A DNA stretch of 64,000 bases from positions 607,135 through 671,134 of the forward strand of contig CBDFLE010000005.1 in NCBI GenBank assembly GCA_965248925.1, written 5' to 3'. Below are positions 1-64,000 of this stretch, piece after piece; within the stretch, counting starts at the first letter, position 1, and each line of letters begins with the position of its first letter. The notes beneath the pieces are model-generated. The model was not told the origin of the DNA. It searched no databases and saw only the letters and a list, made by a program, of their open reading frames with translations. Both the position numbers and the translations under genes were made by a program. Source of the stretch: Candidatus Multivoradales bacterium (GTDB lineage Bacteria > Acidobacteriota > Thermoanaerobaculia > Multivoradales > J023).

Positions 1-67
1 TTCGATTCCGTGTTCGATAAGTCCATGGAGGCCATGGAACGTGAGTAAAAGGGGTCACCGCCGGCTG

Positions 68-568
68 CTAAACCCTCCCGCCGGTGGCACCGAGAGCTAG
101 CTCTTGTTCGAGATCGAGCCTTGCCGTTTGGATCTGGCTCAAAAGGATTTCGATCTGCCTGCCGGACTCGGTGATTGCGATACGCGCCGTGCCGCCATTC
201 TGATTGGTGAAGTCTTGAAGTTCCCCGACAACGGTGCGCTTACTCTGAGATTCTCCGTCAACGAAGGTCAGGCGGACGAAATGGCCGCAGAAACGGCGGA
301 AGTCGCCAGCGCCGAAGAGCGGCCGATCAAGACCGGGCGAGCTAACTTCAAGCACATACTTGCCGCCGCCGAAATCGTTTAAGTCGAGGATGGGGGAGAG
401 CTGCTTGGAGACTTTTTCACAGTGCTGCAGAGTGGTGCCATCTGGGTGATCCAGAAGGATCTGCAAAACGCCCCGATTGAACTCGGCTTGCAGCAGCCGG
501 CACTCGCAGCTGCTGGCTACGGCGGCGATCTCCGCCTCGAGTTCTGCTGTGATTCGAAGGGCGCTCAC
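68..568 (-). CDS. rimP: Ribosome maturation factor RimP
   Basis: 166-aa ORF with the RimP signature core 'YVLEVSSPGLDRPL' and an acidic C-terminal domain. The stop at 68-70 sits immediately upstream (minus strand) of an ATG that could begin nusA, consistent with the conserved rimP-nusA arrangement. Confidence 0.85.
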   Translation of the reverse strand: MSALRITAELEAEIAAVASSCECRLLQAEFNRGVLQILLDHPDGTTLQHCEKVSKQLSPILDLNDFGGGKYVLEVSSPGLDRPLFGAGDFRRFCGHFVRLTFVDGESQSKRTVVGELQDFTNQNGGTARIAITESGRQIEILLSQIQTARLDLEQELALGATGGRV

Positions 569-810
569 GGGTCGCTGTGTCTCCTACGCCAGTTGCCGGC
601 CGAAACCGATCCCACGCGGCCGTCCGCTGCTTGATAGCGGACGGATGGCCCCGGAAGGCCGCCGTGTTAAACACGGGGTGGGTCCGGGTTTACGCGATAG
701 TTGGCGTTCTTCATGATCAACGGTCGTTACGTTTCTGCCGGTTCTCGCGCGGGACGACCTCTGGGCACTCGCTACTGAAGTCGGTCGGCTTGCAAAAAAA
801 GTTCGGCCAA

Positions 811-836
811 CAAAAAAGGTGGGCGAACTACCCACC
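811..836 (-). terminator. Putative intrinsic terminator on minus strand (hairpin GGTGGG-tagttcg-CCCACC followed by TTTTTTG)
   Basis: Plus strand reads caAAAAAAggtgggcgaactacccacc. On the minus strand this is a 6-bp GC stem with a 7-nt loop followed by a U6 tract. It lies inside an 840-bp non-coding gap between rimP and degP. Confidence 0.4.
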
Positions 837-1407
837 CTCCCGTTGAAGAACTGGCTGGCGCAGTATAGACCAAAGGTTCGGCCAGGCGCAACAAACATAA
901 GTGCCGTCTAAATCTGCGCTTAGGCTCGCTCGGCGGCAGCTGCTGCGGCATCGATTCGGCTCACTTACAGTGGGCTTTGCGGGACCTGCGGGCATTCACA
1001 ACAGATGCTCAAAACCTCAGAGTCGAAAGTCCGTATCGTCCTCTACCGAGGTCATTCCTGCCAAGGCTGGTGCCAATATGGCGCTGCGATAGAAGGGGTG
1101 AGCGGTGGAAGAAGCTGTGATTTGGCCCGTCAGTGGCCGCCGCCGCGAACATAACTCCTTCGACAGGGGCGGATTTTCATCGTGGGTCAAAGGCACTATC
1201 GGCAGCCGGCAGCCGCTGGCAGGGGTTTTGCTAGGCAGGCTAGGAGAGGCCGCGCTGGCAGATACCACCAGAGGCGTGACTCCACTGTCGATGAGAATTC
1301 AGCAAATCCAGGGCCTCAGCGGTCCTTGAGCACGATGGGTCAGAAAAAATAGGCGCGGCCGCACTAGACCTTCCTTAGTAGGCCGGCCGGGTACCACCGA
1401 GGAGAGC

Positions 1408-2928
1408 TTGATGCAGAATCAGCGCGGCCGTCAGATATTCACCTTTGCCCTGGTATTTGGAGCGATGGTCTTTGGCATGGTCTTGGCGGGCAGCTCGGAG
1501 CTGGTGCCGGCTGGCCTAGCAGAGGCCGACACCGCTCCCAGCCGGCCGGTTCAGGTGGCTGCAGCAAGTCCCGTCCAGGGCCTACCCAGTTTGGCGGACT
1601 TGGCCGAGGCGGTGTCGCCGGCGGTGGTTTCCATCCAAGTCACGACTTTTGTCGAAGAACGCCCCCAGAGCGGCAACCCACTGGATTTCTTCCTCAACCC
1701 GAGACGCCGCCGGCAGCCGCAACCCAACCCGGGCGAAGAGCCGGAGCAGCGCCGGGCGCGCTCTTCCGGCAGTGGTTTCGTGATTAGCGCCGACGGCTTC
1801 ATCATCACCAATCACCACGTCATTGACGGTGCTGATGGCTTGACGGTCAATCTTGGCGGCCGCCGCTATCCAGCGGTAGTGAAGGGCGACGATCCGGCCA
1901 CCGATATCGCCCTGATCAAGATCGAGCCCGATGGGCCGATCCCCTACCTTGACCTCGGAGATAGCAACGGCCTGCGGGTCGGCGATTGGGTGATGGTTAT
2001 CGGCAGCCCATTGCAGCTTGAGAATTCCGTCTCAGTCGGGGTGGTCTCGGCCAAGGGGCGGGCGATCAATATCACTGCCGACAGCGGTTTGGAGAAGTTC
2101 ATCCAGACCGATGCGGCGATCAACTTCGGCAACTCGGGTGGACCCTTGGTCGATCTCGCCGGTCGGGTGGTCGGTATCGCCACGGCGATCAACTTCGGTG
2201 CCGAGAACATCGGCTTCGCCGTTCCGGTCGAGACTCTGCGCCAGATCTTGCCGCAGCTGCGCGACAACGGCTCGGTGGAGAGGGGCTATCTCGGAGTCAG
2301 CATCAAGGACCTCAGCTTCGATCTCTCCCAGGCTTTCGGCCTCGATTCGACCGACGGTTCATTGGTCGAGAGTGTCACCGATGACGGTCCGGCCGAGGAC
2401 AGTGGCTTGCGCCACGGCGATGTCATCTTGAAAGTCGACGGCAAGGTGGTACGTAACAATCGCGAGCTGATCGACAATATCTCCAGCCGTCGGCCGGGGG
2501 TCAAGGTGACCTTGACCTTGTGGCGCAATGGCAAGTGGATCGACAAGAAGGTCAAGCTGGGCCAGCGCCCTGGCAGTCAAGTAGCGCAAGTTGATCCCGA
2601 GGTTGAAGAGCACGGCAGCATTGATTGGTTGGGCATCGAATACACCGACTTGAACGCCAACTTGCGCCAGAACCACGGTATAGATAGCGACATTGAGGGA
2701 GTTTGGGTCACCGACGTCGCCGCCACCAGCCCGTTGGTAGACGACACCGCGCAAGTGGTGCCGGGCGATGTGATCACCGAGGTGAATGGTGAGCCGATCG
2801 ACAGTGTCAAACGCTTCGAAGAGCTGGTCGAAGCCGCCGAGTCGGGTTCCTTCTTGCGGCTCTATATCACCAGCTTCAACCCGCAGCGCAGCGGCGCCCG
2901 TTTCTTTGCCATCATACGGGTACCCTAG
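1408..2928 (+). CDS. HtrA/DegP-family periplasmic serine endoprotease (trypsin-like domain plus two PDZ domains)
   Basis: N-terminal TM/signal segment; 'ITNHHVI' (His), 'DIALIKI' (Asp) and 'GNSGGPL' (Ser) catalytic motifs of S1C proteases; two PDZ-like C-terminal regions. GGAGAG RBS 6 nt upstream of the ATG. Confidence 0.9.
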   Translation: MMQNQRGRQIFTFALVFGAMVFGMVLAGSSELVPAGLAEADTAPSRPVQVAAASPVQGLPSLADLAEAVSPAVVSIQVTTFVEERPQSGNPLDFFLNPRRRRQPQPNPGEEPEQRRARSSGSGFVISADGFIITNHHVIDGADGLTVNLGGRRYPAVVKGDDPATDIALIKIEPDGPIPYLDLGDSNGLRVGDWVMVIGSPLQLENSVSVGVVSAKGRAINITADSGLEKFIQTDAAINFGNSGGPLVDLAGRVVGIATAINFGAENIGFAVPVETLRQILPQLRDNGSVERGYLGVSIKDLSFDLSQAFGLDSTDGSLVESVTDDGPAEDSGLRHGDVILKVDGKVVRNNRELIDNISSRRPGVKVTLTLWRNGKWIDKKVKLGQRPGSQVAQVDPEVEEHGSIDWLGIEYTDLNANLRQNHGIDSDIEGVWVTDVAATSPLVDDTAQVVPGDVITEVNGEPIDSVKRFEELVEAAESGSFLRLYITSFNPQRSGARFFAIIRVP

Positions 2929-2930
2929 AG

Positions 2931-4307
2931 GTGGCTAAGGGAAGCGAGCCGGTCAGCAAGGCGATGGTGTTGGTGGTCGACGACGAGTCGTCGATTCGCG
3001 AGAGCCTGCGGATGATCCTTGAGTACGAGGGGTACCGGGTCGACGATGCAGCGAGCGGCGCGGCGGCGTTGGCCAAGGTAGCCGAGCGGGCACCGGAAGC
3101 GGTGTTGCTCGACATCAAGATGCCGGAGATGGACGGCCTCGATGTCCTCGCCGCATTCCGCGAGCGCGGCTACGACATGCCGGTGCTGATCATCAGCGGC
3201 CATGGAGATGTCAACACGGCGGCAGCCGCGACCCGCCAAGGGGCCTATGACTTCTTTGAGAAGCCCCTTGAACGGGACCGGGTTTTGGTCAGTCTGCGCA
3301 ATGCGGTAAGGGCTTACAGGCTTCAGTCCGAGAATCGTATTCGGCGGCACGAACCGGACCGGCTGACCGGTGATTCGCCGGCTTTGGAGGGCCTACGTCA
3401 GACTTTGGCCAAGGCTGCGCCGACCCCCGCTACTGTGCTGATCACCGGCGAGTCAGGAACCGGCAAGGAGTTGGTGGCGCGGGCCATTCACGAGCAGTCG
3501 GCGCGGGCCAACCGGCCATTCATTCAGGTCAACTGCGCCGCCATCCCCGACGAACTCATCGAATCGGAGCTTTTCGGCCACGAGAAGGGTAGCTTCACCG
3601 GTGCGGTGCGCAAACAGATCGGCAAGTTCGTCGCCGCCCACGGCGGCACGATCTTTCTCGATGAGATTGGCGACATGTCGGCCCGCACTCAAGCCAAGGT
3701 CTTGCGGGTGCTGCAAAACGGTGAGGTCGAGCCGGTGGGGGCGACCAACAACACCCGGGTCGACGTGCGGGTGGTCGCGGCCACCAACCGCGACTTGCGC
3801 CAAGGGATCGAGGACGGCGAGTTCCGTGAAGACTTGTTCTACCGCCTCAACGTCATCCCGATTCGCACTCCACCGCTGCGCGAGCATCTCGACGATCTGC
3901 CACAGTTGGTCAGTTACTTCGTCGAATGCTACACCCGAGCCAATAACTACCGTTCCAAGGTCTTCTCTGAAGACGCCCTGGCACACCTTAAGACCTTGCC
4001 ATGGAAAGGTAATGTCCGCGAACTCAAGAACCTAGTCGAGCGATTGCTTATACTCAGCTCAGGCGACGAAGTAAAAAAGCAAGACGTGGTGCAATACACC
4101 TCGGGCGCCCAGGCGGAAATCTCCGAGTCCCTGCTGGCGGTCAAGACGCTGCGCGAGTTTCGCGAAATGTCCGAGCGCCTATTCCTGCTACACAAGCTTG
4201 ACGAGAATGGTTGGAACGTCACCCAGACCGCCCAATCGGTCAAGACCCCACGCTCCAATCTGTACAAGAAGATGGAGCAGTACGACATTCGCCGCGACGG
4301 CTCGTAG
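2931..4307 (+). CDS. Sigma-54-dependent response regulator (NtrC/Fis family: REC + AAA+ sigma-54 activator + Fis HTH)
   Basis: Receiver 'LVVDDE...[11 protein letters not shown]'; sigma-54 interaction domain '[17 protein letters not shown]', '[15 protein letters not shown]', 'DEIGDM', '[10 protein letters not shown]'; C-terminal HTH. Start is ambiguous: GTG 2931 directly after the degP stop, or ATG 2964 (MVLVVDDE). Confidence 0.85.
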
Positions 4308-4368
4308 GCCGTCCCGACCATCAAACGCCCCGAGCGTCAACCGCCCCGACCGGCAACCGCCCCGACCG

Positions 4369-5760
4369 TCAACCGCCATAGTAGCGCCAGTAGACGTAGA
4401 CCGCCGAGATCGCCAGGGTTCCCAGCATCACCGGCAGGCCGTAGGCGACGAAGCGCAGGAAAGAGATCTTGGTTCCCGAGCGCTCGGCGATGCCGAGCAT
4501 GACGACGTTGGCCGAGGCCCCGATCGGGCTGCCGTTGCCGCCCAGGCAGGAACCCAAGGCCAACGACCACCAGACCGGCAGCAGCACTGGGTGGCGCAGC
4601 ACTTGGCAACCCAGCTCTTCGGCCGAGGGACCGAGGATGGTCTCGCCCATGTCGGCCACCAGCGGCGCCATGGTGGCGACGAAAGGGATGTTGTCGAGAA
4701 AAGCCGAGGCAAATCCCGAAAACCACAGCATGGTCATCGAGGTGGCCAGCATCGACTGCTCGGTGGGGTGGGTGAGTTCGATCACTTGCCGCGAGAGATC
4801 GCTCACCAGGCCCACTTTCACCACTCCACCGACGATGATATAGAGGCCGATGAAGAAGAAGATCGTCGGCCACTCGACCTCCGCCAAAATCTCGCGCACT
4901 TCGAGGCGGGAGATCAACAGCAGCACTGCCGCGCCACCCAGGGCGATGGTCGCCGGTTCCAGGTGCAATGCACTGTGGGAGACGAAGCCGATGGTCACCA
5001 GGGCCATCACCATCAGGGATTTGCGGGCCAACACCGGATCCTTGATCAGCTGTCTCGCCGGCATCGACAGCACATGCTGCCGGCGCTGCTCGGAAACCTG
5101 CATGCGACGGCCGAAAAGCAGCCAGACGACAGCCAGCAGGGCGACCATCATCACCACTACCACCGGTGCCAGGTTGACGACAAAATCAGTGAAGCCGAGG
5201 CCCGAGCGCGAGGCGATCATCAGATTCGGCGGATCGCCAATCAAGGTGGCAGTGCCGCCGATATTCGACGCCAGCGCCTCGCCGATCAAGAACGGGACTG
5301 GATCGAGCCCCAACTCGTCGGTGATTAACAGGGTTACCGGCGCGAAGAGCAGGACCGTGGTGACATTGTCCAGCAGCGCCGAGAACACCGCGGTGAAGAT
5401 CAAGAACATCACCAAGATCGGAAACGGTCGCCCACCCGCCAGCTTGGCCAGCTTGACCGCTGACCACTCGAACAGACCGCTGCGGCCGAGAATGTTGACC
5501 AGGATCATCATCCCGATCAGCAAGTAGATCACGTTGTAGTCCACTCCCAAGCGGGGCGAATGGAAGGCCTCGGCCTGGTCGAGGACCTTGAGGCCGATCA
5601 TCAACACCGCGCCGACCAACGCCGCCTTGGTCTTGTTGACCTTCTCCGAGACGATGGCGATCAGGCTGAGCAGAAAAACGGCGACCGCGAGCCAGTAGGT
5701 CGGGTTGCTGGCAGCAATTTCGGCGGTCGTCGCCAAGGCGGAATGCACTTCGGGTTCCAT
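4369..5760 (-). CDS. ArsB/NhaD-superfamily ion transporter permease (polytopic membrane protein)
   Basis: 463 aa, about 11-12 predicted TM helices, duplicated-halves organisation and glycine-rich loops typical of the ArsB/NhaD / DASS permease superfamily. No soluble domain. Confidence 0.65.
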   Translation of the reverse strand: MEPEVHSALATTAEIAASNPTYWLAVAVFLLSLIAIVSEKVNKTKAALVGAVLMIGLKVLDQAEAFHSPRLGVDYNVIYLLIGMMILVNILGRSGLFEWSAVKLAKLAGGRPFPILVMFLIFTAVFSALLDNVTTVLLFAPVTLLITDELGLDPVPFLIGEALASNIGGTATLIGDPPNLMIASRSGLGFTDFVVNLAPVVVVMMVALLAVVWLLFGRRMQVSEQRRQHVLSMPARQLIKDPVLARKSLMVMALVTIGFVSHSALHLEPATIALGGAAVLLLISRLEVREILAEVEWPTIFFFIGLYIIVGGVVKVGLVSDLSRQVIELTHPTEQSMLATSMTMLWFSGFASAFLDNIPFVATMAPLVADMGETILGPSAEELGCQVLRHPVLLPVWWSLALGSCLGGNGSPIGASANVVMLGIAERSGTKISFLRFVAYGLPVMLGTLAISAVYVYWRYYGG

Positions 5761-5831
5761 CGGAGGTGGCTCACTCGGGTCAGTAGAGGTGGGTTTGCAG
5801 GGCCTGCCGCGAAAAGCGGTCTGGCGTTGTT

Positions 5832-6314
5832 CTAGAGTATTTTCGGGGCGACCTTTTCAAGGATAGTCCGCCGCGTCACCATGCCGACGAAGCGTCCGTC
5901 CTCAAGCACAGGCAAGGTCTTGCGCCGCCGCTCGACGATTAGCACCACCGCTCGGGTCAGCGAATCGTCCGGCGCTACCGAGTCGATGTTCTCGCTCATC
6001 AATTCTTTGACCTGACGCCCGGCCAAGCCGTCGAGGCGCTCGGTGAGGAATCCCTTGTGCAGCATCGCCGCCAACTTCTGATCGAGATCAACATAGAGAG
6101 GCACAACGCTGCGCAAGATGTCGTAGATGCCCACCAGGCCGACCAGCCGTCGGTCCTTGTCGAGGACCGCTGCGGTAGCCTGGCGGCTCGCCAGCAGCCG
6201 GGGTAGCAGGCTGGCGAAAGTCTCCTCCGGGGTGGTGGTCAGGGGATTCTCGAGCATGGTGTCGCGGATCAGCATGGGGGTGGTCTCCGGCTCTTGCAAC
6301 AGCTCTTTTGACAT
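5832..6314 (-). CDS. CBS-pair domain protein
   Basis: 160 aa with two tandem CBS motifs ('GLVGIYDILRSV', 'RFVGMVTRRTILEKV'). No other domain. Confidence 0.7.
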   Translation of the reverse strand: MSKELLQEPETTPMLIRDTMLENPLTTTPEETFASLLPRLLASRQATAAVLDKDRRLVGLVGIYDILRSVVPLYVDLDQKLAAMLHKGFLTERLDGLAGRQVKELMSENIDSVAPDDSLTRAVVLIVERRRKTLPVLEDGRFVGMVTRRTILEKVAPKIL

Positions 6315-6492
6315 CTATATCGCGCTGCGCACGGTCAGCCCGCCGCAGCGCGGCAGAGAATACGCTATTCTGTGCTGCGGCAACACCCCCTTGGCGAAAC
6401 GATGCCGAGGGCTGACTTTTGTTGACCACCCTCAAGGGGCATTGCTACGATCCGCTTTCGTGACCCCGATCCCAATCCGACTTGGAGAGTTC

Positions 6493-7638
6493 ATGCATAT
6501 CGAATTGAGCGAAGAGCAAGAGCTGCTGCGCCAGGAAGTGCGGCGATTCGCTGATGAAGTGATCAAACCCAAAGCCAAGGAAATCGACGAGAAGGGCAGT
6601 TTCCCCCGCGATTCCTACGATCTAGCCGGCGAGATGGGGCTGGCGGGTGTTTTTGTTCCCGAGCAGCACGGTGGCGCCGGCATGGACACCTTGTCCTACT
6701 GCCTGATGATCGAGGAAATCAGTCGGGCATGCGCTTCGACCGGAGTGATCCTGTCGGTCAATAACTCGCTAGTCTGCGATCCGTTGCTGAAATTCGGCAG
6801 CGACGAGCAGAAGGAGCGTTTCCTCAAGCCCTTGGCCGCGGGCGAGAAGTTGGGTTGCTTCGCCTTGACTGAGCCCGGCGCCGGTTCAGACGCCGCCGCT
6901 CTGCGCACCACGGCGGTACGTGATGGCGACGACTACTTGCTCAATGGCAACAAGATCTTCATCACCAACGGCACTGACGCTGATCTGGCGCTGGTCTTCG
7001 CCACCGTCGACCCGGCACTCAAATACAAAGGCATCACCGCTTTCATCGTCGCCGCCGACGCTCCGGGATATTCCCACGGCGCGCATGAGTACAAGCTCGG
7101 GGTCAATGCGTCCGGCACCACTGAGCTGGCATTCCAAGATCTGCGAGTACCTGCGTCACAGCGAGTTGGCGAAGAGGGTGACGGTTTCAGAATTGCCATG
7201 GCTACCCTCGATGGCGGTCGGGTCGGAATCGCCGCTCAGGCGGTGGGGATCGCCCAGGCCGCCTTCGAAGAGGCGCTGGCCTACTCACAAGTGCGTGAAC
7301 AATTTGGCACCCCGATTTCTAGTTTCCAGGCTATCCAGCACTACCTGGCCGATATGTCGACCGAACTCGACGCCGCCCGCCTGCTGACCTGGAAAGCGGC
7401 TTGGGCGAAGGAACATCAGAAGCGCTACACCCTGGAAGCCGCCCAGGCCAAGCTCTTCTCCTCGCAGATGGCGCAGAAGGTGACCAATTTGGCGTTGCAG
7501 ATCCACGGCGGCTACGGCTATATCCGCGAGTACAACATGGAGCGCTACTTCCGTGATGCCCGGATTACCGAGATCTACGAAGGTACCAGCGAGATCCAGA
7601 AAATAGTGATCGCCGACTGGGTGTTGAACAAGAGCTAA
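6493..7638 (+). CDS. Acyl-CoA dehydrogenase (short/medium-chain type)
   Basis: 382 aa from [13 protein letters not shown], the canonical ACAD N-terminus. '[14 protein letters not shown]' FAD/substrate motif; C-terminal 'IYEGTSEIQ'. The ORF-track start at 6127 is an upstream in-frame extension lacking ACAD features. Confidence 0.9.
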
Positions 7639-7653
7639 GCCGAGGTAACGAAC

Positions 7654-8805
7654 ATGTCCGAGGTCTTGATGGACTTTGCCCTGAGCGAAGATCAAACACT
7701 GATTCGTGACGAGGTCCGTCGCTTCGCCGAAGAGCGCATCTTGCCCGGCGTGGCGGAGCGCGACCGCAATCACCAGTTCCCGGCCGAGATCATCGCTGAA
7801 CTCGGTGAGCTCGGCTTTCTCGGCATGACGGTGGACGAAGAATACGGCGGCGCCGGATTCGACAGTCTCACCTATCTGCTGGCGGTCGAAGAGTTGGCCC
7901 GGATTTGTCCGGCAACGGCGGTCACCATGACAGTTACTAACTCGGTCTGCTGTTGGCCCATCGGCCGTTTTGGCAGCGAAGAACTCAAGCGGCGGGTTTT
8001 GCCCCAGCTAGCTGGCGAAGGCGCCCTGGGCGGCTTTGGTCTAACCGAGCCTGGCGCCGGCTCCGACGCTGGTGCAATGCGCACCACGGCCAAAAAAGAC
8101 GGCGAGCATTGGCTGCTCGACGGCGAGAAGGCATGGATTACCAATGCCGGAGAAGCCAAATACTTGGTGGTGTTGGCCAAGACTAACCCCGAAGCTGGTA
8201 AGCGCGGGATCACCGCATTCGTCTTGCCCACCGACACCCCTGGTTTCGAGGTGGGCACGGCGGAAGAAAAGGTTGGTCTGAAAGCGTCCCGCACCGCGCC
8301 GATCTACTTCAGCGGTTGCCGGGTGAGTGATGCCAATCGTTTGGGCGCAGAAGGGCAGGGCTTCAAGATCGCCCTCTCGACCCTCGATCATTCGCGTTTG
8401 GGTATTGCCGCCCAGTCGATCGGCATGCATCAGCGGGCGCTAGAACTGGCTACCTCTTACGCCAAGGATCGGCAGCAGTTCGGCCAGCCGATCAGCAACT
8501 TCCAGACCATTCAGTTCAAGCTTGCTGAGATGGCCACCGAGTTGGCGGCGGCTCGCGCTCTGACCTACCATGCGGCAATCGAAGAGCATTCCGCTATTGC
8601 CGGCCGGCTGGCCTCCCAGGCCAAAGTCTACGCCAGCGAGGCGGCCAACCGGGCCTGTTGGGAAGCGGTGCAGATTCACGGCGGCAATGGTTTTTGCGAA
8701 GACTACGAGGTTGCTCGCCTGTTTCGCGATGTGCGAGTGACGACCATCTACGAGGGCACCAGCGAAATGCAACGTCTGGTGATCGCGCGGCACTTGCTGC
8801 GCTGA
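7654..8805 (+). CDS. Acyl-CoA dehydrogenase (second paralogue)
   Basis: 383 aa. '[14 protein letters not shown]', 'QIHGGNGFCEDYEVARLFRD', 'IYEGTSEMQ'. 16 nt downstream of the first ACAD, same strand. Confidence 0.9.
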   Translation: MSEVLMDFALSEDQTLIRDEVRRFAEERILPGVAERDRNHQFPAEIIAELGELGFLGMTVDEEYGGAGFDSLTYLLAVEELARICPATAVTMTVTNSVCCWPIGRFGSEELKRRVLPQLAGEGALGGFGLTEPGAGSDAGAMRTTAKKDGEHWLLDGEKAWITNAGEAKYLVVLAKTNPEAGKRGITAFVLPTDTPGFEVGTAEEKVGLKASRTAPIYFSGCRVSDANRLGAEGQGFKIALSTLDHSRLGIAAQSIGMHQRALELATSYAKDRQQFGQPISNFQTIQFKLAEMATELAAARALTYHAAIEEHSAIAGRLASQAKVYASEAANRACWEAVQIHGGNGFCEDYEVARLFRDVRVTTIYEGTSEMQRLVIARHLLR

Positions 8806-8827
8806 CCCGGCCCGCCCTTCGCCACCC

Positions 8828-8849
8828 GCAAGGAGAATGCTCTCCTTGC
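8828..8849 (+). terminator. Hairpin (9-bp stem GCAAGGAGA / TCTCCTTGC, 4-nt loop) directly after the ACAD stop; possible terminator or RNA-stability element
   Basis: Perfect inverted repeat 23 nt after the stop at 8805. No strong U-tract follows, so it may be a weak or Rho-assisted terminator. Confidence 0.3.
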
Positions 8850-8860
8850 AGCGAAGAAAT

Positions 8861-8881
8861 ATCTGTCTCATAAAGACAGAT
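8861..8881 (+). promoter_or_regulatory. Perfect 8-5-8 palindrome ATCTGTCT-cataa-AGACAGAT; candidate operator upstream of the Cys-rich peptide gene
   Basis: Seen directly in the sequence, 120 bp upstream of the peptide start codon. The spacing and symmetry are typical of a dimeric transcription-factor site. Confidence 0.35.
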
Positions 8882-9000
8882 TGCTAATAAGCTATTGTTG
8901 CCCTCAGACTATGTACTGCTGGATGATTGGCGGTGGGTGGCAGGAGTGTATTCTGCTTTCCCCGGCATAGTGCAGTGCAAGAAAATCAAGGAGAGGAAGA

Positions 9001-9192
9001 ATGCGAAAAGCGATCATCGGAGCTTGTTTGGTCTTCGGCCTGTCATTTGCTTTCGGAATGACCACCGCCGAACCGGCGAAAGCTGCCGGCTTCTGCACCT
9101 ATCGTTGTGTTTGCAGTGTGCCGTACAAATGTTGCGGCAGCGCCTGCAAGGTTACCAACGAGATTCAGTGCCCGCAGGTATTTGACTGCTGA
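9001..9192 (+). CDS. Secreted cysteine-rich mini-protein (predicted signal peptide + 35-aa mature region with 8 Cys)
   Basis: Strong RBS AAGGAGAGG 6 nt before the ATG. N-terminus MRKAIIGACLVFGLSFAFGMTTAEPAKA fits a Sec signal peptide with an AKA|AG cleavage site. Mature AGFCTYRCVCSVPYKCCGSACKVTNEIQCPQVFDC has 8 Cys (4 potential disulfides), including a CC pair. Followed by its own hairpin terminator. Confidence 0.6.
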   Translation: MRKAIIGACLVFGLSFAFGMTTAEPAKAAGFCTYRCVCSVPYKCCGSACKVTNEIQCPQVFDC

Positions 9193-9210
9193 CAGGGCCT
9201 TGAACTTGGG

Positions 9211-9234
9211 AGGAACGGCCATTGCGCCGTTCCT
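9211..9234 (+). terminator. Stem-loop (9-bp stem AGGAACGGC / GCCGTTCCT, loop cattgc) followed by a T-rich stretch; attenuator or terminator between the peptide gene and the TlpA-like gene
   Basis: Perfect inverted repeat 19 nt after the peptide stop, followed by TCTCTTCG. Fits a partial terminator that gives differential expression of the upstream small gene. Confidence 0.5.
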
Positions 9235-9273
9235 TCTCTTCGAACCAGAGAGATTCAACGAGGAGCCCGGCCG

Positions 9274-9861
9274 ATGAGTCGCACATCCCCCCTCAAGGTC
9301 GCCGCCACCGTCCTAGCGATGGTTGCGGTGGCGGTCCTAGGTCTTGCCCTGGGCAAGCGAATGGGACAGCGCCAGATTGCCCCGGAGAGCGCCACCTTCC
9401 AGTTGCCAGAGGTCATCTTGAAGCCCGGTGCCCAGCTGCCGGAGGTAGCGCTGAGCGCCCCTGCCGGTGAACAGCTCAGCAGCTTGCAGTTGCTAGCAGA
9501 GTCCGGTGCAGTGGTGCTGTTCCTGGACCTCGACTGTTCCCCCTGCACCGAGGCCGTGGGCCGCTGGCAAGTGGCTCTCGACGAGGCGACCTTGGGTGAC
9601 GGCCAATGGCTGGAGCAGGTGGATCCCCGCTTGCCGTTGATCGGCATTACCCGCGACGCGATCGACCGCATTGCCCCCTATCGTGCTCTGCACGGCTTGA
9701 CTTTTCCCATTTATCACGATGCTGGCGCACGCCTGCGCGACGATTACTTGATTCAGTCTTTCCCCTTCTACGTGGTGGCCGCTCGCGACGGCAAGGTGCT
9801 CGCCAACGGCGTCGACCAGGTGCTCGCCGCAGACCAGCTAGAGCGGCTGCTGATTCCCTGA
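9274..9861 (+). CDS. Membrane-anchored thioredoxin-fold thiol:disulfide oxidoreductase (TlpA/ResA-like, CxxC = CSPC)
   Basis: N-terminal TM anchor (VAATVLAMVAVAVLGLAL). 'VVLFLDLDCSPCTEA' redox motif in thioredoxin-like spacing. 'FPFYVVAARDGKV' resembles the C-terminal beta-strand region of TlpA-like proteins. Confidence 0.7.
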   Translation: MSRTSPLKVAATVLAMVAVAVLGLALGKRMGQRQIAPESATFQLPEVILKPGAQLPEVALSAPAGEQLSSLQLLAESGAVVLFLDLDCSPCTEAVGRWQVALDEATLGDGQWLEQVDPRLPLIGITRDAIDRIAPYRALHGLTFPIYHDAGARLRDDYLIQSFPFYVVAARDGKVLANGVDQVLAADQLERLLIP

Positions 9862-10055
9862 GCAGAGTTGGGGCGGTGCCGGCAGCAATGTCGCGGAGCA
9901 ACCATCGACGTGCCGGTGGGTGGGATCCGCCGGTTTGAAGAAGCGGTGTTTCTTGGCTGGCCGGAAAGTGTGACGATCTCCTAGCTTTTTGTTAGATTCC
10001 GGGCTTCGGTCGCGAAGCAGCTCAGATCCTCTTCCGTTTGCAGGAGAATCCCGAG

Positions 10056-11399
10056 ATGGCCAACACCATCGTTCTAGGCATGCAGTGGGGCGACGAAGGC
10101 AAGGGCAAGATCGTCGATCTGATCGGCCCGGCTTTCGACGCCGTAGCGCGGTACCAGGGAGGCGACAACGCTGGTCATACGGTCAAATTCGCGGACCGTC
10201 ATTTCTCCCTGCACCTGATTCCATCCGGCATCCTGCATCCGCGCCAGCGCTGTGTGTTAGGCAACGGCATGGTGATCGCGCCCGATGCTTTCTTTGGCGA
10301 ACTCGAACGTCTGGCAGCAGCCGGAGTAGAGGTTACGGGGCGATTGTTCGTCGCTGAGCGCGCCCACGTCATCCTGCCGCACCATGCGGCCCTCGACCGG
10401 GCTCGCGAGGCAGCTCGGGGTACCGCCAAGATTGGCACCACGGCGCGCGGTATCGGTCCTGCCTACGAGATGAAAGCGGCCCGTTGCGGCCTGCGGGTGG
10501 GTGAGCTCGATGGCGTAGCTCTGGAGGAAAGGCTAGCGGCACAGCTCGATCGTGCCTTGCCCGAACTCGAGCGCCTTGGCGGCGAGCCAGTGCCGACGTT
10601 AGCCGAGCTGCTAGTGCAATGCCGAGCTTGGGCGGAGCGCCTGCGGCCCTACGTTTGCGACGGCGCGCGGTTACTCAATCGCTGGATTGCCGAAGGCAAG
10701 GGAGTGCTCTTCGAGGGCGCCCAGGGTGCCTTGCTCGATCTCGATCAAGGCACCTATCCCTACGTCACCAGCTCGAACACCATAGCTGGCGGAGTCTGTA
10801 CCGGCGCCGGGGTACCGCCGGGGCGCATCGACGGGGCCATCGGAGTGATCAAGGCCTACACCACCAGGGTGGGCGGGGGCCCCTTCACCAGCGAACTCGA
10901 CGATGAGACTGGCGAGCACCTACGCGACCGGGGCCAAGAATTTGGCACCACTACAGGTCGTCCACGGCGCTGCGGCTGGTTCGACGCCGTGGCCGCCAGG
11001 CACGCCCAGTTGCTCAACGGCATCGACGTCATGGCGCTGACCAAGCTCGATGTGCTCGACCAGCTCGACGAGATCAAGATCTGCACCGCTTATCGGTATC
11101 GCGGCCAAGAGCTGCAAGATTTCCCCGCCGATGTGGCGGTGCTGGCCGAAGCCGAGCCGGTGTGCGTCACGGTTCCCGGATGGCGCCAAGAGACCGCCGG
11201 CACTCGCGACACCGTCGATCTACCGCCAGCGGCCCGCGACTACATCAGTCGGCTCGAAGACCTGGTCGGGGTGCCGGTTGGCCTGATATCCACCGGCCCG
11301 CGCCGCGAGGAGACCCTGCTGCGACCGATCGCCGTCTTCGATAAGCTCCTCGGTGGCCGTCTAGACCTCATTCTCGACCACCGCGATAGCGGATCCTGA
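10056..11399 (+). CDS. purA: Adenylosuccinate synthetase
   Basis: MANTIVLGMQWGDEGKGKIVD (P-loop), 'GDNAGHTV', 'TTGRPRRCGW'. 448 aa from the ATG at 10056. The ORF-track TTG at 10038 adds 6 unlikely residues. Confidence 0.92.
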   Translation: MANTIVLGMQWGDEGKGKIVDLIGPAFDAVARYQGGDNAGHTVKFADRHFSLHLIPSGILHPRQRCVLGNGMVIAPDAFFGELERLAAAGVEVTGRLFVAERAHVILPHHAALDRAREAARGTAKIGTTARGIGPAYEMKAARCGLRVGELDGVALEERLAAQLDRALPELERLGGEPVPTLAELLVQCRAWAERLRPYVCDGARLLNRWIAEGKGVLFEGAQGALLDLDQGTYPYVTSSNTIAGGVCTGAGVPPGRIDGAIGVIKAYTTRVGGGPFTSELDDETGEHLRDRGQEFGTTTGRPRRCGWFDAVAARHAQLLNGIDVMALTKLDVLDQLDEIKICTAYRYRGQELQDFPADVAVLAEAEPVCVTVPGWRQETAGTRDTVDLPPAARDYISRLEDLVGVPVGLISTGPRREETLLRPIAVFDKLLGGRLDLILDHRDSGS

Positions 11400-11474
11400 G
11401 TGAGCGTCGTAGAATTTCCCTCTTGAGAGAGATGACTCCGGGGAGCGACCTTCGGTATACTCCCGCGTCTCGGT

Positions 11475-11550
11475 GGGCCGTTAGCTCAGTTGGTAGAGCA
11501 GCGGACTTTTAATCCGCGGGTCATAGGTTCGATCCCTATACGGCCTACCA
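11475..11550 (+). tRNA. tRNA-Lys (anticodon TTT)
   Basis: GGGCCGT acceptor stem (G1:U72 wobble), D-arm AGCTCAGTTGGTAGAGC, anticodon loop cTTTTaa, T-arm GGTTCGATCC, 3' CCA encoded. Cloverleaf folds by hand. Confidence 0.88.
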
Positions 11551-12010
11551 CCTAACTCTTTTATAATCAGTTGTTTATGTGGTGCCGCCGAGAAGGCATC
11601 CGGCGCCTGCTGTGTTTCGGTAAGCAAACGGTAAGCAGTGTGAATAACAGCTTGGCGCGTTGTGGAGAAGGTATCGAAGGCGCTACGCCTACTCACGGCG
11701 CAGCAAAGGCTGTGAGCTTCTCTCGCACGTTTCCGAGTAGCTCTTGGGTGAGCTGGCGCTTCTTGATCGCCGTCGTCCAGAGTGAAAGCGCCGCCAACGC
11801 TTCTCGTTCGACGGAGAGCGCTCGGAAGCAGCGGTAGGTGTCAGCCGCAAGCCGTGCCATATCTTCACCGCGACCGTGCTGGAGGTAAAGTCCTGCCAAG
11901 TCGAGCGAGATTACGCCGACATGGTAGGTGGCAGACATGCTGATGAGCTGCTGCCGAGCTTTTCGTAGCAGCAGCTCGGCCTTGCCAGCGGTGCCAAGCT
12001 TGGCGAGTTA

Positions 12011-13378
12011 TGGTCAAGAGTTGTGTATGGAGGATCAGGCGGCGATCCTGTCTTCTCGGATTCCATCGACAAATCTGACACCTCGAATGACATCGGCAAG
12101 TAGCTTGTAGCCTCGGAGTCGATGCCATCGTTTCTCGGCGCTCTGGCAGAGCTTGAAGACCATTGTCAGCATCGTTTGACGCGACAGGCAGCCGCGTGTT
12201 CTCGCAGTTCTCAGCCGCACGGTTGCGAAGGTCGACTCGATGGGGTTGGTGGTGCGCAGGTGGGTCCAGTGTTCGGCCGGAAAATCATAGAACGCGAGTA
12301 GCTCGGTGCGGTCCTTTTCCAGGCAGGTAGCCACCTTCGGGTACTTGGCCTCGTAGATGCGCAAGAAGCCGTCAAAAGCCTCCTCGGCGTTCTCGCGGGA
12401 CTCTGCCATCCAGATCTCATGTAGGGCTTGCTTGGCCTTCGGCTGCACCGACTTGGGCAAGTAGTTCAGGATGTTCCCCGTCTTGTGTACCCAGCAGCGT
12501 TGCTTCTTCGTGTTGCCCCAGACCTGAGCGAGGGCCTTCCAGAAGCCGAGTGCTCCATCGCCAATGGCCAGCTCGGGTTCAGTAGTGAGACCGTGAGTTT
12601 CGAGGCCGCGCAGCATCTCCAGCCATGAGGCTTCGCTCTCGCGATAGCCATCCTCGACGGCGATCAGTTCCTTCTTGCCGTCTTCCGTGGCCCCGATGAG
12701 CACCAACAGGCACAGCTTGGCGTCTTCGAGACGCGCCTTGCAGTGGATGGCATCGGCCCACACGTAGACGTAGCGCCTGCCGGTGAGGTCGCGGCCACGC
12801 CACGCTCCGTAGTCCTTCATCCAGACCTTTTTCAAGCGGCTGATAGTCGGAGCCGAGAGCCCGGGGGCATCCGGACCTAGAAGAGCACCGAGGGCTTCTG
12901 AGAAGTCACCGGTGGAGCTCCCGCGCAGGTAGCGCCAGGGCAGCAGCTCGCCGACACTCTTCGCGCGCCGCAGATAGGGCGGTACGATCTTTGAGTGGAA
13001 CTGAATGCCTTCGCCCTCGATGGCCGCCTGGTCGCGGACGCGAGGGACTCGTACCGGCACACCGCCAAGGCCCATCTGGATCTCGCGCTCAGGTAGGTAG
13101 CCGTTGCGCACCAGGCGTTGGTGCCCAGCCTCGTTGCGCTCCTGCTGATACTCGGTGAGGAAAGAGCCGACCTCGGCTTCGATGGCCTCTGCGAGCAGCT
13201 GCCGGGCGCCAGCGCGAAGAACCTCCGTCAGCGCGTCGCGAGTCTCTTGCGGACGACGCATCGGAACTACTGTATTCTCGGCCACGGCGTATCTCCTCGT
13301 CGTTGAGGGTGAATCGGACTGTGAAAGTCGATTCAGGATACGCCACCTTTTTTTCTCCTCATACACAACTTCCGACCA
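12011..13378 (-). mobile_element. IS256-family insertion sequence (about 1.37 kb) with imperfect terminal inverted repeats
   Basis: Terminal IRs GTCAAGAGTTGTGTATGGAGGA (12013-12034) and TCCTCATACACAACTTCCGAC (13353-13373) are reverse complements apart from 1-2 mismatches or indels. A single transposase ORF lies between them. Sits 460 bp from tRNA-Lys. Confidence 0.8.
12035..13261 (-). CDS. IS256-family (Mutator-like) transposase
   Basis: 409 aa from MRRPQETRDALTEVLRAGARQLLAEAIEAEVGSFL, the typical IS256 Tnp N-terminus. DDE region 'YVYVWADAIH...', 'CWVHKTGNILNY'. The ORF-track start at 13387 is an upstream extension. Confidence 0.85.
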   Translation of the reverse strand: MRRPQETRDALTEVLRAGARQLLAEAIEAEVGSFLTEYQQERNEAGHQRLVRNGYLPEREIQMGLGGVPVRVPRVRDQAAIEGEGIQFHSKIVPPYLRRAKSVGELLPWRYLRGSSTGDFSEALGALLGPDAPGLSAPTISRLKKVWMKDYGAWRGRDLTGRRYVYVWADAIHCKARLEDAKLCLLVLIGATEDGKKELIAVEDGYRESEASWLEMLRGLETHGLTTEPELAIGDGALGFWKALAQVWGNTKKQRCWVHKTGNILNYLPKSVQPKAKQALHEIWMAESRENAEEAFDGFLRIYEAKYPKVATCLEKDRTELLAFYDFPAEHWTHLRTTNPIESTFATVRLRTARTRGCLSRQTMLTMVFKLCQSAEKRWHRLRGYKLLADVIRGVRFVDGIREDRIAA

Positions 13379-13458
13379 TAGCTCCACCAGATGTCGATCA
13401 CCTGGAAGCCGAAGAAGAGCATCGCCTGCGAAGCTAGAGCCTTGAGCAGGCGACCGAT

Positions 13459-14931
13459 TTGCGTGGCTGGTTCTTGTTCAACTCGATCACGGCCGGGACC
13501 TGGCGAGTTGAAGCAGGAAGACCAGGGCTGTCTACAATTCGGCGCCTGGTAGAGGTGGTCGAGAACAGCGAGGTTCGCTTGGATCTGGCACTGGAACCTC
13601 TGGTGACGTTGACGCTGGCTGTCGACCCCATCCCACCGGCCCACGAAGTGACCTGGATGGCACAGCTAGCCGCTCATGCCGGCGGCACAACGCACGAAAC
13701 GGTGATTGACCAAGGCGGCTTGGCTTTCTTCATTGGCCTGGAACCCGGCGGCTATCGACTGACGATTGTTCGTGGAGCTGACGCGAAGGGAGGCGTCCAC
13801 CACCAAGATATCGAGGTGACGGGTGATCAACTGGTGGAAGTTGGTATTCCCTGGGTCCCGGTGCGAGGCCGAGTGCTCCTCGGCAACCACCCGCTTGCCG
13901 AGGCCGACATCGAGCTGCAGACCGGCGGGCTGGATAGTTGGACATTCCAGTCTGACGACGATGGGCGTTTTGAAGGCATTGTTCGGCGGCTCGACCGCGG
14001 TGTTGTTTTCGCCACCGTCACTACCACCGAGCCGCCGATTCACAGCCGATGGCGGGTTCGGACCTACAAGCTCGAAGACGATGGATTGAGTATCGAACTA
14101 GTGATGTCCAAGTCCGAGATCACCGGCTGGGTGTCGACCGCGAGCAGAAGCCCCGCTGCTCAAGCTACGGTCGTTGCCGAGCACCTGCTCGACCAGGTCG
14201 TGGTTCACACCGCCCAGACTGGGACCGACGGCCGCTTTCGCCTTGCCGGTCTTCTACCAGCCCCCTATGTGCTTCGAATCAGAAGCCGCAACGGCACGGG
14301 TGCAGTGCCAGTCGAGGTCGATTTACGCGACTCAGCCCCCAGCGAAGTCCGACTCGAACTCGTAGAATCGCGCCCTTTCACCCTCGCCTTCACGACGCCG
14401 GCCGGTCAGCCCCTCGCCGGTGCAAGGATCAACGTTGTTACCTCCAGGCCGGCGGTGACAACAACCGGCGCTGTTACAGGCCCTGACGGCCGGGCCAAGA
14501 TTCGCCTTCCCCGAACTGCCCAGCGCGCGGTGCTCGATATCGATTCCGCCAGCAGCCCCCTGGAGTCGGTCTGTATCGAATTGCCAGCCGCTCCAGACAA
14601 TGAGCTGGCATTCACCGTCGCCAACACTAGCGGTAAGGTCCGGCTCGACACCAAGGCCGATCCCGCTTTGCCGCCGCTATCCGCCGGCTCGGTCTGGCTG
14701 GTCAACGGCCGCGGCGGCCTGCTGCCAACTCAACGAGCAGTAGGCTCTGATCGCGGGGTGGCCGCGGGCTCCTACGCGGCGGTGTATCACGCTGGCCCCT
14801 CTTGGCGGTTGGCGGATCGAATCTGCGAGCAGCAGGAGAGACCGGGAGTCTCGTGGCAGGTATTGGCCACTGACTCAAGCTTGCGGCTGACTATCGATCT
14901 ACGCTCCCAACAACGCCGCGAGCTACGCTGA
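13459..14931 (+). CDS. Protein of tandem carboxypeptidase-regulatory-like (CarboxypepD_reg / prealbumin-like) beta-sandwich repeats; probably 5'-truncated by the IS256 insertion
   Basis: Recurrent 'G.V.D..G.P..GA.V' and 'TDGRFRLAGLLPAPYVLRI', 'DDDGRFEGI', 'GPDGRAKIRLP' repeat signatures. No signal peptide, and the first repeat looks N-terminally incomplete. The ORF begins 80 bp after the IS right end. Confidence 0.5.
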   Translation: MRGWFLFNSITAGTWRVEAGRPGLSTIRRLVEVVENSEVRLDLALEPLVTLTLAVDPIPPAHEVTWMAQLAAHAGGTTHETVIDQGGLAFFIGLEPGGYRLTIVRGADAKGGVHHQDIEVTGDQLVEVGIPWVPVRGRVLLGNHPLAEADIELQTGGLDSWTFQSDDDGRFEGIVRRLDRGVVFATVTTTEPPIHSRWRVRTYKLEDDGLSIELVMSKSEITGWVSTASRSPAAQATVVAEHLLDQVVVHTAQTGTDGRFRLAGLLPAPYVLRIRSRNGTGAVPVEVDLRDSAPSEVRLELVESRPFTLAFTTPAGQPLAGARINVVTSRPAVTTTGAVTGPDGRAKIRLPRTAQRAVLDIDSASSPLESVCIELPAAPDNELAFTVANTSGKVRLDTKADPALPPLSAGSVWLVNGRGGLLPTQRAVGSDRGVAAGSYAAVYHAGPSWRLADRICEQQERPGVSWQVLATDSSLRLTIDLRSQQRRELR

Positions 14932-15172
14932 AGATCGAGACATTTCAGGTCTGGCGGTAGGACGCTGGCTCGCTTTCGCCGATGACCCGGTCGCTTTCGA
15001 GAGTGATCTTCCGAAAGCTGCTGATGCAGCGGCAGCGGCAGAGGGTGTAGCTCCCGGAGGGCAGCTTGGAGCCTGCTAGAATCCTGCCGACGGCGGTCGG
15101 CCGGGCCTTTGCCTGGCCGGTTGGGCGCCTTGCCGGCGCTCTTGAGATGCAGGATCTTGATTTTAGGAGGAT

Positions 15173-15649
15173 GTGATGATCTACAAAGCCACTGCGCTAT
15201 TTGCCTTGATCTTGATCTTCGCCGTCACCGCCGCTAGCGGCCAAGCCAGCAGAGGAGTGGAGCAACTGCATCGACAGCAGGGCCGCGGTGAGAAGAGCCT
15301 GCTGGCGACCCCCTGGAAAATGGCGGACGAGGCCGAAGGAGTCTTCAAGTTGACCCAAGAGGGCAGCACGCTGTCGGTGGAGTTCTTGAGCGAACTCGAA
15401 ATCGAGCGCTTGATGATTGCTGATGTCGAGGTGGAAGTGGACAGCGAAGGGTGCTGGGTCGCGGAACTCAAGAAGCCGAAGAAGAGCCCCAAGGTGACCG
15501 CGATAATCGGCGACAACAAGCTCTCACTCGATCTCGATCAGCCGGTCTTCCGCAACGGTGTGGCAGTGCTGGTAGTCGCCGCCAAGGATGGCAAGTTGAA
15601 AACCTCTCCCTCGTTCTGGGCCAGCAAGCTGCCGGCCGAGATGCGCTGA
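15173..15649 (+). CDS. Secreted hypothetical protein (signal peptide, no recognisable domain)
   Basis: Hydrophobic N-terminus MMIYKATALFALILIFAVTAASGQA. RBS AGGAGGA 6 nt upstream. 158 aa. No motif recognised. Confidence 0.5.
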   Translation: MMIYKATALFALILIFAVTAASGQASRGVEQLHRQQGRGEKSLLATPWKMADEAEGVFKLTQEGSTLSVEFLSELEIERLMIADVEVEVDSEGCWVAELKKPKKSPKVTAIIGDNKLSLDLDQPVFRNGVAVLVVAAKDGKLKTSPSFWASKLPAEMR

Positions 15650-15676
15650 ACCGACTGAGGAGAACCGAGCCTGCAT

Positions 15677-18598
15677 ATGTCTACTCTGCACAGCTTTCGC
15701 GGGCTCGCCCCGCTGCACTGGGCCGTCGTCTTGGGGCTGGTAGTGGCTGCCGCGACCGCCAGCGGCCAGCCGCGGCCATTGACTTTTGACGATCTGATGC
15801 ACTTCCGCCAGATCCGCCAGCCGCTGCTGTCAGAAGATGGCAAGTGGTTAGCCTACGGTCTGGAACCGGACCGTGGCGATGGCGAGGGTGTGCTGCGTTC
15901 CGCCGACGGCCAACAAGTGCATCGCTTGCAGCGGGGCGCCGAACCGCAGCTTTCAGCCGACGGTCGTTGGGCTGCGTTTGTCATCAAGCCAACTGCCGCG
16001 GAGCTGGAAGAGGCAGAGAAGAAGGGCAAGCAGGGGGAGAAGGACAAGAAGTCTGACGCCGCAGACGGTGCCAAGGCCGGCATGTCGCTGGTCGACACCA
16101 GAAACGGCGGGGTCGAAAGCTATCAACGGGTGGATGGCTTTCAGTTCTCTGACGATGGCGCCTGGCTGGCCATTCATCATTTCCCAGCCGAGACGTTGGC
16201 TGCGGAGGATGAAAGCGAGCTGCCGTCAGTGAGCGGTAGTGGTGAGCAAGCCACCGCCGAATCAGCTGTCGAGCCAGCTGCCGAGGGCGACCAGGAAGAC
16301 GCCAGCCCTGAGCCCCGCGGTCACCTGCGTTTGCGCCATCTGCGCAGCGGCAATGAGCTGCTGATCGAGCAAGTTCGCGAGTTCGCTTTTGACCACCCGG
16401 CTGCGGGCGAACCGGCACAGTTTGTGGCCTGGGTGGTCGATGGCCCTGTGACCACCGCCAACGGTCTGTTTGTCCGACCGCTGCGCCATGATGCCGAGTC
16501 GCGGTTATTGGCAGCCGGGGATAAGCGTTGGCAGGGACAGTTGCAGTGGGCCGATGAATGGCCGAGGCTGGCCTTTCTGCACGGCCACCAGGCTGCCGAC
16601 GACGAGATCGACCAGGTCGCACTCAGCACCTGGGGAGCGGGCGATACTGCTGCGGCGCTGCGGCTCGCTGCCGGCGAGGTCCCTACCGGGTGGCGAATTC
16701 CAAGCGTCAATGAGCTGCATTGGAGCCGTGACGGCGAGCGGCTGTTCTTCGGCTTCCGGCCGCGGTCTGACTCGCCCGAGCTGAATTCGAACAGCGAAGA
16801 TGAAACCGCCGCCGAACCAACGGCGGCAGCCTTCGACCCCTTTGACCAAGATGCTCTGCTAGAGGCTGCTAAGGTGGATGTCTGGCATTGGGACGACCCC
16901 CTCATCAGCCCGCATCAGAAGAAGCGTTGGCAGGAGCGCGACAAAGAGCTGTTCCGCGCCGTGCTCCACCTTGACGACGGCTCTGTGGTGCAGCTGGCGG
17001 ACGATGAAATACCGGTGGTGGTGGCGGTCGACAATCCCCGCTTTGCCCTCGGGCGGAGCGATGTCCCATACCGCAAGCTGATCACCTGGGAAGGGCGCTT
17101 CTACGACTATTGGGCGATTGATTTGAGGAACGGCGAACGACGCAAATTTGCCCTCCGGGTCAGCGATGACCAGGCCTCCCTTTCGCCCGGCGGCGGCTGG
17201 GTGACTTGGTTCCAGAAAGGCCATTGGCAGCTCTACAGCACCGCCACGGGGGTGAGCCGTAACCTCACGGAGAGTCTCGAAGTACCCTTCGCCAATGAGG
17301 ATCACGACTATTCCTATGAAGTTCCAGGCTATGGCGTCGCTGATTGGACCGCCGACGATCAGAGCTTGCTGCTCTATGACAAATTCGATATCTGGCAATT
17401 TTCCACCGACGGCGGCCAGCCTTTGCGCTTGACCTCCGGGCGCGAAGAGCGAGTAAGCCACCGGATGATCGACCTCGACGAGCGACAGGAGGGACTGGAA
17501 AGTGACCAGGATCTGCTGCTGCTGGCCTACCATGACCGGCTGAAGCACAACGCTTTTGTCGGTGCCAAGGTGGGGCAGGCCGGTACCAAGATTCTCTTCG
17601 AGGCCAACAAGCGTTTGAAATATCGCGGTCGAGCTCGGTACGCCAACAGGCTACTCTTCACCCGCGAGAGTCATGCTGAATTTCCCGATCTGTGGATTTC
17701 CGACCTGAAGCTCGAGGGCCGCCAGCGGTTGTCTCAAGCCAATCCGCAGATGGCTGATTTCGGTTGGGGAGCACCGGAGTTGGTGCAGTGGACCAGTCTC
17801 GATGGCGAACCCCTGCAGGGGGTGCTGATCAAACCAGCGGGCTATCAAGAGGGACAGCGTTACCCGGTGCTGGTCTACTTCTACCGCTTCTTCTCGCAAC
17901 GTCTCTATGAGTTTAACGAGCCGGTGATCAACCATCGGCCGAGCTTTCCTCTCTATGCCTCGGACGGCTATGCGGTCTTCCTCCCTGACACCCGATTCGA
18001 AATAGGCAGGCCGGGTCTATCTGCCACTCATTGCCTGGTACCTGGAGTGCAAAAACTGATCGAGATGGGCATTGCCGACCCCCAGCGCATCGGCTTGCAC
18101 GGCCACTCGTGGAGCGGTTACCAAGCGGCCTTTTTGGTCACCCAAACCGATATCTTCGCCGCCGCGGTGGCCGGGGCGCCAGTGTCGAATATGACCAGTG
18201 CCTACGGTGGCATCCGCTACACCTCTGGCCTGGCGCGTCAATTTCAATATGAGCAGGGGCAGAGTCGGATGGGCGGTAGCCTATGGGAGAAGCCCTGGGC
18301 CTACGTCGAGAATTCGCCCCTCTTCTTCGCCGATAAGATCGACACTCCGTTGCTGATCGAATTTGGCGATAAAGACGGTGCGGTGCCCTGGACTCAGGGT
18401 ATCGAACTCTACCTGGCGCTGCGACGGCTGGGCAAACCGGCGATTTTTCTGCAATACCGCGGTGAAGGTCACCACCTGAAGAAGTACGCCAACAAACTCG
18501 ACTACGCAATCCGTATGAAGGCCTACTTCGACCATTACCTGAAGGGCCAGCCGGCTGCTGCGTGGATCACCGATGGCGAACCCTACCAGGGCGATTGA
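15677..18598 (+). CDS. S9-family serine peptidase (prolyl oligopeptidase / dipeptidyl-peptidase type) with N-terminal beta-propeller
   Basis: Signal peptide. Long propeller-like N-terminal region. C-terminal alpha/beta-hydrolase with nucleophile elbow 'GHSWSGY', and downstream Asp/His ('FGDKDGAVPW', 'GEGHH'). Confidence 0.85.
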   Translation: MSTLHSFRGLAPLHWAVVLGLVVAAATASGQPRPLTFDDLMHFRQIRQPLLSEDGKWLAYGLEPDRGDGEGVLRSADGQQVHRLQRGAEPQLSADGRWAAFVIKPTAAELEEAEKKGKQGEKDKKSDAADGAKAGMSLVDTRNGGVESYQRVDGFQFSDDGAWLAIHHFPAETLAAEDESELPSVSGSGEQATAESAVEPAAEGDQEDASPEPRGHLRLRHLRSGNELLIEQVREFAFDHPAAGEPAQFVAWVVDGPVTTANGLFVRPLRHDAESRLLAAGDKRWQGQLQWADEWPRLAFLHGHQAADDEIDQVALSTWGAGDTAAALRLAAGEVPTGWRIPSVNELHWSRDGERLFFGFRPRSDSPELNSNSEDETAAEPTAAAFDPFDQDALLEAAKVDVWHWDDPLISPHQKKRWQERDKELFRAVLHLDDGSVVQLADDEIPVVVAVDNPRFALGRSDVPYRKLITWEGRFYDYWAIDLRNGERRKFALRVSDDQASLSPGGGWVTWFQKGHWQLYSTATGVSRNLTESLEVPFANEDHDYSYEVPGYGVADWTADDQSLLLYDKFDIWQFSTDGGQPLRLTSGREERVSHRMIDLDERQEGLESDQDLLLLAYHDRLKHNAFVGAKVGQAGTKILFEANKRLKYRGRARYANRLLFTRESHAEFPDLWISDLKLEGRQRLSQANPQMADFGWGAPELVQWTSLDGEPLQGVLIKPAGYQEGQRYPVLVYFYRFFSQRLYEFNEPVINHRPSFPLYASDGYAVFLPDTRFEIGRPGLSATHCLVPGVQKLIEMGIADPQRIGLHGHSWSGYQAAFLVTQTDIFAAAVAGAPVSNMTSAYGGIRYTSGLARQFQYEQGQSRMGGSLWEKPWAYVENSPLFFADKIDTPLLIEFGDKDGAVPWTQGIELYLALRRLGKPAIFLQYRGEGHHLKKYANKLDYAIRMKAYFDHYLKGQPAAAWITDGEPYQGD

Positions 18599-18674
18599 CC
18601 GCTGGCCTCGTGTTAGCATGCGGGCGAATTCCGATCGCGCCCCTGACTTCGGTCGGAGCTGGTGATGTCGACTG

Positions 18675-20543
18675 GTGATGTCCAAAAGCGAGCCCAAGAA
18701 GAGTCCTGCCCACGGCGAGCGCGAGTTCGCTAGCGGCATCTTGCCTCTGCTCAACTCCCAGAGCATAGTGCCGTTTCGCCGCGGCAGGCACGCGGGGCGG
18801 AAGGCTGAGGCACAGCTGCCTCAGCGCTACGAGATTCGCGACAGCGACGACGGTCGCACCCTGTATTGCAAGGAAGCACCGGCAGTGGCGGTGCAGCTAG
18901 ATCGATCCTATGCCTTCAGCGAGGCCGAGGCTCGACGGCTCGGCGAGCGGGTGGTGATGCTCGACGGCGCCGGGCAATTCGCGCCGCTGGTAGATTCCAC
19001 CGCCCAGCTCTACAACTTCGACCACCACCGCGACTGTCAGCGTGCCTTCACTTTGGCGACCTGCGAGCAAGCTCTGGTGATGGTCATCAAGGGGCTGGAA
19101 CTCGACAAGGGAGTGTGGACTCTCTACGCCAACGAGCCCGATCTCGACACTATTTTCGCCCTCTGGGTGTTGCTTAATCATCGCCGAGTCCGCAACCTCG
19201 ACACCCGCGGTCGCGATGCCCTGCTTCCCCTGCTGCGCCTCGAGGGTGCGATCGACGCCAACGGCAATGATGTAGCCGAGTTCTGTGGCCTGCCGCGCAA
19301 CCTGCTCCGCAAGACTCAAGCGAAGCTCGACGGCTTGTTCGCCAAAGAGCTGGCGGTCAAAAGCGGCGGTGAGTGGGAAACTCTCGATCACTACCAATAC
19401 GTCATCGAGATGCTCAGTGAAATCGATCAGCTGATCTACCGGCTGGAAGATTTCTCCGACTTCGTCAGCGTCGACAAGGAACTCGGCCATGTCGAGATCG
19501 GTCAAGATCGGGTGGCGGTGCTGGTCAGCGATGCCACTGGCATCTATGAGGTCGAGAAGAGGCTGAAGAAATTCTGGGGGGAGCGCTTGGGCATCGTCGC
19601 TCTGGCCAAAGATCAGCGTCACTGGACCTTGAGGCGGACGGCGTCGTTCGCCGGCATCGACCTCGATCTGGCTTACGCCAAGCTCAACTTGTTGGATCGC
19701 TCAGTAGATGGGCGGCCGGCGGAGAAGCGTTGGGGCGGCTCCGACGAGATCGGCGGTTCGCCGCGACCGGTGGGCACTGCTCTTTCCGCTGGCGAGATCG
19801 CCAAGATCCTCCGCCTGGCCTATCGTCAACCGCCACGTTGGCTAGGCCTCCAGCATGTCGCCATGGCAGCTTTGTGGACCGTTCTGCTGGGCCTACTCAG
19901 CTGGGTTCTGGTTCTTGGCTTGCGTTTCCTGCCGCAACTTCAGACCGAGGTTTTGCGGCCAACGACCGAACTTACGGTCCTTGGCGGAGTCTTGGCGCTC
20001 GCCGCTATTCTCTTCACTTTTGGCCTGGCGCGGCAGCGAACCTACATCTTTGGCTGGCGCCGTCCGGCGGGTTGGGATGGGTTGTTGTTGCTCCCGGCGG
20101 TGCTGCTTGGCGCCGCCATGGGAGGAGCTTGGGCAATTCCCATGGCTGAGCACGGCTTGGCTTCGCCGCTGCTGGCCAGCGTCGCGATCGGCGTCGGTGT
20201 GCTGGGCCGAGAGTTCTGGTTTCGCGGCGTGGTGCACGGTCGTCTCTTGCTAGATGCCCCGGTGATGTCCGTCGGCGGTCCCTGGCTGCTATCTCGAGCC
20301 AGCGCCGTGTCGGCGGTTCTTGGGGCTCTTTTTTGCCTAGGTCTGACGGCCGTTCCACTAGCGGAGGCGCCGGTCTCGACCGTCGGCTGGTTGCGCCCGT
20401 TCCTGCCAGCGCTCGGAGCACTGTTCGCCGGTCTTGGTCTGGGCATGATGCGAGAGCGTTCGCTCAGCGTCTGGCCCGGTGTTCTAGCTCAGCTGCTCGG
20501 TGTTGGCGCCTGGCTGATCTGCCGTCTATTGCTGCTCGGCTGA
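18675..20543 (+). CDS. Two-domain protein: soluble N-terminal domain of unknown function fused to a C-terminal polytopic membrane domain resembling CPBP/Abi intramembrane metalloproteases
   Basis: Residues about 1-380 are soluble with no motif recognised. Residues about 390-622 have about 6 TM helices with 'AEHGLASP' and 'GREFWFRGVVHGRLL' (an EExxxR / FxxxH-like arrangement). The CPBP assignment is tentative. Confidence 0.45.
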   Translation: MMSKSEPKKSPAHGEREFASGILPLLNSQSIVPFRRGRHAGRKAEAQLPQRYEIRDSDDGRTLYCKEAPAVAVQLDRSYAFSEAEARRLGERVVMLDGAGQFAPLVDSTAQLYNFDHHRDCQRAFTLATCEQALVMVIKGLELDKGVWTLYANEPDLDTIFALWVLLNHRRVRNLDTRGRDALLPLLRLEGAIDANGNDVAEFCGLPRNLLRKTQAKLDGLFAKELAVKSGGEWETLDHYQYVIEMLSEIDQLIYRLEDFSDFVSVDKELGHVEIGQDRVAVLVSDATGIYEVEKRLKKFWGERLGIVALAKDQRHWTLRRTASFAGIDLDLAYAKLNLLDRSVDGRPAEKRWGGSDEIGGSPRPVGTALSAGEIAKILRLAYRQPPRWLGLQHVAMAALWTVLLGLLSWVLVLGLRFLPQLQTEVLRPTTELTVLGGVLALAAILFTFGLARQRTYIFGWRRPAGWDGLLLLPAVLLGAAMGGAWAIPMAEHGLASPLLASVAIGVGVLGREFWFRGVVHGRLLLDAPVMSVGGPWLLSRASAVSAVLGALFCLGLTAVPLAEAPVSTVGWLRPFLPALGALFAGLGLGMMRERSLSVWPGVLAQLLGVGAWLICRLLLLG

Positions 20544-20622
20544 GAGCTGCCAAGGTGGATTGGCTTGTGCTAGGATGCGCAGCCGCGGCGCCCCCGAGTC
20601 AGCTGTGGTTCGCGGCTTCAAA

Positions 20623-20699
20623 GTCCCTATCGTCTAGCCAGGTCAGGACTCCAGCCTTTCAAGCTGGCAACACGGGTTCGAATCCCGTTGGGGATACCA
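20623..20699 (+). tRNA. tRNA-Glu (anticodon TTC)
   Basis: GTCCCTATCGTCTAGCC...GGTCAGGAC D-arm typical of tRNA-Glu. Anticodon loop cTTTCaa gives TTC. T-arm GGTTCGAATCC. CCA encoded. Confidence 0.85.
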
Positions 20700-20711
20700 C
20701 GAAGCCGACCC

Positions 20712-20755
20712 CCCTTTTCTTCTCTAGCCATTTCCCTTTTCTTCTCTAGCCATTT
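20712..20755 (+). repeat. Perfect 22-bp tandem duplication (CCCTTTTCTTCTCTAGCCATTT x2) immediately 3' of tRNA-Glu
   Basis: Two identical, directly abutting copies, read directly from the sequence. 13 bp downstream of the tRNA 3' end. Confidence 0.8.
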
Positions 20756-20794
20756 ATAGATACAGTCGGCCCTCACCGCTGGGGGGCGAGTTCG

Positions 20795-21181
20795 ATGCTA
20801 CAAATTTTAGTGGAGTTGTCTGCGCTCTACGGCGGGGCAGCCGAGATCCCAACTGCGGTGGAGCGCCTGCCTGGTCCTGATGGGCAGTTGATCGACCTCG
20901 GTCAGGAAGCTCGAGACCAGCTGCAGCGAGCGGTGGCGAAGCTGCCGCCGCGAATGCGCAGCTGTGTCGAGTTGCGCCTGCAGCTGCTGGGGTATCAGGA
21001 AATAGCTGAGACCTTGGAACTCTCGCCGCAGACGGTGCGGACACAGATATTCATGGCCCGGCGGCGCTTGCGCCACAGCTTGGGGATTGCCGAGGATCTT
21101 GGCGGTTCAAGGGTGGCTACGGCAGCTGCAAGAACACCGCAGTCGGCACCGGCAAAAAGAAACGCTAAAGGGGAGTTCTAA
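20795..21181 (+). pseudogene. ECF (sigma-70 family) sigma factor fragment: regions 3-4 only, region 2 missing
   Basis: 'LPPRMRSCVELRLQLLGYQEIAETLELSPQTVRTQIFMARRRLRHSL' is a textbook sigma-70 region-4 HTH. Nothing upstream in frame encodes region 2 (an in-frame stop at 20758 and the tRNA lie there). Confidence 0.5.
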
Positions 21182-21310
21182 GTGGCCGGAGGTAGCGAGA
21201 GAGGGGGGGATCGTGTCCGGTCGAGTAAGCAGGTTGCGACCTCCGGCCAAGGGAACATTAGCAAACTGTAGTTCTGTCGACTGCCCAAAACTACTAGGCT
21301 TTCGTTCTGA

Positions 21311-21338
21311 GAAAGAGACTCTTGGAAAGAGACTCTTG
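21311..21338 (+). promoter_or_regulatory. Tandem direct repeat of a 14-mer (GAAAGAGACTCTTG x2), each containing the palindrome AAGAGaCTCTT; candidate regulator-binding array upstream of the dipeptidase gene
   Basis: Seen in the sequence about 210 bp upstream of the M19 dipeptidase start. Lies in a lower-GC spacer. Confidence 0.4.
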
Positions 21339-21549
21339 AAATACATGTTGAACGAATGTCGCGCCAGGTGGCAATCGAGCTGCCAAGGTTGGCGCGAACA
21401 CGGCAGCTGTTGTTAGGGCCATTGACCCGGTCGCGGAATTGGCGTCAACATCTCACGGCCAGTGGTGCGTCGCTAGCAGGATGGTGGCTTGCGGTTAGAA
21501 TGCCCTTCCCGGTCCACGGCCGATTCACCACCCGCTGTCAGGAGAACCC

Positions 21550-22857
21550 ATGATCGCTAGAGCTTCTTTCACTGTCTTTCTTATGGGCGCCATTGCTTTA
21601 CCTACTGTTGGCTTGGCCGCCGCTACTTGTCAGGTGCCTGGGCTCGATGCCAAATTCGTGCACCATGCCCGCCAGCTGCTCGACCAAGTGCCGCTGATCG
21701 ACGGTCATAACGACCTCCCCTGGGCGATCCGCGAGCAAGTCGGCAACCGCTTGCGGAAGATCGACCTGAGCGCGGATCTCAGCCTTGCCGAAGAACCCAC
21801 TCACACCGACCTGGGACGATTGGAGCGCGGTGGCATGGGGGCCCAATTCTGGTCGGTGTACGTACCGGTGGATTTAGCGGGAGCCGACGCGGTGCAGGCG
21901 GTGATCGAGCAGATCGACGTCGTTCACCGCCTAGCCGAGCACTATCCTGAGGCCTTTGAGTTGGCGCTCAGCGCGGCCGATGTGCTGCGGATTCACCACG
22001 AAGGCAAGGTGGCCTCGTTGATCGGTATCGAGGGAGGCCACTCGATCGGTGATTCGCTGGCGGTTCTGCGGCAGCTCTACGGTATTGGTGCGCGCTATAT
22101 GACGATCACCCATTGGCGGCATAACAACTGGGCCGATGCCGCCACCAGTAAGCCGGTGCATGGAGGCTTGAGTGATTTCGGCCGCGAAGTGATTCGCGAG
22201 ATGAACAGGCTGGGCATGTTGGTCGACCTTTCGCACGTCTCAGAAGCGACTATGAACGCGACCCTCGATATTGCGCTGGCACCAGTGATCTTCTCCCATT
22301 CCTCGGCCCGCGGCGTGGCTGCCCATCCCCGTAACGTTCCTGACGCGGTGTTGGGTCGATTGAAAGAGAATGGCGGCGTAGTGATGGTGACTTTCGTGCC
22401 CAGCTTCCTCTCCGAAGAGTTGCGTCAACACGGCGCTCGGGAAGATGCTGAAGAGGCCCGCCTGGATACCCTCTTCATCGGCGATCCGGAAGGGCGCGAC
22501 GCGGCTCTTGAGCAGTGGAAGCAAGCCCATCCAGCGCCGCGGGCGACCCTTGCTCATGCCGCCGACCACATTGAGCATATCCGCCGCGTTGCGGGCCTGG
22601 AGCAGGTGGGTATCGGCTCTGATTTCGATGGCATTTCAGCCGTACCGGCGGGGCTTGAAGATGTTTCCTGTTTTCCGGCTCTGCTCGGCGAACTGCTGCG
22701 TCGCGGTTGGACCGACGAGGATATCCGCCAACTCGCTGGCCTCAACCTGCTGCGGGTGATGCGGCGGGCGGAAGCGGTAGCCGGCGAGCTGCGCGCCGAG
22801 CGGCTTTCATCAGACGTGAAGATCGATGACTTCGCCACCGCAATCGACAGCGAGTGA
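21550..22857 (+). CDS. Membrane dipeptidase, peptidase family M19 (renal-dipeptidase-like), secreted
   Basis: Signal peptide. 'VPLIDGHNDLPWAIR' M19 hallmark (zinc-binding His-Asp). 'HSIGDS', 'SHSSARG', 'GIGSDFDG'. Confidence 0.88.
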   Translation: MIARASFTVFLMGAIALPTVGLAAATCQVPGLDAKFVHHARQLLDQVPLIDGHNDLPWAIREQVGNRLRKIDLSADLSLAEEPTHTDLGRLERGGMGAQFWSVYVPVDLAGADAVQAVIEQIDVVHRLAEHYPEAFELALSAADVLRIHHEGKVASLIGIEGGHSIGDSLAVLRQLYGIGARYMTITHWRHNNWADAATSKPVHGGLSDFGREVIREMNRLGMLVDLSHVSEATMNATLDIALAPVIFSHSSARGVAAHPRNVPDAVLGRLKENGGVVMVTFVPSFLSEELRQHGAREDAEEARLDTLFIGDPEGRDAALEQWKQAHPAPRATLAHAADHIEHIRRVAGLEQVGIGSDFDGISAVPAGLEDVSCFPALLGELLRRGWTDEDIRQLAGLNLLRVMRRAEAVAGELRAERLSSDVKIDDFATAIDSE

Positions 22858-22934
22858 CAGCGAGGAAGTAGCCACCCGCCGGCTCCTGCCGCCGAGGTTC
22901 TAGGGCCTGCAATAGTCTCTGAGGAGGATCGAGA

Positions 22935-23741
22935 ATGTTCAACTCGTCTGTGTTCAGTCGTTTCTTACCGGCCGCCCTGGCGCTGACGGCGGTGGGCATT
23001 GTTGGGGTCAGGAGCGCCGCCGCAGGCGATCCGCCAGCCGCACCCGTGCCGATTGTTTTGGAGCTCTTCACTTCGCAGGGTTGTTCGAGCTGTCCGCCCG
23101 CGGATGCCTTGCTGAGTAGACTTGGCGAAGTCGACGAAAAGGGATTCCTGCTGATTCCTCTGTCCTACCATGTCGACTATTGGAACCGGCTGGGCTGGGC
23201 CGATCCTTTTTCCTCCGCGGAGTGGTCGCAGCGCCAGGCAGCCTATGCCCGAGTCCTGCCTGGAGGGCGTCTTTACACCCCGCAGTTGGTGATTAACGGT
23301 CGCCATCACGAAGTAGGCTCAAAGGGCAACCAGGTGGAAAAGCTCCTCGCTGAAGAGGGTCAGCGGCAACCCGCTGCGGAGTTGCAGGTAGAAGCCGAGC
23401 GGATGGCCGGGGGGCGACTAAAAATAGGGGTCGAAGGGCGGCTGCGCTCAGCGGTCGAAGGCTCCCTAACGCTAAGGGTGGCCCTGTGGGAGAGTGGCCT
23501 ATCCACCGCAGTCGAGCGGGGTGAGAACGCCCGTCGTAATCTCGCCAATGACTATGTCGTGCGCCGTTTGAAGAGTCGTCCGGTAGGGCTTAAGAAAGCC
23601 GGCGAAGGTCTTTCCGAGACGCTGACCCTAAGCCTAGATCCCCGCTGGCGCAGCGAGGACCTAGGGGTAGCGGTATTCCTGCAGCGGCGCGACACCTTGG
23701 CGGTGGTGGGTGCGGCGGTGAGTAGAGTGCCCGCTAGCTAG
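22935..23741 (+). CDS. DUF1223-family thioredoxin-like secreted protein
   Basis: Signal peptide. 'LELFTSQGCSSCPPADALL' and 'YHVDYWNRLGWADPFS' are the two signature blocks of DUF1223. Confidence 0.7.
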   Translation: MFNSSVFSRFLPAALALTAVGIVGVRSAAAGDPPAAPVPIVLELFTSQGCSSCPPADALLSRLGEVDEKGFLLIPLSYHVDYWNRLGWADPFSSAEWSQRQAAYARVLPGGRLYTPQLVINGRHHEVGSKGNQVEKLLAEEGQRQPAAELQVEAERMAGGRLKIGVEGRLRSAVEGSLTLRVALWESGLSTAVERGENARRNLANDYVVRRLKSRPVGLKKAGEGLSETLTLSLDPRWRSEDLGVAVFLQRRDTLAVVGAAVSRVPAS

Positions 23742-23986
23742 CTCATTTCACTCTGCGGACATGGAGAAGCGAAGGCAAGTTAGCTATAGTGCTACTCGGC
23801 GGTTGGCGAGGTGCAAGACCTCTGCGAGCCGCCGCATTATTCATCAATTTCAACCGCTTGGCCGAAGGCCCGGGCAGTGCGCCTGGAGCTTGCAACGTGA
23901 TGGCGTTGGCCGGGCGGGCGAGGGCCTGCCGCATGGTCGCGGACGACAAGGAAATAGGGGCATCGGGGGGGACGGGCGAATTCTCC

Positions 23987-25981
23987 ATGCCTGGGCAGAT
24001 CGATGCCCAGTTCAAGAAATTTGCCGACTTTGTGGACCAGTATTCCGGTCTGATCTCGCTCAAGGGCATTTTCTTCGCCAGCAACGAGCCTGAACCGGTG
24101 GGCTCTCAGTTGGTGCTGGACTTTCGCTTGGTAGATGACTTCAGGCTGTTCAACGCGCTCGGCGAAGTGGCCTGGATCGGCACCGATGACGAGCCAGTGA
24201 GGCTCAACGGTCAAGCGGTTAGCGGTATGGGAATCCGCTTTCAAGCGCTGGATGCCAAAGGCCGTAACCTGATCGTGAGAGTGCTGGAAGAGCACGTCAA
24301 CATGGGCGGCGCGCCCTTCGAAGTTGAGAGAGTTCCCCCGGTCGCCCTGCTGGATATTCCTGGTGTGGCGGCGAGGCCTGAACCTGACCTTGATCCCGGT
24401 GTTGCCGAGCAGCTCCAGGCCGAGCCCGAACTAGAGTTCGAGGAAGAAGATGAAGTGCAGCTGGAGGACGAACTCGAGTTGCTCGACGACGACGAGGTAG
24501 AATTGGCGATGGAGGAGCCAGACACAGCGACGCCCGAGGTGACGCCCGAGGCTCCTTCGTTGCCCGAGCAACCGAGTCTCGAAGCCGCGGATGGTTCGCA
24601 GGACGGCCCTGAGGCCGTCGAGGTCATCGCTGGAGCTGAGCTGGCCGACCGTCTGGGCTCTTTGCCCGGGGAACCGAGTACCGCACTTCCCGGTTTTGAG
24701 TTCGGGGAAGACTTCGATGCCCTATTCGAGACCGATTCGGATGCTGATCAACCGCCGCCGGAAAACAGCGAGGAAGACACGGTTAGCGATGTGACTCCGC
24801 CGCAAGCGTCGGTTGCAGCGGCCGCCGACGGGGATGAAGAGAAGCCTCATATCCACCGCTTGAGCAATCCCAGCGACCCCAACGATCGCAGTGGACCGAT
24901 GCCAGACTTGCAGTGGGGAGAAGAGATCCCCGGCTTGGAAAGCGAACTCGCCAACTCCCTGCCACCGGCCAGCGCGCAGCTGGACGATAGCGCCTTGGAC
25001 TCGCAACCAACGAAGCTGTCCAGCAGTGACCTATCGCCTGCCGCTGACGCCGCGGTTGAGGAGAGTGGCGATGTTCTTGGCGATCTCGGGTCGCCAGTGA
25101 CTACGACTGGGGATTTCTTGGTTCCGGCACGCGAGGAGGCCGAGTCGCCATTGGAGGAAACTCAGGACTCCTATGTCGCCTGGCGCCCGGAAGGGCTTGG
25201 CAAGAGGGGGATAGGGAGCGGGATAGCTCAGCGAGCGCGGTCTGCCCGTCCACAACTCCTCGCCCTGACTCTGATCCTTGTCTTGGCCGCTTTGGGCTGG
25301 CTCTATCGCGATACTCTCGTGGGTTGGGTCGGTGTTGGCTCACGGCCAGTTGCCACCGCCGAAGGGCCTGCTGTAGCCGCAGTCGCTCGGCCAGCGATGA
25401 CCGCAGATGAGGATACCGAGCAGCCGGCGCCAGAACCCGTGCAGGAGAGTTCTGTGACGACCGAGCCCTCAGCGGTTGTGGGCACCACGGACCCTTCCTC
25501 GCCGCCCGCCGCAGCAGCGCCCGACGGCTCCGGTGGCGAAGAGACTCCACGCGCCCGAGTTGACGATTCTTTGGCGTCCCCCGGTGGCAGGGTCGCGGTG
25601 GCAGAGCCGTTGATTTCGCGGCAGGGCAGGGCGCAGTCGGCAAGTTTGATTCGGTCCATCACCTGGAGTCAAGAAGGCGACGCTACCGTGGTCACCTTGG
25701 TCGCCGATGGCGAGCTACGATCGTCGCAGCTCAAGGTCAGCCGCTTTCGCAGCCAAGTCCGGCCGCGCGATCTGCTGGTGCTCCGAGGCATAGAGCAACC
25801 TTTCACCGGTGGCACGATGCGCATCGGCAATGATCAGTTGGAACGGATCCGCATCGGTTTCCATCCGGATCACCAACCCAGCCAGCTGCATGTGGTCTTC
25901 GACCTGGCATCGTCGGCGATTGAAACCAGCGCGCCGAGAGTCGAGGGCGATCGACTGGAGATCACTTTCCGCCGTCTTTGA
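23987..25981 (+). CDS. Multidomain protein: N-terminal non-canonical PilZ-like domain - acidic/proline-rich disordered linker - single TM - low-complexity region - C-terminal AMIN-like domain
   Basis: N-terminus (about 120 aa) resembles the Myxococcus-type PilZ family (beta-rich, 'VSGMGIRFQALD' matching the D/NxSxxG-like 'PGMGVRF' block; no RxxxR). Residues about 130-400 are strongly acidic and Pro/Ser-rich. TM 'LLALTLILVLAALGWLY'. C-terminal about 100 aa ('ATVVTLVADGEL...LHVVFDLAS...LEITFRRL') fits an AMIN-type beta-sandwich. The start is uncertain (ATG 23987 or 23933; the ORF-track 23789 extension is unlikely). Confidence 0.5.
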   Translation: MPGQIDAQFKKFADFVDQYSGLISLKGIFFASNEPEPVGSQLVLDFRLVDDFRLFNALGEVAWIGTDDEPVRLNGQAVSGMGIRFQALDAKGRNLIVRVLEEHVNMGGAPFEVERVPPVALLDIPGVAARPEPDLDPGVAEQLQAEPELEFEEEDEVQLEDELELLDDDEVELAMEEPDTATPEVTPEAPSLPEQPSLEAADGSQDGPEAVEVIAGAELADRLGSLPGEPSTALPGFEFGEDFDALFETDSDADQPPPENSEEDTVSDVTPPQASVAAAADGDEEKPHIHRLSNPSDPNDRSGPMPDLQWGEEIPGLESELANSLPPASAQLDDSALDSQPTKLSSSDLSPAADAAVEESGDVLGDLGSPVTTTGDFLVPAREEAESPLEETQDSYVAWRPEGLGKRGIGSGIAQRARSARPQLLALTLILVLAALGWLYRDTLVGWVGVGSRPVATAEGPAVAAVARPAMTADEDTEQPAPEPVQESSVTTEPSAVVGTTDPSSPPAAAAPDGSGGEETPRARVDDSLASPGGRVAVAEPLISRQGRAQSASLIRSITWSQEGDATVVTLVADGELRSSQLKVSRFRSQVRPRDLLVLRGIEQPFTGGTMRIGNDQLERIRIGFHPDHQPSQLHVVFDLASSAIETSAPRVEGDRLEITFRRL

Positions 25982-26010
25982 GGTCAGGAGTTCTACCAAG
26001 CTGGCAACGA

Positions 26011-27585
26011 TCACTGTTCTGGGAAGCTGCCTGGCCCTGGCTTGAGACCGGCCAGCCGCTCGGGGTTGATCTTTGCCTTCACCGTCCGCCGATCAATTCC
26101 CAGTCGCCTGGCGGTCTCGGAATAGCTGCCGTTCTTGGCATAGATCAAGGTGCAGTAGCGGCCCACCAGCTCTTCGGCGCTCAACTCGGCGCCCACTAAT
26201 GCGGCATCGAGGCCATCGTCGGCCAGCTGAGAAGTGTTTGGCGGCAGGTAGCGCCGGCGGATCAGTACATTGCGAACACATTGCTCGAGTTCGCGTACAT
26301 TGCCAGGCCAACGGTAGTCCGGTCCGATGGCCAACCGCCCATTGTCGTCGCGACCGTGAAAAATCCATTCCACAGTCTCCTCGGCCAGACCTTCCGCCTC
26401 CTGCTCATCAACCAGCCGCTTGGCCAACAAAGTGATCAGTTGCTGCAGGTCGTCGTCCGACTCCGCCAGTTGTGCCGCCAGGGAGGGAGTTTCGATGACA
26501 TCGGCGCACAGCCGGTAGTAGAGATCAGCGCGAAAGCTGCCACGCTGGATCAGCTCTTCCATATCGCGGTTGGTGGCGGCGATGATCTTGCCGGCGAAAG
26601 GGCGCGAACGGGTCTCGCCGAGGCGTTCGAAGCTACGGCTCTGCAAAACTCGCAAGAGTTTTACCTGGATTGCCGGATCGACCTCGCCGATTTCGTCGAG
26701 AAAGACAGTGCCGAGTGCGCCGCAGGCTTCCAGCCACCCGGTGCGGTCCTGTTCGGCGCCGGTAAATGCGCCGCGGCGGTGGCCAAAAAGTTCAGACTCG
26801 ATCACTGCCGGCGCCAATGCAGAGAGATTCAGGGGGAAGAAAGAGTCCTCGGGGTCGGCTGGAAAACAGCCTGTGTTGGCGTTAAACGGCAAGTAGCGTG
26901 CTAGTCCGATAGCCCTGGCTACCAGCTCCTTGCCGGTGCCGGAAGGGCCGGTGATTAGGGTTGAGATCTCCCCCATGCGGGGGAAGAGCGAACGCCGGTA
27001 ACGGTGCAAGTCGTGGGTGAAGATGGACTGCCAGACCGTGGCACGCAAGCGCGCGGCCGGCATCGATCCGCCGAGGATGTAGTGAAAGCAGTAGTGAAAG
27101 GCTCGGCGCACTTGGAAGAAGCAGGCGAATAGGTGGTCTGTTTCCAACCTGCCGGGCAGTTCGAGCGGAAGTTCGTTGAACAGACGCGCGACCTCGTCGC
27201 GGAATTTAGGCCAGAACGAGACCGGTCGCGACAGGCCGCTAGCCGTGCTGAGAAAGTGAAAGAAATCCAGCTGGTACTTGTCGTAGAGGAAGTAAGTTGC
27301 GACCTCGTAATAGAGCTGTCGCTCGTGCAGGGTGCCTTGTCGCCCCTGACGCAGGCGATCTCCTACCCGCTGGGTGATCCGAGCTGCCCGGCGCCCCAAT
27401 TCTTGCACATTAGGGTTGGGCAGACGGAAGGACTCGGTGCGATGCCAAACCGTGCCTAAATCGACAAAGTCTTCTCCCAGCGCTAGCTGCTCACAGCGAA
27501 TCCTCTCTGGCAGGAAAGGGTTGCACTGGGTGAGACCGGCGATCGCCTCGGCAAAGTTGTGTTCCTTGGAATCGAAGAGGGGCAT
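26011..27585 (-). CDS. Sigma-54 enhancer-binding protein with a non-receiver N-terminal sensory domain (unknown fold) + AAA+ activator + Fis-type HTH
   Basis: '[16 protein letters not shown]', 'ESELFGHRRGAFTGA' (the GAFTGA sigma-54 contact loop), 'DEIGEV', 'RLLRVLQ', 'IIAATNRD', 'YRWPGNVREL'. C-terminal 'YSETARRLGIDRRTV' HTH. The first about 200 aa have no REC/GAF/PAS signature I can recognise. Confidence 0.85.
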   Translation of the reverse strand: MPLFDSKEHNFAEAIAGLTQCNPFLPERIRCEQLALGEDFVDLGTVWHRTESFRLPNPNVQELGRRAARITQRVGDRLRQGRQGTLHERQLYYEVATYFLYDKYQLDFFHFLSTASGLSRPVSFWPKFRDEVARLFNELPLELPGRLETDHLFACFFQVRRAFHYCFHYILGGSMPAARLRATVWQSIFTHDLHRYRRSLFPRMGEISTLITGPSGTGKELVARAIGLARYLPFNANTGCFPADPEDSFFPLNLSALAPAVIESELFGHRRGAFTGAEQDRTGWLEACGALGTVFLDEIGEVDPAIQVKLLRVLQSRSFERLGETRSRPFAGKIIAATNRDMEELIQRGSFRADLYYRLCADVIETPSLAAQLAESDDDLQQLITLLAKRLVDEQEAEGLAEETVEWIFHGRDDNGRLAIGPDYRWPGNVRELEQCVRNVLIRRRYLPPNTSQLADDGLDAALVGAELSAEELVGRYCTLIYAKNGSYSETARRLGIDRRTVKAKINPERLAGLKPGPGSFPEQ

Positions 27586-27820
27586 ATTGATCAGCTCGTT
27601 GAAAGTGTCAGTCTAGCAGGCCCGTCCGGGGATGAAGGCTGGGTCTTAGGCGCAGCTTGACCCCAGCAATAGGGGAGAGTAGACTGGCGTAAGTAAGGCG
27701 GATAAACCGCTGTGCAAGCCGCCGGTTGAGAAAAGCAATCAGGTGGCACTGAAGCATCCGGGCAGGTAGGTGCGAGGAGACGCGGCTTCTGGGCGGGCAG
27801 TTTTAGAGAGAGACTCCAAG

Positions 27821-27855
27821 GAGTGAATATCTCTTCAATTGAGAGATATTCACTC
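27821..27855. promoter_or_regulatory. 35-bp near-perfect palindrome (14-bp arms GAGTGAATATCTCT / AGAGATATTCACTC around t-CAATTG) in an AT-rich island, with a second 8-bp-arm inverted repeat (GTGATTTT-cttgcc-AAAATCAC) 40 bp downstream
   Basis: Read directly. Local GC is about 40-45% against about 67% for the window. Lies in the divergent intergenic region between the sigma-54 EBP gene and the XRE-family HTH gene. An AGTGA motif recurs four times within 90 bp. Confidence 0.55.
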
Positions 27856-27990
27856 TGCCTTCTCTGGAGTGATCATTAAAAGGCACTAAAAACAGTGATT
27901 TTCTTGCCAAAATCACACTTCTACTGTTCCAAGTCACGTTTGATATAAACTCTTGGAAATCAACGAATTGCCTTCAGGACAGCAAAAGTC

Positions 27991-28482
27991 ATGGTAGTTG
28001 AAAAAGAACTTACTCGCATTCTGACGTTGCTCCGCAACAAGATCCGAGAACGCGGTTTCACCCAGCTCGAGGTCCAGGACGCGCTCGGCTGGGGTCGCAG
28101 CTACATCAGTCAGCTGCTGACTAAGCAGAAGTCTCTTCGGGTTGAGCAGGTGCTGCTCATTCTCAAGGTCATCGGCGTTGAGCCAGTGGAGTTTTACAGT
28201 GAACTCTACCATTTCATGCCGGTAGAGCCTGGCATCCGCAATATCGATGAGTTCGCAGAGGACGGCCCACAGCCTCGCCAGCTGCCGGCGGCCAGTCTCA
28301 CTAGCGACGGCAGTGAACCGGATGCCGATGCTCTTCTGCGCAGCCTCAACGAAGTCAAGCACATGGTTCATGGCGTGCTGCAGGTGATGATGGACAAGAA
28401 CATCATGACCATGGAGGAAATCAGCGACGCGGTGAAGGAGAGCGAACTCAGCAGCCGCGCTGCCGTGAAGAAGCCCAACTAG
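27991..28482 (+). CDS. XRE/Cro-C1-type helix-turn-helix transcriptional regulator
   Basis: 'GFTQLEVQDALGWGRSYISQLLTKQKSLRVEQVLLILKVIG' is a canonical HTH_XRE. Acidic C-terminal tail. The gene and its upstream region have lower GC than their surroundings. Confidence 0.65.
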   Translation: MVVEKELTRILTLLRNKIRERGFTQLEVQDALGWGRSYISQLLTKQKSLRVEQVLLILKVIGVEPVEFYSELYHFMPVEPGIRNIDEFAEDGPQPRQLPAASLTSDGSEPDADALLRSLNEVKHMVHGVLQVMMDKNIMTMEEISDAVKESELSSRAAVKKPN

Positions 28483-28487
28483 GTCTG

Positions 28488-29246
28488 CTAGTCGGAGGGC
28501 TCAAAGCTCTGACTCATCGCCAGCCTGAGCTGGTCGGCGAGTTCCTTGCGTTGGTCTGCAAGGATAGGTGTGCTGCCAAAACGCACCTGGATGTCGATCT
28601 GGGGCAGCTGCAAGAGGCGCAGGAAGTGCGGTGCGAAGTCGCTATCGCCCCACCAAGAGACCCACTCTTGGGCTGAGCGTTGCGGATCCCGCGTGGCGTA
28701 GCTCAAAGTCACATAATGCACCGGCACTGCCCGCTTGGCCGGGTAGTCGAGCAATGAGGGCTTGAAAGGCAAGAGAACATCGCCTCTGCCGGTCGTGCCT
28801 TCGGGAAAGAGCAGCACCCCCAGTCCGCGAGCGCGGCTGTGATCGATCAGCCGCAGCACTCGCAATAGGTCTCGCTTGCGGCTGCGGTCGACAAAGATCG
28901 AATCGGCGGCCCGTAGGATCCCCCCAACTAGCGGCCAGCCCCGCAAGTCTAGCTTGGCGATATAGGCTACATCGACCAAGCTGCCGAGGACGATGATGTC
29001 GAGATAGGTTTGGTGGTTAGAGACCAGGAAGAAGTCTCCCCTCGGCGGCTCTCCCTGACAGTCGACCCGCAGGCCGATCACCCGTCGCAGGGATCTTGAC
29101 CAAGTTCTAAAGATCCAATTTCGCCACCGCAACTGAGCTTTGGGAAACCAGCCGCGGGTAGGCCAGCTGATCAGTAAACCGGCGTAGCTGAGCAGGGTTA
29201 GCAAGGCAATCACCTTGATTCGCCAGATGCGTCGCAGAGTGGACAT
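28488..29246 (-). CDS. Lysophospholipid (1-acyl-glycerol-3-phosphate-type) acyltransferase, PlsC family
   Basis: N-terminal TM. 'FLVSNHQTYLDIIVL' (HX4D catalytic motif), 'FPEGTTGRG' (acyl-acceptor pocket motif). Confidence 0.8.
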   Translation of the reverse strand: MSTLRRIWRIKVIALLTLLSYAGLLISWPTRGWFPKAQLRWRNWIFRTWSRSLRRVIGLRVDCQGEPPRGDFFLVSNHQTYLDIIVLGSLVDVAYIAKLDLRGWPLVGGILRAADSIFVDRSRKRDLLRVLRLIDHSRARGLGVLLFPEGTTGRGDVLLPFKPSLLDYPAKRAVPVHYVTLSYATRDPQRSAQEWVSWWGDSDFAPHFLRLLQLPQIDIQVRFGSTPILADQRKELADQLRLAMSQSFEPSD

Positions 29247-29266
29247 TCAGTTCAGGGCCTCGGCGA

Positions 29267-31996
29267 CTAGCCTGTGTTCTTGAGGCCTTGCGCGATGCCA
29301 TGCACCGTCGCCAGCAGGGCGGCCTGAAGTTCCGAGTCTTGACGGTTGCCAGCGCGCCACCGACGTAGTAGATCCACCTGCAAGAGGCTCATCGGATCAA
29401 CGTAGGGATTGCGCAGCCGGATTGAGCGTTGCAGGGTCGGATCACGGTCGAGTAGCTGCTCTTGGCCGCGCAGCCGCAGCACCCATTCGACCGTCCGCTG
29501 GTACTCCCTTTCAATCCGCGGGAAGAACTCTCGACCGCGGTCGCCGGCAAGAGAGGCATAGCGGGCGGCGATCGCCAGATCCGCTTTTGCTAGCACCATC
29601 TCCAGATCTTCGAACAATGTACCCAGGAAGGGCCAGCCAGCGACCATTTCCGCCAGCGGTTCCTCGCCGTGTTGCTCGACTGCTCGCTCAAGAGCACTGC
29701 CGAGGCCATACCATCCGGGCAGCAAGTGGCGACTCTGAGTCCAGGAGAAGACCCAGGGAATAGCCCGCAAGCTGCCGATTCCCCCTCCCTTGCGGCGCGA
29801 GGATGGGCGTGAGCCGATGGTCATCTTTTCGATCACGTCGATCGGTGTCGCTCGGCGAAAATAGTCGACGAAGCCGTCTGCGTGGTAGACCAGCTGACGG
29901 TAATTGCGCCGGTTATCGCGGGCGATCTGATCGACTATCTGGCGCCAGGCAGCCGGTTGCTGCGGCTCCCGCTCTGCTGCCGGAGCAGGGCTTACAGAGA
30001 CCTTGGCAATTGCTCCCAGAGCCTGCTCCAGGCTGCGCAGAGCGATCCCCCGAAGGCCGTATTTGGCATCGATAACCTCTCCCTGCTCGGTCAGTCGCAA
30101 ATGGCCGGCGACCGCTCCCGGAGGCTCCGCCAACACCGCCCGGTGGGTTTTCGAGCCACCGCGGCTGATGGTGCCGCCACGGCCGTGGAAGACGGTCAGC
30201 TTGACCTGCGCCGCGGCGAGGGTTTCGACCAGGGCGGATTGGGCTTGTTGGAGCGCCCAGCGAGAGGCCGCGATGCCTCCCTCCTTGCTGCTGTCGGAGT
30301 AGCCGATCATCACCATCTGGCGGCGATCACGGCGATCGAGGTGGCTGCCGTAGGTCTCATCCGACGCCATCTTTCCCATCACCTGAGGTGCGGCCTGTAG
30401 ATCCGGCACAGTCTCGAATAAGGGCGCCACGTCGAGGGGGACTTCACCAGCAGCATTGGCCAAGCCGCCCCAGCGGGCTAGCAAAAGGACACTCAACAGA
30501 TCGTCTGCCCCTTGGGTCATGCTGGTGACAAATGGTCCCACGGCACGCTCGCCATAGCGTTGGCGGGCGGTGGCGATGGCAGCGAAGACCGCTAGGGTGG
30601 GCTGGTCAAGATCGCCGGGTGGGCAGGGAGGTGGGGCCGGCGGTGCAGTCAGCAGGCCGCTCAAGAGCTGCGTTCGTTCGGCGGCAGTCTGCTGCGGCCA
30701 GTTTTCTTCACCCAGCAGTCTGCCCACCACCGCCCGGTGCAGCAAAGCGTCTTGGCGCACATCGAGGGTCGCCAGGTGGAAGCCGAAGGTCTCGACCCGC
30801 CGCAGCAGGCGCAGGACGGCGAAGCGCCCCGCATTGTGCCCGCGGTGATGAGCCAAGCTGGCAGCGATCAGCCGCAGGTCGTCGGCCAGCTCTTCCGGGG
30901 TCGCATAAGCGTTTTCTTGGTCTTGGTCGGTAGCCTGCAAGCGGGCGGCGATCAAGCGCAAGAGGATGCGGTAAGGCATTGTTTGATGGCGTGGTTTGAT
31001 CACTTCTGCGGGAAACAGCCGGCGATAGGTCTCGAGCTGAGCGCTGAGGGCATCATCGACGGCGATTTCGCTGCTCGACTGACTGAGTTCGCCGGCCAAG
31101 GTGCGAATTTCACGGCGGTAGAGGGCCAGCACCAATTGCCGATGCCGGGCCAGGGTGGCGCCGATCGAAGCGGCGGTGACATTGGGATTGCCGTCCATGT
31201 CGCCACCCACCCAGGAGGCAAAGCGCAAAATGCCGTTGGGTACCTGCAAGCGCTGCCCCCAGACTCTCTCGATGGCGTTCTCGATCGCTTCGTAGAACGG
31301 TGGCACGGTGAGATAGAGAATGTCGGTCACATAAAACAGCACATGTTCCATTTCGTCGCCGACGGTGGGTCGCTGCGAGGGATTCTGGTCGGTCTGCCAT
31401 GCGGCGGTGATGGCGGAGCGAATCCTTGCCATCGAGGCCTCAAGCTCGGGTGGGGTGAGGGTGCGGTCCAGTTGCTCGACCAAGCGGCGGGCGATCTGCT
31501 GATCTTTCTCCAACAAGCTGCGCCGAGTAGCCTGGGTGGGATGGGCGGTGAATACAGGCTCGAAACTCAGCCGCTCGAGCAAGTGACCAACTTGCTCGAC
31601 GGTGACACCGCTGGCGGCGAGTTCGGCGAAGGTGTGTTCGAGGCTGCCGGGCTGCGCTGTGGTGCCGCGCAAATACTCCCGTCGGCGGCGGATGCGGTGT
31701 ACTTTCTCGGCCAGGTTGACGAGCCGAAAGTAGGCCGAGAAGCCGCGCACCAGACGCTCGGCCGCGGCCGGCGTCAATCCCTGCAGCAGCTCCCGCAGCT
31801 CGCTTTCGGCGTCTTTCTCTCCATCACGCCGCCTGATGGCGCATTGGCGAGCAGTCTCGACCCGATTGAACAGCTCCTCACCGCCCTGTTCGAGCAGCAT
31901 CTCACCGACCAGACTTCCAAGTCTGCGGACATCATCGCGTAGCGGTTGGTCTTTAGCGGCAAACTTTACGACTCGGCGACTCACTACATCTCCCAT
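29267..31996 (-). CDS. ppc: Phosphoenolpyruvate carboxylase
   Basis: 'VFTAHPTQATRR' catalytic loop, 'GYSDSSKEGGIAAS', 'FHGRGGTISRGG', and the universally conserved C-terminus '...NTG'. 910 aa from the ATG at 31996. The ORF-track 32083 start would add 29 aa. Confidence 0.9.
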   Translation of the reverse strand: MGDVVSRRVVKFAAKDQPLRDDVRRLGSLVGEMLLEQGGEELFNRVETARQCAIRRRDGEKDAESELRELLQGLTPAAAERLVRGFSAYFRLVNLAEKVHRIRRRREYLRGTTAQPGSLEHTFAELAASGVTVEQVGHLLERLSFEPVFTAHPTQATRRSLLEKDQQIARRLVEQLDRTLTPPELEASMARIRSAITAAWQTDQNPSQRPTVGDEMEHVLFYVTDILYLTVPPFYEAIENAIERVWGQRLQVPNGILRFASWVGGDMDGNPNVTAASIGATLARHRQLVLALYRREIRTLAGELSQSSSEIAVDDALSAQLETYRRLFPAEVIKPRHQTMPYRILLRLIAARLQATDQDQENAYATPEELADDLRLIAASLAHHRGHNAGRFAVLRLLRRVETFGFHLATLDVRQDALLHRAVVGRLLGEENWPQQTAAERTQLLSGLLTAPPAPPPCPPGDLDQPTLAVFAAIATARQRYGERAVGPFVTSMTQGADDLLSVLLLARWGGLANAAGEVPLDVAPLFETVPDLQAAPQVMGKMASDETYGSHLDRRDRRQMVMIGYSDSSKEGGIAASRWALQQAQSALVETLAAAQVKLTVFHGRGGTISRGGSKTHRAVLAEPPGAVAGHLRLTEQGEVIDAKYGLRGIALRSLEQALGAIAKVSVSPAPAAEREPQQPAAWRQIVDQIARDNRRNYRQLVYHADGFVDYFRRATPIDVIEKMTIGSRPSSRRKGGGIGSLRAIPWVFSWTQSRHLLPGWYGLGSALERAVEQHGEEPLAEMVAGWPFLGTLFEDLEMVLAKADLAIAARYASLAGDRGREFFPRIEREYQRTVEWVLRLRGQEQLLDRDPTLQRSIRLRNPYVDPMSLLQVDLLRRWRAGNRQDSELQAALLATVHGIAQGLKNTG

Positions 31997-32033
31997 CCAG
32001 GGTCTCGGTCCGACGGCGTCTTGGTTGGGCTCA

Positions 32034-32804
32034 TTATGGGCCAGCCGTGGTCGCAGGCGCCAGCACCAGGTAGTCGTTGCCATCGCCTCCAGTGGCGTCG
32101 GCGCCGGCCAAGTGGGCGACCTCTCGCATACCTGAGGCGGCCATCAGTCTGGCGGCTTCTGGCGGCTCGGTGAGATGGCAGTAGCGGGGACGACCTTGCT
32201 CGCCGCCCCAGCTCAGTAGATGGTCGCCAGGCTCGAGTTGGCTGCGGTCCAGCGGCTGACCCGCGAGGTGTCGCGGCCACGGCAAGATCTTGCGCCCCTG
32301 GCGTGGGTCAAGGTCAAAGCGCCACAGCGACGCGGTCAATCGCCCGCCGGGCTGGAGATACCGGCCCAGGCGCCGCAAGAGACGCGAGCGCTGCTCGAAG
32401 CCGGCAATGTGGTGGACCACGCCGAAGAGAGCGATCCAATCGAATTGGCGGCCGCTGAGCCGCTCATCAAGGTGGTTGTCCAACAAATCGAGCTGTAGCA
32501 GGTGGCAACTAGCGAAGCGCTCGGCGAGCTTGTTGCGGGCGGCGGAGAGCAGCTGCTCTGAACTGTCGCAGGCGGTGTAGTCGATCACCTGGCCGCCGAG
32601 CCGATCGGCAAGGAATGCGCCAAAGCGGCCATTGCCGCAGCCGGCATCGAACACCCGCAGCGGACGGCCGAGATCGCCGCAAAGTCGCAGCAGCTCATGC
32701 CACCCCGGCCAGGGACTCTGCCGGGTGCGGTCGAAAGCGGCGGCGTGGTGGTGGTAGAAACCGCGGTTGAGGGCTTGCAGCTGAGCGGAAGTGCGATGGT
32801 CCAT
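32034..32804 (-). CDS. Class I SAM-dependent methyltransferase
   Basis: Motif I 'VFDAGCGNGRFGAFL', motif post-I 'ACDSS', motif II/III region 'FDWIALFGVVHHI', 'LQPGGRL'. Transcribed divergently from the Elp3-like gene. The start is uncertain (32804 ATG preferred over 32882, which would overlap the Elp3 start). Confidence 0.65.
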   Translation of the reverse strand: MDHRTSAQLQALNRGFYHHHAAAFDRTRQSPWPGWHELLRLCGDLGRPLRVFDAGCGNGRFGAFLADRLGGQVIDYTACDSSEQLLSAARNKLAERFASCHLLQLDLLDNHLDERLSGRQFDWIALFGVVHHIAGFEQRSRLLRRLGRYLQPGGRLTASLWRFDLDPRQGRKILPWPRHLAGQPLDRSQLEPGDHLLSWGGEQGRPRYCHLTEPPEAARLMAASGMREVAHLAGADATGGDGNDYLVLAPATTAGP

Positions 32805-32872
32805 CTTGGCTGGATGATACCGTTGGCTGCCAAGACCTGCCGGCCGCGGCAGTAGCCAAACTCGACAGCACC

Positions 32873-34750
32873 ATGAAACCATCGTCCTTTGCCAGTTTCG
32901 ATCCGCGGCAGCACGCCGCTCAGCTAGTGCCGCTGATCACCGAACTCGAGCAAGCCAAGAGCCTGGAACGGCCACGCTACGACCGCATCCTACGGCGCTA
33001 TCCAAGAGCGGGAAAGGGAGCTTTCTCCAAGAGCGAGATCATTCGCGGCGTTCGTCGGCTGGCGGCCACGTTGGGTTGGGATGAGCCGCGGCAGGAAGAA
33101 TTTGTCGAGCGTCTCAAACGCAAACCGGTGCGCACCCAGAGTGGGGTGGCGCCGGTCAGCGTGCTGACCCGCCCCCACCCCTGTCCTGGAAAGTGTATTT
33201 TCTGTCCCAGCGACGTGCGCATGCCGAAGAGCTATCTGTCGCGCGAGCCCGGCGCCCAACGGGCCGCCCAGCATGACTTCGACCCTTATGGCCAGACCCT
33301 CGGCCGCTTGCTGGCCCTGCATCATCTCGGCCATCGGGTGGATAAGGTGGAGTTGATTGTGTTGGGTGGCACCTGGTCGTTCTATCCCCTGGCCTACCAG
33401 ATCGGCTTCATCAAACGTTGCCTGGAGGCGATGAACGACTTTGCTAGCCAGCGCGATCGGGCCGACGCCGGCTCGATTCGCGGTCGGCTGCGCTTTGCTG
33501 AATTGGTCGGCGACGTGGTCGGGCGCGAGGCCGGTAGAACCTACAATCAGCGGGTCAGCAGTTTTCTCAGCGAGCAATTGGAAGGCCAGCTGCGCGACGG
33601 CCAACTGCTCGAGCCAAGCGAAGGGGCGGAGTGGGCGGAACTGGAGGAGGTGCAACGCCAAAACGAGACGGCAGCGGTGCGTTGCGTCGGCATGGTGCTC
33701 GAGACCCGTCCCGATCACATTTCAGCGGCCGAGGTTGTTCACTTGCGTCGCTTGGGCTGCACCAAGGTGCAAATTGGCTATCAGAGCTTGGCGGACGATG
33801 TGCTGCGGGCCAATCGGCGAGGTCACGATGTCGCCGCCACCCGCCGCGCCATGGGCTTGCTGCGTCGGGCTGGTTTCAAGATCCACGCTCATTGGATGGC
33901 CAACCTTCACGGCTCCGATCCGCGGCGTGATGTCGAGGATTTCAAGCGAATTTTCGCCGACCCCGACTTTCGCCCCGACGAACTTAAAATCTACCCTTGC
34001 AGCCTGATCGAGAGCGCCGAATTGATGCGCTACTGGCAGCGCGGCGATTGGCGCCCCTACGACCGAGCGGAATTGCTCAAGGTGCTGACCCGCTGCATGC
34101 TGCTAGTGCCTCCTTGGTGCCGGGTTACGCGAGTTATTCGCGACATACCGGGAGACGACATCTGGGCCGGCAATAGGGTGACCAACTTCCGCCAAGTCCT
34201 CGAACAGGAGCTGGCGCGGCGTGGCTTGGCGAGCCGAGATATCCGCGCTCGGGAGATCGGCCGGCGGCAGCTCGGCGCGGAGCAGCCCCGGCTCGAAGTG
34301 CTGCGCTACGACACCAGCAACAGCCAGGAGATCTTCCTGCAAATGACCACCGCGGAGGGCTGGTTGTTGGGTTTTTGCCGCTTGGCGCTGCCCGGGGAAG
34401 GTTCCTTTATCGAGGAGATTCGGCACAGCGCCCTGTTGCGCGAGCTGCATGTCTATGGGGTGATGGTGGGACTCGGCGAGCAGCAAGGTGGCCGCGCCCA
34501 ACACCTCGGCCTGGGCCGGCGCTTAGTCGCCAAGGCCCGCGAGCTAGCGGCGGCTGAGGGTTTCTTGGACCTGGCGGTGATCTCGAGTATTGGCACTCGC
34601 CCCTACTACCGCACTTTGGGCTTTGTCGACGGTGAGCTATATCAACATCTGGCTCTCGCTGAGAAGCGCCTGCTGCCGCAATGCGGCGTGATAGATTCAT
34701 CGGACAACGGCACCGCTCGGGCTTCGCGGAGCGTACCGACGCTCGCTTGA
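32873..34750 (+). CDS. ELP3-family radical SAM / GNAT acetyltransferase (bacterial Elp3 homologue)
   Basis: Radical-SAM cluster motif 'CPGKCIFCP' (CX3CX2C... wait, CX4CX2C spacing: C-PGK-C-IF-C = CX3CX2C). Elp3-type N-terminal extension. Central TIM-barrel-like region ('IVLGGTWSFY'). C-terminal GNAT fold ('ELHVYGVMVGLGEQQ...GLGRRLVAKARELAAAEGFLDLAVISSIGTRPYYRTLGF'). Confidence 0.7.
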   Translation: MKPSSFASFDPRQHAAQLVPLITELEQAKSLERPRYDRILRRYPRAGKGAFSKSEIIRGVRRLAATLGWDEPRQEEFVERLKRKPVRTQSGVAPVSVLTRPHPCPGKCIFCPSDVRMPKSYLSREPGAQRAAQHDFDPYGQTLGRLLALHHLGHRVDKVELIVLGGTWSFYPLAYQIGFIKRCLEAMNDFASQRDRADAGSIRGRLRFAELVGDVVGREAGRTYNQRVSSFLSEQLEGQLRDGQLLEPSEGAEWAELEEVQRQNETAAVRCVGMVLETRPDHISAAEVVHLRRLGCTKVQIGYQSLADDVLRANRRGHDVAATRRAMGLLRRAGFKIHAHWMANLHGSDPRRDVEDFKRIFADPDFRPDELKIYPCSLIESAELMRYWQRGDWRPYDRAELLKVLTRCMLLVPPWCRVTRVIRDIPGDDIWAGNRVTNFRQVLEQELARRGLASRDIRAREIGRRQLGAEQPRLEVLRYDTSNSQEIFLQMTTAEGWLLGFCRLALPGEGSFIEEIRHSALLRELHVYGVMVGLGEQQGGRAQHLGLGRRLVAKARELAAAEGFLDLAVISSIGTRPYYRTLGFVDGELYQHLALAEKRLLPQCGVIDSSDNGTARASRSVPTLA

Positions 34751-34773
34751 CAAGGTCTTTGGAGGAGCAATCT

Positions 34774-36384
34774 TTGCGCAGAGTTGGCATCTTCGGCTGG
34801 GGTATCGTCGCCCCGCGTTCGCCCGATATTGACGCTTTCACCACCAATCTAGATTCGGCGGAGAGCTGGTTAGAGCCCTTCGATGGCTACGGTCCCGACA
34901 ATTTCCTGGTCGGTAAACCAGCCTTCGATTTCGCGGTCTACCGACCTTGGATCCTGCAACGCTTCAAGCCCAACCGCTTTTCCCAACTGGAGAGCAAGAT
35001 GGGCTTGCCGGTGCAATACGCCATCGGTACTTTCATCCAGGCTCTGGGACAGAATCCCGGCCTCGAAGACGAGCTTCGGCGGCTCGCATCACAAGTGCGA
35101 GTGTACGTCGGCACCGGCCTCGGCGATTTCGGCACCCAATACGAGCAATCGCTGGCTCTCTACCGCGCCCAACGTCGCTGGAATTGTTTCTGGGCTGATC
35201 CGAGTCGCTGCAGCGCTTTGCAGGAGTACGTCGGTGATCGGCGGTCGGTGGGGGATTTGCAGGTGCCGCCGTCGCCATCGGCGGTGTCCGCGGAGGATCG
35301 TATTGAGGCCGAGGACCAGTGGTGGGCCTTCTGGTCCGAGCGCTCCGACGGCCTTGGCCGCTATCTTGAGGAATACCGGGACATCGAATCGATCGCCGTC
35401 GAGGGTGATATCGAATCCGGCAAGCTGGCGGCGATCAAGGAAAAATCCCGCCGCCTGCGCAAACTGCAACAGCGTTGGGCCGCTCCCGAGCCACCGTGGC
35501 AGGCGGTGTCGCCGAACATCTTGTGGAATATTGACAACATTGCCGCCGCTCAGATTTCCATGTTGGGTGGTCTGACCGGTGCCGCGGTGGCGATTTCAGC
35601 CGCCTGCTCGACTTTTGGCGTCACCTTGAAATTCGGCCTCGATGCGATCCGCTCCGGCGAAGCCAAGGCGGTAGTGATTGGGGCCACCGATCCACCGCCT
35701 CACCCGCTGTCCGTCGCCGGTTTCTATCGCGCGCGAGTGATCTCCTCGGATGCCCGCCTGTCCAAACCCCTGACCGAACTGCGCGGTACCCATGTCGCTG
35801 GCGGCGCCGCTTTGTGGATTCTCGGCGATTGGGAGCACATGACTGGCCTCGGTTTCACTCCTCTGGGGATGGAGCCGCTAGCGGTGGGAGTGACTTCCGA
35901 CGCCGACCACATCATCACCCCGTCCCAGGAAGGGCCCATGGCGGCGATGCGCGAAGCTCTGGCGGGAGCCGATTTGCACGGCTCGCAATTGGTGTCGTGG
36001 GATCTGCACGCTACCGCCACCCCGGGGGACTTCAACGAAGTCGAGATGGTGCGTCAGCTGATGAGCGAGAATGTGCTGGTGACCGCCCGCAAGGGCACCT
36101 TCGGCCACGGCATGGCAGCCGGGGGAGGTTGGGAACTGACCGCTCAATATCTGGGCCACGAACGTGGCCAGGTCTTTCCCACACCACTCGCCGCGGGCGA
36201 ACTCAACGCCCAGATCGCTGAGGTCCATCGCCGCTTCACCTTCGACCGGGGTTGCCCGGCCCCGGCTGGTCCGGTGGGTAAGATGTCGATGGGAATCGGT
36301 GGCATCAACGCCTGCGTGATCTCCCGCCCGCACTCGGTCTTGGCCGAGGTGAGGGCGTTCGAAGCTGATGCTGAATCAGCCTGA
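34774..36384 (+). CDS. Beta-ketoacyl synthase, KAS I/II (FabF/FabB) family, with an about 130-aa insertion before the active-site Cys
   Basis: TTG start preceded by GGAGGAG. 'RRVGIFGWGIVAP' KAS N-terminus. Cys-His-His triad: 'SAACSTFG', 'HATATPGD', 'GHGMAAGG'. Insert region (WNCFWADPSR...RLRKLQQRW) has no counterpart in canonical FabF. Confidence 0.78.
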   Translation: MRRVGIFGWGIVAPRSPDIDAFTTNLDSAESWLEPFDGYGPDNFLVGKPAFDFAVYRPWILQRFKPNRFSQLESKMGLPVQYAIGTFIQALGQNPGLEDELRRLASQVRVYVGTGLGDFGTQYEQSLALYRAQRRWNCFWADPSRCSALQEYVGDRRSVGDLQVPPSPSAVSAEDRIEAEDQWWAFWSERSDGLGRYLEEYRDIESIAVEGDIESGKLAAIKEKSRRLRKLQQRWAAPEPPWQAVSPNILWNIDNIAAAQISMLGGLTGAAVAISAACSTFGVTLKFGLDAIRSGEAKAVVIGATDPPPHPLSVAGFYRARVISSDARLSKPLTELRGTHVAGGAALWILGDWEHMTGLGFTPLGMEPLAVGVTSDADHIITPSQEGPMAAMREALAGADLHGSQLVSWDLHATATPGDFNEVEMVRQLMSENVLVTARKGTFGHGMAAGGGWELTAQYLGHERGQVFPTPLAAGELNAQIAEVHRRFTFDRGCPAPAGPVGKMSMGIGGINACVISRPHSVLAEVRAFEADAESA

Positions 36385-37846
36385 GCTGCGTTTCTCTGAA
36401 CGCCAAGCGCAGCAGATCTGTTGGCTGCGGGCGGTAGAGGAAGCCGACCAGGACGGTTTGTTGATCCCCTTGAAGCTACGCTGGCAGGCTGCTGATGAGA
36501 GTCGCCCCGCGGTGATCGACGCTTCTGCCGCGAGTTGGCTAGCGCAGCGCGCAGGGCAGCTCCTCGATCACCTTGGCCACACCCTGCCGGGGCAGCAGGC
36601 GACAATCGATTGGAGTCGTCCAGGTCGTGGCCTGGCGGCTCCGGTCTTGTTGGTCGCTCTGCTTCTCGGTGCTTCCAGTAATGCCTTGGGACCCAGTCGA
36701 CAGGTCAATGTTCTGGCGCTGCCGCTGCTCGGTTTGATCACTTGGAATGTGCTGACGCTGATTCTGGGGGTGGCTGTTCGCTGGCTGCCACAAAGCCGTG
36801 GGGTTGGTTTGGCGGGCCGGCTGGCCAAGCAGTTGCAGCGCTTCGCCAGTCGTTGCCTGGCCCGTCTGCCGCTGCCAGCGGGCGCTGCTGGCAAAGACCG
36901 CAGCCAGCTCTGGCGCCACGCTCGGGCTGCATTCACTGTCAACTGGCTGCCCTTGCAGTTGCCTTTAGTGGTGATTCGCTGCCGGCGTCTACTGCATCTA
37001 TCGGCGCTGGCCCTGGTGGCTGGTGCCGTGGCGGGGATGTACCTGCGGGGCATGGCCTTGGCCTATCGACCCAGCTTTGAAAGCACCTTTCTCAGTGCCG
37101 CCACTGTCGACCGGGTGCTGGCGGTGATTCTGGCGCCGGCGGCAGCTCTTCTAGGGCGCCAAGTTCCTTCGGTGGCCGGCCTCGGTGGTACCCACCAACA
37201 GCTGGCCAATCAGTGGATTCACCTGTGGGCGCTGACCGCGGTGATCTTCGTTCTGGGGCCGCGCTTGCTCCTGGTGGGCGGCGACAGCCTGGCGCTGTGG
37301 CGGCGCAGTCGGGGTTTGCGACTGGTGCTGCCGCAGGCGTATTTGCAGCGGCTGCTGGGAGGTAGTAAGCGGAGTTTGATCGAGCTGCTGCCCTATAGCC
37401 ATCAGCCCTCCTCCCAGGCTATTGAGCGGCTCACGCTACTGCTGATGGACCATGCTGGAGCGCGGGCTGAAATTCGCCTCGCAGCGTCCCTGGACTACGG
37501 CGCCGAGGCTCCGGCCGATGAACCGGGCGCGGCGCTGAGGGTGCTGTGGTTTAGTCTCGCCCAGACTCCTGAAGTCGAAGTTCAGGGAGAACTCTTGCAG
37601 CAGCAGCGCCGTGCCGACGGTAGCCGGCAGCTGTTGCTGATAGTGGACGGCACGACCTATCGACAGCGCCTGGGTAGGGCCGCCACGGCGGGCCGCCGCT
37701 TACAAGAACGGCGGCGGGCTTGGGATCTGCTGGCGGCGGAGTACCAGCTCCAAGTCTTGCACCTGCAGCTCGATGAAGATCTCGGCGAGGCGCAGCTAGC
37801 GGCTTTGCGGCATTCGCTGTGGCCCGCCGCCGAGAGTACGCCCTGA
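36368..37846 (+). CDS. Polytopic membrane protein with Leu/Arg-rich C-terminal region, DUF2868-like
   Basis: About 6 TM helices in the middle, followed by a long charged alpha-helical C-terminus. Placed immediately upstream of a P-loop GTPase, the pairing I associate with DUF2868/DUF3482 operons. Family call is from memory, without an HMM. Confidence 0.45.
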   Translation: MLNQPELRFSERQAQQICWLRAVEEADQDGLLIPLKLRWQAADESRPAVIDASAASWLAQRAGQLLDHLGHTLPGQQATIDWSRPGRGLAAPVLLVALLLGASSNALGPSRQVNVLALPLLGLITWNVLTLILGVAVRWLPQSRGVGLAGRLAKQLQRFASRCLARLPLPAGAAGKDRSQLWRHARAAFTVNWLPLQLPLVVIRCRRLLHLSALALVAGAVAGMYLRGMALAYRPSFESTFLSAATVDRVLAVILAPAAALLGRQVPSVAGLGGTHQQLANQWIHLWALTAVIFVLGPRLLLVGGDSLALWRRSRGLRLVLPQAYLQRLLGGSKRSLIELLPYSHQPSSQAIERLTLLLMDHAGARAEIRLAASLDYGAEAPADEPGAALRVLWFSLAQTPEVEVQGELLQQQRRADGSRQLLLIVDGTTYRQRLGRAATAGRRLQERRRAWDLLAAEYQLQVLHLQLDEDLGEAQLAALRHSLWPAAESTP

Positions 37847-37859
37847 GGCAGGAGCGACG

Positions 37860-39389
37860 ATGCAGCCAACCCAGCAACAGCGTGAGTCCAGCGAGCACTT
37901 ACCGACGGTGACTCTCAGTCTGATTTCCCACACCAATGTTGGCAAGACCACACTTGTGCGTACTCTGCTGCGCCGCGATGTCGGTCAGGTGCTGGACCGA
38001 GCCCACGTCACTGAGGTCAGCGAAGTCTATGAGTTGGCGCGCTGCGACAGCGGCGTGCTGCGCCTCTGGGACACCCCCGGCTTTGGCGACTCGGTGCGTC
38101 TCCTGCGGCGTTTACAGCGCCATGATCGCCCGCTGATGTGGTTTGTGCAGCAACTGTGGGACCGGATCACCGATCGACCCCTGTGGTGCGGTCAACAGGC
38201 GGTGTTGAACGTCCGGGACGAGGCCGATTTGGTACTCTACTTGGTTAACGCCGCGGAAGAGCCGCAGGCAGCTGGCTACGTCGCGCCCGAGCTCGATCTG
38301 CTGTCTTGGATGGATCGACCAGTGGTGTTGGTGCTCAACCAAGTAGGAGAAGCGGAGCTGAGCAGCGAGCTGCGGCGCCAACGGCTGGAGAGCTGGCGGC
38401 GGCACGTCGCCCGCTGGCCGATGGTGCGCGAGGTGGTCGAACTCGATGCCTTCAGTCGCTGCTGGGTGCAAGAGAATCTCTTGTTCGATCGCTTGCAGCC
38501 GCACCTGGGGGCAGCCAAGCAAGAGCTGTTCGGCGAGCTGTCGGCGTTGTGGCTGCGGCGCAATCTGGCGGTGTTCGAGCAAGCGGTCCGAGCCGTGGCC
38601 GAATATCTGGCGCTCACCGCCGAGGATTGCGAGTCTTTGCCTCCAGGCTCGACCGGCTTGAAGCGCATCTTCAGCGATGGCGAAGCAATGGCGGAAGACA
38701 AGCAGCGAGCGATCGAAAGCCTCGGCCAAAGACTGGTGACGCGCACCAGTCAGCTAATGCAGGAGCTGCTCGACGCCCATCAGCTGGAGGGTGAGGCGGC
38801 GATGGAGATCGAGAGCCAACTGGGTGCCTTCTCTGTTGCTGGCGAAGAGGGGCTCGACACCGAACGCGGCGCATTCTTGGGAGGTGTGCTCAGCGGTGCC
38901 CTCGGTGGCCTGGCAGCCGATTTGCTGGCTGGCGGACTCACTTTTGGTGGCGGAGTGCTCGCCGGGGCTATCCTGGGTGCCCTCGGCGGCGCCGGCTTGA
39001 GCCGTGGCTATCGCCTGGTCAAAGGAACCGGTCCGCCGGTGATCGGTTGGTCAGCGGCATTTCTCGAACGCCTGGTCGCCCAAGCGCTGGTGCGCTACCT
39101 GGCGGTGGCGCATTTTGGCCGTGGCCGGGGAGAGTTCGAGGCCCTCGAAGAGCCGCAGCGCTGGGGCGTCGCGGTGGCGGCGGCGATCACCATCCACGAT
39201 GCCGAATGGCAAGCCCTGTGGCAGCGCTTCGGCGAGCGAAAAACCAAGCACCCGGAGCCAGTGGCGCGCTTGCAGTCTCTGCTCGATGCCACCGCGCGGC
39301 AGATTCTCGCCACCGGCTATCCTGAGGCGGCGGCCTGGCTCGGCATCGCCGCCGCTGGTTCGGCCCCAAGCGGCTCCGGCGAAGGTTAG
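37860..39389 (+). CDS. P-loop GTPase (MMR_HSR1/YfjP-like G domain) with C-terminal glycine-zipper membrane segment, DUF3482-like
   Basis: G1 'ISHTNVGKTTL', G3 'DTPGFGD', G4-like 'VLNQ'. C-terminal 'GGVLSGALGGLAADLLAGGLTFGGGVLAGAILGALGGAG' glycine zipper. Confidence 0.6.
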   Translation: MQPTQQQRESSEHLPTVTLSLISHTNVGKTTLVRTLLRRDVGQVLDRAHVTEVSEVYELARCDSGVLRLWDTPGFGDSVRLLRRLQRHDRPLMWFVQQLWDRITDRPLWCGQQAVLNVRDEADLVLYLVNAAEEPQAAGYVAPELDLLSWMDRPVVLVLNQVGEAELSSELRRQRLESWRRHVARWPMVREVVELDAFSRCWVQENLLFDRLQPHLGAAKQELFGELSALWLRRNLAVFEQAVRAVAEYLALTAEDCESLPPGSTGLKRIFSDGEAMAEDKQRAIESLGQRLVTRTSQLMQELLDAHQLEGEAAMEIESQLGAFSVAGEEGLDTERGAFLGGVLSGALGGLAADLLAGGLTFGGGVLAGAILGALGGAGLSRGYRLVKGTGPPVIGWSAAFLERLVAQALVRYLAVAHFGRGRGEFEALEEPQRWGVAVAAAITIHDAEWQALWQRFGERKTKHPEPVARLQSLLDATARQILATGYPEAAAWLGIAAAGSAPSGSGEG

Positions 39390-39390
39390 G

Positions 39391-40659
39391 ATGCTGCCGA
39401 TGCAAGTCTTTTTCACCAACCTGGGTTGCAAGCTCAATCAAGCCGAAGTCGACAAGATGGCGCGGCGCTTTGTCGCCGCCGGCCACCGCTTGGCGCCCCG
39501 TTTAGAGGAGGCGGAGCTGCATGTGGTCAATTCTTGCTCCGTCACCCACTTGGCGGCTCGCGACTCGCGCAAGCTGGCTCGCCGAGGCGGCCGCTTGGTG
39601 GCCGGTTTGCGGACCGTTCTGACCGGCTGTTACGCCACCGGCGCCGCGGACGAAGCCGCTGCTTTGGTAGGAGTAGATCTGGTGGTGACCAATGAACAGA
39701 AAGAGCAGCTGTTGGAGAGAGTTCACGCGGCCTTTCCAGAGATCGTACCGCCGGCGCGAGAGGCGTTGCCAGTGCCCTATGTGCCGCTGGATTTTGCTCA
39801 TGCCCGGGCGCTGGTCAAAGTCGAGGACGGCTGCAATATGCGCTGTTCCTTCTGCATCATCCCCTTCCTGCGGGGGCGCCAGCGTAGCCGGCCTTTGGCC
39901 GAGATCGTCGACGAGGTGCAGGCGCTCAGCGCCGGGGGCTATGCTGAAGTGGTGATTACCGGGGTGCAGATCTCCGAGTATGACGACCAAGGCCGGCGAC
40001 TCTATGATCTGACCCGCGCCCTGCTCGCCCAGCCGGCCGGCGCGCGGTTGCGGCTGACCTCGCTTGCGCCGTGGAAGTTTGACCACCGGCTGCTGGCGCT
40101 GTGGGCCGATCGGCGCCTCTGCCGGCACTTCCACATATCGCTGCAAAGTGGCTCGAGCCGGACCTTGCGGCGTATGCGTCGCCCCTATTCGGCTGCCCAG
40201 TATGCAGAGTTGGTGGAACGCATTCGGGAGCAGATTCCAGGGGTAGCGATCACCACCGATGTGATCGTCGGCTTTCCGGGCGAAAGCGACGAAGAGTTCG
40301 CCGACAGCCTGGCCTTTGTTGGACGCATGGGCTTTGCCAGGCCCCATCTTTTCACCTATTCCGAACGCCCAGGTACCGCCGCCGCCGAGCTTCCTGATGC
40401 CCTACCCCCGGCCATCAAGAAAGAGCGCATGGCGGCGTTCAGACAAGTAGCCCTGCGATCGGATTTAGCTTTTCGCCAGAGCCAGCTCGGCGCCACCCTG
40501 GGGGTGGTCTGGGAGGAGCGGCGCGCTGGGCGGTGGAGCGGTCTGAGCGACAACTACTTGCGGCTATTCGCCGAGTCGACCGCAGATCTCAGCGGGCGCC
40601 AGGGACGGGCGCGGCTGCTCGAGATCGAGGGTCCGGGCGTCACTGCCGAGATCGTATAG
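39391..40659 (+). CDS. mtaB: tRNA (N6-threonylcarbamoyladenosine) methylthiotransferase, MtaB-type radical SAM enzyme
   Basis: N-terminal MTTase domain 'VFFTNLGCKLNQAEVD...VVNSCSVT'. Radical SAM 'CNMRCSFCIIP'. C-terminal TRAM-like region. The ATG at 39391 immediately follows the stop of the upstream GTPase gene. Confidence 0.8.
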   Translation: MLPMQVFFTNLGCKLNQAEVDKMARRFVAAGHRLAPRLEEAELHVVNSCSVTHLAARDSRKLARRGGRLVAGLRTVLTGCYATGAADEAAALVGVDLVVTNEQKEQLLERVHAAFPEIVPPAREALPVPYVPLDFAHARALVKVEDGCNMRCSFCIIPFLRGRQRSRPLAEIVDEVQALSAGGYAEVVITGVQISEYDDQGRRLYDLTRALLAQPAGARLRLTSLAPWKFDHRLLALWADRRLCRHFHISLQSGSSRTLRRMRRPYSAAQYAELVERIREQIPGVAITTDVIVGFPGESDEEFADSLAFVGRMGFARPHLFTYSERPGTAAAELPDALPPAIKKERMAAFRQVALRSDLAFRQSQLGATLGVVWEERRAGRWSGLSDNYLRLFAESTADLSGRQGRARLLEIEGPGVTAEIV

Positions 40660-40668
40660 TCTGCGCCC

Positions 40669-41079
40669 ATGCCGCCCTCTACAGATCACTTACAACCCGC
40701 GACCCATCTCAGAATCGATCCACGGTTCTCTGGACGGCTGGTGAAGTTGGGTCCCGGCGAGGCCGAAGTGGCTCTTGAGACGGTGCCGGAAATGCTCGCC
40801 GACGACCAGGGCCTGGTGCATGGCGGCTTCATTTTTTGCCTGGCAGACTACGCCGCGATGCTGGCGATTAACCAAGCGAATGTGGTGCTTGGCCAGGTAG
40901 AGATGCGATTCTTGCGGCCGGTGAGAGTGGGGGAAACGGTGCTGGCGAAAGCCGTTCTGGCGGGTCGGGAAGGTAAGAAGATGAGGGTCGAGGTCACCGT
41001 CTTGCGGGGTGAAGAGGAGGTAGCGGCGGGGCAGCTAACCTGTTTTGTCCCTGGCCGGCATGTCTTGGCAAAAAACTGA
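40669..41079 (+). CDS. Hotdog-fold thioesterase (PaaI/YbgC-like)
   Basis: 'LVHGGFIFCLADYAAMLAIN' matches the PaaI-family active-site helix. 136 aa. Confidence 0.72.
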   Translation: MPPSTDHLQPATHLRIDPRFSGRLVKLGPGEAEVALETVPEMLADDQGLVHGGFIFCLADYAAMLAINQANVVLGQVEMRFLRPVRVGETVLAKAVLAGREGKKMRVEVTVLRGEEEVAAGQLTCFVPGRHVLAKN

Positions 41080-41104
41080 TCACTGTTGCTGGAGAAGCTA
41101 GAGC

Positions 41105-42856
41105 ATGAGTCAACCATTGAGCGGCGGCGATCTGCTGGCTGAAGTCTTGGTGCAACAAGGTGTCGAGCTGCTCTTCACCCTCTGCGGTGGGCATATTTCA
41201 CCTATTTTGGTTAGCGCCAAGCAGCGTGGTATTCGCATCATCGACGTGCGCGATGAAGCCTCAGCGGCGTTTGCCGCCGATGCCGTTTCGCGCCTGACCG
41301 GCGCTGTCGGGGTGGCGGCGGTCACCGCTGGGCCGGGGGTCACCAACACCCTGACGGCGGTCAAGAACGCGCAGTTGGCACAGTCGCCGATGGTGCTCCT
41401 GGGCGGCGCTACGGCCACCATCCTCAAAGGGCGCGGAGCGTTGCAAGATATCGATCAGATGGCCTTGATCAAACCGCACGTCAAATGGGCGACGGCGGTG
41501 ACTCGGGTCAACCAGCTAGTGCCAGCTCTCGAGCGGGCTTTCCTCGAGGCACGGCGTGGCGTGCCGGGGCCGGTGTTCGTCGAGGTGCCGGTCGATTTGC
41601 TCTACCAACAAGACGTGGTGCGGCAGATTTATGGTGTCGGTCCGCAGGCGGCGGCGCCCAAGAGTCGCAGCGAGTCGATGTTGCGTTGGTATTTGACCCG
41701 GCATCTGCGCAAGATCTTCGGCGGCGCCGAAGACAATCGGGCCAGCGAACCGCAGGCAGTGCAGTCGCCACGGGCCACCGAGGGTCAACTGCGGCACATC
41801 GCCGACGCCATCGCCAAGGCCCAGCAGCCGGTTATTTTGGTGGGCAGCCAGGCGGTAGCCGCGGCCTCGAGAGTCGAAGAAGTGGCGGCCGCCCTCGCGG
41901 CGTTGGAGATTCCCTGTTTCCTGAGCGGCATGGCCCGAGGTCTGCTGGGGGCTGGCCATCGCCTACACCTACGCCATCAACGACGAGCGGCGCTGCAGGA
42001 GGCCGACCTCATCTTGCTGCTGGGCGTCCCCTGCGACTTCCGCCTCGACTATGGCCGTAGCCTGTCGCGGCGGGCCAAGCTGGTGTCGATCAACCTCAGC
42101 GCTGAAGACTTGAAGAAAAACCGCAAACCTCAAATCGGCGTGCTCGCCGAGCCCGGAGACTCGATCATTCGCCTGGCCGCAGTGGTCGAGTCTGGTGCCG
42201 AGCGCTGGGCGTCGTGGTTGGCGTCGCTGCGGCAGCGCGACCTGGAGCGTGAAGCCGACATTGATCGGCGGGCGGCGGTGGCGGCTGGCGGTGGCATTAA
42301 CCCCCTACGCCTGTTTCGTCAGCTCGATGCGGTGCTGGAAGACGATAGCGTGCTGGTGGCGGACGGCGGCGATTTCGTCGCCACGGCTTCCTACACCTTG
42401 CGTCCGCGGGGCCCCTTGCGGTGGCTCGATCCGGGGGTTTTTGGTACCCTGGGGGTAGGCGGTGGCTTCGCGCTGGGGGCCAAGCTGACCCGCCCCGAGG
42501 CCGAGGTATGGCTGCTTTGGGGGGATGGATCCTCAGCCTACACGTTGGCTGAATTTGACACTTACGTGCGCCATCAGGTGCCGGTGATTGCGGTGGTGGG
42601 CAACGACGCTAGTTGGATGCAGATCGCCCGTGAACAAGTCGAGGTGTTAGGGGATTCCTGCGCCACCGATCTACGCCACACCGACTATCACCGGGTGGCC
42701 GAAGGTTATGGCGGCAAAGGGCTGCTGCTCGACCGCGAAGAGGATATTCCGCGAGTGCTCGCCGAAGCCAAGGCCGCGGCGCGTCAGGGCATACCTGTGT
42801 TGGTGAACGTGATTCTCGGCAAGACAGATTTCCGCAAGGGCTCGATCTCGATGTAG
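41105..42856 (+). CDS. Thiamine-diphosphate-dependent enzyme of the acetolactate-synthase / 2-hydroxyacyl-CoA-lyase / oxalyl-CoA-decarboxylase family
   Basis: N-terminal Pyr domain '[11 protein letters not shown]...[29 protein letters not shown]'. Central domain. C-terminal PP domain with '[14 protein letters not shown]...VGNDASW' ThDP/Mg motif (GDG-X24-NN-like). Confidence 0.78.
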
Positions 42857-42987
42857 GAGTGAGTCGCACGGCGCCTCCCTGTGCATGTTTCTTGCACCAA
42901 GTAGCGCCGGGATCGAGTGAAAACTTCCTGCCGCCATAGAGCTTTCCTGCTGTCTGGCCGGCAACTGGTCAAAAAGGACCCAACTAC

Positions 42988-44067
42988 ATGATTAGACAGA
43001 GCTTCCACCGACACCTGCCAGCGCACCACGGTGGCGCTAGCGCTGCCTTTCTGGTGCTGCTGCTGGTGATGGGTGCCGTTACGGCAGGTGCTCAGAGCGT
43101 CAAAGAGCAGCTACGGCGCGAGGCCGAGCGCGCCAAGGCAGATGCTTCCGGGTCGCGGACCGTGGATCCAACGCAGTGGCCCGCGGTGGTGGCTAAGGTC
43201 AACGGCGAGGAGATCCACCGTATCGAATTGATGACCCAGGCCGACTTGATGCGCAGTCAAGTCGTCAGATCCGGAGGCAGCGATCCGGGGGACTCGACCG
43301 CCTTCTACCGCGAAGTGCTCAGCGGTTTGGTGGGCGAGGTGTTGGTGTTTCAGCATGCTCGGGCCACCGACAGCGACGCCACCGCAGAGGAGATTGCGCA
43401 GTCCATCGCCGGCATGCGTAGCCGCTTCGATAATCAAGCAGTTTTCGAAGCCGAGCTCGAGCGCCAAGGCACCAACAGTGAACGGTTGCAGCAGCAGGTT
43501 CATCGGGCGCTGTCGATCCAGAAGTTCATCGATCAGGTGCTGGCACCGCAGATCACTATCTCGGAGGAGGCCAAGCGGGCTTTCTACGCCCAGAACAAGG
43601 ATCGCCTACAGATCCCTGAGCGACGCCGAGTGCGCCACATCATGCTGCTCGCCAGCCGCGATGCTGCCGAGGATATTCGCGCACGAGCCAATGGCCGCGC
43701 CAAGGCGCTACGGGCGCGACTCGGTGGCGAAGCGGATTTCGCCGCGATGGCGCGGGAGCATAGCGAGGACAAGAGCAGCAGTGAAGACGGTGGTGAGTTG
43801 GGATGGGTCGTCCGCAGTGGCCAGCGCCCAGAATTCGAGGCCGCGGCTTTTTCGCTGCGAGAGCCCGGCGAGATCAGCGGCGTCGTCGAGACAGCCGCCG
43901 GTTTCCACATCTTGCAGTTGGTCGAGTCGCAGCCTGCTCGGGCAAGAAGTTATGAGGAGACCGAGGAACAAATCGGCAAGCACCTCAAAGACGGCGAGAT
44001 GCAGCGCGCCGTACAGCGCCAGGTCGAGACCTTACGCGGCCGAGCGCAGATCGAGATCGGCATCTAG
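42988..44067 (+). CDS. SurA/PrsA-like periplasmic peptidyl-prolyl cis-trans isomerase (parvulin domain)
   Basis: Signal/TM N-terminus. SurA-like N-terminal chaperone region. Parvulin domain 'RVRHIMLL...GGELGWVVRSGQRPEFEAAAFSL...GFHILQL'. Confidence 0.72.
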   Translation: MIRQSFHRHLPAHHGGASAAFLVLLLVMGAVTAGAQSVKEQLRREAERAKADASGSRTVDPTQWPAVVAKVNGEEIHRIELMTQADLMRSQVVRSGGSDPGDSTAFYREVLSGLVGEVLVFQHARATDSDATAEEIAQSIAGMRSRFDNQAVFEAELERQGTNSERLQQQVHRALSIQKFIDQVLAPQITISEEAKRAFYAQNKDRLQIPERRRVRHIMLLASRDAAEDIRARANGRAKALRARLGGEADFAAMAREHSEDKSSSEDGGELGWVVRSGQRPEFEAAAFSLREPGEISGVVETAAGFHILQLVESQPARARSYEETEEQIGKHLKDGEMQRAVQRQVETLRGRAQIEIGI

Positions 44068-46223
44068 GAGCCGGGTGACTCTGCTGGCGGCGGCGCTCGG
44101 CGAACCGTCAGCGGAGCTCGGCAGGTGATGCCGCCGTTGCGGGCCGAGAACCAAGCAACGTTCTCGTACAGCGGATCCACCTCGAGCAAGTAGCTCCCTG
44201 CTTCCTCTGGCGCGGTCACGCTCAGCCAGGTGGTTAGCTCAGCACCCGCGGCGACCGCCTGGGAGAGATCAGTGCGTTGTCCCTCGCCGGCCAGCACCTC
44301 GCCGTCAGCGCGCAGCCAGTGGTAGCTCATGCGGACTCGGGCGGCGCCGCGGGCTGGCCAGGAATAGTCGCTGATATTGCGCAGCCGGGCTAGGGCCTGC
44401 AGCTGACTACCGGCGCTGACTTCAGCAGGTGCGCTACAGCTCAGCCACTGCAAATGGAATAGATCTCGTTCGAGTTCGTCGGCGGCGCCCAACCAAGTCA
44501 ACTCGGCGCCGACGGCAAAGGTGGCGGCCAACGGTGGCGCCGCCGCGGCATCTCGCCAACCGGGCCTCTCACCCGAACCAGCGCTGAGCTCCAAGCGATA
44601 GAGATAGAGTGCGCTGCCAGCGGCCGTGCGCAGTTCACGCCCCGTCCCCAGCGCCAGTCGCAGCCGTTGCGTGTCGCTGTTACCACCAGCCAGCTGCTGC
44701 TGATCCACTGACGAAGCCAGGGTAGTAGTGCTACCTTGCCGCGCCCAGCTGCGCAAGTTGATGGCGATGTCGGTCAGCCGACGGGGGCTTTCCAACCAAA
44801 GTTCATGCGGTCGCGGTCCGGCGATAGAGAGCAGCCGATCTCTGACCAGCAAGACATCTTTCTTGGCGAACCACAGCCGGCCCTCGGGCAGCTGCTGGGC
44901 CTGCCAGCCGGGTAGTTCGGCAAGGCGCCAGATCTCGAGCGGCAACCAGCGCCAGGGGAAAGCTCGGGTGTGGGCGGCAAGGGGGCCACCTGGGGCGGCA
45001 CTGCCAAAGGGTTGAAGGGTTAGGGTGAGTAGTAGAGGAGCAGCCAAAGCAAAGCCCGCCAAAGTCGCCACTTGCATTCGGCGGCTCTGACCTAGCGGAC
45101 CGGCAAAGGCAAAGAACAGGGGTAAGGCCGCCAACCACCGCGGCTCGCCAAGTTCAGCCGCCAATTCCCTCTCCTCAATCTGCCCGGCGAGCAGCAGGCC
45201 ATAGGCCAGCAACGCCAGCAGCAGACGCCCTCGTCGTCCGGGCGCCGAACCTAGGCCAGCCAAACCCAAGAGTAGGGCGGGGATAACGAATGGGAAGTAG
45301 GGTAGGAGTCCCCGGTAGCGGCCTGCCAAAAACGTCACCAATTGGTGACGCGGCGGCGCGGCCGGCACCTTCTCCAGGCTTCTGGCTGACGCTAAATCCA
45401 AGGCTGTGGGTACCGTCGGACTAGAGACTCGCACGCGCAGTGCCGCGTCGCTGCTCACGGGCCAGGCGCGGCCGTTCCAGGCCAAGCTCAGCAAGGCGAC
45501 CAATGCCAGAGTGGCGCCAAGTCCCAACAGCCAGCGGGCCGCCAACCGCGGGCCGCCGAGCAACAGCAACTCGACCCACAACAAGGCGCCGACCACCGCC
45601 GCCAAGGGCTGGTGGATGATCGCCAGACCGAGGACCGCACCACTCAGCACCAGCCCTCCAGGGCGTGTTCGGCGACGACCGGCGGCGGGCCACGCCAGGA
45701 ACAACGCCAGCGCCACCGCTGCCAGAACCAGGATCTCGGCCCGATAGCGGAAAACGTAGGGCCAAGGCAAACCCAAAGCCAAAGCGCCGCCGGCAAAGAG
45801 CAGAGCCCCCCCGCCCAGCTTCCCGTCCTGGCTCAGTAGGCGGGCGCAGCAGTACCAGGCAAGTAGCCACAGCAGAAGATTCAGCAGCAACGGCCCGGCG
45901 GCCCCTAGCGCGGCCCAAAAAGGAGCCGCCAAAAGGGCGTAGGGCAGAGCTTGGGCGTAGGTTGGCTCCCCTTGCAGCCCGCCTTGCGGGGCAACGGCGA
46001 GGGCAATCTGCACTTCGCCGGCGTAGGGGAAGTTGGCATAGAGGGCTTCCAGGTCTGCAACATCCAGGTGCAGATCGGCTGTGTCCGCTAAGCTAGCTAT
46101 CTGCAGCAACACCGTGGGTTCGGTGCCGTCCAGGCTCAACGGCCGGCCGGGCTTCTCTAGGGTCAGAGGAAAGAGCAACAGGGCGGCGGCGATAGCCGCC
46201 AGGGTAAGGCGGGTAGTAGACAC
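44064..46223 (-). CDS. Large polytopic membrane protein (about 10+ TM helices) with C-terminal soluble domain; possible GT-C-fold glycosyltransferase-like protein
   Basis: Long hydrophobic N-terminal two-thirds with aromatic-rich loops ('FWAALGAAGPLLLNLLLWLLAWYCC'), then a C-terminal soluble region. The start is uncertain (GTG at 46223 abutting the upstream CorC gene, or an overlapping ATG at 46280). Confidence 0.4.
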   Translation of the reverse strand: MSTTRLTLAAIAAALLLFPLTLEKPGRPLSLDGTEPTVLLQIASLADTADLHLDVADLEALYANFPYAGEVQIALAVAPQGGLQGEPTYAQALPYALLAAPFWAALGAAGPLLLNLLLWLLAWYCCARLLSQDGKLGGGALLFAGGALALGLPWPYVFRYRAEILVLAAVALALFLAWPAAGRRRTRPGGLVLSGAVLGLAIIHQPLAAVVGALLWVELLLLGGPRLAARWLLGLGATLALVALLSLAWNGRAWPVSSDAALRVRVSSPTVPTALDLASARSLEKVPAAPPRHQLVTFLAGRYRGLLPYFPFVIPALLLGLAGLGSAPGRRGRLLLALLAYGLLLAGQIEERELAAELGEPRWLAALPLFFAFAGPLGQSRRMQVATLAGFALAAPLLLTLTLQPFGSAAPGGPLAAHTRAFPWRWLPLEIWRLAELPGWQAQQLPEGRLWFAKKDVLLVRDRLLSIAGPRPHELWLESPRRLTDIAINLRSWARQGSTTTLASSVDQQQLAGGNSDTQRLRLALGTGRELRTAAGSALYLYRLELSAGSGERPGWRDAAAAPPLAATFAVGAELTWLGAADELERDLFHLQWLSCSAPAEVSAGSQLQALARLRNISDYSWPARGAARVRMSYHWLRADGEVLAGEGQRTDLSQAVAAGAELTTWLSVTAPEEAGSYLLEVDPLYENVAWFSARNGGITCRAPLTVRRAPPPAESPGS

Positions 46224-46225
46224 CT

Positions 46226-47332
46226 TCAAGAGCGCTCTGGATCCGGTGGGGTGTCCCGCTTCTCGACATCGTGGCGCCACCTACGCATGCTCTCCAAGCG
46301 GCGTTCGCGCAACTTGATCGCCTCGGCTCGGAGATCGATCACCCGATCCGACTCGTCGAGAATCTCTACTCCCAAGGTGGTCTCGACCAAGTCTTCCAAG
46401 GTCACCAGGCCGCTGATGCCACCGTATTCGTCGGTGATCAGAGCAAGATGCTCGCGAGTTTCGATCAAGCGACGCATCACCCGACCGATCACCTGGCCTT
46501 CTTGGATAAAGAGAGCCTTGCGCAGGAATTTTGTGATCGGAGTCTGGGGATCCTGGTCGTTGGCTGCCGCGAGCAGCACATCCCGTTGCAATACGAACCC
46601 CGTCACGTTGTCGTGGTTGTCTTTGTACAGTGGAATGCGGGAGAAAACCAACGTGTCTTCAGCGGCCAGAAAATCCGCGATAGTGGCCTCTGCCGGCAAC
46701 ATGCCGATCACCGTCCGCGGGGTCATGATGTCCTCGACCTTGATCTCGCCGAGGCGCAGAACGTTGCTCATCAACTTCGAATCTGCCGCTGGCAGTGAGC
46801 CTTCTCGAGCCGCCAAATTGACCATCGCCGCCAACTCGGCGCGAGAAATGCTGGAGGATTCTTCCTTGCGCGCTAGCGAGCGGGTGATGAACCGCAGCAC
46901 CCAGAGGGCAGGTTTGAGCAGTATGGTGAGCCAATGGGTGACCCGCGCCACAAAGCCGACCAGCTGCGAGGCGTACACCGTGCCGAGGGTCTTGGGGATG
47001 ATCTCGGTCACTACCAACATCAGCAAAGTCAGCAGGCCGCCGAACAATCCCACCCAGGCGTCACCGTAGATCGCTGCAACTTGGGCGCCCGCAAGCGCCG
47101 CGCCACTGGTATGAGATACCGTGTTCAGGGTCAGGATCGCGCTGATCGCATCGTCCAGGCGATCTTGTTTGAGTTCGAACAATAGGGCCGCGCCGCGATC
47201 TCCCTTGCCCCGGCGGTGCTCGAGTTCCGGCAATCTGGAGGACAGTAGTGTTGCCTCCAAGACCGAGCACAGAAACGACAGCGTCAGGGTCGCCGCCACG
47301 GTGGCGACCAAGATCATCAGGGTCAAACTCAT
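46226..47332 (-). CDS. CNNM/CorC/TlyC-family protein (DUF21 membrane domain + CBS pair + CorC_HlyC)
   Basis: N-terminal 4-TM DUF21. CBS pair ('IMTPRTVIGMLP...GFVLQRDVL', 'ALITDEYGGISGLVTLEDLVE'). C-terminal transporter-associated domain. Confidence 0.85.
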   Translation of the reverse strand: MSLTLMILVATVAATLTLSFLCSVLEATLLSSRLPELEHRRGKGDRGAALLFELKQDRLDDAISAILTLNTVSHTSGAALAGAQVAAIYGDAWVGLFGGLLTLLMLVVTEIIPKTLGTVYASQLVGFVARVTHWLTILLKPALWVLRFITRSLARKEESSSISRAELAAMVNLAAREGSLPAADSKLMSNVLRLGEIKVEDIMTPRTVIGMLPAEATIADFLAAEDTLVFSRIPLYKDNHDNVTGFVLQRDVLLAAANDQDPQTPITKFLRKALFIQEGQVIGRVMRRLIETREHLALITDEYGGISGLVTLEDLVETTLGVEILDESDRVIDLRAEAIKLRERRLESMRRWRHDVEKRDTPPDPERS

Positions 47333-47410
47333 GCCAGTTGGGTCCTCATTTCTGCTCCCCGATCATACCCAAGATCAGTGATCGGCGTCGGGCGGCTTGC
47401 GGGGTCGGCC

Positions 47411-48376
47411 TCAACCCTTCGGGTCGGGCTCCACCCAGGTGCCAGTCTTGCCCGCCATGGCGTCGATCAAGGTGTCGGCGTCGGTGATCAGCGCTTTGCT
47501 GCCGGTGTGTTCGACAAAGCGGCACGCGGCCTCCATTTTGGGCCCCATGCTGCCGGCGGGGAATTGGCCGGCGGCCAGGTGCAGGCGCGCTTCGCTGGCC
47601 GACAGGCGGGCCAGAGGACGCTCGTTTGGCTGACCGAAATTGAGCACCACTTGGGTCACGCCAGTGAGGATGAAGAGTTCACTCGCTCGCACCTGCTCGG
47701 CCAGCACCTGAGAAGTGAAGTCCTTGTCGATCACCGCCTCAACGCCGCGCAACAGTCCCCGCTCGCTGCGCGCCACCGGTATGCCGCCACCGCCGGTGAC
47801 GATTACCAAAGCTCCGGAGTCCACCAAGACCTGGATCTGATCACACCCGATAATATTGATCGGCAATGGCGAAGGCACCACTCGCCGCCAGCCGCGCCCG
47901 ATGTCTTCGCGCATCAGCCAGCCTTGCTGCTGGCTTAGCTCGCTTGCTTCGTCGCCAGTATAGGCCGAACCGACAAACTTGCTCGGTTGGTCCAGGGCCG
48001 GGTCAGTGGGATCGATCTCGACCATCGTCATCAGAGCACAGACAGGAGTTTCCAGACCACGTGCCAGCAGCTCGTTGCGCAGCACCCTTTCGATCATGTA
48101 GCCCATTCCGCCTTGCAGGTCGGCGACCACAATGTCCAAGGGAAGCTCAGGTGCTTGGCCGCGGGCTAGTTCGACGCGGATCATCTGGTTGCCGACCTGC
48201 GGTCCGTTGCCGTGGGTGAGAACGACTTGGTAACCTCGCTGCACTAACTCGGCAATGATCTGCAAGCTGCGCCGCAGATTGCGATAGTCCTGCTCGACAC
48301 TATCGTCGGTTCCTGCTCGGGTGATGGCGTTGCCGCCGATTGCTACCACGACTCGACGGTCGACAGCTGGCTGCAT
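47411..48376 (-). CDS. arcC: Carbamate kinase
   Basis: 'VVVAIGGNAI', 'VVLTHGNGPQVG', 'GGGGIPV'. 322 aa from the ATG at 48376 with an AGGAG RBS. The ORF-track 48613 start is an extension. Confidence 0.82.
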   Translation of the reverse strand: MQPAVDRRVVVAIGGNAITRAGTDDSVEQDYRNLRRSLQIIAELVQRGYQVVLTHGNGPQVGNQMIRVELARGQAPELPLDIVVADLQGGMGYMIERVLRNELLARGLETPVCALMTMVEIDPTDPALDQPSKFVGSAYTGDEASELSQQQGWLMREDIGRGWRRVVPSPLPINIIGCDQIQVLVDSGALVIVTGGGGIPVARSERGLLRGVEAVIDKDFTSQVLAEQVRASELFILTGVTQVVLNFGQPNERPLARLSASEARLHLAAGQFPAGSMGPKMEAACRFVEHTGSKALITDADTLIDAMAGKTGTWVEPDPKG

Positions 48377-48579
48377 GGGAAGGGCTCCTGAGTCTCGAAC
48401 ACTCGCCGGGGATTCTGGAGGCGGTATTGTAAGCCAATCGGAGGTATGAGAACAGGCCCCGCGCGATCGGCCCTTGGCCGCCAGTCGGCCGTCGTTGGCG
48501 GCCTGAGGAGACAAGAGCTGCCGTACACGATAGACTTCCCCGGTGAGGGTAGTAGGGGGAAGAAAAAGCTGGCCAGCAT

Positions 48580-48611
48580 GGCAACTAACCGGCGCGGCAA
48601 CTGACCGGCGC
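48580..48611. repeat. Two tandem 16-bp direct repeats GGCAACT(A/G)ACCGGCGC (1 mismatch), with a third partial GGCAAC 20 bp downstream
   Basis: Read directly. In the 520-bp intergenic region between arcC (minus) and the LuxR-type response-regulator gene (plus). Confidence 0.5.
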
Positions 48612-48895
48612 ACTAGTTAGCCAGTATGGCAACAGCTTGGTCTCGGTGATCGCCAACTGCAACTGCACTTGAATAGAGCGATCGCATTGAGCGCATTCGA
48701 GTTTCTCGTCGCAGTCCAGCGGGCTGGCTGGTGAGGCGTCCGCTTCTCGCGGACCGGCGCTGGCCATTCCCCCCCCAAATGCAGCCCGCTGCATGCCGCG
48801 GTGCTAGGGTTCAGTACTGTCAAGCGGCAGAGTATCTGAGTACAATTGCGTTACGTCTCTTCTCGTAGCGAGCAAACTTAGGGAGTCAGGCCGCA

Positions 48896-49588
48896 ATGGG
48901 GAAAAAGATCCGCGTACTGGTGGCAGAAAGGCAGCCAGCGACCCGCGAACAGATCCAGAAGTTGATCGCCGAGCAGGTGGAGATGGAGGTGGTCAATGTG
49001 GCGACCTCAATGGATGAGATTTTCAGTCAGACCGAGCAGGATCCACCGGACGTTCTGCTGCTCGATCTGAGCATGCCAGGCAGCGGTTTGCGCGCCCTCG
49101 AGCAGCTCGCCGAGTTGCGGCCTGGGATGCGGGTCATCGTCTTGGCGACCCACGTAGAGACGACGCTTTTGCGTTCGGTACTGGCCTTCGGCTCGCTGGG
49201 CTACGTGGTGCACAAAGACAACCACCGCGAGCTGCTGTCGTCGATCAAAAAGATCTGCAGCGGCCGTTCCTACATCGACGTACCCACCGGTGGCCTGCAA
49301 CTACCGCCAGGACTAGATCCACGATCACCGAGGTTCGAAGAAGTGCGAGGCAAGTTGGCATTGCTGAGCAAACGCGAGAGCGAGGTTCTAGAAGCGGTTG
49401 CCTTTGGCTACACCAACCGCGAGATCGCCGCTCGCATCGGAGTCAGCGTCAAGAGCGTTGAGACCTACCGCTATCGCTTGGCGGAGAAACTCCAGTTCAA
49501 AAGCCGCGCGGACCTGGTGCGTTTTTCCCTTGAAGCAGGACTCTTGCAGGTTGGCAAAGAGGTCTTCGACGGTCCTCTGCCCTCTTAG
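48896..49588 (+). CDS. LuxR/NarL-family response regulator (REC + LuxR-type HTH), orphan
   Basis: Receiver with 'VLLLDLSMPG' (phospho-Asp) and 'RVIVLATH'. C-terminal 'LSKRESEVLEAVAFGYTNREIAARIGVSVKSVETYRYRLAEKL' LuxR HTH. No histidine kinase in the window. Confidence 0.85.
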   Translation: MGKKIRVLVAERQPATREQIQKLIAEQVEMEVVNVATSMDEIFSQTEQDPPDVLLLDLSMPGSGLRALEQLAELRPGMRVIVLATHVETTLLRSVLAFGSLGYVVHKDNHRELLSSIKKICSGRSYIDVPTGGLQLPPGLDPRSPRFEEVRGKLALLSKRESEVLEAVAFGYTNREIAARIGVSVKSVETYRYRLAEKLQFKSRADLVRFSLEAGLLQVGKEVFDGPLPS

Positions 49589-49680
49589 CAGCCAGGGCAG
49601 GAGGCAAGTAACCTCCAGCCTCGAGCCACCGTACCTCGGCCCTTTTCTCACTTTCAGAATCGCTAGATAGTTTCTCGCGC

Positions 49681-50394
49681 CTATTGCTCGATGGGATCGA
49701 ATTCGGCGAAACCGGCCAAGGCATGGGCTGAAAAGCTGCCTTCGGAGATCCAGTCCCGCAAGAAAAAGCCATGGTCTAGCATCGGCAGGGCATTGTTGTC
49801 TGGCCGTCGGATGTTGGTCATGGTGAAGGCAAAGTCCTCTTGCAGCGCCACCGCACCGTCATTCACTCCAACACCTTGCAACAGCGGGTAAGTGGTGAAC
49901 TTGATCGACCGATCCACCGCCTCGGAACTCTGCAAGGTAGCGGTCGCGCCGAGAGTCGCGATGTTCGGTGAAAGGGAAGTCAGGAGCGCATTCTCAAAGC
50001 TGATTGCCAGTAAATTCTGACCGCTACCATTGAGGCGGAAAGAGGCTACGCCGTCGACATCCCAGCTATGCACCCAATTGCCGCCACGGGCGCTCAGCGT
50101 GTAGCCGCTGATGTGACCGACGAAGGTGAAAGTGGCGGGGAAGATCACCACGCTGCCGCTGCCGTCGTTGTTGAGGTCGATCATCAGGTCCACATTGACC
50201 GCCGAATCAACGCTGAAAGCCGCGGCGTCGTTCAAATCGGCCGGCATTGAGCCGCCGGAGTTGCCGCGAAAGGTGGGCCCATCGTGATTGTCGTCCGACG
50301 CGAAGCTGAATGTAATCGCCGCCACCGGCGATGTGGCCAATAACACGCCAATAGCCAGAACGCAGAGCCAGCTGGATAAGGATCGTAGTTGCAT
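49681..50394 (-). CDS. Secreted hypothetical protein (signal peptide; beta-rich, Asn/Asp/Gly-rich)
   Basis: ATG 50394 with GGAGGA RBS. 'MQLRSLSSWLCVLAIGVLLATSPVAA' signal peptide. 'DLNNDGSGSV' calcium-binding-like loop. No family recognised. Confidence 0.45.
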   Translation of the reverse strand: MQLRSLSSWLCVLAIGVLLATSPVAAITFSFASDDNHDGPTFRGNSGGSMPADLNDAAAFSVDSAVNVDLMIDLNNDGSGSVVIFPATFTFVGHISGYTLSARGGNWVHSWDVDGVASFRLNGSGQNLLAISFENALLTSLSPNIATLGATATLQSSEAVDRSIKFTTYPLLQGVGVNDGAVALQEDFAFTMTNIRRPDNNALPMLDHGFFLRDWISEGSFSAHALAGFAEFDPIEQ

Positions 50395-50614
50395 GAGCTT
50401 CCTCCTCAGAAAGCCGTGGTTTGCCCCAGAAAGTGAGCTGAGCAACACATGTTAGCAATCTCTGACTTGCCACGGCGATGCAGGAGATTTCTCTCGCTCT
50501 GCCGTTTCACTCGCCAGCGAAGCGCGCCTCCGCTGAATCAGCCGCGGCGTCGGGAACACATTCGCTGGGCAAAGAATTGGAACCAAAACGAGGCAAAGAC
50601 GGTCCAATATCTAG

Positions 50615-51100
50615 ATGAACCTACTCGATCTTCTGCGCCATGAAGCGCCGCTGAGTCTGGATGGCTTGACGGCAGGCGTAGCTCTCTTTTGGCCGGTCAT
50701 CGGAGCCGAGATCCTAGCGGTCGGCAGCCGCTATCGTGGTACGACTAGACGCGGTAGCGTGGCAGAGGCCCTCTGGCCTCTGCTGCAAGGGCGGCTACTG
50801 CTACCAATTCTTCTGTGGGGCCTGATTTCAACTCGCTCGCTTTCAAGGGCGGTCTGGTACGCAAGTGTTTCGCACGGCCCCTCGTGGGAAGAACTCTTGA
50901 CCTCCTTGGCGCTATCCATGTTCCACGGCGGCCTATTGCTGGCCACGGTGATGAGCCTTCGCACTGTGTGGCTTTCACCTCGCGGCCTGCTTGCGGCTCA
51001 CACTGGCTTGACCGGAGTCCATCGAATCACCTTTCAAATCGTGCTGACTTCGGTAGTCTTCTTACAGGTTCTCATTCTGCTGATTCTCACCCGACTCTGA
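50615..51100 (+). CDS. Small integral membrane protein (about 4 TM), hypothetical
   Basis: 161 aa, four hydrophobic segments. No motifs recognised. The coding call rests on length and hydropathy only. Confidence 0.35.
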   Translation: MNLLDLLRHEAPLSLDGLTAGVALFWPVIGAEILAVGSRYRGTTRRGSVAEALWPLLQGRLLLPILLWGLISTRSLSRAVWYASVSHGPSWEELLTSLALSMFHGGLLLATVMSLRTVWLSPRGLLAAHTGLTGVHRITFQIVLTSVVFLQVLILLILTRL

Positions 51101-51261
51101 CTTGCCAACTGAAGTTGCCGCTAGGAGATCGCCAAGGAAACAGCGTCCTTGGGTTGGCGGTAGGCTCACCAGGAGCGGCGCCACGAGATTTCTTCATCAG
51201 GGGGGCAAGATTGCTAACACTACCCAGGCGAGGGTCCAGGAGGAGTCAATTCCTGGCTTGG

Positions 51262-53148
51262 TCAATCTCCCAACAGCAGTTTGAGTCCTTCGATCTTCTG
51301 ATTGATCTCCCCTAAGCCAAGATCGCGGTAGCGGTTGGGTAGGAAGCGGCTGTCGGTGCATTCCTTGGTGGCCACCAAATCCATCAACTGCAAGCGCTCG
51401 ATGTGGGCCGAGGGGCGCATCTCCTCGATCACCCCGGAGACTATTTCGGCCACCGGCTTGGCACTCTCGCCTTCATCTTGGGTCGCGTGTAAGCGCAAGG
51501 CGCGCACCAGGATGCCTTCCATCTCGTTACCGCCGATCTGGTTGTTGTCGGGCAGGGGAGGCAGGTCTTGTTGGTCGATCTCGAGTCCGACTTTGCGAGT
51601 CATGGCCCAGAACAGCTCGTGACGGCTCTCGGCGTCGCCAGGGGGGAAGAGGGGAATGTGCACATCGAGCCGGCCTTGGCGCTTGAGGTCGACCTCCAGC
51701 AGGTCGGGGCGGCTGGTGGCGAAGACCCACAAGATCTTGCCGCGGTTGCGGGTGTCGCTCATCTCCTTGGCCAGCATGCCGTAAATGCGGCCGGAAAGGC
51801 CCGAATCACTCGAATCGCCGCCTCGCTTGCCGGTCATCTGATCGGCTTCGTCGACGAAGACGATCACCTGGCCCAGAGCGCGCAAGATGGTGAAGATGCG
51901 CTCCAGGTTGCCCTCGGTGGCACCCACCCAACGTTCGCGAAAGTTTTTCATTTCGACCACCGGGATGCCGACTTCTCCGGCCCAGCAAGTCACTAAGAAA
52001 GTCTTGCCGGTGCCGATGCGACCGCAGAGCAAGTAACCCATGGGCAGGGCGCGAGTGCGGCCGGCTTTGAGCAAGGCGGCGTCTTGGCGCAACCAGGCTT
52101 TGGCCTCGTGATGGCCGGCGACATCGTCGAGGGTGCGCTTCGACTCGATGAAGGCAATGCGGCCGAAGGCCTCCTTCTCGATCAGCTCTTTCTTCACTCG
52201 CGTCAAGTAGTCGCTGGTGATGCGCTCGTCGCCTTCGAGAGCCCGCCGCACCAGGGAGCGGACGTTGACCCGCGACAGGCCTACCAACTTGGCGGCCAAG
52301 GCTTCACGATCGACTTCGCAAACATGCTCGAAGTCTGCCACCTGGTCGGTTAGGTGGTGGACGAAGCGGCGGATCTCAGCCGCCTTGGGCAGAGTCAGTT
52401 TGATTTTTGACGAATAAGGGCTCTCGACCAGCAGCCGGTTGAGATCGGCCAGGTTCTCGGTGATCAGTACGTTGGCGATCACCGCCTGGGTGATCGACGG
52501 ATCGGAGCCCCAGTCGAGCAGCCGAATCAGGGTCTGGCTGAGATCACCCGAGAGGTGCAGGGCTTCGCCCTGGGGGGCGATGAAGTGGGCATAGTCGATC
52601 ACCACGGCTACTTTCAGTGGCGCCCGCACCCGCTGACCCTGGTCGTCGAGGTCGGTGCGGTGCTGGCTGCCGCGGATGAAGCGATCGATGATCTCCAACG
52701 CCCGCTTGGCGTCGCGCGGCAGCTGGTTGGCTAGGTTCAGGGTCTCCATCTTGTCCTTGCCGGTGCTGGGCAGGGAGGCCCAAGAGGTACCCTGGAAGGT
52801 GTCAAAGGCCTTGAGGAAACGATGCACATGGTCGCCGCCCTTGCGCACCCGGATGCCGCGGCCGCGGTCGTAGTGCAGCACGACATCGAAGGGAGCGAAC
52901 ATCACCTCGGTGAGGAAGGTGCGCAGCGAGACGTAACGCTCTCCCTTGGCCCCGGTGGCGGCCGGCGCGGCGACTTCGTCGGCATCGCCAAACGCATCAC
53001 GGCGCGGATCGCCGGCTAGAGGGCCCGCCGGCGCTGGCGCCGGCACCAGATCAGCGACGTTGCCATAGAGGATGAACTGGCTCGCCGAACCGCTGCGAAA
53101 GACATTGCGCATTTCCCCGGCCCAGGCCGGCAAGGAGGCTTCGCTCAT
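51262..53148 (-). CDS. AAA+ ATPase, classic clade, single C-terminal AAA module with about 350-aa N-terminal region of unknown function
   Basis: Walker A 'GRIGTGKTF', Walker B 'VIVFVDEADQM', sensor-1/SRH region 'ILWVFATSRPDLLEVDLKRQGRLD' (second-region-of-homology Arg). The spacing 'VEMKNFRERWVGATEGNLERIF' between the Walker motifs resembles Vps4/katanin/FtsH-type modules. Last gene of the pspA operon. Confidence 0.8.
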   Translation of the reverse strand: MSEASLPAWAGEMRNVFRSGSASQFILYGNVADLVPAPAPAGPLAGDPRRDAFGDADEVAAPAATGAKGERYVSLRTFLTEVMFAPFDVVLHYDRGRGIRVRKGGDHVHRFLKAFDTFQGTSWASLPSTGKDKMETLNLANQLPRDAKRALEIIDRFIRGSQHRTDLDDQGQRVRAPLKVAVVIDYAHFIAPQGEALHLSGDLSQTLIRLLDWGSDPSITQAVIANVLITENLADLNRLLVESPYSSKIKLTLPKAAEIRRFVHHLTDQVADFEHVCEVDREALAAKLVGLSRVNVRSLVRRALEGDERITSDYLTRVKKELIEKEAFGRIAFIESKRTLDDVAGHHEAKAWLRQDAALLKAGRTRALPMGYLLCGRIGTGKTFLVTCWAGEVGIPVVEMKNFRERWVGATEGNLERIFTILRALGQVIVFVDEADQMTGKRGGDSSDSGLSGRIYGMLAKEMSDTRNRGKILWVFATSRPDLLEVDLKRQGRLDVHIPLFPPGDAESRHELFWAMTRKVGLEIDQQDLPPLPDNNQIGGNEMEGILVRALRLHATQDEGESAKPVAEIVSGVIEEMRPSAHIERLQLMDLVATKECTDSRFLPNRYRDLGLGEINQKIEGLKLLLGD

Positions 53149-53153
53149 CGGGT

Positions 53154-54029
53154 CTATTCTCCTTGTAGGGCGCTGGGTAGGCGAGGCAAATCGGGGACCG
53201 GGCTGTCGAGTTCGCTGCCCAAGTCACCCAGCAAGTCGGCGTGCTGTTCCATCCACAAGCTGGTCTCCTGCATTGATGAGCTGACCTGATCGAGGCGACT
53301 CGACAGCTGATCGGCGCCGCCGCTGACCGCGGTCTCCTCACGGATCAACTCGACTTGGCCCTCGATGCGCCGCAACTCGGCATCAATCACATCGAGACTC
53401 TCGCGGGCGCGGGCGAAATTATCTAGCCGCTTGCCGGTGATCTCCAACGTGCTCCGCAGCGATCGCGCCAACGCCGGTTGGGCCTCGGCGTCGATTCCTT
53501 CCAGCCGCTCTTCGAGTCGGGTGATCTCGCCGCGCAGGCCGTCCGGGTTGAGATTGTGCAGGTTGGCCATGATCGCCCGCCGCGATGAGAGCAGGCGGAG
53601 AAAGATCCGCAGCATCTGGTTGAGGCCATGATTTCGTAGTTCGCCGACGTTGCCCAGGCTGTCTCCACGGTCCTGGCGCAAACCGAGAATGCGGCGACAC
53701 TGGTCGAGCAGCTGGCGATAGCGCTGCCTGCTGTCTGCCGATAGACGGCTCAAGGTGTCACCGATTCTGGCCTCATAGTTCTCTTGCACCGCCAGCAAGC
53801 GTTCGCCCTGAATCAACTTTTGAAACCTGGCACTGCTGGCCATCCCGAAGAGGTAGGTCAACTCGCCAGCAGCCCCCAGCAGCCAGAAGCCGGGATTGGC
53901 GATACCCAGCACGCCGAAGATGCCCAAGGCCATCCAATTGGCCGGCAACTGGCCCAGCAGTGGCAGGCTAGCCCTGCGGCTGAAGGCTTCCTTCAGATAG
54001 TCGCCGAATCCGAGCGGCCTCGCCATCAA
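53154..54029 (-). CDS. Membrane protein with 2 N-terminal TM helices and a long C-terminal coiled-coil region (TelA/XpaC-like architecture)
   Basis: TMs '[33 protein letters not shown]'. Heptad-rich C-terminus ('[20 protein letters not shown]...[17 protein letters not shown]'). 4-nt overlap with the upstream ABC ATPase gene and a 5-nt gap to the AAA+ gene. Confidence 0.5.
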
Positions 54030-54904
54030 TCTGCCTCTGCTTTTGCCAGGGTCCTCGCCACCTCGCGCACCGCGTCGCGAAAATCACTGCGCTCCTGCAC
54101 CAACAGCGGATCGGCCAAGCGATCGGGAGGGAAGATATCGTCGAAAGTGTGGGCGATAGTGCCTGGTGCCGAAGACATTACCCACACCCGGTCACCGAGG
54201 TAGACCGCCTCGGAAAGGGAGTGGGTGATCAGGAAAACGGTGGCCTCGACCTCGTGCCAGAGTTCGGTGATCAAGCGCTGCATTTCATAGCGAGTAGGTT
54301 CGTCCAAAGCCGAGAAAGGCTCGTCCATCAAGATAATGCGCGGCTTGAGCACCAGGGTGCGAGCGATCGCCACCCGCTGCTGTTGGCCGCCGGAGAGCTG
54401 CTTGGGGTACTTCTTCTCGTGCCCATCGAGGCCCACTCGGCGGATCAGCTGCATCGCCCGGTCTTCCATTTCCGAGCGGCTCAAGCCCAGCTCGCGCTTG
54501 GCCAGTTCGAGACCGAAAGTGACGTTACGCAGCACGGTGAGGTGGGGAAAAGAGCTGTAGCGCTGAAAAATCTGGCCCCGGTCACGGCCCGGCCCGGTGA
54601 CTTCCTGGCCGCGAACCTTCACCGAGCCCCGAGTCGCCGGATAGACGTCGGGGAAGCCCTGAATCAGATTGAAAATCGTTGACTTGCCACAGCCGGAAGG
54701 GCCGATCAGCGAGATGAACTCTCCCTTGTCTTTGACATCCTCGACGCGAAAATCAACATCGCGAATGGCGGTGTAGGCACGCGCCGTGCCGGGATTGAAG
54801 GTCTTCTCAACGCTGGCGAATTCCACCACCGGCGGTTCTTGACTCGCCAATCCGGCCGTTGCCTGGCCGGCTGCCGCGCCAGCCTTCTCCTGGGAGCCAC
54901 TCAT
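54026..54904 (-). CDS. ABC transporter ATP-binding protein (NitT/TauT nitrate/sulfonate/bicarbonate-type)
   Basis: Walker A 'GPSGCGKST', signature '[13 protein letters not shown]', Walker B '[11 protein letters not shown]', H-loop 'ITHSL'. Confidence 0.9.
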
Positions 54905-55932
54905 CGATGGGCCTCACGGTAGGGAAAGAGCTTGTGGCCGAGCATCTGCCACAGCTTGTCGGTGAGGAAGGCGACGGTCACGATCAGCAGAATGATCAAA
55001 TAGATGTGCGGGCGGAGTTCGCCGCGGCGCTGTGAAATGAGGATCATGCCGCCGACTCCCTTGCCGATGTCGACCATCTCGACCAGGATGATGTAGCTCC
55101 AACCGATGCCAAAACCGAGGCGCATGGCCTGGAAGACATCTTGCCACGACACCGCCAGCAGCACCTTCAAGACCGCTTGTAGCTTGCTGGCGCCGAGGGT
55201 GTAAGCGGTCTTGAGATAGATCTCGTCGACCCCTTCCACCGCGGCGACGATCAACGGCAACATGTAGATCGAGAAGGCCATGGCCAGAAAAGCGACCTTC
55301 TGCTTTTCGTCAGTGCCGAAGAGACTCAAACTGAGTGGCACCAGGGCGGGAATCGGCAAGTAGGCGCCGAAAACCGCCAGCGGGTTGAACATCGCCTTGA
55401 TCTTGCTGAAAGCACCCATCAACAGACCCAGGGGAAAGGCGATCGCCAATCCCACCGCGAATCCTGCTAGCACTCGGCCGAATGAAATTCCCAGATGGCG
55501 GACCACCGCCCGATCGAACCACAGGGAGGGGAAGGACCGCGCCACCTCCAGTGGACTGGGGAGGATGACCGAGGAGATCATCCGCGATTCCACCGTCGGG
55601 CCGGCGGTCACCCCCCACCACAGAGCGAGGAGGGCGAGGATTGGCGTCAGACCCAACAGCCAATGCATCCAAGTAGGTACGTCTTCGCGAATGCGCAGCC
55701 AGCCGAAGGGGCCGCGCGAGGGTGGAGGAGCGCCCGCCTCGAGCAGTTCGTCAACCTCTTCCTGGTCGGTAGCCGCCCCTTCTTCGTCACTCTGGCTAGG
55801 CTCGTCGCCGTCGTTGTAGAACAAAGACAGCAGGCCGCCGTCGTCGTCTTCCTCCGCTGTGGTTGGGTTGCCGGCGGCGGATGCATCGACGGGCGACGGC
55901 GGCTGGCGCCTATCTTGGCCGCGATCACTCAA
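54901..55932 (-). CDS. ABC transporter permease (NitT/TauT family) with acidic N-terminal extension
   Basis: 6 TM. EAA-like loop '[24 protein letters not shown]'. About 90-aa D/E-rich cytoplasmic N-terminus. 4-nt overlaps on both sides. Confidence 0.85.
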
Positions 55933-55936
55933 GGCT

Positions 55937-57667
55937 CTACTGTGACTCCGGCGGGTAAACCGAGACCTCGACCCGACGGTTCAAGGCGTGGTTGTCGGCA
56001 TCGCCGAGATCGGCGGGTTCGTTCCAGCCCATCCCTTCGATGACGAATTTGTTGGGATCGAACTGATACTTCTCGACCAAGACCCTACCCACCGCTTCGG
56101 CGCGCTCGGCGGAAAGCTGCTTCACGTCCTCGAAGCGCACCCCACGGCCGCGCATTGACCCGTCAGTGTGGCCGACGATGGCCACCACCGCGCGCTCGTA
56201 TTGGCCGGCCAGTCGGGCGACTCTTTCGAGGGTGCCGTCGACCGTCGGATCGTAGAGCGTGCCGGTCAAGCCATTACCGTCGTCATCGTGCTTCGGCTCG
56301 TAGAGATTCGATGAGTTGGGGTAGAAGTTGATGCGGATGGTCTGGGTCAGAATCGGCGACTCGGCCCGCACCTTGGAGTAGGTGGTGGGCACGAAGCTGG
56401 TGTGGTATTCATCCTTCTGATGGGCGAAAGTGCCTTCGCTGTCGAGGGCCTTAAGGATGCTGAAGTCCATCACTTCATCAAAGCGGGCCGGCGTGCCGAT
56501 CAGGCCCAACTCGCGGTAAACAAAGGTGATGTTCTTCCAGGTCCGCTCGAAGTTGGCGGGCTCGTTCTGGTTGAGGAAGAACGCCTTGTTCTCGGCGAAG
56601 TTGGTGCGGTGGGCGTCGGCTTCCATGCCTTGCACCTCACCGACGGGCATGCCGTAGCCCTCAGACATCCATTGGAAAGCGTTGGCCTTGAAGCTGTCGT
56701 CCTGGCCCAGCTGTTCCATCGCCTTGAAGATCCCCGATACCAATCCCTTGACGATCTCCGGGTGATCCTTAGCGAAGTCGGCCCGCACCGCCCAGATATC
56801 GGCGATCAGCTTGTTGGCTTCCACCGTGGTGGTGAGAATCTTGGTGCCGGCGACCTTCTCCGGGATGTTGTAGATGTCCGGTGCCCAGGAGACACAAGCG
56901 TCGATCGATTTGTCGGCGACAAAAGCGGCCGCCGCCTCGAACGCGCTGGCAGTGAACTTGTGGTTGATCTCGCTCGGTTGAATGCCGGCATTGAGCAGCA
57001 GGTTGTTGAGGAAGTATTGCGAGGGGCTGTTCTGAGCATAGACCACCGTCTTGCCTCGCAGATCCTCGGCGGTCTCGATGTTGCCGCGCACGACGATGCC
57101 ATCGCCACCGTTGGACCAGTCGATCAGCTGCGGGATGCGGGGCGCGGTGCGTGAGTCCTGCATCAAGCCGGGGGCGAAGAGCACCATCATGTCCAGGGTG
57201 CCCCACAACACATGGCTATTGCCCGAGGCATAGGCGTCGCGGGCCACCACCGGATCGTCGATCAACTTCAGATTAACCTTGAAGCCGTGCTCCTTGAAGA
57301 AGATGCTGTCCTCGTTGGGAGCGAAACCACCGTTGGCGGCGACGATCGGCAACCAGCCAATCCAGACATTGATCGGGAACTGGACAACTTTTTCGCTGTC
57401 GTCCCACTTGTAGTTGCTGACCCCCTGTACCGGAGGCAGCTTCTCTGACGCCACGTAGGCGTATTCGTTGACTGTCGTCACCCCCTGAGTGTCGGGAGCC
57501 TCGATCAGCTGCTGGTCTTTGAACGCAGCCAAGTCGATGTCTGCACTGCCCTTGCCTGAAGGCGCGATCAGGTCGCGAAAGTAGTAACCCGCGCCACCGA
57601 GCAGCGCCAGGATGAAGAGTAGAAGCACCAACTTGCCGAGAGCAGTCGGTCCGGTTTTTTCAGCCAT
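55937..57667 (-). CDS. Fusion protein: NitT/TauT-type ABC substrate-binding domain + C-terminal OmpA-like peptidoglycan-binding domain
   Basis: N-terminal TM/signal anchor. About 330-aa SBP region. C-terminal 'AVVAIVGHTDGSMRG...LSAERAEAVGRVLVE...NRRVEVSVYP', the OmpA/MotB signature. Confidence 0.72.
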   Translation of the reverse strand: MAEKTGPTALGKLVLLLFILALLGGAGYYFRDLIAPSGKGSADIDLAAFKDQQLIEAPDTQGVTTVNEYAYVASEKLPPVQGVSNYKWDDSEKVVQFPINVWIGWLPIVAANGGFAPNEDSIFFKEHGFKVNLKLIDDPVVARDAYASGNSHVLWGTLDMMVLFAPGLMQDSRTAPRIPQLIDWSNGGDGIVVRGNIETAEDLRGKTVVYAQNSPSQYFLNNLLLNAGIQPSEINHKFTASAFEAAAAFVADKSIDACVSWAPDIYNIPEKVAGTKILTTTVEANKLIADIWAVRADFAKDHPEIVKGLVSGIFKAMEQLGQDDSFKANAFQWMSEGYGMPVGEVQGMEADAHRTNFAENKAFFLNQNEPANFERTWKNITFVYRELGLIGTPARFDEVMDFSILKALDSEGTFAHQKDEYHTSFVPTTYSKVRAESPILTQTIRINFYPNSSNLYEPKHDDDGNGLTGTLYDPTVDGTLERVARLAGQYERAVVAIVGHTDGSMRGRGVRFEDVKQLSAERAEAVGRVLVEKYQFDPNKFVIEGMGWNEPADLGDADNHALNRRVEVSVYPPESQ

Positions 57668-57717
57668 CGGAGTTCCTCCGTTGTTTTCTAGTGCAAGAAG
57701 TTTCTAACCAGCGGCAA

Positions 57718-58476
57718 TCAGCCTTCACTGACGCCGGGGCCCATGTCCTTGATTGGGACCGCAGATTCTGCGGCCGGGGCGGCGCTCTCGTCCACCGGCA
57801 TATCGAGGCCATAGGTAGCGGCGAACTCGGCCAGCGCCTGGTCGGCCAGCGCAGCTTGTTCGGCGTCTTTGAGGTCCACTTCACTGATGTCGATCGAGGA
57901 CTCGGCGACCCGCGCTCGGCCAGCGGCCTTGTCACGGCGCTCGGTGAGGTAGTCCTCAACACGGTTCAGGGTGTCGCCGGATCCGCCGATCTCGGTGATC
58001 ATGCCCTGGGCCATCTCTTGCAGTTCGGCCTGGGCTTCGAGCATCTGCGTTTCGCTGAGCATGCGCTTCAACGAATCGATCTTGGCCTGCGCCTCGCGCA
58101 CCGCCACATCGCGGGACTTGACCAGCTTCTTGTAGGTGCCATCGGCGGCCTCGAGCTGGCCGCGATTCTCCTCCAACTGCTCACGCACCGTCTTCAGTTG
58201 CAAGGCGTACTGGCCGGCGGCGGCGCGATTGCCCACTTTGAGGTTGGCGGCGGCCTTGGCGGCCAGCTGGCTGTCCTGCTTCTCCAGATTCTTGACCTGG
58301 CGCATCAAGCGCTCGACAAAGGCCGCGTGATTGGCCAGGCTCTCGTTGAAGCGCGAGATCTGACTGCGAAGGTTCTCCTTCTCGGCCTCGATCAAGGCCC
58401 GCGGGTTGGACTTCTCGATGCCGGAGATAAACAGGCTCAGGAAGCCCTTGAAGAGGTTGCTGAGGCGTCGAAACAT
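57718..58476 (-). CDS. pspA: PspA/IM30 (Vipp1) family protein
   Basis: 253 aa from 'MFRRLSNLFKGFLSLFISGIEKSNPRALIEAEKENLRSQ', matching the PspA/Vipp1 N-terminal amphipathic helix and helix alpha1. Coiled-coil throughout. AAGGAGA RBS. The ORF-track 58617 start is a non-coding extension that runs through the promoter. Confidence 0.8.
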   Translation of the reverse strand: MFRRLSNLFKGFLSLFISGIEKSNPRALIEAEKENLRSQISRFNESLANHAAFVERLMRQVKNLEKQDSQLAAKAAANLKVGNRAAAGQYALQLKTVREQLEENRGQLEAADGTYKKLVKSRDVAVREAQAKIDSLKRMLSETQMLEAQAELQEMAQGMITEIGGSGDTLNRVEDYLTERRDKAAGRARVAESSIDISEVDLKDAEQAALADQALAEFAATYGLDMPVDESAAPAAESAVPIKDMGPGVSEG

Positions 58477-58608
58477 GGGCGGCGTCTCCTTCAGACACCG
58501 CGGCTTCCTCGAAGGCTGGCCGCGGCTCGCGTCGTTCGCCGGGGAGGGTAGCGGAGCAGCAAAGCGCCCGGCATCGTACGTGGTGAATTTCAATCGTGGG
58601 GCGATTCT

Positions 58609-58625
58609 AGCAAACATCTAGCCAA
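58609..58625 (-). promoter_or_regulatory. Candidate sigma-54 (-24/-12) promoter for the pspA operon: TTGGCTAgatgtTTGCTa on the minus strand
   Basis: GG and GC dinucleotides at exactly the consensus spacing (TGGCAC-N5-TTGCW; mismatches only at -22/-21), about 135 bp upstream of the pspA start. A 6-bp-arm inverted repeat GCCACC-N6-GGTGGC (58641-58658) lies 16 bp further upstream. Confidence 0.45.
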
Positions 58626-58871
58626 TAAGGCGCGTCTGCGGCCACCGACAGAGGTGGCGGCGAATTCTTCCCACAGCTGTCTAAACGTCGCCTTTGCAGA
58701 TAGGTACGGCTACCAGACCGGCGCTATTCGGTCAGCCGATCTAAAGCTGCTCTCTTCGGCCGCCAGGGGTATCAAGAAGGCTTCTGGGGAGTAGCCGCAG
58801 TCGGGCGCCGCTCCTTGTCCCGCCTTGGCAAGCGGCTAGCTGGTTGGCGCTAGCGCAACTGAGCCAGGACC

Positions 58872-60326
58872 CTAGGGCGAAACGCTAGTCCACTCGCTGG
58901 TACTGTTGGACTCGAAGCCATCCTCGAAGATCTTGCCAACGGTGCCGGTGTTAACGGTGATACCGAAACCCGTAGCGGTAGCGAAATCGACGCTGACCGA
59001 GATTGACGCGGCGGCATCGACAAAAGTTTCGCCAACCGTCCACATGGTACCCGCATTGTCACCGAAATTGGCCGGGGGATCGGCATCGTCCACCGCCCAA
59101 GAGGGTTCCGAGCGACCGACCACTACCTGGTGGATAATCACCGCGTCGCCGACGAGTGCTGCTTCGTAGTCGCCGCCGCGCAGCCGAGCTTCGACTGTGT
59201 ACCAATGCGAGCTATCGATCGCAATACGCACCAATTGAAAATTGCTGGCGCCGATCAGAGAAGTGCGGTCGAGCAAGATCTCGGTGCTGCTGTCGGCCGG
59301 CGGCTCGAAGCGCCGCGCCGGCGCGAACCAACCGAGGGAGTCCTTGTGGTAGGCATTCACATGCTTGCCCAACCGGCCGTAGGTGCCGTCCACGACGGAG
59401 TAGGAGGTGGCAGAACTCATCACGTCCCAAGGGCTGTCGTAGGGATTGGAATCGCCGTCAAAATTGTTGGCGTGGGGTAGGCCGAATCCATGTCCCATCT
59501 CGTGGGCGATCACCCCTTCGTCGGCGTAGCCCCAGGGCGGCTCCCAAGTCGTGCGCCAAGTCTTCGCCACCCCATCGAGGGTGGCGAAGCGGCTGCCGCC
59601 CCAAGCGCAACAGTCAAGCAAGCCGTTGAGCATGATGTTGATGCCTGCGAAGGGATTGCCGCCGCCCGAGAAGTCGACAAACGGGTCCGCCGCGGCTGTG
59701 CAATCGTTGAAAATAAGATTCAGGTTGGCGTTGGTACCGCTGCCCGGAGTGGGTACGTAGCTGTTATGGGTACCGGGTAGGGCCACCCAATCTATTGCCG
59801 TCGAGCCGATGATGTCGATTTGGCCGGCTGAGACCTCACGCCAAAAGTGATCCAGCCCGCCGGGTGCGTTGGCATACATGCCGTTGAAGAAACCCTGGTC
59901 CCGCGGCTCGGTAGCTACGTCCGAGAACTTACACAGCAACGATACCCAGGGCTGGGAACCGCTGACTACCCCACGCGCATCAGTTTCGCCGAGCAAGCGG
60001 ATGGCGGCGACGTCAAAGTGCTGCTCGCCAGCGGCGGCTTGGGCGGCGAGGCGGGGGAAAACCCGCACGCGCCGACCGTCCCATCTGGCCACGCCACCGC
60101 GCAGCAACTCGAAGCTCATGCTCAGCTCCCGGCTGACTCCTTGTTCGTCGGTGAGCAGAATCCTGCGCGGGGTGGCGATTACGGCACCGGGCTGCGAATC
60201 GCCCCAGACGATGCTCAACCAACCGACTACGGAGGGCGCGAGGTCAGCGGCGAGCGTCGGGGCCGCCAGCAGCATGGTCAGCAGACAGAAGGCGGCGGAG
60301 CACGATGGCACTTTGAAGGAGGTCAT
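58872..60326 (-). CDS. Secreted zinc metalloprotease with metzincin-type HEXXHXXGXXH motif
   Basis: Signal peptide 'CLLTMLLAAPTLAAD'. 'VIAHEMGHGFGLPHANNFDG' zinc-binding motif. Large N-terminal pro/beta region. C-terminal about 90-aa beta domain ending 'FEDGFESNSTSEWTSVSP'. Confidence 0.72.
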   Translation of the reverse strand: MTSFKVPSCSAAFCLLTMLLAAPTLAADLAPSVVGWLSIVWGDSQPGAVIATPRRILLTDEQGVSRELSMSFELLRGGVARWDGRRVRVFPRLAAQAAAGEQHFDVAAIRLLGETDARGVVSGSQPWVSLLCKFSDVATEPRDQGFFNGMYANAPGGLDHFWREVSAGQIDIIGSTAIDWVALPGTHNSYVPTPGSGTNANLNLIFNDCTAAADPFVDFSGGGNPFAGINIMLNGLLDCCAWGGSRFATLDGVAKTWRTTWEPPWGYADEGVIAHEMGHGFGLPHANNFDGDSNPYDSPWDVMSSATSYSVVDGTYGRLGKHVNAYHKDSLGWFAPARRFEPPADSSTEILLDRTSLIGASNFQLVRIAIDSSHWYTVEARLRGGDYEAALVGDAVIIHQVVVGRSEPSWAVDDADPPANFGDNAGTMWTVGETFVDAAASISVSVDFATATGFGITVNTGTVGKIFEDGFESNSTSEWTSVSP

Positions 60327-60445
60327 TCATTTTCCTCGGGAAATAATAGCTCAGCGTATGCAAAACTCACTATAACACGCATGGACCAGCGGCCGTTGGG
60401 GTCGGGCAAAACCTGTCGGCAGCTGGAGTCTTTGTCCCTTTCGCC

Positions 60446-61627
60446 CTAGTTGAAATCGATCTGGTAGCGGCCTTCAGCCATCAGCAGGACGGCCTGATCG
60501 TGTTCAAAGTGCAGCTCAACAGCAAGCACTTCAACCCTTGGTTGGGTTTCCCGCAGATAGACCCGATCGATGTGCACCACTGCTTCGGGTCGGCTGAAAT
60601 CAGCCGCGCCTACCTGCCCGCCGAAGTGGTCGCTGCGTCCGAAGGCGATGTGCAGACCCAGTTTCTCGTCGAGCAGAATCTCACCTACCGGGCGGACGCC
60701 GAAATCCGCCAGCACTCCCAGGCCAAGTTCGGCCAAATTGCCATAGGCCGGCTCGGCACTCAGGCGGGCAGCCTCGCTTTTGGCGACCGCTCCCCCAGCC
60801 TCAACCGCCACCGCTCGATTGCGGTCGATACGGTAGATCACAACTTCGCCGTCCAGCTCCACTGGCAGGGTGCCGGCACTAAGGCTGGGATCGCCATCCT
60901 GCTCCCCTTCATAGGGCACGATGTAGGACTCGCCGGAGGGCAGGTTGCCGGCGTTACCCGGCTCTGGCAGCAGGCCGCCCGAAGCGTGGGCGGTGCGGTG
61001 GCGCAAGTCGAGAATCAGCCGATGAGTCTTGCCGGCGGCAGCGAAGCGAAGCTCGGCTCGCTGGGCGCGGTCGAGCAAGCCCTTCAGCAGCCGCACTCGA
61101 CGATCGATCTCCACGTAGTCGAGGCGCAGCGCCGGCACCATGGCGCTGCTGAAACCGGGCAAAGTGGCGGCCCGCAGCTGGTGCCGCGGCGCCGCCAGCT
61201 TAAGCGGTGCGGTGGTCGACAGTTCAGTGGGTGCCAGCAGCAGGTCGAGGCGGTTGAAAATCTCACTGAAGGACTCGCCGCGGTTGGGATCGAGCTGATC
61301 CGCATCGGTAGGCAGGTCGCCTGCCTGGTAACGCCAGGCGGTCGCTGGCAAGTCGGCGTTGTTCCGCCGCGCGTTGCGATAGAGGTAGAGTTCGATTTCC
61401 AGCCCTAGCTGGTCCTGTTGGGCGCGGAGACGCTGATACCAATCGAGCGCCATTTGCCGCCGCTTCTGCCAGCCGGAATGGTCGGCCAGTTGGGCATCCG
61501 GCAGATCGGTGATGACCGCTAACCGACGATCCTCGTCACGCAAGCTGAAAACCCGGCGGACAAGATCGACCAGCTCGTCATCAGAGAGCCGCAGATCACT
61601 GGTAGAGGCGGCGGGGGAGTAGGTCAT
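60446..61627 (-). CDS. Hypothetical protein, possibly M29-family (aminopeptidase T-like) aminopeptidase
   Basis: About 394 aa, the same size class as M29 enzymes. 'GNLPSGESYIVP' resembles the conserved GNxPsGE block of aminopeptidase T/PepS. The assignment is from memory only. Confidence 0.35.
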   Translation of the reverse strand: MTYSPAASTSDLRLSDDELVDLVRRVFSLRDEDRRLAVITDLPDAQLADHSGWQKRRQMALDWYQRLRAQQDQLGLEIELYLYRNARRNNADLPATAWRYQAGDLPTDADQLDPNRGESFSEIFNRLDLLLAPTELSTTAPLKLAAPRHQLRAATLPGFSSAMVPALRLDYVEIDRRVRLLKGLLDRAQRAELRFAAAGKTHRLILDLRHRTAHASGGLLPEPGNAGNLPSGESYIVPYEGEQDGDPSLSAGTLPVELDGEVVIYRIDRNRAVAVEAGGAVAKSEAARLSAEPAYGNLAELGLGVLADFGVRPVGEILLDEKLGLHIAFGRSDHFGGQVGAADFSRPEAVVHIDRVYLRETQPRVEVLAVELHFEHDQAVLLMAEGRYQIDFN

Positions 61628-61647
61628 CAGTGGATCCTCACCACGGC

Positions 61648-62790
61648 TCAAACCGATGCCGCCAGCTCGACCAACCTGTCGCCGATGACTGCTACACGCC
61701 AGCCGCGAAGCGCCTCGGGGAGAATCATCTCGCTGCCTTCGAGGCTGCGACGCAGAGTGTCTTCCACGCTGCGTCGGTTGGACAGCAGCTCTGGCGGGAC
61801 ATTGAGCTCAGCAGCCACGGCACTGACCTCCTGGCGCATCCTCGCCACGGTGCTCTTGTAGGGTCGCAAATCCGCGCCCTGGGAGAGGTCGGGGGGCAGG
61901 CACTCCTCGGCTAAGGAGCGTGCATCGGCGACCAACTGTAAGATTCTGGCACCGTAGCGTTGCACCAAGCCTGCCTCCATGCCCCTTATCTGGCTCAACT
62001 GACGCTGGGTTTCTGGCATCCGCTGGGCAATGTCGACCAGCAGATGTTCGTGGATGACGAAGTTGCGAGGTAGATCCCGGCTTCGAGCTTGCTCCTCGCG
62101 CCAAGCGGCGAGCTGCTGCAAGGCGCCGCGGCGTCGCCGGTCGAGGCGGCCACCGCCCTTGATCTTGCGATAGACCTGCTCCGGCTCAGGTAGGAAACGG
62201 TGCGGGTCCATCAATCCCTCAAGATCCTCCTGCAACCAACTCAGCCGGCCGAGCTGCTCGAGTTCGGCACTCAGTAAGCGATGCAGCGGCAGCAGGTAGA
62301 GCACATCGAGCGCGGCGTAGCGTAGCTGGGCCGCGGACAAAGGACGTCGGGTCCAGTCGGTGCGGGTCTCTCCCTTGGGCAGGGCAACGCCGAAAAAGCG
62401 CTCGACCAAGCGGCTATAGCCCAGCGAGTAGCCATGACCGGCGAAGGCGGCGGCGAGCTGGGTGTCGAACAAAGGCCGTGGAAAATCGTCGCCCAGGCGA
62501 TGTAGGACTTCGAGATCTTCGCTGCAAGAATGGAAGACCTTGGCCACCTCTCGGTTGGCCAGCAGCTCCAAGAGGGGTGTCAGATCCAGTTGCAGAGGAT
62601 CGACCAACCAGATCTGTTGCTCGGTCGCCACTTGCAGCAGACCGAGACGGGCGTAGAAGGTGCGCGTACGCACAAACTCGGTATCCAAGGCTAAAGCACT
62701 GGCGTCTTGCCACTGGGCAGCGGCCTGGTTGAGTTCATCCTGGTTTTTCACCAGAGTGGATGCGAGTTGGGGAATCGTTTCAGCGGTCAT
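61648..62790 (-). CDS. rnd: Ribonuclease D
   Basis: DEDDy 3'-5' exonuclease domain 'LALDTEFVRTRTFYARLGLLQV...VFHSCSEDLEVL...QLRYAALDVLYL'. HRDC-type C-terminal region. 381 aa from the ATG at 62790. Confidence 0.8.
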   Translation of the reverse strand: MTAETIPQLASTLVKNQDELNQAAAQWQDASALALDTEFVRTRTFYARLGLLQVATEQQIWLVDPLQLDLTPLLELLANREVAKVFHSCSEDLEVLHRLGDDFPRPLFDTQLAAAFAGHGYSLGYSRLVERFFGVALPKGETRTDWTRRPLSAAQLRYAALDVLYLLPLHRLLSAELEQLGRLSWLQEDLEGLMDPHRFLPEPEQVYRKIKGGGRLDRRRRGALQQLAAWREEQARSRDLPRNFVIHEHLLVDIAQRMPETQRQLSQIRGMEAGLVQRYGARILQLVADARSLAEECLPPDLSQGADLRPYKSTVARMRQEVSAVAAELNVPPELLSNRRSVEDTLRRSLEGSEMILPEALRGWRVAVIGDRLVELAASV

Positions 62791-62937
62791 CAGTTCTCGG
62801 TAGTAGCTCGGAGTTGATTGGCGGGGTAGCCCGCAAAAGCAGCCGGGGGGCTGCAAGAGGGGAGGATCTATCGTCGCCCTATCCTACCAGGCAGGGTGCG
62901 GCTATCTCTCCAATCGAGCCTCGGCGTGGGGAGAAAT

Positions 62938-63681
62938 CTAAGGCCTTTTCCGGTGTCGCGCCGCTAACAAGTCGGCCCAGCCGTGTCGCTTCGCCTGCCA
63001 GCCCGCGATGGGTAAGAGGGCGAGCAGTAACAACGCCAGAAGGGTAGGCCTAAGCTGCGGCCGCAGGCCATCGCTGGATTCGCCCAGGCGCAACATGCGG
63101 TCGGCGGCCCAGCCGTAGGTCAGAGTGCCGGGAACGATGCCGATCAAGGTGGCCAGCGCGAAGGGAAAGAAGCTGATGCGGGTCAGTCCACAGAGCAGGT
63201 TGAGCAGGGTGAAGGGCAAGGACGGCAGGACCCGCAACCAGAGTACGATCCAACCGTCGAACTCCGCAGTCTGGCGGTCGAGTCGCAGCAATGCTGGATG
63301 GCTACTTAGCCTTCGCGTGATCCACCGCCGAGCCAGACCACGCGCTAGCAAGAAAGAACCGCAGGCGCCCAGCGTGCCACTGCACACAGCGACTCCAACC
63401 GCTGGCCACAATCCCAGTATGGCGACAGCGGCGATTAGCAGCAGAGTGGCGGGAATACCTAGTAGGGTGCCGAGAGCGAAGGCTACCGTCGCTGCCGGAT
63501 ATGCCCAAACGCCCAGTTTCTCCGCCAGCTTGGCCAGAGTTTGCCCAGAGGGCAGTGCCCACTCAGACCAGCTCCACCAGGCCAATAGAACTAGCGCTAG
63601 AATCCCCACTGTGAGCAGCGCCGGGCTGCGAGGTAAGCGCCGTTGGCGGTTCAGCGGCCCACCCCAGATCGAGGCTGGCAC
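62938..63681 (-). CDS. DedA/TVP38 (SNARE-associated) family membrane protein
   Basis: About 5-6 TM. Conserved Gly/Pro-rich re-entrant-loop region 'GTLLGIPATLLLIAAVAILG' and 'GIVPGTLTYGWAADR' typical of the DedA family. Confidence 0.55.
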   Translation of the reverse strand: MPASIWGGPLNRQRRLPRSPALLTVGILALVLLAWWSWSEWALPSGQTLAKLAEKLGVWAYPAATVAFALGTLLGIPATLLLIAAVAILGLWPAVGVAVCSGTLGACGSFLLARGLARRWITRRLSSHPALLRLDRQTAEFDGWIVLWLRVLPSLPFTLLNLLCGLTRISFFPFALATLIGIVPGTLTYGWAADRMLRLGESSDGLRPQLRPTLLALLLLALLPIAGWQAKRHGWADLLAARHRKRP

Positions 63682-63737
63682 CAGCGGGAGCGGCGCCGAG
63701 CTGTGGATCTTTTCTTTGCTTCCATCGTAGTTTTATT

Positions 63738-64000
63738 ATGCCTCTAATCGATTTCTTGAGCCACCTCCGCTATCCCACCACGGATTGGGACTTGGCACCC
63801 TACCTTGAGTTGCGCCGCCAGCGCGATGCGCTGCTGCGCTGGCCGGTGGCCGCTCTCGCCTGGCTGTCGCTGCCTCCAGCCGCGGTCAGCCTAGCTGGAG
63901 TGGCCTTGGCGGCCGGCACCTTGTGGACTTTCGGCGCCCGCCCGCTGCTGGCACTCCTGGCCTTTCTTGGAGCGCTGCTCGCCGACGCGCTTGACGGTGC
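63738..64000 (+). CDS. CDP-alcohol phosphatidyltransferase family protein, N-terminal part (runs off the 3' end of the window)
   Basis: ATG 63738. Hydrophobic N-terminus. Translation ends at the window edge with '...ALLADALDG', the start of the D(X)2DG(X)2AR...G(X)3D(X)3D signature. Confidence 0.5.
   Translation, partial: MPLIDFLSHLRYPTTDWDLAPYLELRRQRDALLRWPVAALAWLSLPPAAVSLAGVALAAGTLWTFGARPLLALLAFLGALLADALDG

Follow-up and report, generated by a model that had tools for sequence, protein, structure and literature searches.

The eleven-kb "cluster" at 32034-44067 of the window (the whole 64,000-nucleotide stretch of DNA analyzed) consists of unrelated housekeeping genes in a lineage-specific row and is not one conserved functional unit. 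In the explanation that we favor with good confidence, the row comprises several independent units that are probably transcribed together, and its Elp3 and Trm9-like genes constitute a two-gene module for wobble-uridine modification. This pair is kept across many different bacteria, and we thus predict for them a wobble-uridine tRNA modification that has until now been known from eukaryotes and archaea.

Gene content and spacing of the region

All nine genes that an earlier note on this DNA had described are present where it placed them.

32034..32804, minus strand: class-I SAM methyltransferase, Trm9-like, 256 aa (Pfam Methyltransf_11/12/25)
32805..32872, no strand: divergent intergenic region between methyltransferase and Elp3, 68 nt, presumed shared promoter (starts set from homologue alignments)
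32873..34750, plus strand: stand-alone bacterial Elp3, 625 aa, radical-SAM and GNAT/KAT (TIGR01211)
34774..36384, plus strand: insert-bearing KAS I/II-like ketosynthase, 536 aa (Pfam ketoacyl-synt N and C domains)
36368..37846, plus strand: membrane protein, DUF2868-like, 492 aa, pairs with the following GTPase
37860..39389, plus strand: GTPase with DUF3482, 509 aa (PF01926 MMR_HSR1 and PF11981 DUF3482)
39391..40659, plus strand: MtaB-type radical-SAM methylthiotransferase (UPF0004 and Radical_SAM domains)
40669..41079, plus strand: small hotdog-fold protein, 4HBT/PaaI-like (PF03061)
41105..42856, plus strand: ThDP enzyme of the 2-hydroxyacyl-CoA lyase/oxalyl-CoA decarboxylase/ALS superfamily (TPP_enzyme N, M and C)
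42988..44067, plus strand: SurA-N/PpiC-type peptidyl-prolyl isomerase (Rotamase and SurA_N_3 domains)

The spacing is operon-like, as had been claimed, although the earlier note subtracted end from start and so gave every gap 1 nt too long. The true intergenic gaps, in gene order from Elp3, are 23, -17, 13, 1, 9, 25 and 131 nt, and it is from this spacing only that co-transcription is deemed probable. The arrangement is real but, taken by itself, has no statistical weight: eight co-directional genes in a row are nothing unusual in this window, which also has a run of at least 10 minus-strand genes at 49681-62856. Promoter-like and terminator-like sites within the region were no commoner than in shuffled sequence, and the GC content (62-65%) was uniform between region and flanks.

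The Elp3 enzyme is of a long, Zn-less type

Elp3 scored 475.9 bits with TIGR01211 (cut-off 350). Its closest solved relative is DmcElp3 of Dehalococcoides mccartyi (5l7j/5l7l/6ia6; E 4.5e-101, the match to 5l7j covering the two stretches 84-190 and 255-593), followed by the enzyme of Methanocaldococcus infernus (6ia8; E 4.6e-98). All three are stand-alone enzymes with the same domain order, and they agree in the type of their CPGKCI(F/Y)CP cluster and KAT motifs. The window enzyme retains both the Fe-S motif (CPGKCIFC) and the acetyl-CoA motif (QHLGLG). It is 'long', as ~83 aa extend its N-terminus and a further ~64 aa (residues 191-254) are inserted into the radical-SAM domain. The insert sets it apart from the solved Elp3s; the extension has no equivalent in DmcElp3 but a comparable one in the archaeal enzyme. 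Also unlike the solved Elp3s, it has no CxCxxC Zn motif, with SRDIRAR in its place. Most methyltransferase-linked Elp3s are of this long, Zn-less form, the short Zn-type occurring in loci L147, L153 and L160. Judging from family membership and the conserved cofactor motifs, Elp3 would place a carboxymethyl group on C5 of U34, using SAM and acetyl-CoA and yielding cm5U.

The methyltransferase resembles Trm9

Alignment of homologues placed the methyltransferase start at the second Met (32804, not 32882). The enzyme belongs to a large family, with 1,839 clusters at 50% identity (E<=1e-30). Trm9 (5cm2_Z) was the best PDB match of the family profile (E 3.2e-13) and also ranked first in a Foldseek search with an AF2 model (pLDDT 91.9). 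Note that its lead over generic class-I methyltransferases was marginal in the profile search (52.7 vs 41.8 bits), with Foldseek E values of 9e-12 vs 1.4e-11, and that the identity to yeast-type Trm9 was ~21% by structural alignment. The invariant residues R28, D53, H131/H132, W161 and R207 align with Trm9 R29, D72, H115/H116, W145 and R241. In contrast to Trm9, an invariant Cys occupies the position of Tyr243.

CmoM, likewise a class-I methyltransferase, methyl-esterifies a side chain of U34 (mcmo5U), but the matches to it were weak (NF008264, 27.5 bits, far under the cut-off of 366; PDB 8joz, 30 bits). Bacterial MnmE/MnmG (cmnm5U/nm5U) have the same target, C5 of the wobble uridine, but differ in chemistry and enzymes. 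In view of the Trm9 similarity, the conserved active-site residues and the very strong conservation of the gene pair, the methyltransferase is the predicted partner of Elp3 that would methyl-esterify cm5U34 to mcm5U34, the most likely product of the pair.

Elp3 and the methyltransferase are widely paired

We analyzed 83 metagenome loci centered on the methyltransferase, 71 of them informative, scoring Elp3 when it was divergent and within 1.5 kb. Elp3 lay divergently upstream in 61 of the 71 (86%), with a median gap of ~45 nt; the remaining 10 had no adjacent Elp3. No sigma-70 consensus was found in the 68-nt intergenic region of the window. The loci ranged in GC content from 31 to 76%, with Elp3 identities of 42-62%. 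Named MAGs carrying the pair are Acidobacteriota and Myxococcota, and flanking genes, checked in eight of the longer loci, were mostly of bacterial type (LepB, LonA, BipA, FabH, BTAD). No third gene was conserved with the pair, the largest independent family being present in only 7 of the 83 loci. The ketosynthase, GTPase pair, MtaB, hotdog and ThDP genes occurred at none of the 83, about 60 of which have Elp3. Within the clade of the window, Elp3 was present without an adjoining methyltransferase in 5 of 14 loci.

The eukaryotic and archaeal pathway from Elp3 (Elongator) to Trm9(-Trm112) makes mcm5U34/mcm5s2U34. It has in common with the window pair a radical-SAM/KAT Elp3 with Fe-S and acetyl-CoA motifs, a Trm9-related methyltransferase with equivalents of R29/H115/H116/W145/R241, and physical gene linkage; the Elp3 and Trm9 genes are reported to cluster in the archaeon Sulfolobus solfataricus (PMC6144793). 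Unlike in that pathway, the window pair is bacterial, with no other Elongator subunits present and no Trm112-like partner seen within the window. The earlier note had likened the gene pair to the eukaryotic Elp3-to-Trm9 logic, and this holds up, both in the ranking of Trm9 as best solved relative and in the 61 divergent loci. If such bacteria make mcm5U34, a known pathway would gain a new bacterial example.

We also considered that the methyltransferase is not a cm5U methyl-esterase and acts on another position or substrate, for example a different tRNA or rRNA site or a small molecule, with the bacterial Elp3 product staying cm5U or becoming, for example, an ncm5U-type amide. The similarity to Trm9 is remote and generic methyltransferases score nearly as high, yet two independent methods put Trm9 on top. 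Although Tyr243 is replaced, the six Trm9 active-site equivalents are invariant, including those of R29 and H116, both of which have been proposed to position the carboxylate of cm5U. The lack of a Trm112-like gene in the window and the 10 loci without adjacent Elp3 would fit another substrate, whereas the occurrence of the pair, without a further conserved partner, in a great diversity of bacteria, and the clustering already noted in Sulfolobus, would not. On balance, we consider a different substrate unlikely.

The ketosynthase is an independent, widely conserved gene

The ketosynthase starts with TTG, preceded by a GGAGGAG Shine-Dalgarno sequence. It shares the thiolase fold, the Cys-His-His triad and the active-site Lys with FabF/FabB (KAS II/I), the nearest folds at 15-20% identity, and Cys278, His412, His445 and Lys440 are invariant. 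In contrast to FabF/FabB, it falls far under all NCBIfam ketosynthase cut-offs and carries a helical insert of ~115-130 aa (~residues 119-235) that follows the first beta-alpha unit and precedes the active-site Cys. The enzyme constitutes its own family, 60-72% identical across Acidobacteriota and Myxococcota. The suggestion that it is simply FabF was rejected (TIGR03150, 115.7 bits; cut-off 493.75). FabY-type KAS I/II-domain initiation enzymes of Pseudomonas may be a further related system. The gene is independent, of an uncharacterised but strongly conserved family, and outside the Elp3 module; with its triad intact, the self-standing protein most likely has a housekeeping role in acyl-ACP condensation.

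We compared ketosynthase neighborhoods in 80 genomes, comprising 17 close relatives (Acidobacteriota MAGs) and 63 others. The context of the window was found only in the 17. None of the window neighbors adjoined the ketosynthase in the other 63 loci (Thermoanaerobaculia, Myxococcota), no neighbor family was shared beyond Myxococcaceae, and in L081 opposite-strand genes flank the ketosynthase. Among the 17, Elp3 was upstream in 16, the exception being L009 (5.7 kb of upstream sequence available). The membrane protein followed in 14 of 16 testable loci, and was missing in L013 and L016 (10 and 5.2 kb of downstream sequence available). The clade block therefore splits at both junctions, into methyltransferase–Elp3, ketosynthase, and DUF2868-like–GTPase–MtaB. 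Its outer flanks differ between L165 and L166.

The near-constant adjacency of Elp3 and ketosynthase despite differing flanks would allow for an operon peculiar to the clade, with a degree of common regulation or function. In these Acidobacteriota, the genes for Elp3, the ketosynthase, the DUF2868-like protein, the GTPase and MtaB would then work together as a genuine operon. The ketosynthase (here together with the hotdog or the ThDP enzyme) might, for instance, provide or process an acyl unit for Elp3, or the GTPase pair might assist both radical-SAM tRNA enzymes. The five-gene order indeed recurs between different flanks and the window gaps are very short or overlapping (-17 to 25 nt), but the Elp3-ketosynthase gap is ~100-115 nt in relatives, not 23, and within the clade the block breaks in some loci before and in others after the ketosynthase. 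Both Elp3 and MtaB modify the anticodon loop; however, Elp3 is at 0 of 63 further ketosynthase loci, and ketosynthase, GTPase pair and MtaB are absent from all methyltransferase loci. Moreover, the hotdog and ThDP genes are never included, and the acetyl-CoA motif of Elp3 is that of canonical Elp3s. We regard such an operon as quite improbable compared with a row of independent units.

MtaB adjoins a membrane protein–GTPase pair in one clade

In the row of independent units, the third consists of the DUF2868-like membrane protein and the DUF3482 GTPase, adjoined in this clade by MtaB. In Pfam/NCBI annotation, such a pair has the membrane protein gene first and then that of an MMR_HSR1 GTPase with DUF3482, as in the window (gap 13 nt). 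In contrast to the annotated pair, the 492-aa protein itself had no Pfam or NCBIfam match, and only its L165 orthologue matched PF11067 DUF2868, weakly. The GTPase scored 59.2 bits with PF11981 (cut-off 29.2), and in 10 clade loci this position is held by orthologues with 52-56% identity. We found no functional literature on the pair.

MtaB scored 362.6 with TIGR01579 (cut-off 357.05) and is predicted to convert t6A37 to ms2t6A37. MiaB and RimO were rejected as identities, both models scoring under their cut-offs. MtaB followed the GTPase in 7 of 10 testable clade loci; in close relatives the block stops after it and opposite-strand genes follow. The tRNA-modification theme that the earlier note saw in MtaB thus applies to this one clade and does not extend to the 83 methyltransferase loci. 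If Elp3, the methyltransferase and MtaB were all to act on tRNA-Lys(UUU), one may speculate that a eukaryote-like anticodon loop would result.

The hotdog, ThDP and PpiC/SurA-like genes probably belong to another synteny block

The last three genes would represent a further synteny block, abutting the third unit only here. The hotdog protein scored 58.3 with PaaI TIGR02286 (cut-off 118.9); its closest solved relative is PH1136 (1ixl). The ThDP enzyme has three domains, like those of the oxalyl-CoA decarboxylase/HACL family, and its best PDB matches were actinobacterial 2-hydroxyacyl-CoA lyases (7pt1-7pt4, 247 bits). Unlike HACL, it is under the NCBIfam cut-off (313 vs 600), as for every other NCBIfam model (PRK05858, 405/587), and its neighborhood varies between relatives. 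Orthologues with 60-70% identity lie elsewhere: the one in L167 follows Peptidase_S8, and in L168 the gene order is Aldedh, ThDP, SurA/PpiC, 721-aa protein; the hotdog gene adjoins neither.

Hotdog and ThDP genes were found at 0 of 80 ketosynthase loci, never 3' of MtaB, and the combination of Elp3, ketosynthase, hotdog and ThDP did not recur. The neighbors are thus unconserved, the outcome that the earlier note had itself named as speaking against its proposal that ketosynthase, thioesterase and ThDP enzyme supply an Elp3-type modification. Its second proposal, a cryptic acyl/acyloin small-molecule cluster around these three genes, we consider extremely improbable: they are co-directional inside 8 kb, but never occur together at the 80 ketosynthase or two ThDP orthologue loci, their composition matches the flanks, the ketosynthase and ThDP orthologues (60-72% identical across phyla, mostly among unrelated genes) resemble core metabolism rather than accessory clusters, and genes for an acyl carrier protein, an acyltransferase, an adenylation enzyme, a transporter and a regulator are all lacking, while a hidden ORF would not fit into gaps of <=25 nt. 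Without a carrier protein or other biosynthetic hallmark, neither the cryptic-cluster nor the acyl-donor reading is supported.

The PpiC/SurA-like isomerase, which has an N-terminal signal-like segment and follows the 131-nt gap, is unrelated to tRNA modification. It falls within the coordinates of the earlier note, yet is absent from its title. A homologue lies directly 3' of the ketosynthase in six Thermoanaerobaculia loci.

Gene content and spacing of the row

Nine genes occupy positions 32034-44067 of the window:

32034-32804, minus strand: class-I methyltransferase (MT); start at the Met at 32804, backed by an alignment of 20 homologues
32873-34750, plus strand: Elp3; TIGR01211 match of 475.9 bits against a cut-off of 350
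34774-36384, plus strand: KAS I/II-like ketosynthase (KAS); TTG start with GGAGGAG ahead of it
36368-37846, plus strand: membrane protein of 492 aa
37860-39389, plus strand: GTPase with DUF3482
39391-40659, plus strand: MtaB; TIGR01579 match of 362.6 against a cut-off of 357.05
40669-41079, plus strand: hotdog protein
41105-42856, plus strand: ThDP enzyme
42988-44067, plus strand: SurA-N/PpiC-type isomerase

The ORF list and family scans recovered each gene that an earlier note had described here. The tight spacing reported in that note is also real, except that each value had been set 1 nt too high; the true gaps are 23, -17, 13, 1, 9, 25 and 131 nt. A co-directional row of this kind is unexceptional, a minus-strand run of at least 10 genes being present at 49681-62856 of the same window, and the base composition of the row is flat relative to the window. 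Scans of 31900-44300 for promoter and terminator consensus sequences were uninformative, because the counts were not above those in shuffled sequence.

Similarity of MT to Trm9

The single MT sequence aligned with Yarrowia Trm9 (5cm2_Z) over nearly the whole length. When a 20-member MT profile was searched against the PDB, 5cm2_Z ranked first (E 3.2e-13), with 52.7 bits compared to 41.8 for the next methyltransferase. The AF2 model of MT (pLDDT 91.9) displayed Rossmann topology, and Foldseek also placed 5cm2_Z at rank 1 (E 9e-12; TM 0.74 on target), with a small margin over generic methyltransferases. Trm9 is the closest characterised relative of MT, by small margins.

SAM motif I of the MT family, (L/F)D-x-GCGNGR, is conserved and aligns with DIGCGNGK of Trm9; D53, at the place of the SAM-binding Asp of Trm9 (D72), is invariant. 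Mutagenesis established that Trm9 activity needs R29, D72, H116, W145, W168, R241, Y243 and N271, with a contribution from H115 (PMC4678810). In HMMER alignments to 5cm2_Z, the MT-invariant residues R28, D53, H131, H132, W161 and R207 fall on Trm9 R29, D72, H115, H116, W145 and R241, respectively. The position of Trm9 Y243 is occupied by an invariant Cys in the MT family (RYCH versus RYYH). The nearly invariant W199 lies 6 residues off the aligned W168 position, and the invariant N243, where the last strand begins, falls outside the HMMER alignment; judged from the sequence, these residues probably, if not securely, match Trm9 W168 and N271.

The MT family is large, as a full-library profile search at E<=1e-30 returned 1,839 clusters at 50% identity. 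Trm112 is the obligate partner of Trm9. A crude regex motif scan of the 64-kb window detected no small ORF resembling Trm112, a result that says little about the genome.

Directly downstream of MT, relatives carry a gene for a PlsC-type acyltransferase (region 28488-32083 of the window, minus strand). In the window, MT and the PlsC-type gene are separated by an inserted phosphoenolpyruvate carboxylase gene (29267 to about 31996). Assignment of the relatives' 252-aa downstream gene as a SpoU methylase (as in locus L083) was rejected, since Pfam identifies it as the PlsC-type acyltransferase, and with it went the case for a three-gene tRNA island.

The linked Elp3 is of a long type without the Zn motif

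The TIGR01211 match spans Elp3 residues 72-588 (model positions 46-515 of 522), and the closest solved relatives are Elp3 of D. mccartyi (DmcElp3; E 4.5e-101) and of M. infernus. The radical-SAM [4Fe-4S] motif PCPGKCIFCP (residues 102-111) is conserved in MT-linked Elp3s and identical in pattern to PCPGKCIYCP of DmcElp3. Similarly, the acetyl-CoA motif AQHLGLGRRL (residues 542-551; Q/R-x-x-G-x-G/A) in the C-terminal GNAT/KAT region, which has a weak match to Pfam Acetyltransf_10, aligns with AQHRGLGRKL of DmcElp3. In contrast, the cysteines of the Zn motif (CxCxxC) are gone, with ASRDIRARE in place of KCRCIRCRE. To our knowledge, eukaryotic Elp3s are likewise without the CxCxxC Zn site. The loss therefore counts against membership in the bacterial/archaeal subgroup, not against membership in the Elp3 family.

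The protein also has an N-terminal extension of ~83 aa, partly aligning with the archaeal N-terminus, and an insert of ~64 aa (residues 191-254) within the radical-SAM domain. Most MT-linked bacterial Elp3s (loci L084-L164) are of this 'long' type, having an insert of 50-86 aa and having lost CxCxxC (residues 191-254 and about 452-463 of the window protein). The short, Zn-containing type was found in three MT loci (L147, L153 and L160).

MT and Elp3 form a divergent gene pair in diverse bacteria

Of three MT homologues looked up on long contigs, two had a divergent Radical_SAM/Radical_SAM_C (Elp3-type) gene ~44 nt upstream, one of them in a Myxococcota MAG; the third locus was without Elp3. 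When the MT alignment was used to scan metagenomes, 80 further loci were obtained, and totals are given over 83. Loci were considered informative (n = 71) if they had an Elp3 match or 600 nt or more of sequence upstream. In 61 of these (86%), an oppositely oriented, divergent Elp3 gene lay no more than 1.5 kb from MT (median distance, about 45 nt); in one more locus Elp3 was 2.3 kb away, and in one it lay downstream on the same strand. The GC content of the MT loci ranged from 31 to 76%, and the linked Elp3s were 42-62% identical to that of the window. Whether the metagenome loci are bacterial was judged by flanking-gene families; in low-GC and other loci, eight of the longer ones in all, the flanks were mostly bacterial in type (signal peptidase I, LonA, BipA, FabH, RecQ, BTAD).

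Note that stop-to-stop ORF clustering at high GC yields numerous shadow ORFs, and four of the clusters (3-5 and 7) overlapped the MT or Elp3 genes. With shadow ORFs removed, the largest independent third gene family occurred in 7 of the 83 MT loci. None of the 83 contained the KAS, membrane protein, GTPase, MtaB, hotdog or ThDP genes, and the combination of Elp3, KAS, hotdog and ThDP genes whose recurrence the earlier note had proposed to check did not recur in the loci searched. The Elp3-to-Trm9 logic suggested in the same note is upheld, both by the top rank of Trm9 in the profile and Foldseek searches and by the divergent arrangement of the pair. A RecQ-family helicase gene adjoins Elp3 in several low-GC loci (L101, 5757-7475; L117, about 1889-3739; L121, 2184-3608), a neighbourhood that may reflect lineage synteny or a weak association.

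The Elp3-to-Trm9 pathway is textbook knowledge for eukaryotes. It is also accepted for archaea, with clustering of the two genes in Sulfolobus (PMC6144793). That Elp3 forms cm5U34 from SAM and acetyl-CoA is established for the archaeal and eukaryotic enzymes (PMC6367351, PMC13315578). Family membership and the cofactor motifs suggest that the window's Elp3 would likewise make cm5U34 on tRNA from SAM and acetyl-CoA. MT would then methyl-esterify the cm5U34 carboxylate to mcm5U34 via an R28/H132 dyad, for which the R29/H116 proposal for Trm9 serves as the model (PMC4678810).

For bacteria, a 2020 review confined Elp3 to one clade (Dehalococcoides) and reported no direct evidence for xcm5U-type nucleosides (PMC7663514), and a 2026 paper mentions Elp3 in "numerous bacteria" without detail (PMC13315578). 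The literature covered, which was incomplete, contained no account of a bacterial Elp3/Trm9-like pair; such absence is not proof. Because the literature on bacteria extends to Dehalococcoides and "numerous bacteria" with no pair described, we rate the bacterial pair as new, as a widespread bacterial occurrence of a kind of system known from eukaryotes and archaea. The two-gene module is conserved head-to-head on very diverse bacterial contigs, with an MT family of ~1,800 clusters. If the proposed function is correct, mcm5U-type wobble modification would not be limited to eukaryotes and archaea, bacteria would provide simple Elongator-free, possibly Trm112-free systems for the study of mcm5U, and a distinct 'long, Zn-less' form of Elp3 would be defined.

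The remainder of the row is lineage-specific

We aligned 14 KAS homologues, used the alignment to fetch 80 loci with 10-kb flanks from one-genome-per-species contigs, and searched every window protein against these loci by tblastn. Window neighbours were present only in the 17 closest loci (L001-L016 and L018), all from Acidobacteriota/Thermoanaerobaculia MAGs. Within this clade, Elp3 lay upstream of KAS in 16 of 17 loci (L009 was without it despite 5.7 kb of upstream sequence), and MT adjoined Elp3 in 9 of 14 testable loci. The membrane protein followed KAS in 14 of 16 loci (L013 and L016 were without it despite 10 and 5.2 kb of downstream sequence), the GTPase followed the membrane protein in 10 of 12, and MtaB followed the GTPase in 7 of 10. 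Gene calls in two close relatives showed that the block stops after MtaB and gives way to opposite-strand genes. Hotdog and ThDP homologues were found in the 10-kb flanks of none of the 80 loci.

The remaining 63 loci belong to additional Thermoanaerobaculia and to Corallococcus, Myxococcus, Archangium, Hyalangium and others, and none of the genes from MT to the ThDP enzyme accompanied KAS in them. ORF clustering detected no neighbour family common to the KAS loci beyond Myxococcaceae, and in the one annotated locus (L081) KAS is monocistronic, between opposite-strand genes. The eleven-kb row is ordinary lineage-specific gene order. As a caution for annotation, close co-directional spacing does not amount to a pathway, and the KAS, thioesterase and ThDP genes should not be labelled a biosynthetic cluster. 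In six Thermoanaerobaculia loci (L022, L033, L034, L049, L055 and L073) a SurA-N/PpiC-like homologue comes directly after KAS, at ~270-450 nt; KAS and PpiC may thus have been neighbours ancestrally, the genes that now separate them in the window having been inserted later.

KAS has very many close homologues (63-72% identity among the best 120), and family members from Acidobacteriota (Thermoanaerobaculia) and from Myxococcota share 60-72% identity. C278, H412, H445 and K440, invariant in 14 sequences, represent the Cys-His-His triad and the active-site Lys. The protein has a thiolase fold, the nearest folds being FabB/FabF at 15-20% identity, with a helical insert of ~115-130 aa at residues ~119-235. 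It scored far under every NCBIfam ketosynthase cut-off (fabF, 115.7 versus 493.75; FabB, 51 versus 630) and aligned to the fabF and FabB models over the C-terminal two-thirds only. The invariant triad and Lys, the insert, the remoteness of the FabB/FabF folds and the sub-cut-off scores thus identify KAS as a distinct, strongly constrained family, which is not part of the Elp3 pathway. The low fabF score and the insert also argue against the earlier alternative that KAS is simply a FabF paralogue. KAS may be a FabY-like initiation enzyme or another housekeeping condensing enzyme. Exact look-ups of the window KAS protein and of one ThDP homologue returned no record.

ThDP orthologues are 60-70% identical in Acidobacteriota. 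On a 12-Mb chromosome the orthologue comes after a Peptidase_S8 gene, and a 9.3-Mb contig (locus L168) has, in this order, genes for an aldehyde dehydrogenase, the ThDP enzyme, a SurA/PpiC-like protein and a 721-aa protein, resembling the order ThDP, PpiC and 738-aa ORF in the window. These gene orders assign the ThDP and PpiC genes to a separate synteny block, whose contact with MtaB is peculiar to this genome. The hotdog and KAS genes are absent at both orthologue loci. The closest solved relatives of the ThDP enzyme are actinobacterial 2-hydroxyacyl-CoA lyases (247 bits), and its scores are under the equivalog cut-offs (NF058623, 2-hydroxyacyl-CoA lyase, 313.3 versus 600; PRK05858, 405.4 versus 587). 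The hotdog protein has the uncharacterised PH1136 as its closest solved relative. The 738-aa ORF of the window (44064-46280, minus strand) is Ala/Leu/Gly-rich, is without a Pfam match and is convergent with the PpiC-like gene. At L168, the SurA-N/PpiC-like homologue (7821-8804) follows the ThDP gene, and the 721-aa protein, also without a Pfam match, has a position near this pair comparable to that of the window's ORF.

Possible links between Elp3 and KAS

The adjacency of Elp3 and KAS is kept in 16 of the 17 clade genomes while the outer flanks vary, which leaves a small chance of a clade-specific link. The absence of this link outside the clade, in both directions, makes a functional tie unlikely. 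It would be quite surprising if KAS in the clade served Elp3, possibly by delivering a non-acetyl ACP- or CoA-bound acyl unit for a non-canonical xm5U side chain, with the DUF2868/DUF3482 GTPase pair and MtaB in the same anticodon-loop maturation operon. The GTPase matches DUF3482 (PF11981) at 59.2 against a cut-off of 29.2. The window's membrane protein has no DUF2868 match even at E<=1, and its orthologue in the close relative L165 has a weak one. No function for DUF2868 or DUF3482 was found in the literature.

The earlier note had offered two broader readings, coupling of an acyl-donor pathway to Elp3 or a cryptic biosynthetic cluster. Both fail, because the nine genes include no carrier protein, loading enzyme, tailoring, transporter/export or regulator gene, with gaps of at most 131 nt leaving no room for an ACP gene, and because the neighbours of KAS are unconserved across the 80 loci.

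MtaB and candidate tRNA substrates

MtaB passed its own family cut-off narrowly and scored under those of MiaB (236.7 versus 355.3) and RimO (220.2 versus 356.95). UPF0004 and Radical_SAM domains were found, with no separate TRAM match at E<=0.01; the TIGR01579 alignment reaches model position 403 of 416. The window contains genes for tRNA-Lys(UUU) (11475-11550, plus strand) and tRNA-Glu(UUC) (20623-20699, plus strand). These are classical xm5(s2)U34 tRNAs and hence candidate substrates of the Elp3/Trm9-like module; the presence of their genes in the window is probably coincidence. As MtaB is probably in the same transcript in the clade, one may speculate that tRNA-Lys(UUU) carries both mcm5(s2)U34 and ms2t6A37. 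A Mutator-family transposase gene (12035-13387, minus strand) adjoins the tRNA-Lys gene.

Follow-up and report, generated by a model that had tools for sequence, protein, structure and literature searches.

A conserved six-gene operon of PspA, an OmpA-anchored importer and a Cdc48-like tandem AAA+ ATPase in an Acidobacteriota-like genome

The locus analyzed here belongs to a six-gene type of PspA module that is widespread among bacteria and was catalogued as a class in Ravi et al. 2024 (mSystems, PMC11237479). Table S3 of that comparative genomics study lists the exact order, i.e., PspA, PBPB+OmpA, permease, ABC-ATPase, TM+Snf7 and inactive-AAA+AAA, with OGG56892.1 of Candidatus Handelsmanbacteria as an operon example. 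The ATPase was described there as two classical AAA+ domains, the N-terminal one inactive, and ATP-dependent remodelling of PspA analogous to Snf7/Vps4 was proposed (PMC11237479). Gene content and order were identical in our locus, and nothing architectural differed. That is, the operon type is already known, and ours is another instance of it in an Acidobacteriota-like genome. The preliminary description of this DNA was aware of no characterised PspA system with an OmpA-tethered ABC importer; as a claim of novelty this does not stand, because exactly that operon, with the Vps4 analogy, was listed in 2024. We add how widely the operon is spread over phyla, counts of conserved synteny, a structural model of the ATPase with high confidence, a promoter analysis and a C-terminal tail motif of PspA, [KR][DE][ML]GP, which is new in the present analysis; the Snf7 assignment was not reproduced. 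Based on sequence and structural modelling, we propose, with a probability of roughly 0.55, that a hexamer of the AAA+ protein recycles membrane-bound polymers of the membrane-repair protein PspA by threading them.

Gene order and distribution

All six open reading frames were present on the minus strand of the window (the whole stretch of 64,000 nucleotides that was analyzed), and Pfam and NCBIfam bore out the domains first assigned to them; the membrane protein had no Pfam match. The pspA gene (252 aa; PspA/IM30/Vipp1 family) occupies 57718..58476. Its translation most probably begins at the ATG at 58476 and not at 58617, because a Shine–Dalgarno sequence (AAGGAG) is present and M1 is invariant in orthologues. 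It is followed by genes encoding a substrate-binding protein (SBP) fused to OmpA (55937..57667), an ABC importer permease (54901..55932), an ABC ATP-binding subunit (54026..54904), a hydrophobic-hairpin coiled-coil membrane protein (53154..54026; 290 aa) and the AAA+ protein (51262-53148). The coordinates gave a 4-nt gap between the SBP and permease genes, a 4-nt overlap between those of the permease and ABC ATPase, a 1-nt overlap (or no gap, if TTG is the start) before the membrane protein gene and a 5-nt gap before the AAA+ gene. The tight spacing claimed for every junction therefore applied to most of them, but not to pspA and the SBP gene, which are separated by 50 nt. The immediate neighbours of the operon included no pspB/C/F or liaI-type genes, in agreement with the reported absence of the canonical pspA partners.

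A marker protein of the operon was encoded in 170 species genomes, and the related loci spanned at least 10 phyla. All six genes occurred in the same order on one strand in 60 of the 63 related loci with room on both sides, and PspA, SBP, permease, ABC ATPase and membrane protein were present in 68/68 loci with upstream room. The order from pspA to the AAA+ gene is thus not unique to this genome, and synteny bears out the six genes as a conserved unit. The operon was kept even at a locus (L089) where the AAA+ protein was just 39% identical.

Promoter region

A sigma-54-type -24/-12 element, TGGCTAGATGTTTGCTAG, lies at 58607..58624 on the minus strand with correct GG-N10-GC spacing. The corresponding match, TGGCTAGATGTTTGCT at 58609-58624 (minus strand), was one of five in the window versus 1.39 expected. 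The form TGGC-N6-TTTGCTAG occurred in exactly two copies in the 64 kb, versus at most 0.19 expected even with one mismatch allowed. The second copy lies upstream of a gene for an HtrA-like protease, followed by a sigma-54 response-regulator gene, and this exact recurrence supports the sigma-54 reading within the genome. In the source genome, transcription of the operon probably starts at a sigma-54 promoter, of a type that the HtrA-like envelope protease gene has as well.

It is possible, at lower odds, that the real promoter is the sigma-70-type promoter of the family and that the -24/-12 match is coincidental. The 3' half of the element overlaps an extended -10-like box, TGC TAGAAT (58604-58612), and the conserved gTTGCTAg box of the orthologous sigma-70-type promoters lines up with TTGCTAG in the window. 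Such a promoter, TTGAC(N)-N17/18-TGn-TAnnnT (consensus TTGACA-N17/18-TGnTAnnnT), was found about 120 nt upstream of pspA in 37 of 70 upstream regions (69 related loci and the window, which was not among the 37); 41% of the regions scored 10 or more, versus 0.8% of shuffles. No sigma-54 element was found upstream in the 69 related loci; the promoter claimed initially has the exact spacing and a second copy in the window but is not conserved in these loci. However, the window has no -35 box at the right distance (2/6 matches), and the copy preceding the HtrA-like gene, as well as two sigma-54 activator genes in the window, also argues against the sigma-70-type reading.

Properties of the encoded proteins

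As had been claimed, the pspA product is by its sequence a genuine PspA/Vipp1-family protein within the ESCRT-III superfamily. It matched PF04012 at 40.8 bits (Pfam cutoff (GA), 33.9), and its orthologue profile matched Vipp1/PspA cryo-EM chains over positions 2-221 (E 1.6e-10). An amphipathic helix is present at the N-terminus, and the C-terminus carries a conserved KDMGP motif beyond a variable Ala/Pro/Glu linker. The [KR][DE][ML]GP tail was present in PspA of 64 of 71 loci, and distant AAA+-linked PspAs showed a related EKTLG(P) motif.

The AAA+ protein is, by sequence and model, a Cdc48-like tandem ATPase with a dead D1 and an active-type D2. Its AlphaFold2 model (pLDDT 91.4) superposed on D1-D2 of p97/Cdc48/Rix7/AFG2 over approximately 560-600 alignment columns (Foldseek, E ~1e-20), with approximately 18-20% sequence identity in the structural alignments. 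The N-terminal degenerate domain, or pseudo-D1 (52144..53148; ~aa 1-335), lacks Walker A and B entirely, with LYGNVxDL and VIDYAHF in their places, and its profile stayed in register with that of the C-terminal domain between the Walker B strand and the lid (hhalign, E 3.1e-5). The classical-clade D2 module (51262..52143; ~aa 336-628; PF00004, E 8.7e-25) carries Walker A GTGKT, pore loop KNFRxKWVG, Walker B VFVDEAD and SRH arginines R490/R493; conservation analysis showed that intact Walker A/B, the aromatic pore loop and the arginine fingers are kept. The best PDB sequence matches of D2 were the D2 domains of VAT/Cdc48/AFG2/p97. In NCBIfam, CDC48 scored 80.8 bits versus 46.4 bits for CdvC, and FtsH was also nearer than CdvC, which does not agree with the proposed Vps4-like nature. 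Neither an MIT domain nor another recognisable ESCRT-III-binding domain was found by Pfam and Foldseek. Of the single-module, Vps4-like enzyme with an MIT-like N-terminus envisaged at first, the classic-clade assignment and the SRH arginine hold, and a single module is correct for catalytic modules only, as residues 1-335 themselves form a degenerate AAA+ domain; the build is not Vps4-like. Tandem AAA+ proteins with one inactive ring include Pex1/Pex6 and NSF. Unlike the type II unfoldases Cdc48/p97/VAT, Rix7 and AFG2, with which it shares the tandem fold and intact D2 motifs, our ATPase has no N-terminal substrate- or adaptor-binding domain, lacks the D1 Walker motifs, is bacterial and is operon-linked to PspA.

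The membrane protein consists of two short hydrophobic helices joined via an invariant NPGFW turn, followed by a cytoplasmic helical bundle and a conserved Pro-rich C-terminal tail (LPxLP-like). In Table S3 of Ravi et al. (PMC11237479) it is annotated as 'SIG+TM+Snf7', an assignment that we could not confirm by sequence or modelling. If correct, the protein would be a divergent, Snf7-like ESCRT-III subunit that co-polymerises with PspA into a two-component filament remodelled by the AAA+ protein. Its top-probability Foldseek match was indeed a filament of archaeal CdvB2 (prob 0.63, E 0.31), and both it and PspA end in conserved short motifs past flexible linkers. However, this match sits among unrelated helical bundles scoring equal or higher, none of 52 family members had a Snf7 or PspA Pfam match even at E<=5, and hhalign against the operon PspA profile gave a probability of 0.2%, no better than the reversed-sequence control. 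We therefore regard a Snf7-like subunit as doubtful.

The transporter genes encode, as judged from domain matches, an importer of the TauABC type; its binding protein has an inner-membrane anchor as well as an OmpA-like domain for peptidoglycan binding. The SBP (576 aa; TauA/SsuA/NMT1-like) contains NMT1 and OmpA above Pfam cutoffs and matched TauA (6ssy, E 2.3e-11) and OmpA-like Omp38/PomB in the PDB; its sequence shows the GHTD...LSAERA...NRRVEV motifs, and the canonical motif residues of OmpA-like anchors (MotB/PomB, Pal, YiaD) are kept. The permease is TauC/SaoP-like (BPD_transp_1, PF00528; NCBIfam SaoP/TauC), with an uncertain start codon and an N-terminal extension that varies in orthologues, and the ABC subunit is TauB/SaoA-like (PF00005, E 3.4e-29; NCBIfam TauB, E 1.9e-57). 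All three match the TauABC/SsuABC (NitT/TauT) families; unlike in those importers, the binding protein is fused to a peptidoglycan anchor and an N-terminal membrane anchor.

Possible remodelling of PspA and alternatives

We postulate that PspA forms polymers at the cytoplasmic side of the stressed inner membrane, where the hairpin-anchored coiled-coil protein may serve as a membrane-bound recruiter or organiser, much like LiaI, PspBC or CdvA. A hexamer of the AAA+ protein would engage the flexible PspA tail ending in [KR][DE][ML]GP and thread protomers through the D2 pore; hence the polymer would be disassembled and recycled. A Cdc48-lineage ATPase would thereby do functionally what Vps4 does for ESCRT-III. 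The wall-tethered importer may bring in a small solute needed in envelope or osmotic stress, or may report periplasmic or peptidoglycan status.

In ESCRT-III with Vps4 (CdvB/CdvC) of archaea and eukaryotes, similarly, the gene for a polymer of the ESCRT-III superfamily is genetically coupled to a classical-clade AAA+ whose pore loop is aromatic, and the flexible C-terminal tail of the polymer subunit ends in a short conserved motif. In contrast, our ATPase has two AAA+ modules, no MIT and no Vps4_C, and is nearer to the Cdc48/p97 D2 than to CdvC in sequence and structure; the motif at the PspA tail matches no known MIM, and the cassette also has an ABC importer. In E. coli pspF-pspABCDE and B. 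subtilis liaIH, a PspA homologue is likewise paired with membrane partners, and LiaI, a small membrane protein, recruits the PspA homologue, a possible analogy to our hairpin protein. E. coli psp also combines a sigma-54 promoter with an AAA+ partner; however, PspF is an NtrC-type transcriptional activator and not a classical-clade unfoldase, and our operon has a transporter and no pspB/C/F or liaI homologues. Counterpoints to PspA remodelling are the ATPase without a recognisable MIT domain, three loci in which the five upstream genes had no AAA+ within 2 kb downstream, and three PspAs of the operon (L028, L033, L040) in which the tail motif is missing even with an AAA+ adjacent or downstream.

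The AAA+ protein might instead act on membrane proteins as a Cdc48/Msp1/FtsH-style extractase or assembly chaperone, with the hairpin coiled-coil protein or the ABC transporter as its client and PspA merely protecting the membrane. It resembles Cdc48/p97 unfoldases, which extract membrane proteins; in 51 loci its gene comes directly after that of the membrane coiled-coil protein, which offers its own conserved tail. In addition, one locus (L091; AAA+ 34% identical) has an incomplete operon of permease, ABC ATPase, unidentified 343-aa protein and AAA+, with no PspA seen on a contig too short upstream. We consider this unlikely, as distant AAA+ relatives (L085 and L088; 32-33% identity) adjoin PspA where the transporter and membrane protein are lost, and a rearranged Sumerlaeota operon (L082) also puts PspA beside the AAA+ gene. 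The linkage in relatives without the transporter fits an ESCRT-III/Vps4-like division of labour.

Least probable is that the unit mainly takes up a solute under osmotic or nutrient stress (e.g., a sulfonate/taurine/betaine-type compound), with PspA, coiled-coil and AAA+ proteins as co-regulated stress accessories that have no direct mechanical link to it; the three transporter parts are standard NitT/TauT-type components and the SBP is, together with PspA, the most conserved protein of the operon (62-79% identity across phyla), but the peptidoglycan-anchor fusion is uncommon among simple nutrient importers, the transporter is missing from some PspA-AAA+ pairs, and the strict gene order across phyla, with translational coupling through overlaps and gaps of 0-5 nt, argues for stoichiometric co-assembly.

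Gene content and conservation of the operon

Six co-directional open reading frames (ORFs) were found at 51262-58660 on the minus strand, and domains were assigned to them using Pfam and NCBIfam. The first gene, pspA, encodes a PspA/IM30 protein (PF04012, 40.8 bits vs. a cutoff of 33.9). The next three encode a NitT/TauT-type importer set with all domains above their cutoffs: a 576-aa binding protein with a TauA/SsuA/NMT1-like substrate-binding domain and a C-terminal OmpA-like domain (36.8 bits vs. a cutoff of 27.2), a BPD_transp_1 permease with SaoP and TauC as its best NCBIfam matches, and an ABC_tran ATPase (TauB-like, E 1.9e-57). The fifth gene (53154-54026) encodes a 290-aa membrane protein with no family match, and the sixth encodes a 628-aa AAA+ protein with a single PF00004 AAA match at residues 373-499. 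All orthologues use the pspA methionine at 58476, with AAGGAG ahead of it; the longer pspA ORF with an ATG at 58617 is almost certainly overextended.

The preliminary description stated that all six genes are joined by overlaps or single-digit gaps. The five genes downstream of pspA are indeed tightly packed, with a 4-nt gap between binding protein and permease, a 4-nt overlap between permease and ATPase, 0-1 nt between ATPase and membrane protein, and a 5-nt gap between membrane protein and AAA+. However, pspA is separated from the binding protein gene by 50 nt, with its own GGAGG, and this is the sole loose junction in the operon. No intrinsic terminator was found on the minus strand within the operon, including between pspA and the transporter genes. 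An Rfam scan of 50400-59000 gave no match, and the 122-nt pspA leader folded no better than shuffled sequences (z 0.57); therefore, we propose neither a riboswitch nor an attenuator. The neighbor upstream of the operon, at 58872-60326 (-), encodes a secreted protein with a weak match to M6 (immune inhibitor A-like) metalloproteases and the motif HEMGHGFGLPH. This neighbor was not kept beside the operon in the other loci examined.

Conservation of the gene set was assessed by searching an alignment of the 290-aa membrane protein and its homologues against one genome per species. Relatives were present in 170 species genomes; the best 80 loci, which carry L numbers here, were fetched and searched with the six window proteins by tblastn. 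The run from PspA through binding protein, permease and ATPase to membrane protein was recovered in 68/68 loci with sufficient upstream sequence. All six genes occurred in one order and on one strand in 60 of the 63 loci with room on both sides, indicating a conserved neighborhood and an arrangement that is not unique to the window genome; in three loci, AAA+ was absent within 2 kb downstream. The six genes were strictly contiguous in 51 of the 60 complete loci. A true insertion ahead of the AAA+ gene was observed in four loci (L027, L032, L058 and L066), and the apparent gap at this position in five other loci reflected a partial tblastn alignment. The hosts belong to at least 10 phyla, including Acidobacteriota (five classes), Gamma- and Deltaproteobacteria, Gemmatimonadota, Eisenbacteria, Krumholzibacteriota, Calditrichota, Latescibacterota and Sumerlaeota. 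PspA (66-79% identity; 57% in a rearranged Sumerlaeota locus) and the binding protein (61-79%) were well retained across loci, and the membrane protein was the least conserved member of the operon (34-58%). The operon was complete even in L089, in which AAA+ is only 39% identical. We are highly confident that the six genes constitute a functional unit.

Several loci showed local variation. The rearranged locus of Candidatus Sumerlaeota (L082, 1-5688) has the order binding protein-permease-ATPase-membrane protein-PspA-AAA+, in which PspA directly adjoins AAA+. In L089, the AAA+ gene overlaps at its end with a VWA-domain gene (7817-8635), which may encode an extra partner. In three Vicinamibacteria loci (L074-L076), no stop codon interrupts the permease frame when it is followed upstream as far as the OmpA domain of the binding protein, which may represent a fusion of the two proteins or simply a same-frame overlap.

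Architecture of the AAA+ protein and the PspA tail

The preliminary description had read the AAA+ protein as a single-module, Vps4-like ATPase with an MIT-like N-terminus. Neither part of this reading was borne out. Pfam gave no match to MIT or Vps4_C domains in the protein. When compared by hhalign, the profile of its N-terminal 345 residues and that of the C-terminal AAA module matched at E 3.1e-5 (probability 73%); the two remain in register between the Walker B strand and the beginning of the lid, sensor 1 included. In the AlphaFold2 (AF2) model built from 77 sequences (pLDDT 91.4, pTM 0.88), residues 8-335 fold as a degenerate AAA+ domain of alpha/beta type. Using the full-length model, Foldseek aligned 560-600 columns to D1-D2 of p97, Cdc48, Rix7 and AFG2 (E ~1e-20). 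Across the aligned family, LYGNVxDL and VIDYAHF occupy the Walker A and Walker B positions of the first domain, whereas the second keeps GTGKT and VFVDEAD, together with a KNFRxKWVG pore loop and two invariant arginines, R490 and R493. The protein thus combines Walker A/B motifs, an aromatic pore loop 1 and the arginine fingers of the second region of homology (SRH) in D2 with a tandem D1-D2 fold, as in classical-clade, Cdc48-like type II ATPases. Sequence and model together predict a tandem of a pseudo-D1 and an active D2 with no separate N-domain, in which D1 is catalytically dead as judged from its motifs.

By sequence, the active module is closest to D2 of VAT/Cdc48/AFG2/p97, and the best 60 PDB sequence matches were all ATPases of the VAT/Cdc48/p97/AFG2/NVL/Rix7/NSF type. 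NCBIfam ranked CDC48 first (80.8 bits), followed by FtsH (65.7), PAN (57.6) and CdvC (46.4); i.e., the Vps4/CdvC clade is not the closest to the operon module in either comparison. Vps4/CdvC proteins also carry an N-terminal MIT three-helix domain, which binds the MIM motifs of ESCRT-III and is missing from the operon AAA+, and they have a single AAA+ cassette with a Vps4 C-terminal oligomerization domain, whereas the operon AAA+ has two AAA+ folds and no such domain. The protein falls outside the Vps4 family, although it may do the job of Vps4.

The proposal that PspA belongs to the ESCRT-III superfamily was upheld. In addition to its score above the cutoff, the PF04012 alignment of the window PspA spans profile positions 2-215 of 220. 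A profile of the operon PspAs and two distant AAA+-linked PspAs matched Vipp1 and PspA cryo-EM chains over nearly their full length (E 1.6e-10 to 2e-9); therefore, we assign the predicted pspA product to the PspA/IM30/Vipp1 family of this superfamily. Its last helix is followed by a variable Ala/Pro/Glu-rich linker and a short motif, [KR][DE][ML]GP, which lies five to ten residues before the C-terminus. This motif was recovered in 64 of 71 loci. The divergent AAA+-linked PspAs, with overall identity of ~20%, have a C-terminal EKTL, EKTLGP or EKTLG. If an AAA+ pore or docking site were to grip PspA, a flexible tail with a conserved short motif would be the expected handle.

Membrane protein, proposed mechanism and published hypothesis

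Members of the membrane protein family share two short hydrophobic helices around an invariant N-P-G-F-W turn, followed by a helical cytoplasmic domain and a Pro-rich tail, which is often LPxLP and, in many members, is followed by poly-Pro and basic residues (AF2 model: pLDDT 86.5, pTM 0.78). In the window protein, the hydrophobic helices (residues 29-64) are only 15 and 20 residues long, and they may anchor the protein as a re-entrant inner-leaflet hairpin instead of two full membrane spans. Ravi et al. (2024, mSystems, PMC11237479) labeled this protein a membrane-anchored divergent Snf7. We did not reproduce this assignment. Pfam searches of 52 family members gave no Snf7 or PspA match even with the threshold relaxed to E<=5, and the hhalign comparison with the operon PspA profile yielded a probability of 0.2%, equal to that of the reversed-sequence control. 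The search of the family profile against PDB sequences returned nothing relevant, and the highest-probability Foldseek match was a CdvB2 filament (E 0.31). The Snf7 assignment may still hold, but a membrane recruiter or organizer is the more conservative reading.

Distant relatives of the AAA+ protein helped to separate the core of the gene set from its additions. Locus L091 (AAA+ 34% identical) retains a permease-ABC ATPase-343-aa protein-AAA+ run, in which the 343-aa protein is not recognized by the profile of the membrane protein (E 0.013). Relatives 32-33% identical adjoin a PspA gene in the absence of the transporter, in the order TerB-PspA-AAA+ in L085 and AAA+-coiled coil-PspA in L088; further distant relatives are solitary genes. 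Because AAA+ relatives at this distance adjoin PspA without any transporter, the core genetic link is that between PspA and this AAA+ family, with the transporter and the membrane protein as a conserved extension.

The best-supported mechanism is that the AAA+ protein would act on PspA polymers, to which we assign a probability of roughly 0.55. The main rival, in which it serves as an extractase or chaperone for the membrane protein or the transporter, seems unlikely. An anti-phage defense system was rejected, as PADLOC gave only generic NBD, MotB-domain and AAA matches. Action on PspA polymers can be extended into a fuller model, which we regard as rather doubtful at present: a bacterial functional counterpart of Vps4, derived independently from a Cdc48-like lineage, would form a pseudo-D1/active-D2 hexamer, recognize the [KR][DE][ML]GP tail and disassemble PspA polymers while held at the membrane by the hairpin-anchored adaptor and coupled, mechanically or regulatorily, to a peptidoglycan-tethered, envelope-sensing ABC transporter. 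The transporter itself may take up solutes during stress or sense the envelope. An acidic N-terminal extension of the permease was considered as a docking site and dropped, as it is not conserved.

The preliminary description also took the system to be new. This does not stand, as Ravi et al. (PMC11237479) list the exact six-gene operon in their Table S3; however, the central idea of the description agrees with the hypothesis published there, which likens ATP-dependent membrane remodeling to that by Snf7/Vps4 and also proposes a connection with solute transport. Literature searches found no experimental follow-up of this operon class. The locus is therefore a further member of a described, uncharacterized class, and its value lies in being a well-delimited example with testable details rather than a discovery. 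According to a 2025 review (PMC7619361), a Vps4-like ATPase "appears absent in bacteria". An independent counterpart of Vps4, if true, would overturn the textbook view that ESCRT-III systems of bacteria have no ATPase dedicated to disassembly. The defined gene set makes the disassembly of bacterial ESCRT-III-type polymers (PspA, Vipp1) a directly testable question, with concrete handles in the C-terminal motif of PspA and in E434, the Walker B residue of D2.

Promoter of the operon

The sigma-54 pattern TGGC-N7-TTGCW, in which ten bases separate GG from GC, was searched upstream of the first gene. It occurs as TGGCTAGATGTTTGCT at 58609-58624 (-), ~133-148 nt ahead of the ATG of pspA, and the -24/-12 element with exact spacing reported earlier was thereby recovered. 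No comparable match was found upstream of pspA in 69 related loci. Among 70 upstream regions (the 69 loci and the window), 37 contain a sigma-70-type promoter, TTGAC(N)-N17/18-TGn-TAnnnT, centered ~120 nt ahead of the start codon, and the window is not one of them; a sigma-70-type score of >=10 was reached by 41% of upstream regions vs. 0.8% of shuffles. In loci L004-L083, the form TTGAC(N)-N17/18-TGC-TA(G/T)nCT is seen across phyla ~100-175 nt upstream of pspA, leaving a leader of ~90-100 nt. The window TTGCTAG coincides with the conserved box of this family promoter. Taken alone, the sigma-54 call would thus look accidental, since it is absent from the 69 loci and shares the sigma-70-type box.

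Other features of the window point toward sigma-54. The -35 box is missing at the sigma-70 promoter position, having been lost in the window genome. TGGC-N6-TTTGCTAG occurs in exactly two copies in 64 kb, vs. <=0.19 expected even with one mismatch, and the second exact copy, at 1217-1234 (+), lies upstream of the gene for an HtrA/DegP-like protease with Trypsin_2 and PDZ domains (1408-2928 (+)). The window holds two Sigma54_activat genes: an NtrC-type sigma-54 response regulator directly 3' of the protease gene (2931-4307 (+)), and a second activator at 26011-27585 (-) with GAFTGA and an uncharacterized N-terminal region of ~200 aa (Sigma54_activat E 5e-46). Because of the missing -35 box, the two activators and the exact second copy, we consider sigma-54 dependence of the operon in this genome plausible, at somewhat better than even odds. 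The element looks like a lineage-specific replacement of the usual sigma-70-type promoter of the family, and its two copies suggest a sigma-54 envelope-stress regulon common to the protease gene and the pspA operon.

A 9-mer, TGCCAAGGC, is common to both sigma-54-type upstream regions, but this is no more than chance would predict and was not interpreted. A one-mismatch copy of TGGC-N6-TTTGCTAG, TGGCAGCCGATTTGCTGG, lies at 38911-38928 (+), inside or beside the ORFs at 37860-39389 and 39115-40659, and may be a third sigma-54 promoter.

Follow-up and report, generated by a model that had tools for sequence, protein, structure and literature searches.

A binding protein joined to a predicted peptidoglycan-binding OmpA domain in a conserved cassette of PspA, ABC transporter and AAA+ genes

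What would the substrate-binding protein of an ABC importer do if it were fastened to the cell wall, and why should its gene lie next to one for PspA? These questions are raised by a 64,000-nucleotide stretch of Candidatus Multivoradales bacterium DNA, referred to here as the window, in which the minus strand carries, precisely at 55937..57667, an uninterrupted open reading frame of 576 aa whose GC content is uniform with that of the neighbouring genes. The original prediction placed a NitT/TauT-type binding domain and an OmpA/MotB-type C-terminus in this one chain, and the Pfam scan suggested alongside it finds both above threshold: the NMT1 profile (PF09084) matches residues 123-319 with 33.8 bits, over a cut-off of 20.5 (E 4.3e-8), and the OmpA profile (PF00691) matches residues 474-559 with 36.8 bits, over one of 27.2 (E 5.3e-9). 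The layout of the protein and the evidence for each part are as follows.

55937..57667, minus strand: substrate-binding protein (SBP)-OmpA fusion, 576 aa (Pfam, AF2, Foldseek, alignments)
57581..57643, minus strand: N-terminal hydrophobic helix, residues 9-29, a signal anchor or signal peptide without a lipobox (AF2, hydropathy, label of Ravi et al.)
57497..57580, minus strand: flexible tether, residues 30-57 (pLDDT <50 at residues 34-57)
56435..57496, minus strand: periplasmic binding-protein domain, residues 58-411, whose N-terminal extension is structured (Pfam, PDB, Foldseek)
56351..56434, minus strand: linker between the two domains, residues 412-439 (confidently modelled; conserved in the window's subfamily)
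55955..56350, minus strand: OmpA-C-like peptidoglycan-binding domain, residues 440-571 (PF00691, PDB matches)

The AF2 model, computed from a 65-sequence alignment reaching down to 49% identity, has a mean pLDDT of 87.2 and a pTM of 0.82 and comprises a transmembrane helix, a disordered tether, an SBP fold and an OmpA-type fold; a model built from a shallow alignment, with just 25 sequences at 75-84% identity, reached a mean pLDDT of 52.7 and was discarded. The N-terminal helix spans residues 9-29 in the model and residues 5-23 by hydropathy, and Ravi et al. tag this segment 'SIG' (PMC11237479). It probably fastens the protein to the inner membrane or, at the least, directs its export.

A chain of this kind could have been produced by a frameshift, or by an assembly or sequencing error joining two separate genes, the route by which the original prediction thought it might fail. 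We found no point in favour of such an artefact, whose probability is negligible, and the following observations rule it out. The same full-length architecture occurs in 5941 database proteins at E<1e-5, a relative is encoded in 253 species-level genomes, and the linker is both conserved and confidently modelled. Orthologues keep the fusion, with full-length proteins of 572-582 aa carrying both Pfam domains in more than 100 clusters at 75-84% identity and single-stretch, full-length matches among 50%-identity cluster representatives down to ∼30% identity. Every relative listed comes from an uncultured metagenome-assembled genome (MAG), and the NCBI name for these proteins is 'phosphate ABC transporter substrate-binding/OmpA family protein'.

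The original prediction had also placed the gene beside a PspA operon, and the actual arrangement is stronger, since the fusion gene lies inside the operon as the second of six genes (PspA, SBP-OmpA, permease, ABC ATPase, h291, AAA+) and this synteny recurs in essentially every locus. The five partners are listed below.

57718..58479, minus strand: PspA/IM30 family protein, 253 aa from M47 (PF04012)
54901..55932, minus strand: ABC permease (BPD_transp_1; TauC/SsuC/SaoP-like) with six hydrophobic segments (Pfam, NCBIfam, hydropathy)
54026..54904, minus strand: ABC ATPase, TauB-like (PF00005, E 3.4e-29)
53154..54029, minus strand: h291, which combines a transmembrane hairpin with a coiled coil and matches no Pfam family; labelled 'SIG+TM+Snf7' by Ravi et al.
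51262..53148, minus strand: classical AAA+ ATPase, 628 aa (PF00004 at residues 373-499, E 8.7e-25)

The six-gene cassette is translationally coupled. Its genes are separated by 4-bp overlaps or 4-5 bp gaps, with the ABC ATPase overlapping both neighbours by 4 bp, and PspA stands 50 bp from the fusion gene on the same strand. Essentially all of 81 related loci, drawn from Acidobacteriota, Gemmatimonadota, Eisenbacteria, Krumholzibacteriota and Pseudomonadota MAGs, share this gene order and strand while their flanking genes differ, a pattern for which chance adjacency is no explanation. The cassette is complete in 64 loci and is still present at 49% identity. In 79 of the 81 PspA immediately precedes the fusion gene; the permease is present in 77, h291 in 73 and the AAA+ ATPase in 65, the remainder in this last case being mostly cut by contig ends. 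The original prediction overlooked the Cdc48-like AAA+ ATPase and the transmembrane coiled-coil protein, as well as an earlier publication on the operon (PMC11237479). No rRNA was found in the window.

Although the PspA reading frame runs mechanically to 58617, the true start is probably M47; the PF04012 match (E 2.5e-10) begins at residue 48 of the long frame, homologues are ∼253-254 aa in length, and both the N-terminal amphipathic helix and the C-terminal helix are conserved. The ABC ATPase has a Walker A motif, a Q-loop, the signature LSGGQQQR, a Walker B motif (ILMDEP) and an H-loop, and scores 194.7 bits against the TauB-like NCBIfam model, under the equivalog cut-off. For the permease the start codon is uncertain, and its acidic N-terminal 85 aa were considered as a conserved recruitment tail and rejected, their length and composition varying across loci. 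The C-terminal module of the AAA+ ATPase resembles D2 of VAT/Cdc48/p97 (VAT, PDB 5vc7, E 2.3e-34); its N-terminal 340 aa have no detectable family match, which is compatible with a degenerate module.

This exact operon was listed by Ravi et al. (mSystems 2024, PMC11237479) from comparative genomics, with OGG56892.1 of Candidatus Handelsmanbacteria as the example and the labels PspA / PBPB+OmpA / permease / ABC-ATPase / TM+Snf7 / inactive-AAA+AAA, and the feature is therefore already known computationally. Gene content and order in the window match their Table S3; the six genes, their order and the fusion architecture being the same, the window is another instance with nothing substantive different. 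These authors also propose a link between membrane remodelling and solute transport (PMC11237479). Their account does not include the conservation of the binding pocket, the relative conservation of the cassette proteins or a subfamily that lacks the AAA+ gene (PMC11237479), and it is these points, together with the conservation of the wall-binding residues, that the present comparison of sequences adds.

The binding domain has the class II two-lobe α/β SBP fold in the AF2 model, for which the best Foldseek neighbour is TauA (E 5.5e-17, TM 0.78 on the target), followed by SsuA, ThiY and NrtA/CmpA, and a sequence search of the PDB likewise retrieves TauA (6ssy, E 2.3e-11). Profile, fold and the adjoining BPD_transp_1 permease and ABC ATPase all place it in the NitT/TauT-type (NMT1/SsuA/TauA) class. 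It falls outside the TauA and SsuA equivalogs (NF008553, 44 against 490; TIGR01728, 53 against 163.5), and all of its NCBIfam equivalog scores are far under their cut-offs, for example 64.6 against 333.9. The pocket was mapped through a sequence alignment to TauA at 20% identity, and not from inspected coordinates; in this alignment the hinge residue Glu106 of TauA corresponds to D189, Trp176 to W261 and Asp205 to D290, and of the sulfonate contacts considered in TauA (Gln30, Gly61, Gly79 and Thr132), Gly61 is replaced by P139, Gly79 by D159 and Thr132 by P215. Among 60 diverse representatives spanning 29-61% identity the pocket positions appear near-invariant (S185 in 60, D189 in 59, D159 in 57, D290 in 54 and W261 in 53), so that an acidic, Trp-containing pocket would be a property of the whole fusion family. 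Such conservation of D159, D189, D290 and W261 points to one specific small ligand and counts against a sulfonate, and the loss of the sulfonate-contacting glycines of TauA suggests that the ligand is cationic. The pocket thus probably holds a single small molecule, cationic or amine-bearing. The further proposal of the original prediction, a ligand derived from the wall or envelope, gains no support from the pocket residues or from the other evidence gathered here.

The C-terminal domain carries the motifs GHTD (with D502), LSxxRA (with R522) and NRRVE (563-567), the last being the beginning of NRRVEVSVYP at residues 563-572. Its PDB matches include A. baumannii OmpA (3td3, E 3.3e-6), PomB and YiaD, and D502 and R522 align with the GHTD Asp and the LSxxRA Arg of 3td3. 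In A. baumannii OmpA the pair that binds diaminopimelate (DAP) is Asp271/Arg286 (PMC5974059), and the equivalence with D502/R522 is judged by motif position, not by residue numbering. The two residues are invariant in sequence sets A1 and A4 and are kept in 56 (D502) and 58 (R522) of the 60 diverse representatives, and this apparent near-invariance across the family suggests that the domain binds DAP-type peptidoglycan. The idea put forward in the original prediction, that the OmpA domain would tie the predicted binding protein to peptidoglycan, gains support from the retained pair.

Domains of this type, with the DAP-binding Asp/Arg pair and NRRVE, are common to MotB/PomB, long-form TssL, YiaD and the A. 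baumannii OmpA C-domain (3TD3), and the predicted topology of the fusion is like that of MotB and TssL, a membrane helix at the N-terminus and a domain for wall binding at the C-terminus. The difference lies in the periplasmic spacer, which in the MotB/TssL type is the plug or linker of a stator or secretion baseplate and in the fusion is a complete SBP for an ABC transporter. Likewise, the transporter genes resemble E. coli TauABC/SsuABC (6SSY; PMC6906117) in the class II SBP fold, the TauC-like permease and the TauB-like ATPase, but E. coli TauA is a free periplasmic protein without an OmpA domain, and the cassette has no sulfur-assimilation context in addition to its scores under the equivalog cut-offs. 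Like the E. coli Psp system (pspF-pspABCDE), the cassette has an effector of the PspA/IM30 family whose N-terminus forms an amphipathic helix; it differs in containing no PspF, PspB or PspC, in having no conserved sigma-54 promoter and in encoding a classical Cdc48-like AAA+ ATPase and not a bEBP. There is a sigma-54 site with two mismatches at 58609-58624 on the minus strand, but a promoter of the E. coli pspA type was rejected because sigma-54-like matches occur at chance level across the window and the scores upstream of PspA in 77 loci are those of shuffled sequence. A known anti-phage defence system was rejected as well, PADLOC returning only generic matches (ZorB/MotB, 26 bits; IetA, 38 bits; a mad3 ABC protein).

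The Snf7 link claimed for h291 by Ravi et al. was not reproduced with HMMER or hhalign. Alignment of h291 with PspA by hhalign gave a probability of 0.3%, none of 27 h291 members had a Snf7 or PspA Pfam match at E<=10, and a profile search of the PDB returned coiled-coil noise only. A second, distant fusion subfamily, ∼30% identical to that of the window, lacks the AAA+ gene and is preceded by a gene for a protein with two transmembrane segments, for which 12 of 20 members match PF04012 (PspA_IM30) and the top PDB match is Vipp1. Even without the AAA+ partner, the fusion would thus still adjoin a gene for a membrane-anchored protein of the PspA/IM30 type. As a candidate PspA-like protein, another member of this subfamily's loci, a coiled-coil protein of ∼230 aa, yielded nothing beyond coiled-coil noise.

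The reading that we prefer, with a probability of roughly 0.5, is that the fusion is the doubly tethered substrate-binding subunit of a functional TauABC-like ABC importer that belongs to a PspA membrane-maintenance cassette. As the binding subunit of a type I importer of the NitT/TauT family, it would capture one small ligand between membrane and wall and hand it to the permease dimer, and import would be coordinated with assembly of the PspA polymer on the cytoplasmic side of that patch of membrane, in keeping with the link proposed by Ravi et al. Disassembly or recycling of PspA would fall to the AAA+ ATPase, by analogy with the action of Vps4 on ESCRT-III, and the whole transporter would be a fixed, co-inherited part of the cassette together with PspA, the transmembrane coiled-coil protein and the Cdc48/VAT-like AAA+ ATPase. 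Domain architecture, peptidoglycan-binding residues, ATPase motifs, synteny and one conserved pocket are direct observations; ligand capture, its coordination with PspA assembly and the part played by the AAA+ ATPase are inferred, and transport and PspA function may be linked mechanistically or through co-regulation.

An ordinary importer of sulfonate, nitrate, phosphonate or urea, with an incidental wall anchor and a meaningless PspA adjacency, is improbable. TauA/SsuA and the putative urea SBP TIGR03427 are the best family matches, and the phosphate label given to the relatives also speaks for a nutrient role, but the equivalog scores, the replacement of G61 and G79 of TauA by P139 and D159, and six-gene synteny in essentially all loci across several phyla with varying flanks argue against it. 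The fusion might instead act as a membrane-to-wall strut or sensor, in which the distance between membrane and wall, or a ligand reflecting wall state, decides whether it docks on the permease. Docking would gate the ABC ATPase cycle, which would serve as a transmembrane signal transducer and not for net import, telling PspA, h291 and the AAA+ ATPase where to assemble. No gene for the catabolism or assimilation of a solute is found in the cassette, the tether is short (∼25 residues), the model presents the SBP and OmpA domains as a single confident unit at the pTM given above, and the PspA/IM30-like link is invariant in the two divergent subfamilies. SBP-OmpA also appears to be the most conserved cassette protein, ahead of the ABC ATPase and first in 550 of 741 locus pairs, a comparison that is partly biased because the loci were picked by similarity to the SBP protein. 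Such an order of conservation is unusual for a nutrient-binding protein and suggests many protein-protein or structural constraints. Against a strut or sensor stand the permease, whose fold (BPD_transp_1) is that of ordinary type I importers, with import as the one established activity, the existence of a conserved pocket of the small-molecule type and the lack of precedent for mechanotransduction in this ABC class, and we regard the proposal as possible but unlikely.

More speculative still is a reading of the cassette as a wall-referenced machine of the ESCRT-III/Vps4 type, in which SBP-OmpA would report on the wall to the ABC engine, the engine would position PspA and the AAA+ ATPase would recycle the polymer. 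In this scheme, which we consider unlikely, the reported signal might be wall state or distance, or a wall-derived cationic ligand, and the site of PspA action damaged or detached membrane. [quoted passage not shown] 2024, PMC10936438). They differ in being archaeal, in their ProX/OpuAC type of SBP, in lacking an OmpA domain and in that no permease or ATPase is reported, and we draw the relation as an analogy, claiming no homology of the systems.

The database name of the relatives is unsupported as a statement of specificity. Bacteria are currently stated to be without a Vps4-like partner for PspA (PMC7619361), and a 2025 review considers that a Vps4-like ATPase appears absent in bacteria. 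In the cassette, across several phyla of uncultured bacteria, PspA is joined by a classical Cdc48-like AAA+ ATPase and by an ABC transporter with a binding protein that would be fastened to the wall. Were the ESCRT-like reading true, peptidoglycan, an ABC transporter and an ESCRT-III-superfamily polymer would be physically coupled, contradicting the current statement; if the parts of the cassette act together, wall state, solute transport and membrane repair would be connected in one module.

The feature at 55937..57667 (-) is, with exactly these coordinates, an uninterrupted ORF of 576 aa, and Pfam places both an NMT1/THI5-like domain (PF09084, residues 123-319, E 4.3e-8) and an OmpA domain (PF00691, residues 474-559, E 5.3e-9) in its single chain, each above the gathering score. 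The original prediction of a NitT/TauT-type substrate-binding protein (SBP) and an OmpA/MotB-type C-terminus in one ORF is thereby borne out, and the C-terminal signature that it had singled out, NRRVEVSVYP, lies at residues 563-572. The related Phosphonate-bd, NMT1_2 and OpuAC families match more weakly, and all NCBIfam matches are sub-threshold, including those to a putative urea SBP (TIGR03427, 64.6 bits vs 333.9), SsuA and TauA and, for the C-terminal part, to TssL, YiaD and MotB. The GC content of the gene is the same as that of its neighbors.

A frameshift joining two separate genes can be excluded as the origin of this protein, which we call SBP-OmpA, given full-length relatives down to ∼30% identity and an inter-domain linker that is conserved within the window's subfamily. 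A protein search returned 5941 matches with E<1e-5, the best 120 of which are all 572-582 aa long with 75-84% identity and 99-100% query coverage, nearly all with both Pfam domains; these are named 'NitT/TauT family transport system substrate-binding protein' or 'phosphate ABC transporter substrate-binding/OmpA family protein'. An exhaustive search of 50%-identity representatives gave 2834 matches (210 <1e-30), among which relatives of ∼510-607 aa align full length in a single stretch down to ∼30% identity.

In order to obtain a structural model we used a 65-sequence alignment reaching 49% identity, which gave an AF2 prediction with mean pLDDT 87.2 and pTM 0.82; a shallow alignment had led to an unusable model (pLDDT 52.7). 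The predicted elements are as follows.

Predicted architecture of SBP-OmpA (AF2; for the N-terminal helix, AF2 and hydropathy)
Residues 9-29, hydrophobic N-terminal helix without lipobox
Residues 34-57, disordered tether
Residues ∼58-411, two-lobe alpha/beta domain preceded by a structured extension
Between ∼411 and 440, short, ordered inter-domain linker
Residues 440-571, beta-alpha-beta-alpha-beta-beta module

E. coli TauA is the top Foldseek match in the PDB (E 5.5e-17, TM 0.78 on target), followed by SsuA, ThiY, Thi5, NrtA/CmpA and PqqT, while the tail aligns by sequence with the A. baumannii OmpA C-domain (3TD3, E 3.3e-6), PomB and YiaD. In A. baumannii OmpA the diaminopimelate of peptidoglycan is bound by Asp271 and Arg286 (PMC5974059). 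In the sequence alignment the GHTD and LSxxRA motifs of 3TD3 face those of the window protein that contain D502 and R522, respectively, and we take these two residues to be the counterparts of Asp271 and Arg286, equating them by motif position rather than by residue numbering. Among the window protein and 59 full-length representatives with 29-61% identity to it (n=60) the predicted wall-binding residues are well kept: D502 in 56/60, R522 in 58/60, R564 in 58/60 and R565 in 56/60.

The ligand pocket was mapped through a HMMER alignment to TauA (20% identity) and published TauA contacts (PMC6906117), on the level of sequence. Gly61, Gly79, Glu106, Trp176 and Asp205 of TauA correspond to P139, D159, D189, W261 and D290, respectively, and Thr132 to P215, which is flanked by S214 and S216. 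Mapped positions are near-invariant across the fusion family (D159 57/60, D189 59/60, D290 54/60, W261 53/60), and one specific pocket has therefore been kept; S185 and P263 (both 60/60) and W102 (55/60) are further near-invariant positions. Both acidic positions with which TauA contacts the amine are kept, and its sulfonate-contacting glycines are replaced, one by a third Asp and the other by proline. On this 20%-identity alignment the ligand would be small and cationic or amine-bearing, not a sulfonate; a wall-derived ligand, as initially suggested, is possible.

Six closely packed genes on the minus strand form a cassette; SBP-OmpA is encoded by the second, and the others are listed here.

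Companion genes of SBP-OmpA in the cassette
57718..58479 (-), PspA (PF04012), 253 aa, from the probable start M47
54901..55932 (-), permease (BPD_transp_1, TauC/SsuC/SaoP-like), 4-bp gap after the SBP-OmpA gene
54026..54904 (-), TauB-like ABC ATPase, 4-bp overlap with the permease gene
53154..54029 (-), h291, 291 aa with a TM segment and coiled coil, without Pfam family, 4-bp overlap with the ATPase gene
51262..53148 (-), classical AAA+ ATPase, 628 aa

The mechanically called PspA ORF, 57718..58617 (-), is over-long at 299 aa; the Pfam match and the homologues begin at M47 and, because the homologues are ∼253 aa, the true start is probably at 58479. The 253-aa form has a conserved N-terminal amphipathic helix, MFRRLSNLFKGFLSLF, and a conserved C-terminal helix, AEQAALADQALAEFAATYGL (residues ∼206-225, window ∼57805..57864 (-)), behind which the tail is variable. 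This C-terminal helix could, like the MIM motifs of ESCRT-III, be a recruitment motif, here for the adjoining AAA+. Permease residues 1-85, 55678..55932 (-), form a strongly acidic, low-complexity extension that shows no conservation across related loci, and the true start may be a codon further downstream. The ABC ATPase has its Walker A, Q-loop, LSGGQ signature, Walker B and H-loop motifs. The C-terminal module of the AAA+ protein is closest to D2 of VAT, Cdc48, p97 and Afg2 (PDB 5vc7, E 2.3e-34), with Walker A and B, a WVG pore loop and second-region-of-homology arginines recognizable by eye. HMMER and hhalign detected no similarity of h291 to PspA or Snf7; its counterpart, 'SIG+TM+Snf7', was named a divergent Snf7 by Ravi et al. 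(PMC11237479). No conserved sigma-54 promoter was found upstream of PspA in 77 loci, and PADLOC gave no specific defence-system match for the cassette.

Scanning one genome per species gave 253 genomes with an SBP-OmpA relative, the best 80 all being MAGs, from Thermoanaerobaculia, Vicinamibacteria, Holophagae, Gemmatimonadota, Eisenbacteria, Krumholzibacteriota and 'Delta-' and Gammaproteobacteria. In tblastn searches with the six window proteins gene order and strand are identical throughout 81 loci, with PspA present in 79, the permease in 77, the ATPase in 76, h291 in 73 and the AAA+ in 65, missing members reflecting mostly contig ends. The PspA operon expected beside SBP-OmpA is confirmed, the PF04012 gene lying 50 bp upstream on the same strand. 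The window's flanking genes (M6-like peptidase, 401-aa ORF, RNase D) are not conserved beside the cassette in these loci; upstream lie a secreted M6-like metallopeptidase (58872..60326 (-); HEMGH, weak Pfam matches) and the 401-aa protein without Pfam family (60446..61651 (-)). At two MAG loci (L083 and L084, 6350..10677) PspA lies between two SBP-OmpA paralogues of 597 and 558 aa, and the permease, ATPase, TM protein and AAA+ follow as elsewhere; the 558-aa paralogue is assigned in one source to a Candidatus Ozemobacter-type MAG, which has its second fusion gene upstream of PspA.

Median identities of SBP-OmpA, ATPase, permease, AAA+ and h291 are 74%, 68%, 65%, 64% and 51%, respectively, the first value being biased by the choice of loci for similarity to this very protein. 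SBP-OmpA is the best-conserved cassette protein in 550/741 all-against-all locus pairs, and in a divergent, 49%-identical branch with the same cassette it equals the ATPase (49%), with the permease at 33%. Since binding proteins of ABC importers usually diverge fastest, the trend is still unusual.

Fusion proteins of ∼510-545 aa, ∼30% identical to the window's, form a cluster of their own; their genes have, in metagenome loci, the permease and ATPase downstream and neither AAA+ nor h291. Their five-gene layout (L085-L137, e.g. L090 6930..12988) begins with two genes that recur together, encoding a soluble coiled-coil protein of ∼230 aa and a PspA/IM30-like protein of ∼340 aa that combines two TM segments with a coiled coil. 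PF04012 is matched by 12/20 members of the ∼340-aa family (best E 2.6e-4), and its profile finds Vipp1 chains at the top of the PDB in one consistent register, at a marginal E of ∼0.015; the association of a transporter whose SBP is predicted to be wall-anchored with a protein of PspA/IM30 type therefore appears to reach beyond the window's cassette, which we regard as suggestive. A Por_Secre_tail domain in a neighbor at one locus points to Bacteroidota, probably the source of this subfamily. In an HMM scan L135 (1127..7924) is its only locus with a weak PspA-like ORF and an AAA+ after the transporter; a separate ORF listing gives the opposite strand for ORFs of that region.

The operon described by Ravi et al. 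(mSystems 2024, PMC11237479), who propose membrane remodelling linked with solute transport, is the window's cassette; we found no experimental work on this system in the literature. A 2025 review considers a Vps4-like ATPase apparently absent from bacteria as a PspA partner (PMC7619361). The window's operon joins PspA and a classical Cdc48-like AAA+. An independent parallel exists in Archaea, where Makarova et al. 2024 (PMC10936438) describe a ProX binding protein in ESCRT loci.

We give a probability of about one half to the reading that SBP-OmpA serves a functional importer as its tethered binding subunit. It would then capture, between membrane and wall, a ligand that is specific and probably cationic, and would work as an integral member of a membrane-maintenance module based on PspA, in which the Cdc48-like AAA+ would recycle PspA. 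The main rival of this reading, a less probable one that we nevertheless take seriously, holds that the protein, tethered at both ends, serves primarily as a strut or sensor between membrane and wall, the ABC engine transducing a signal and importing no solute. That an ordinary nutrient importer adjoins PspA only by coincidence is, in turn, improbable because the cassette is kept in synteny, the equivalog cut-offs are missed and the sulfonate site is replaced. The SBP-OmpA/PspA cassette has already been described and the window is one more instance of it; the SBP-OmpA feature is real and non-trivial, and the system as a whole is worth experimental testing.
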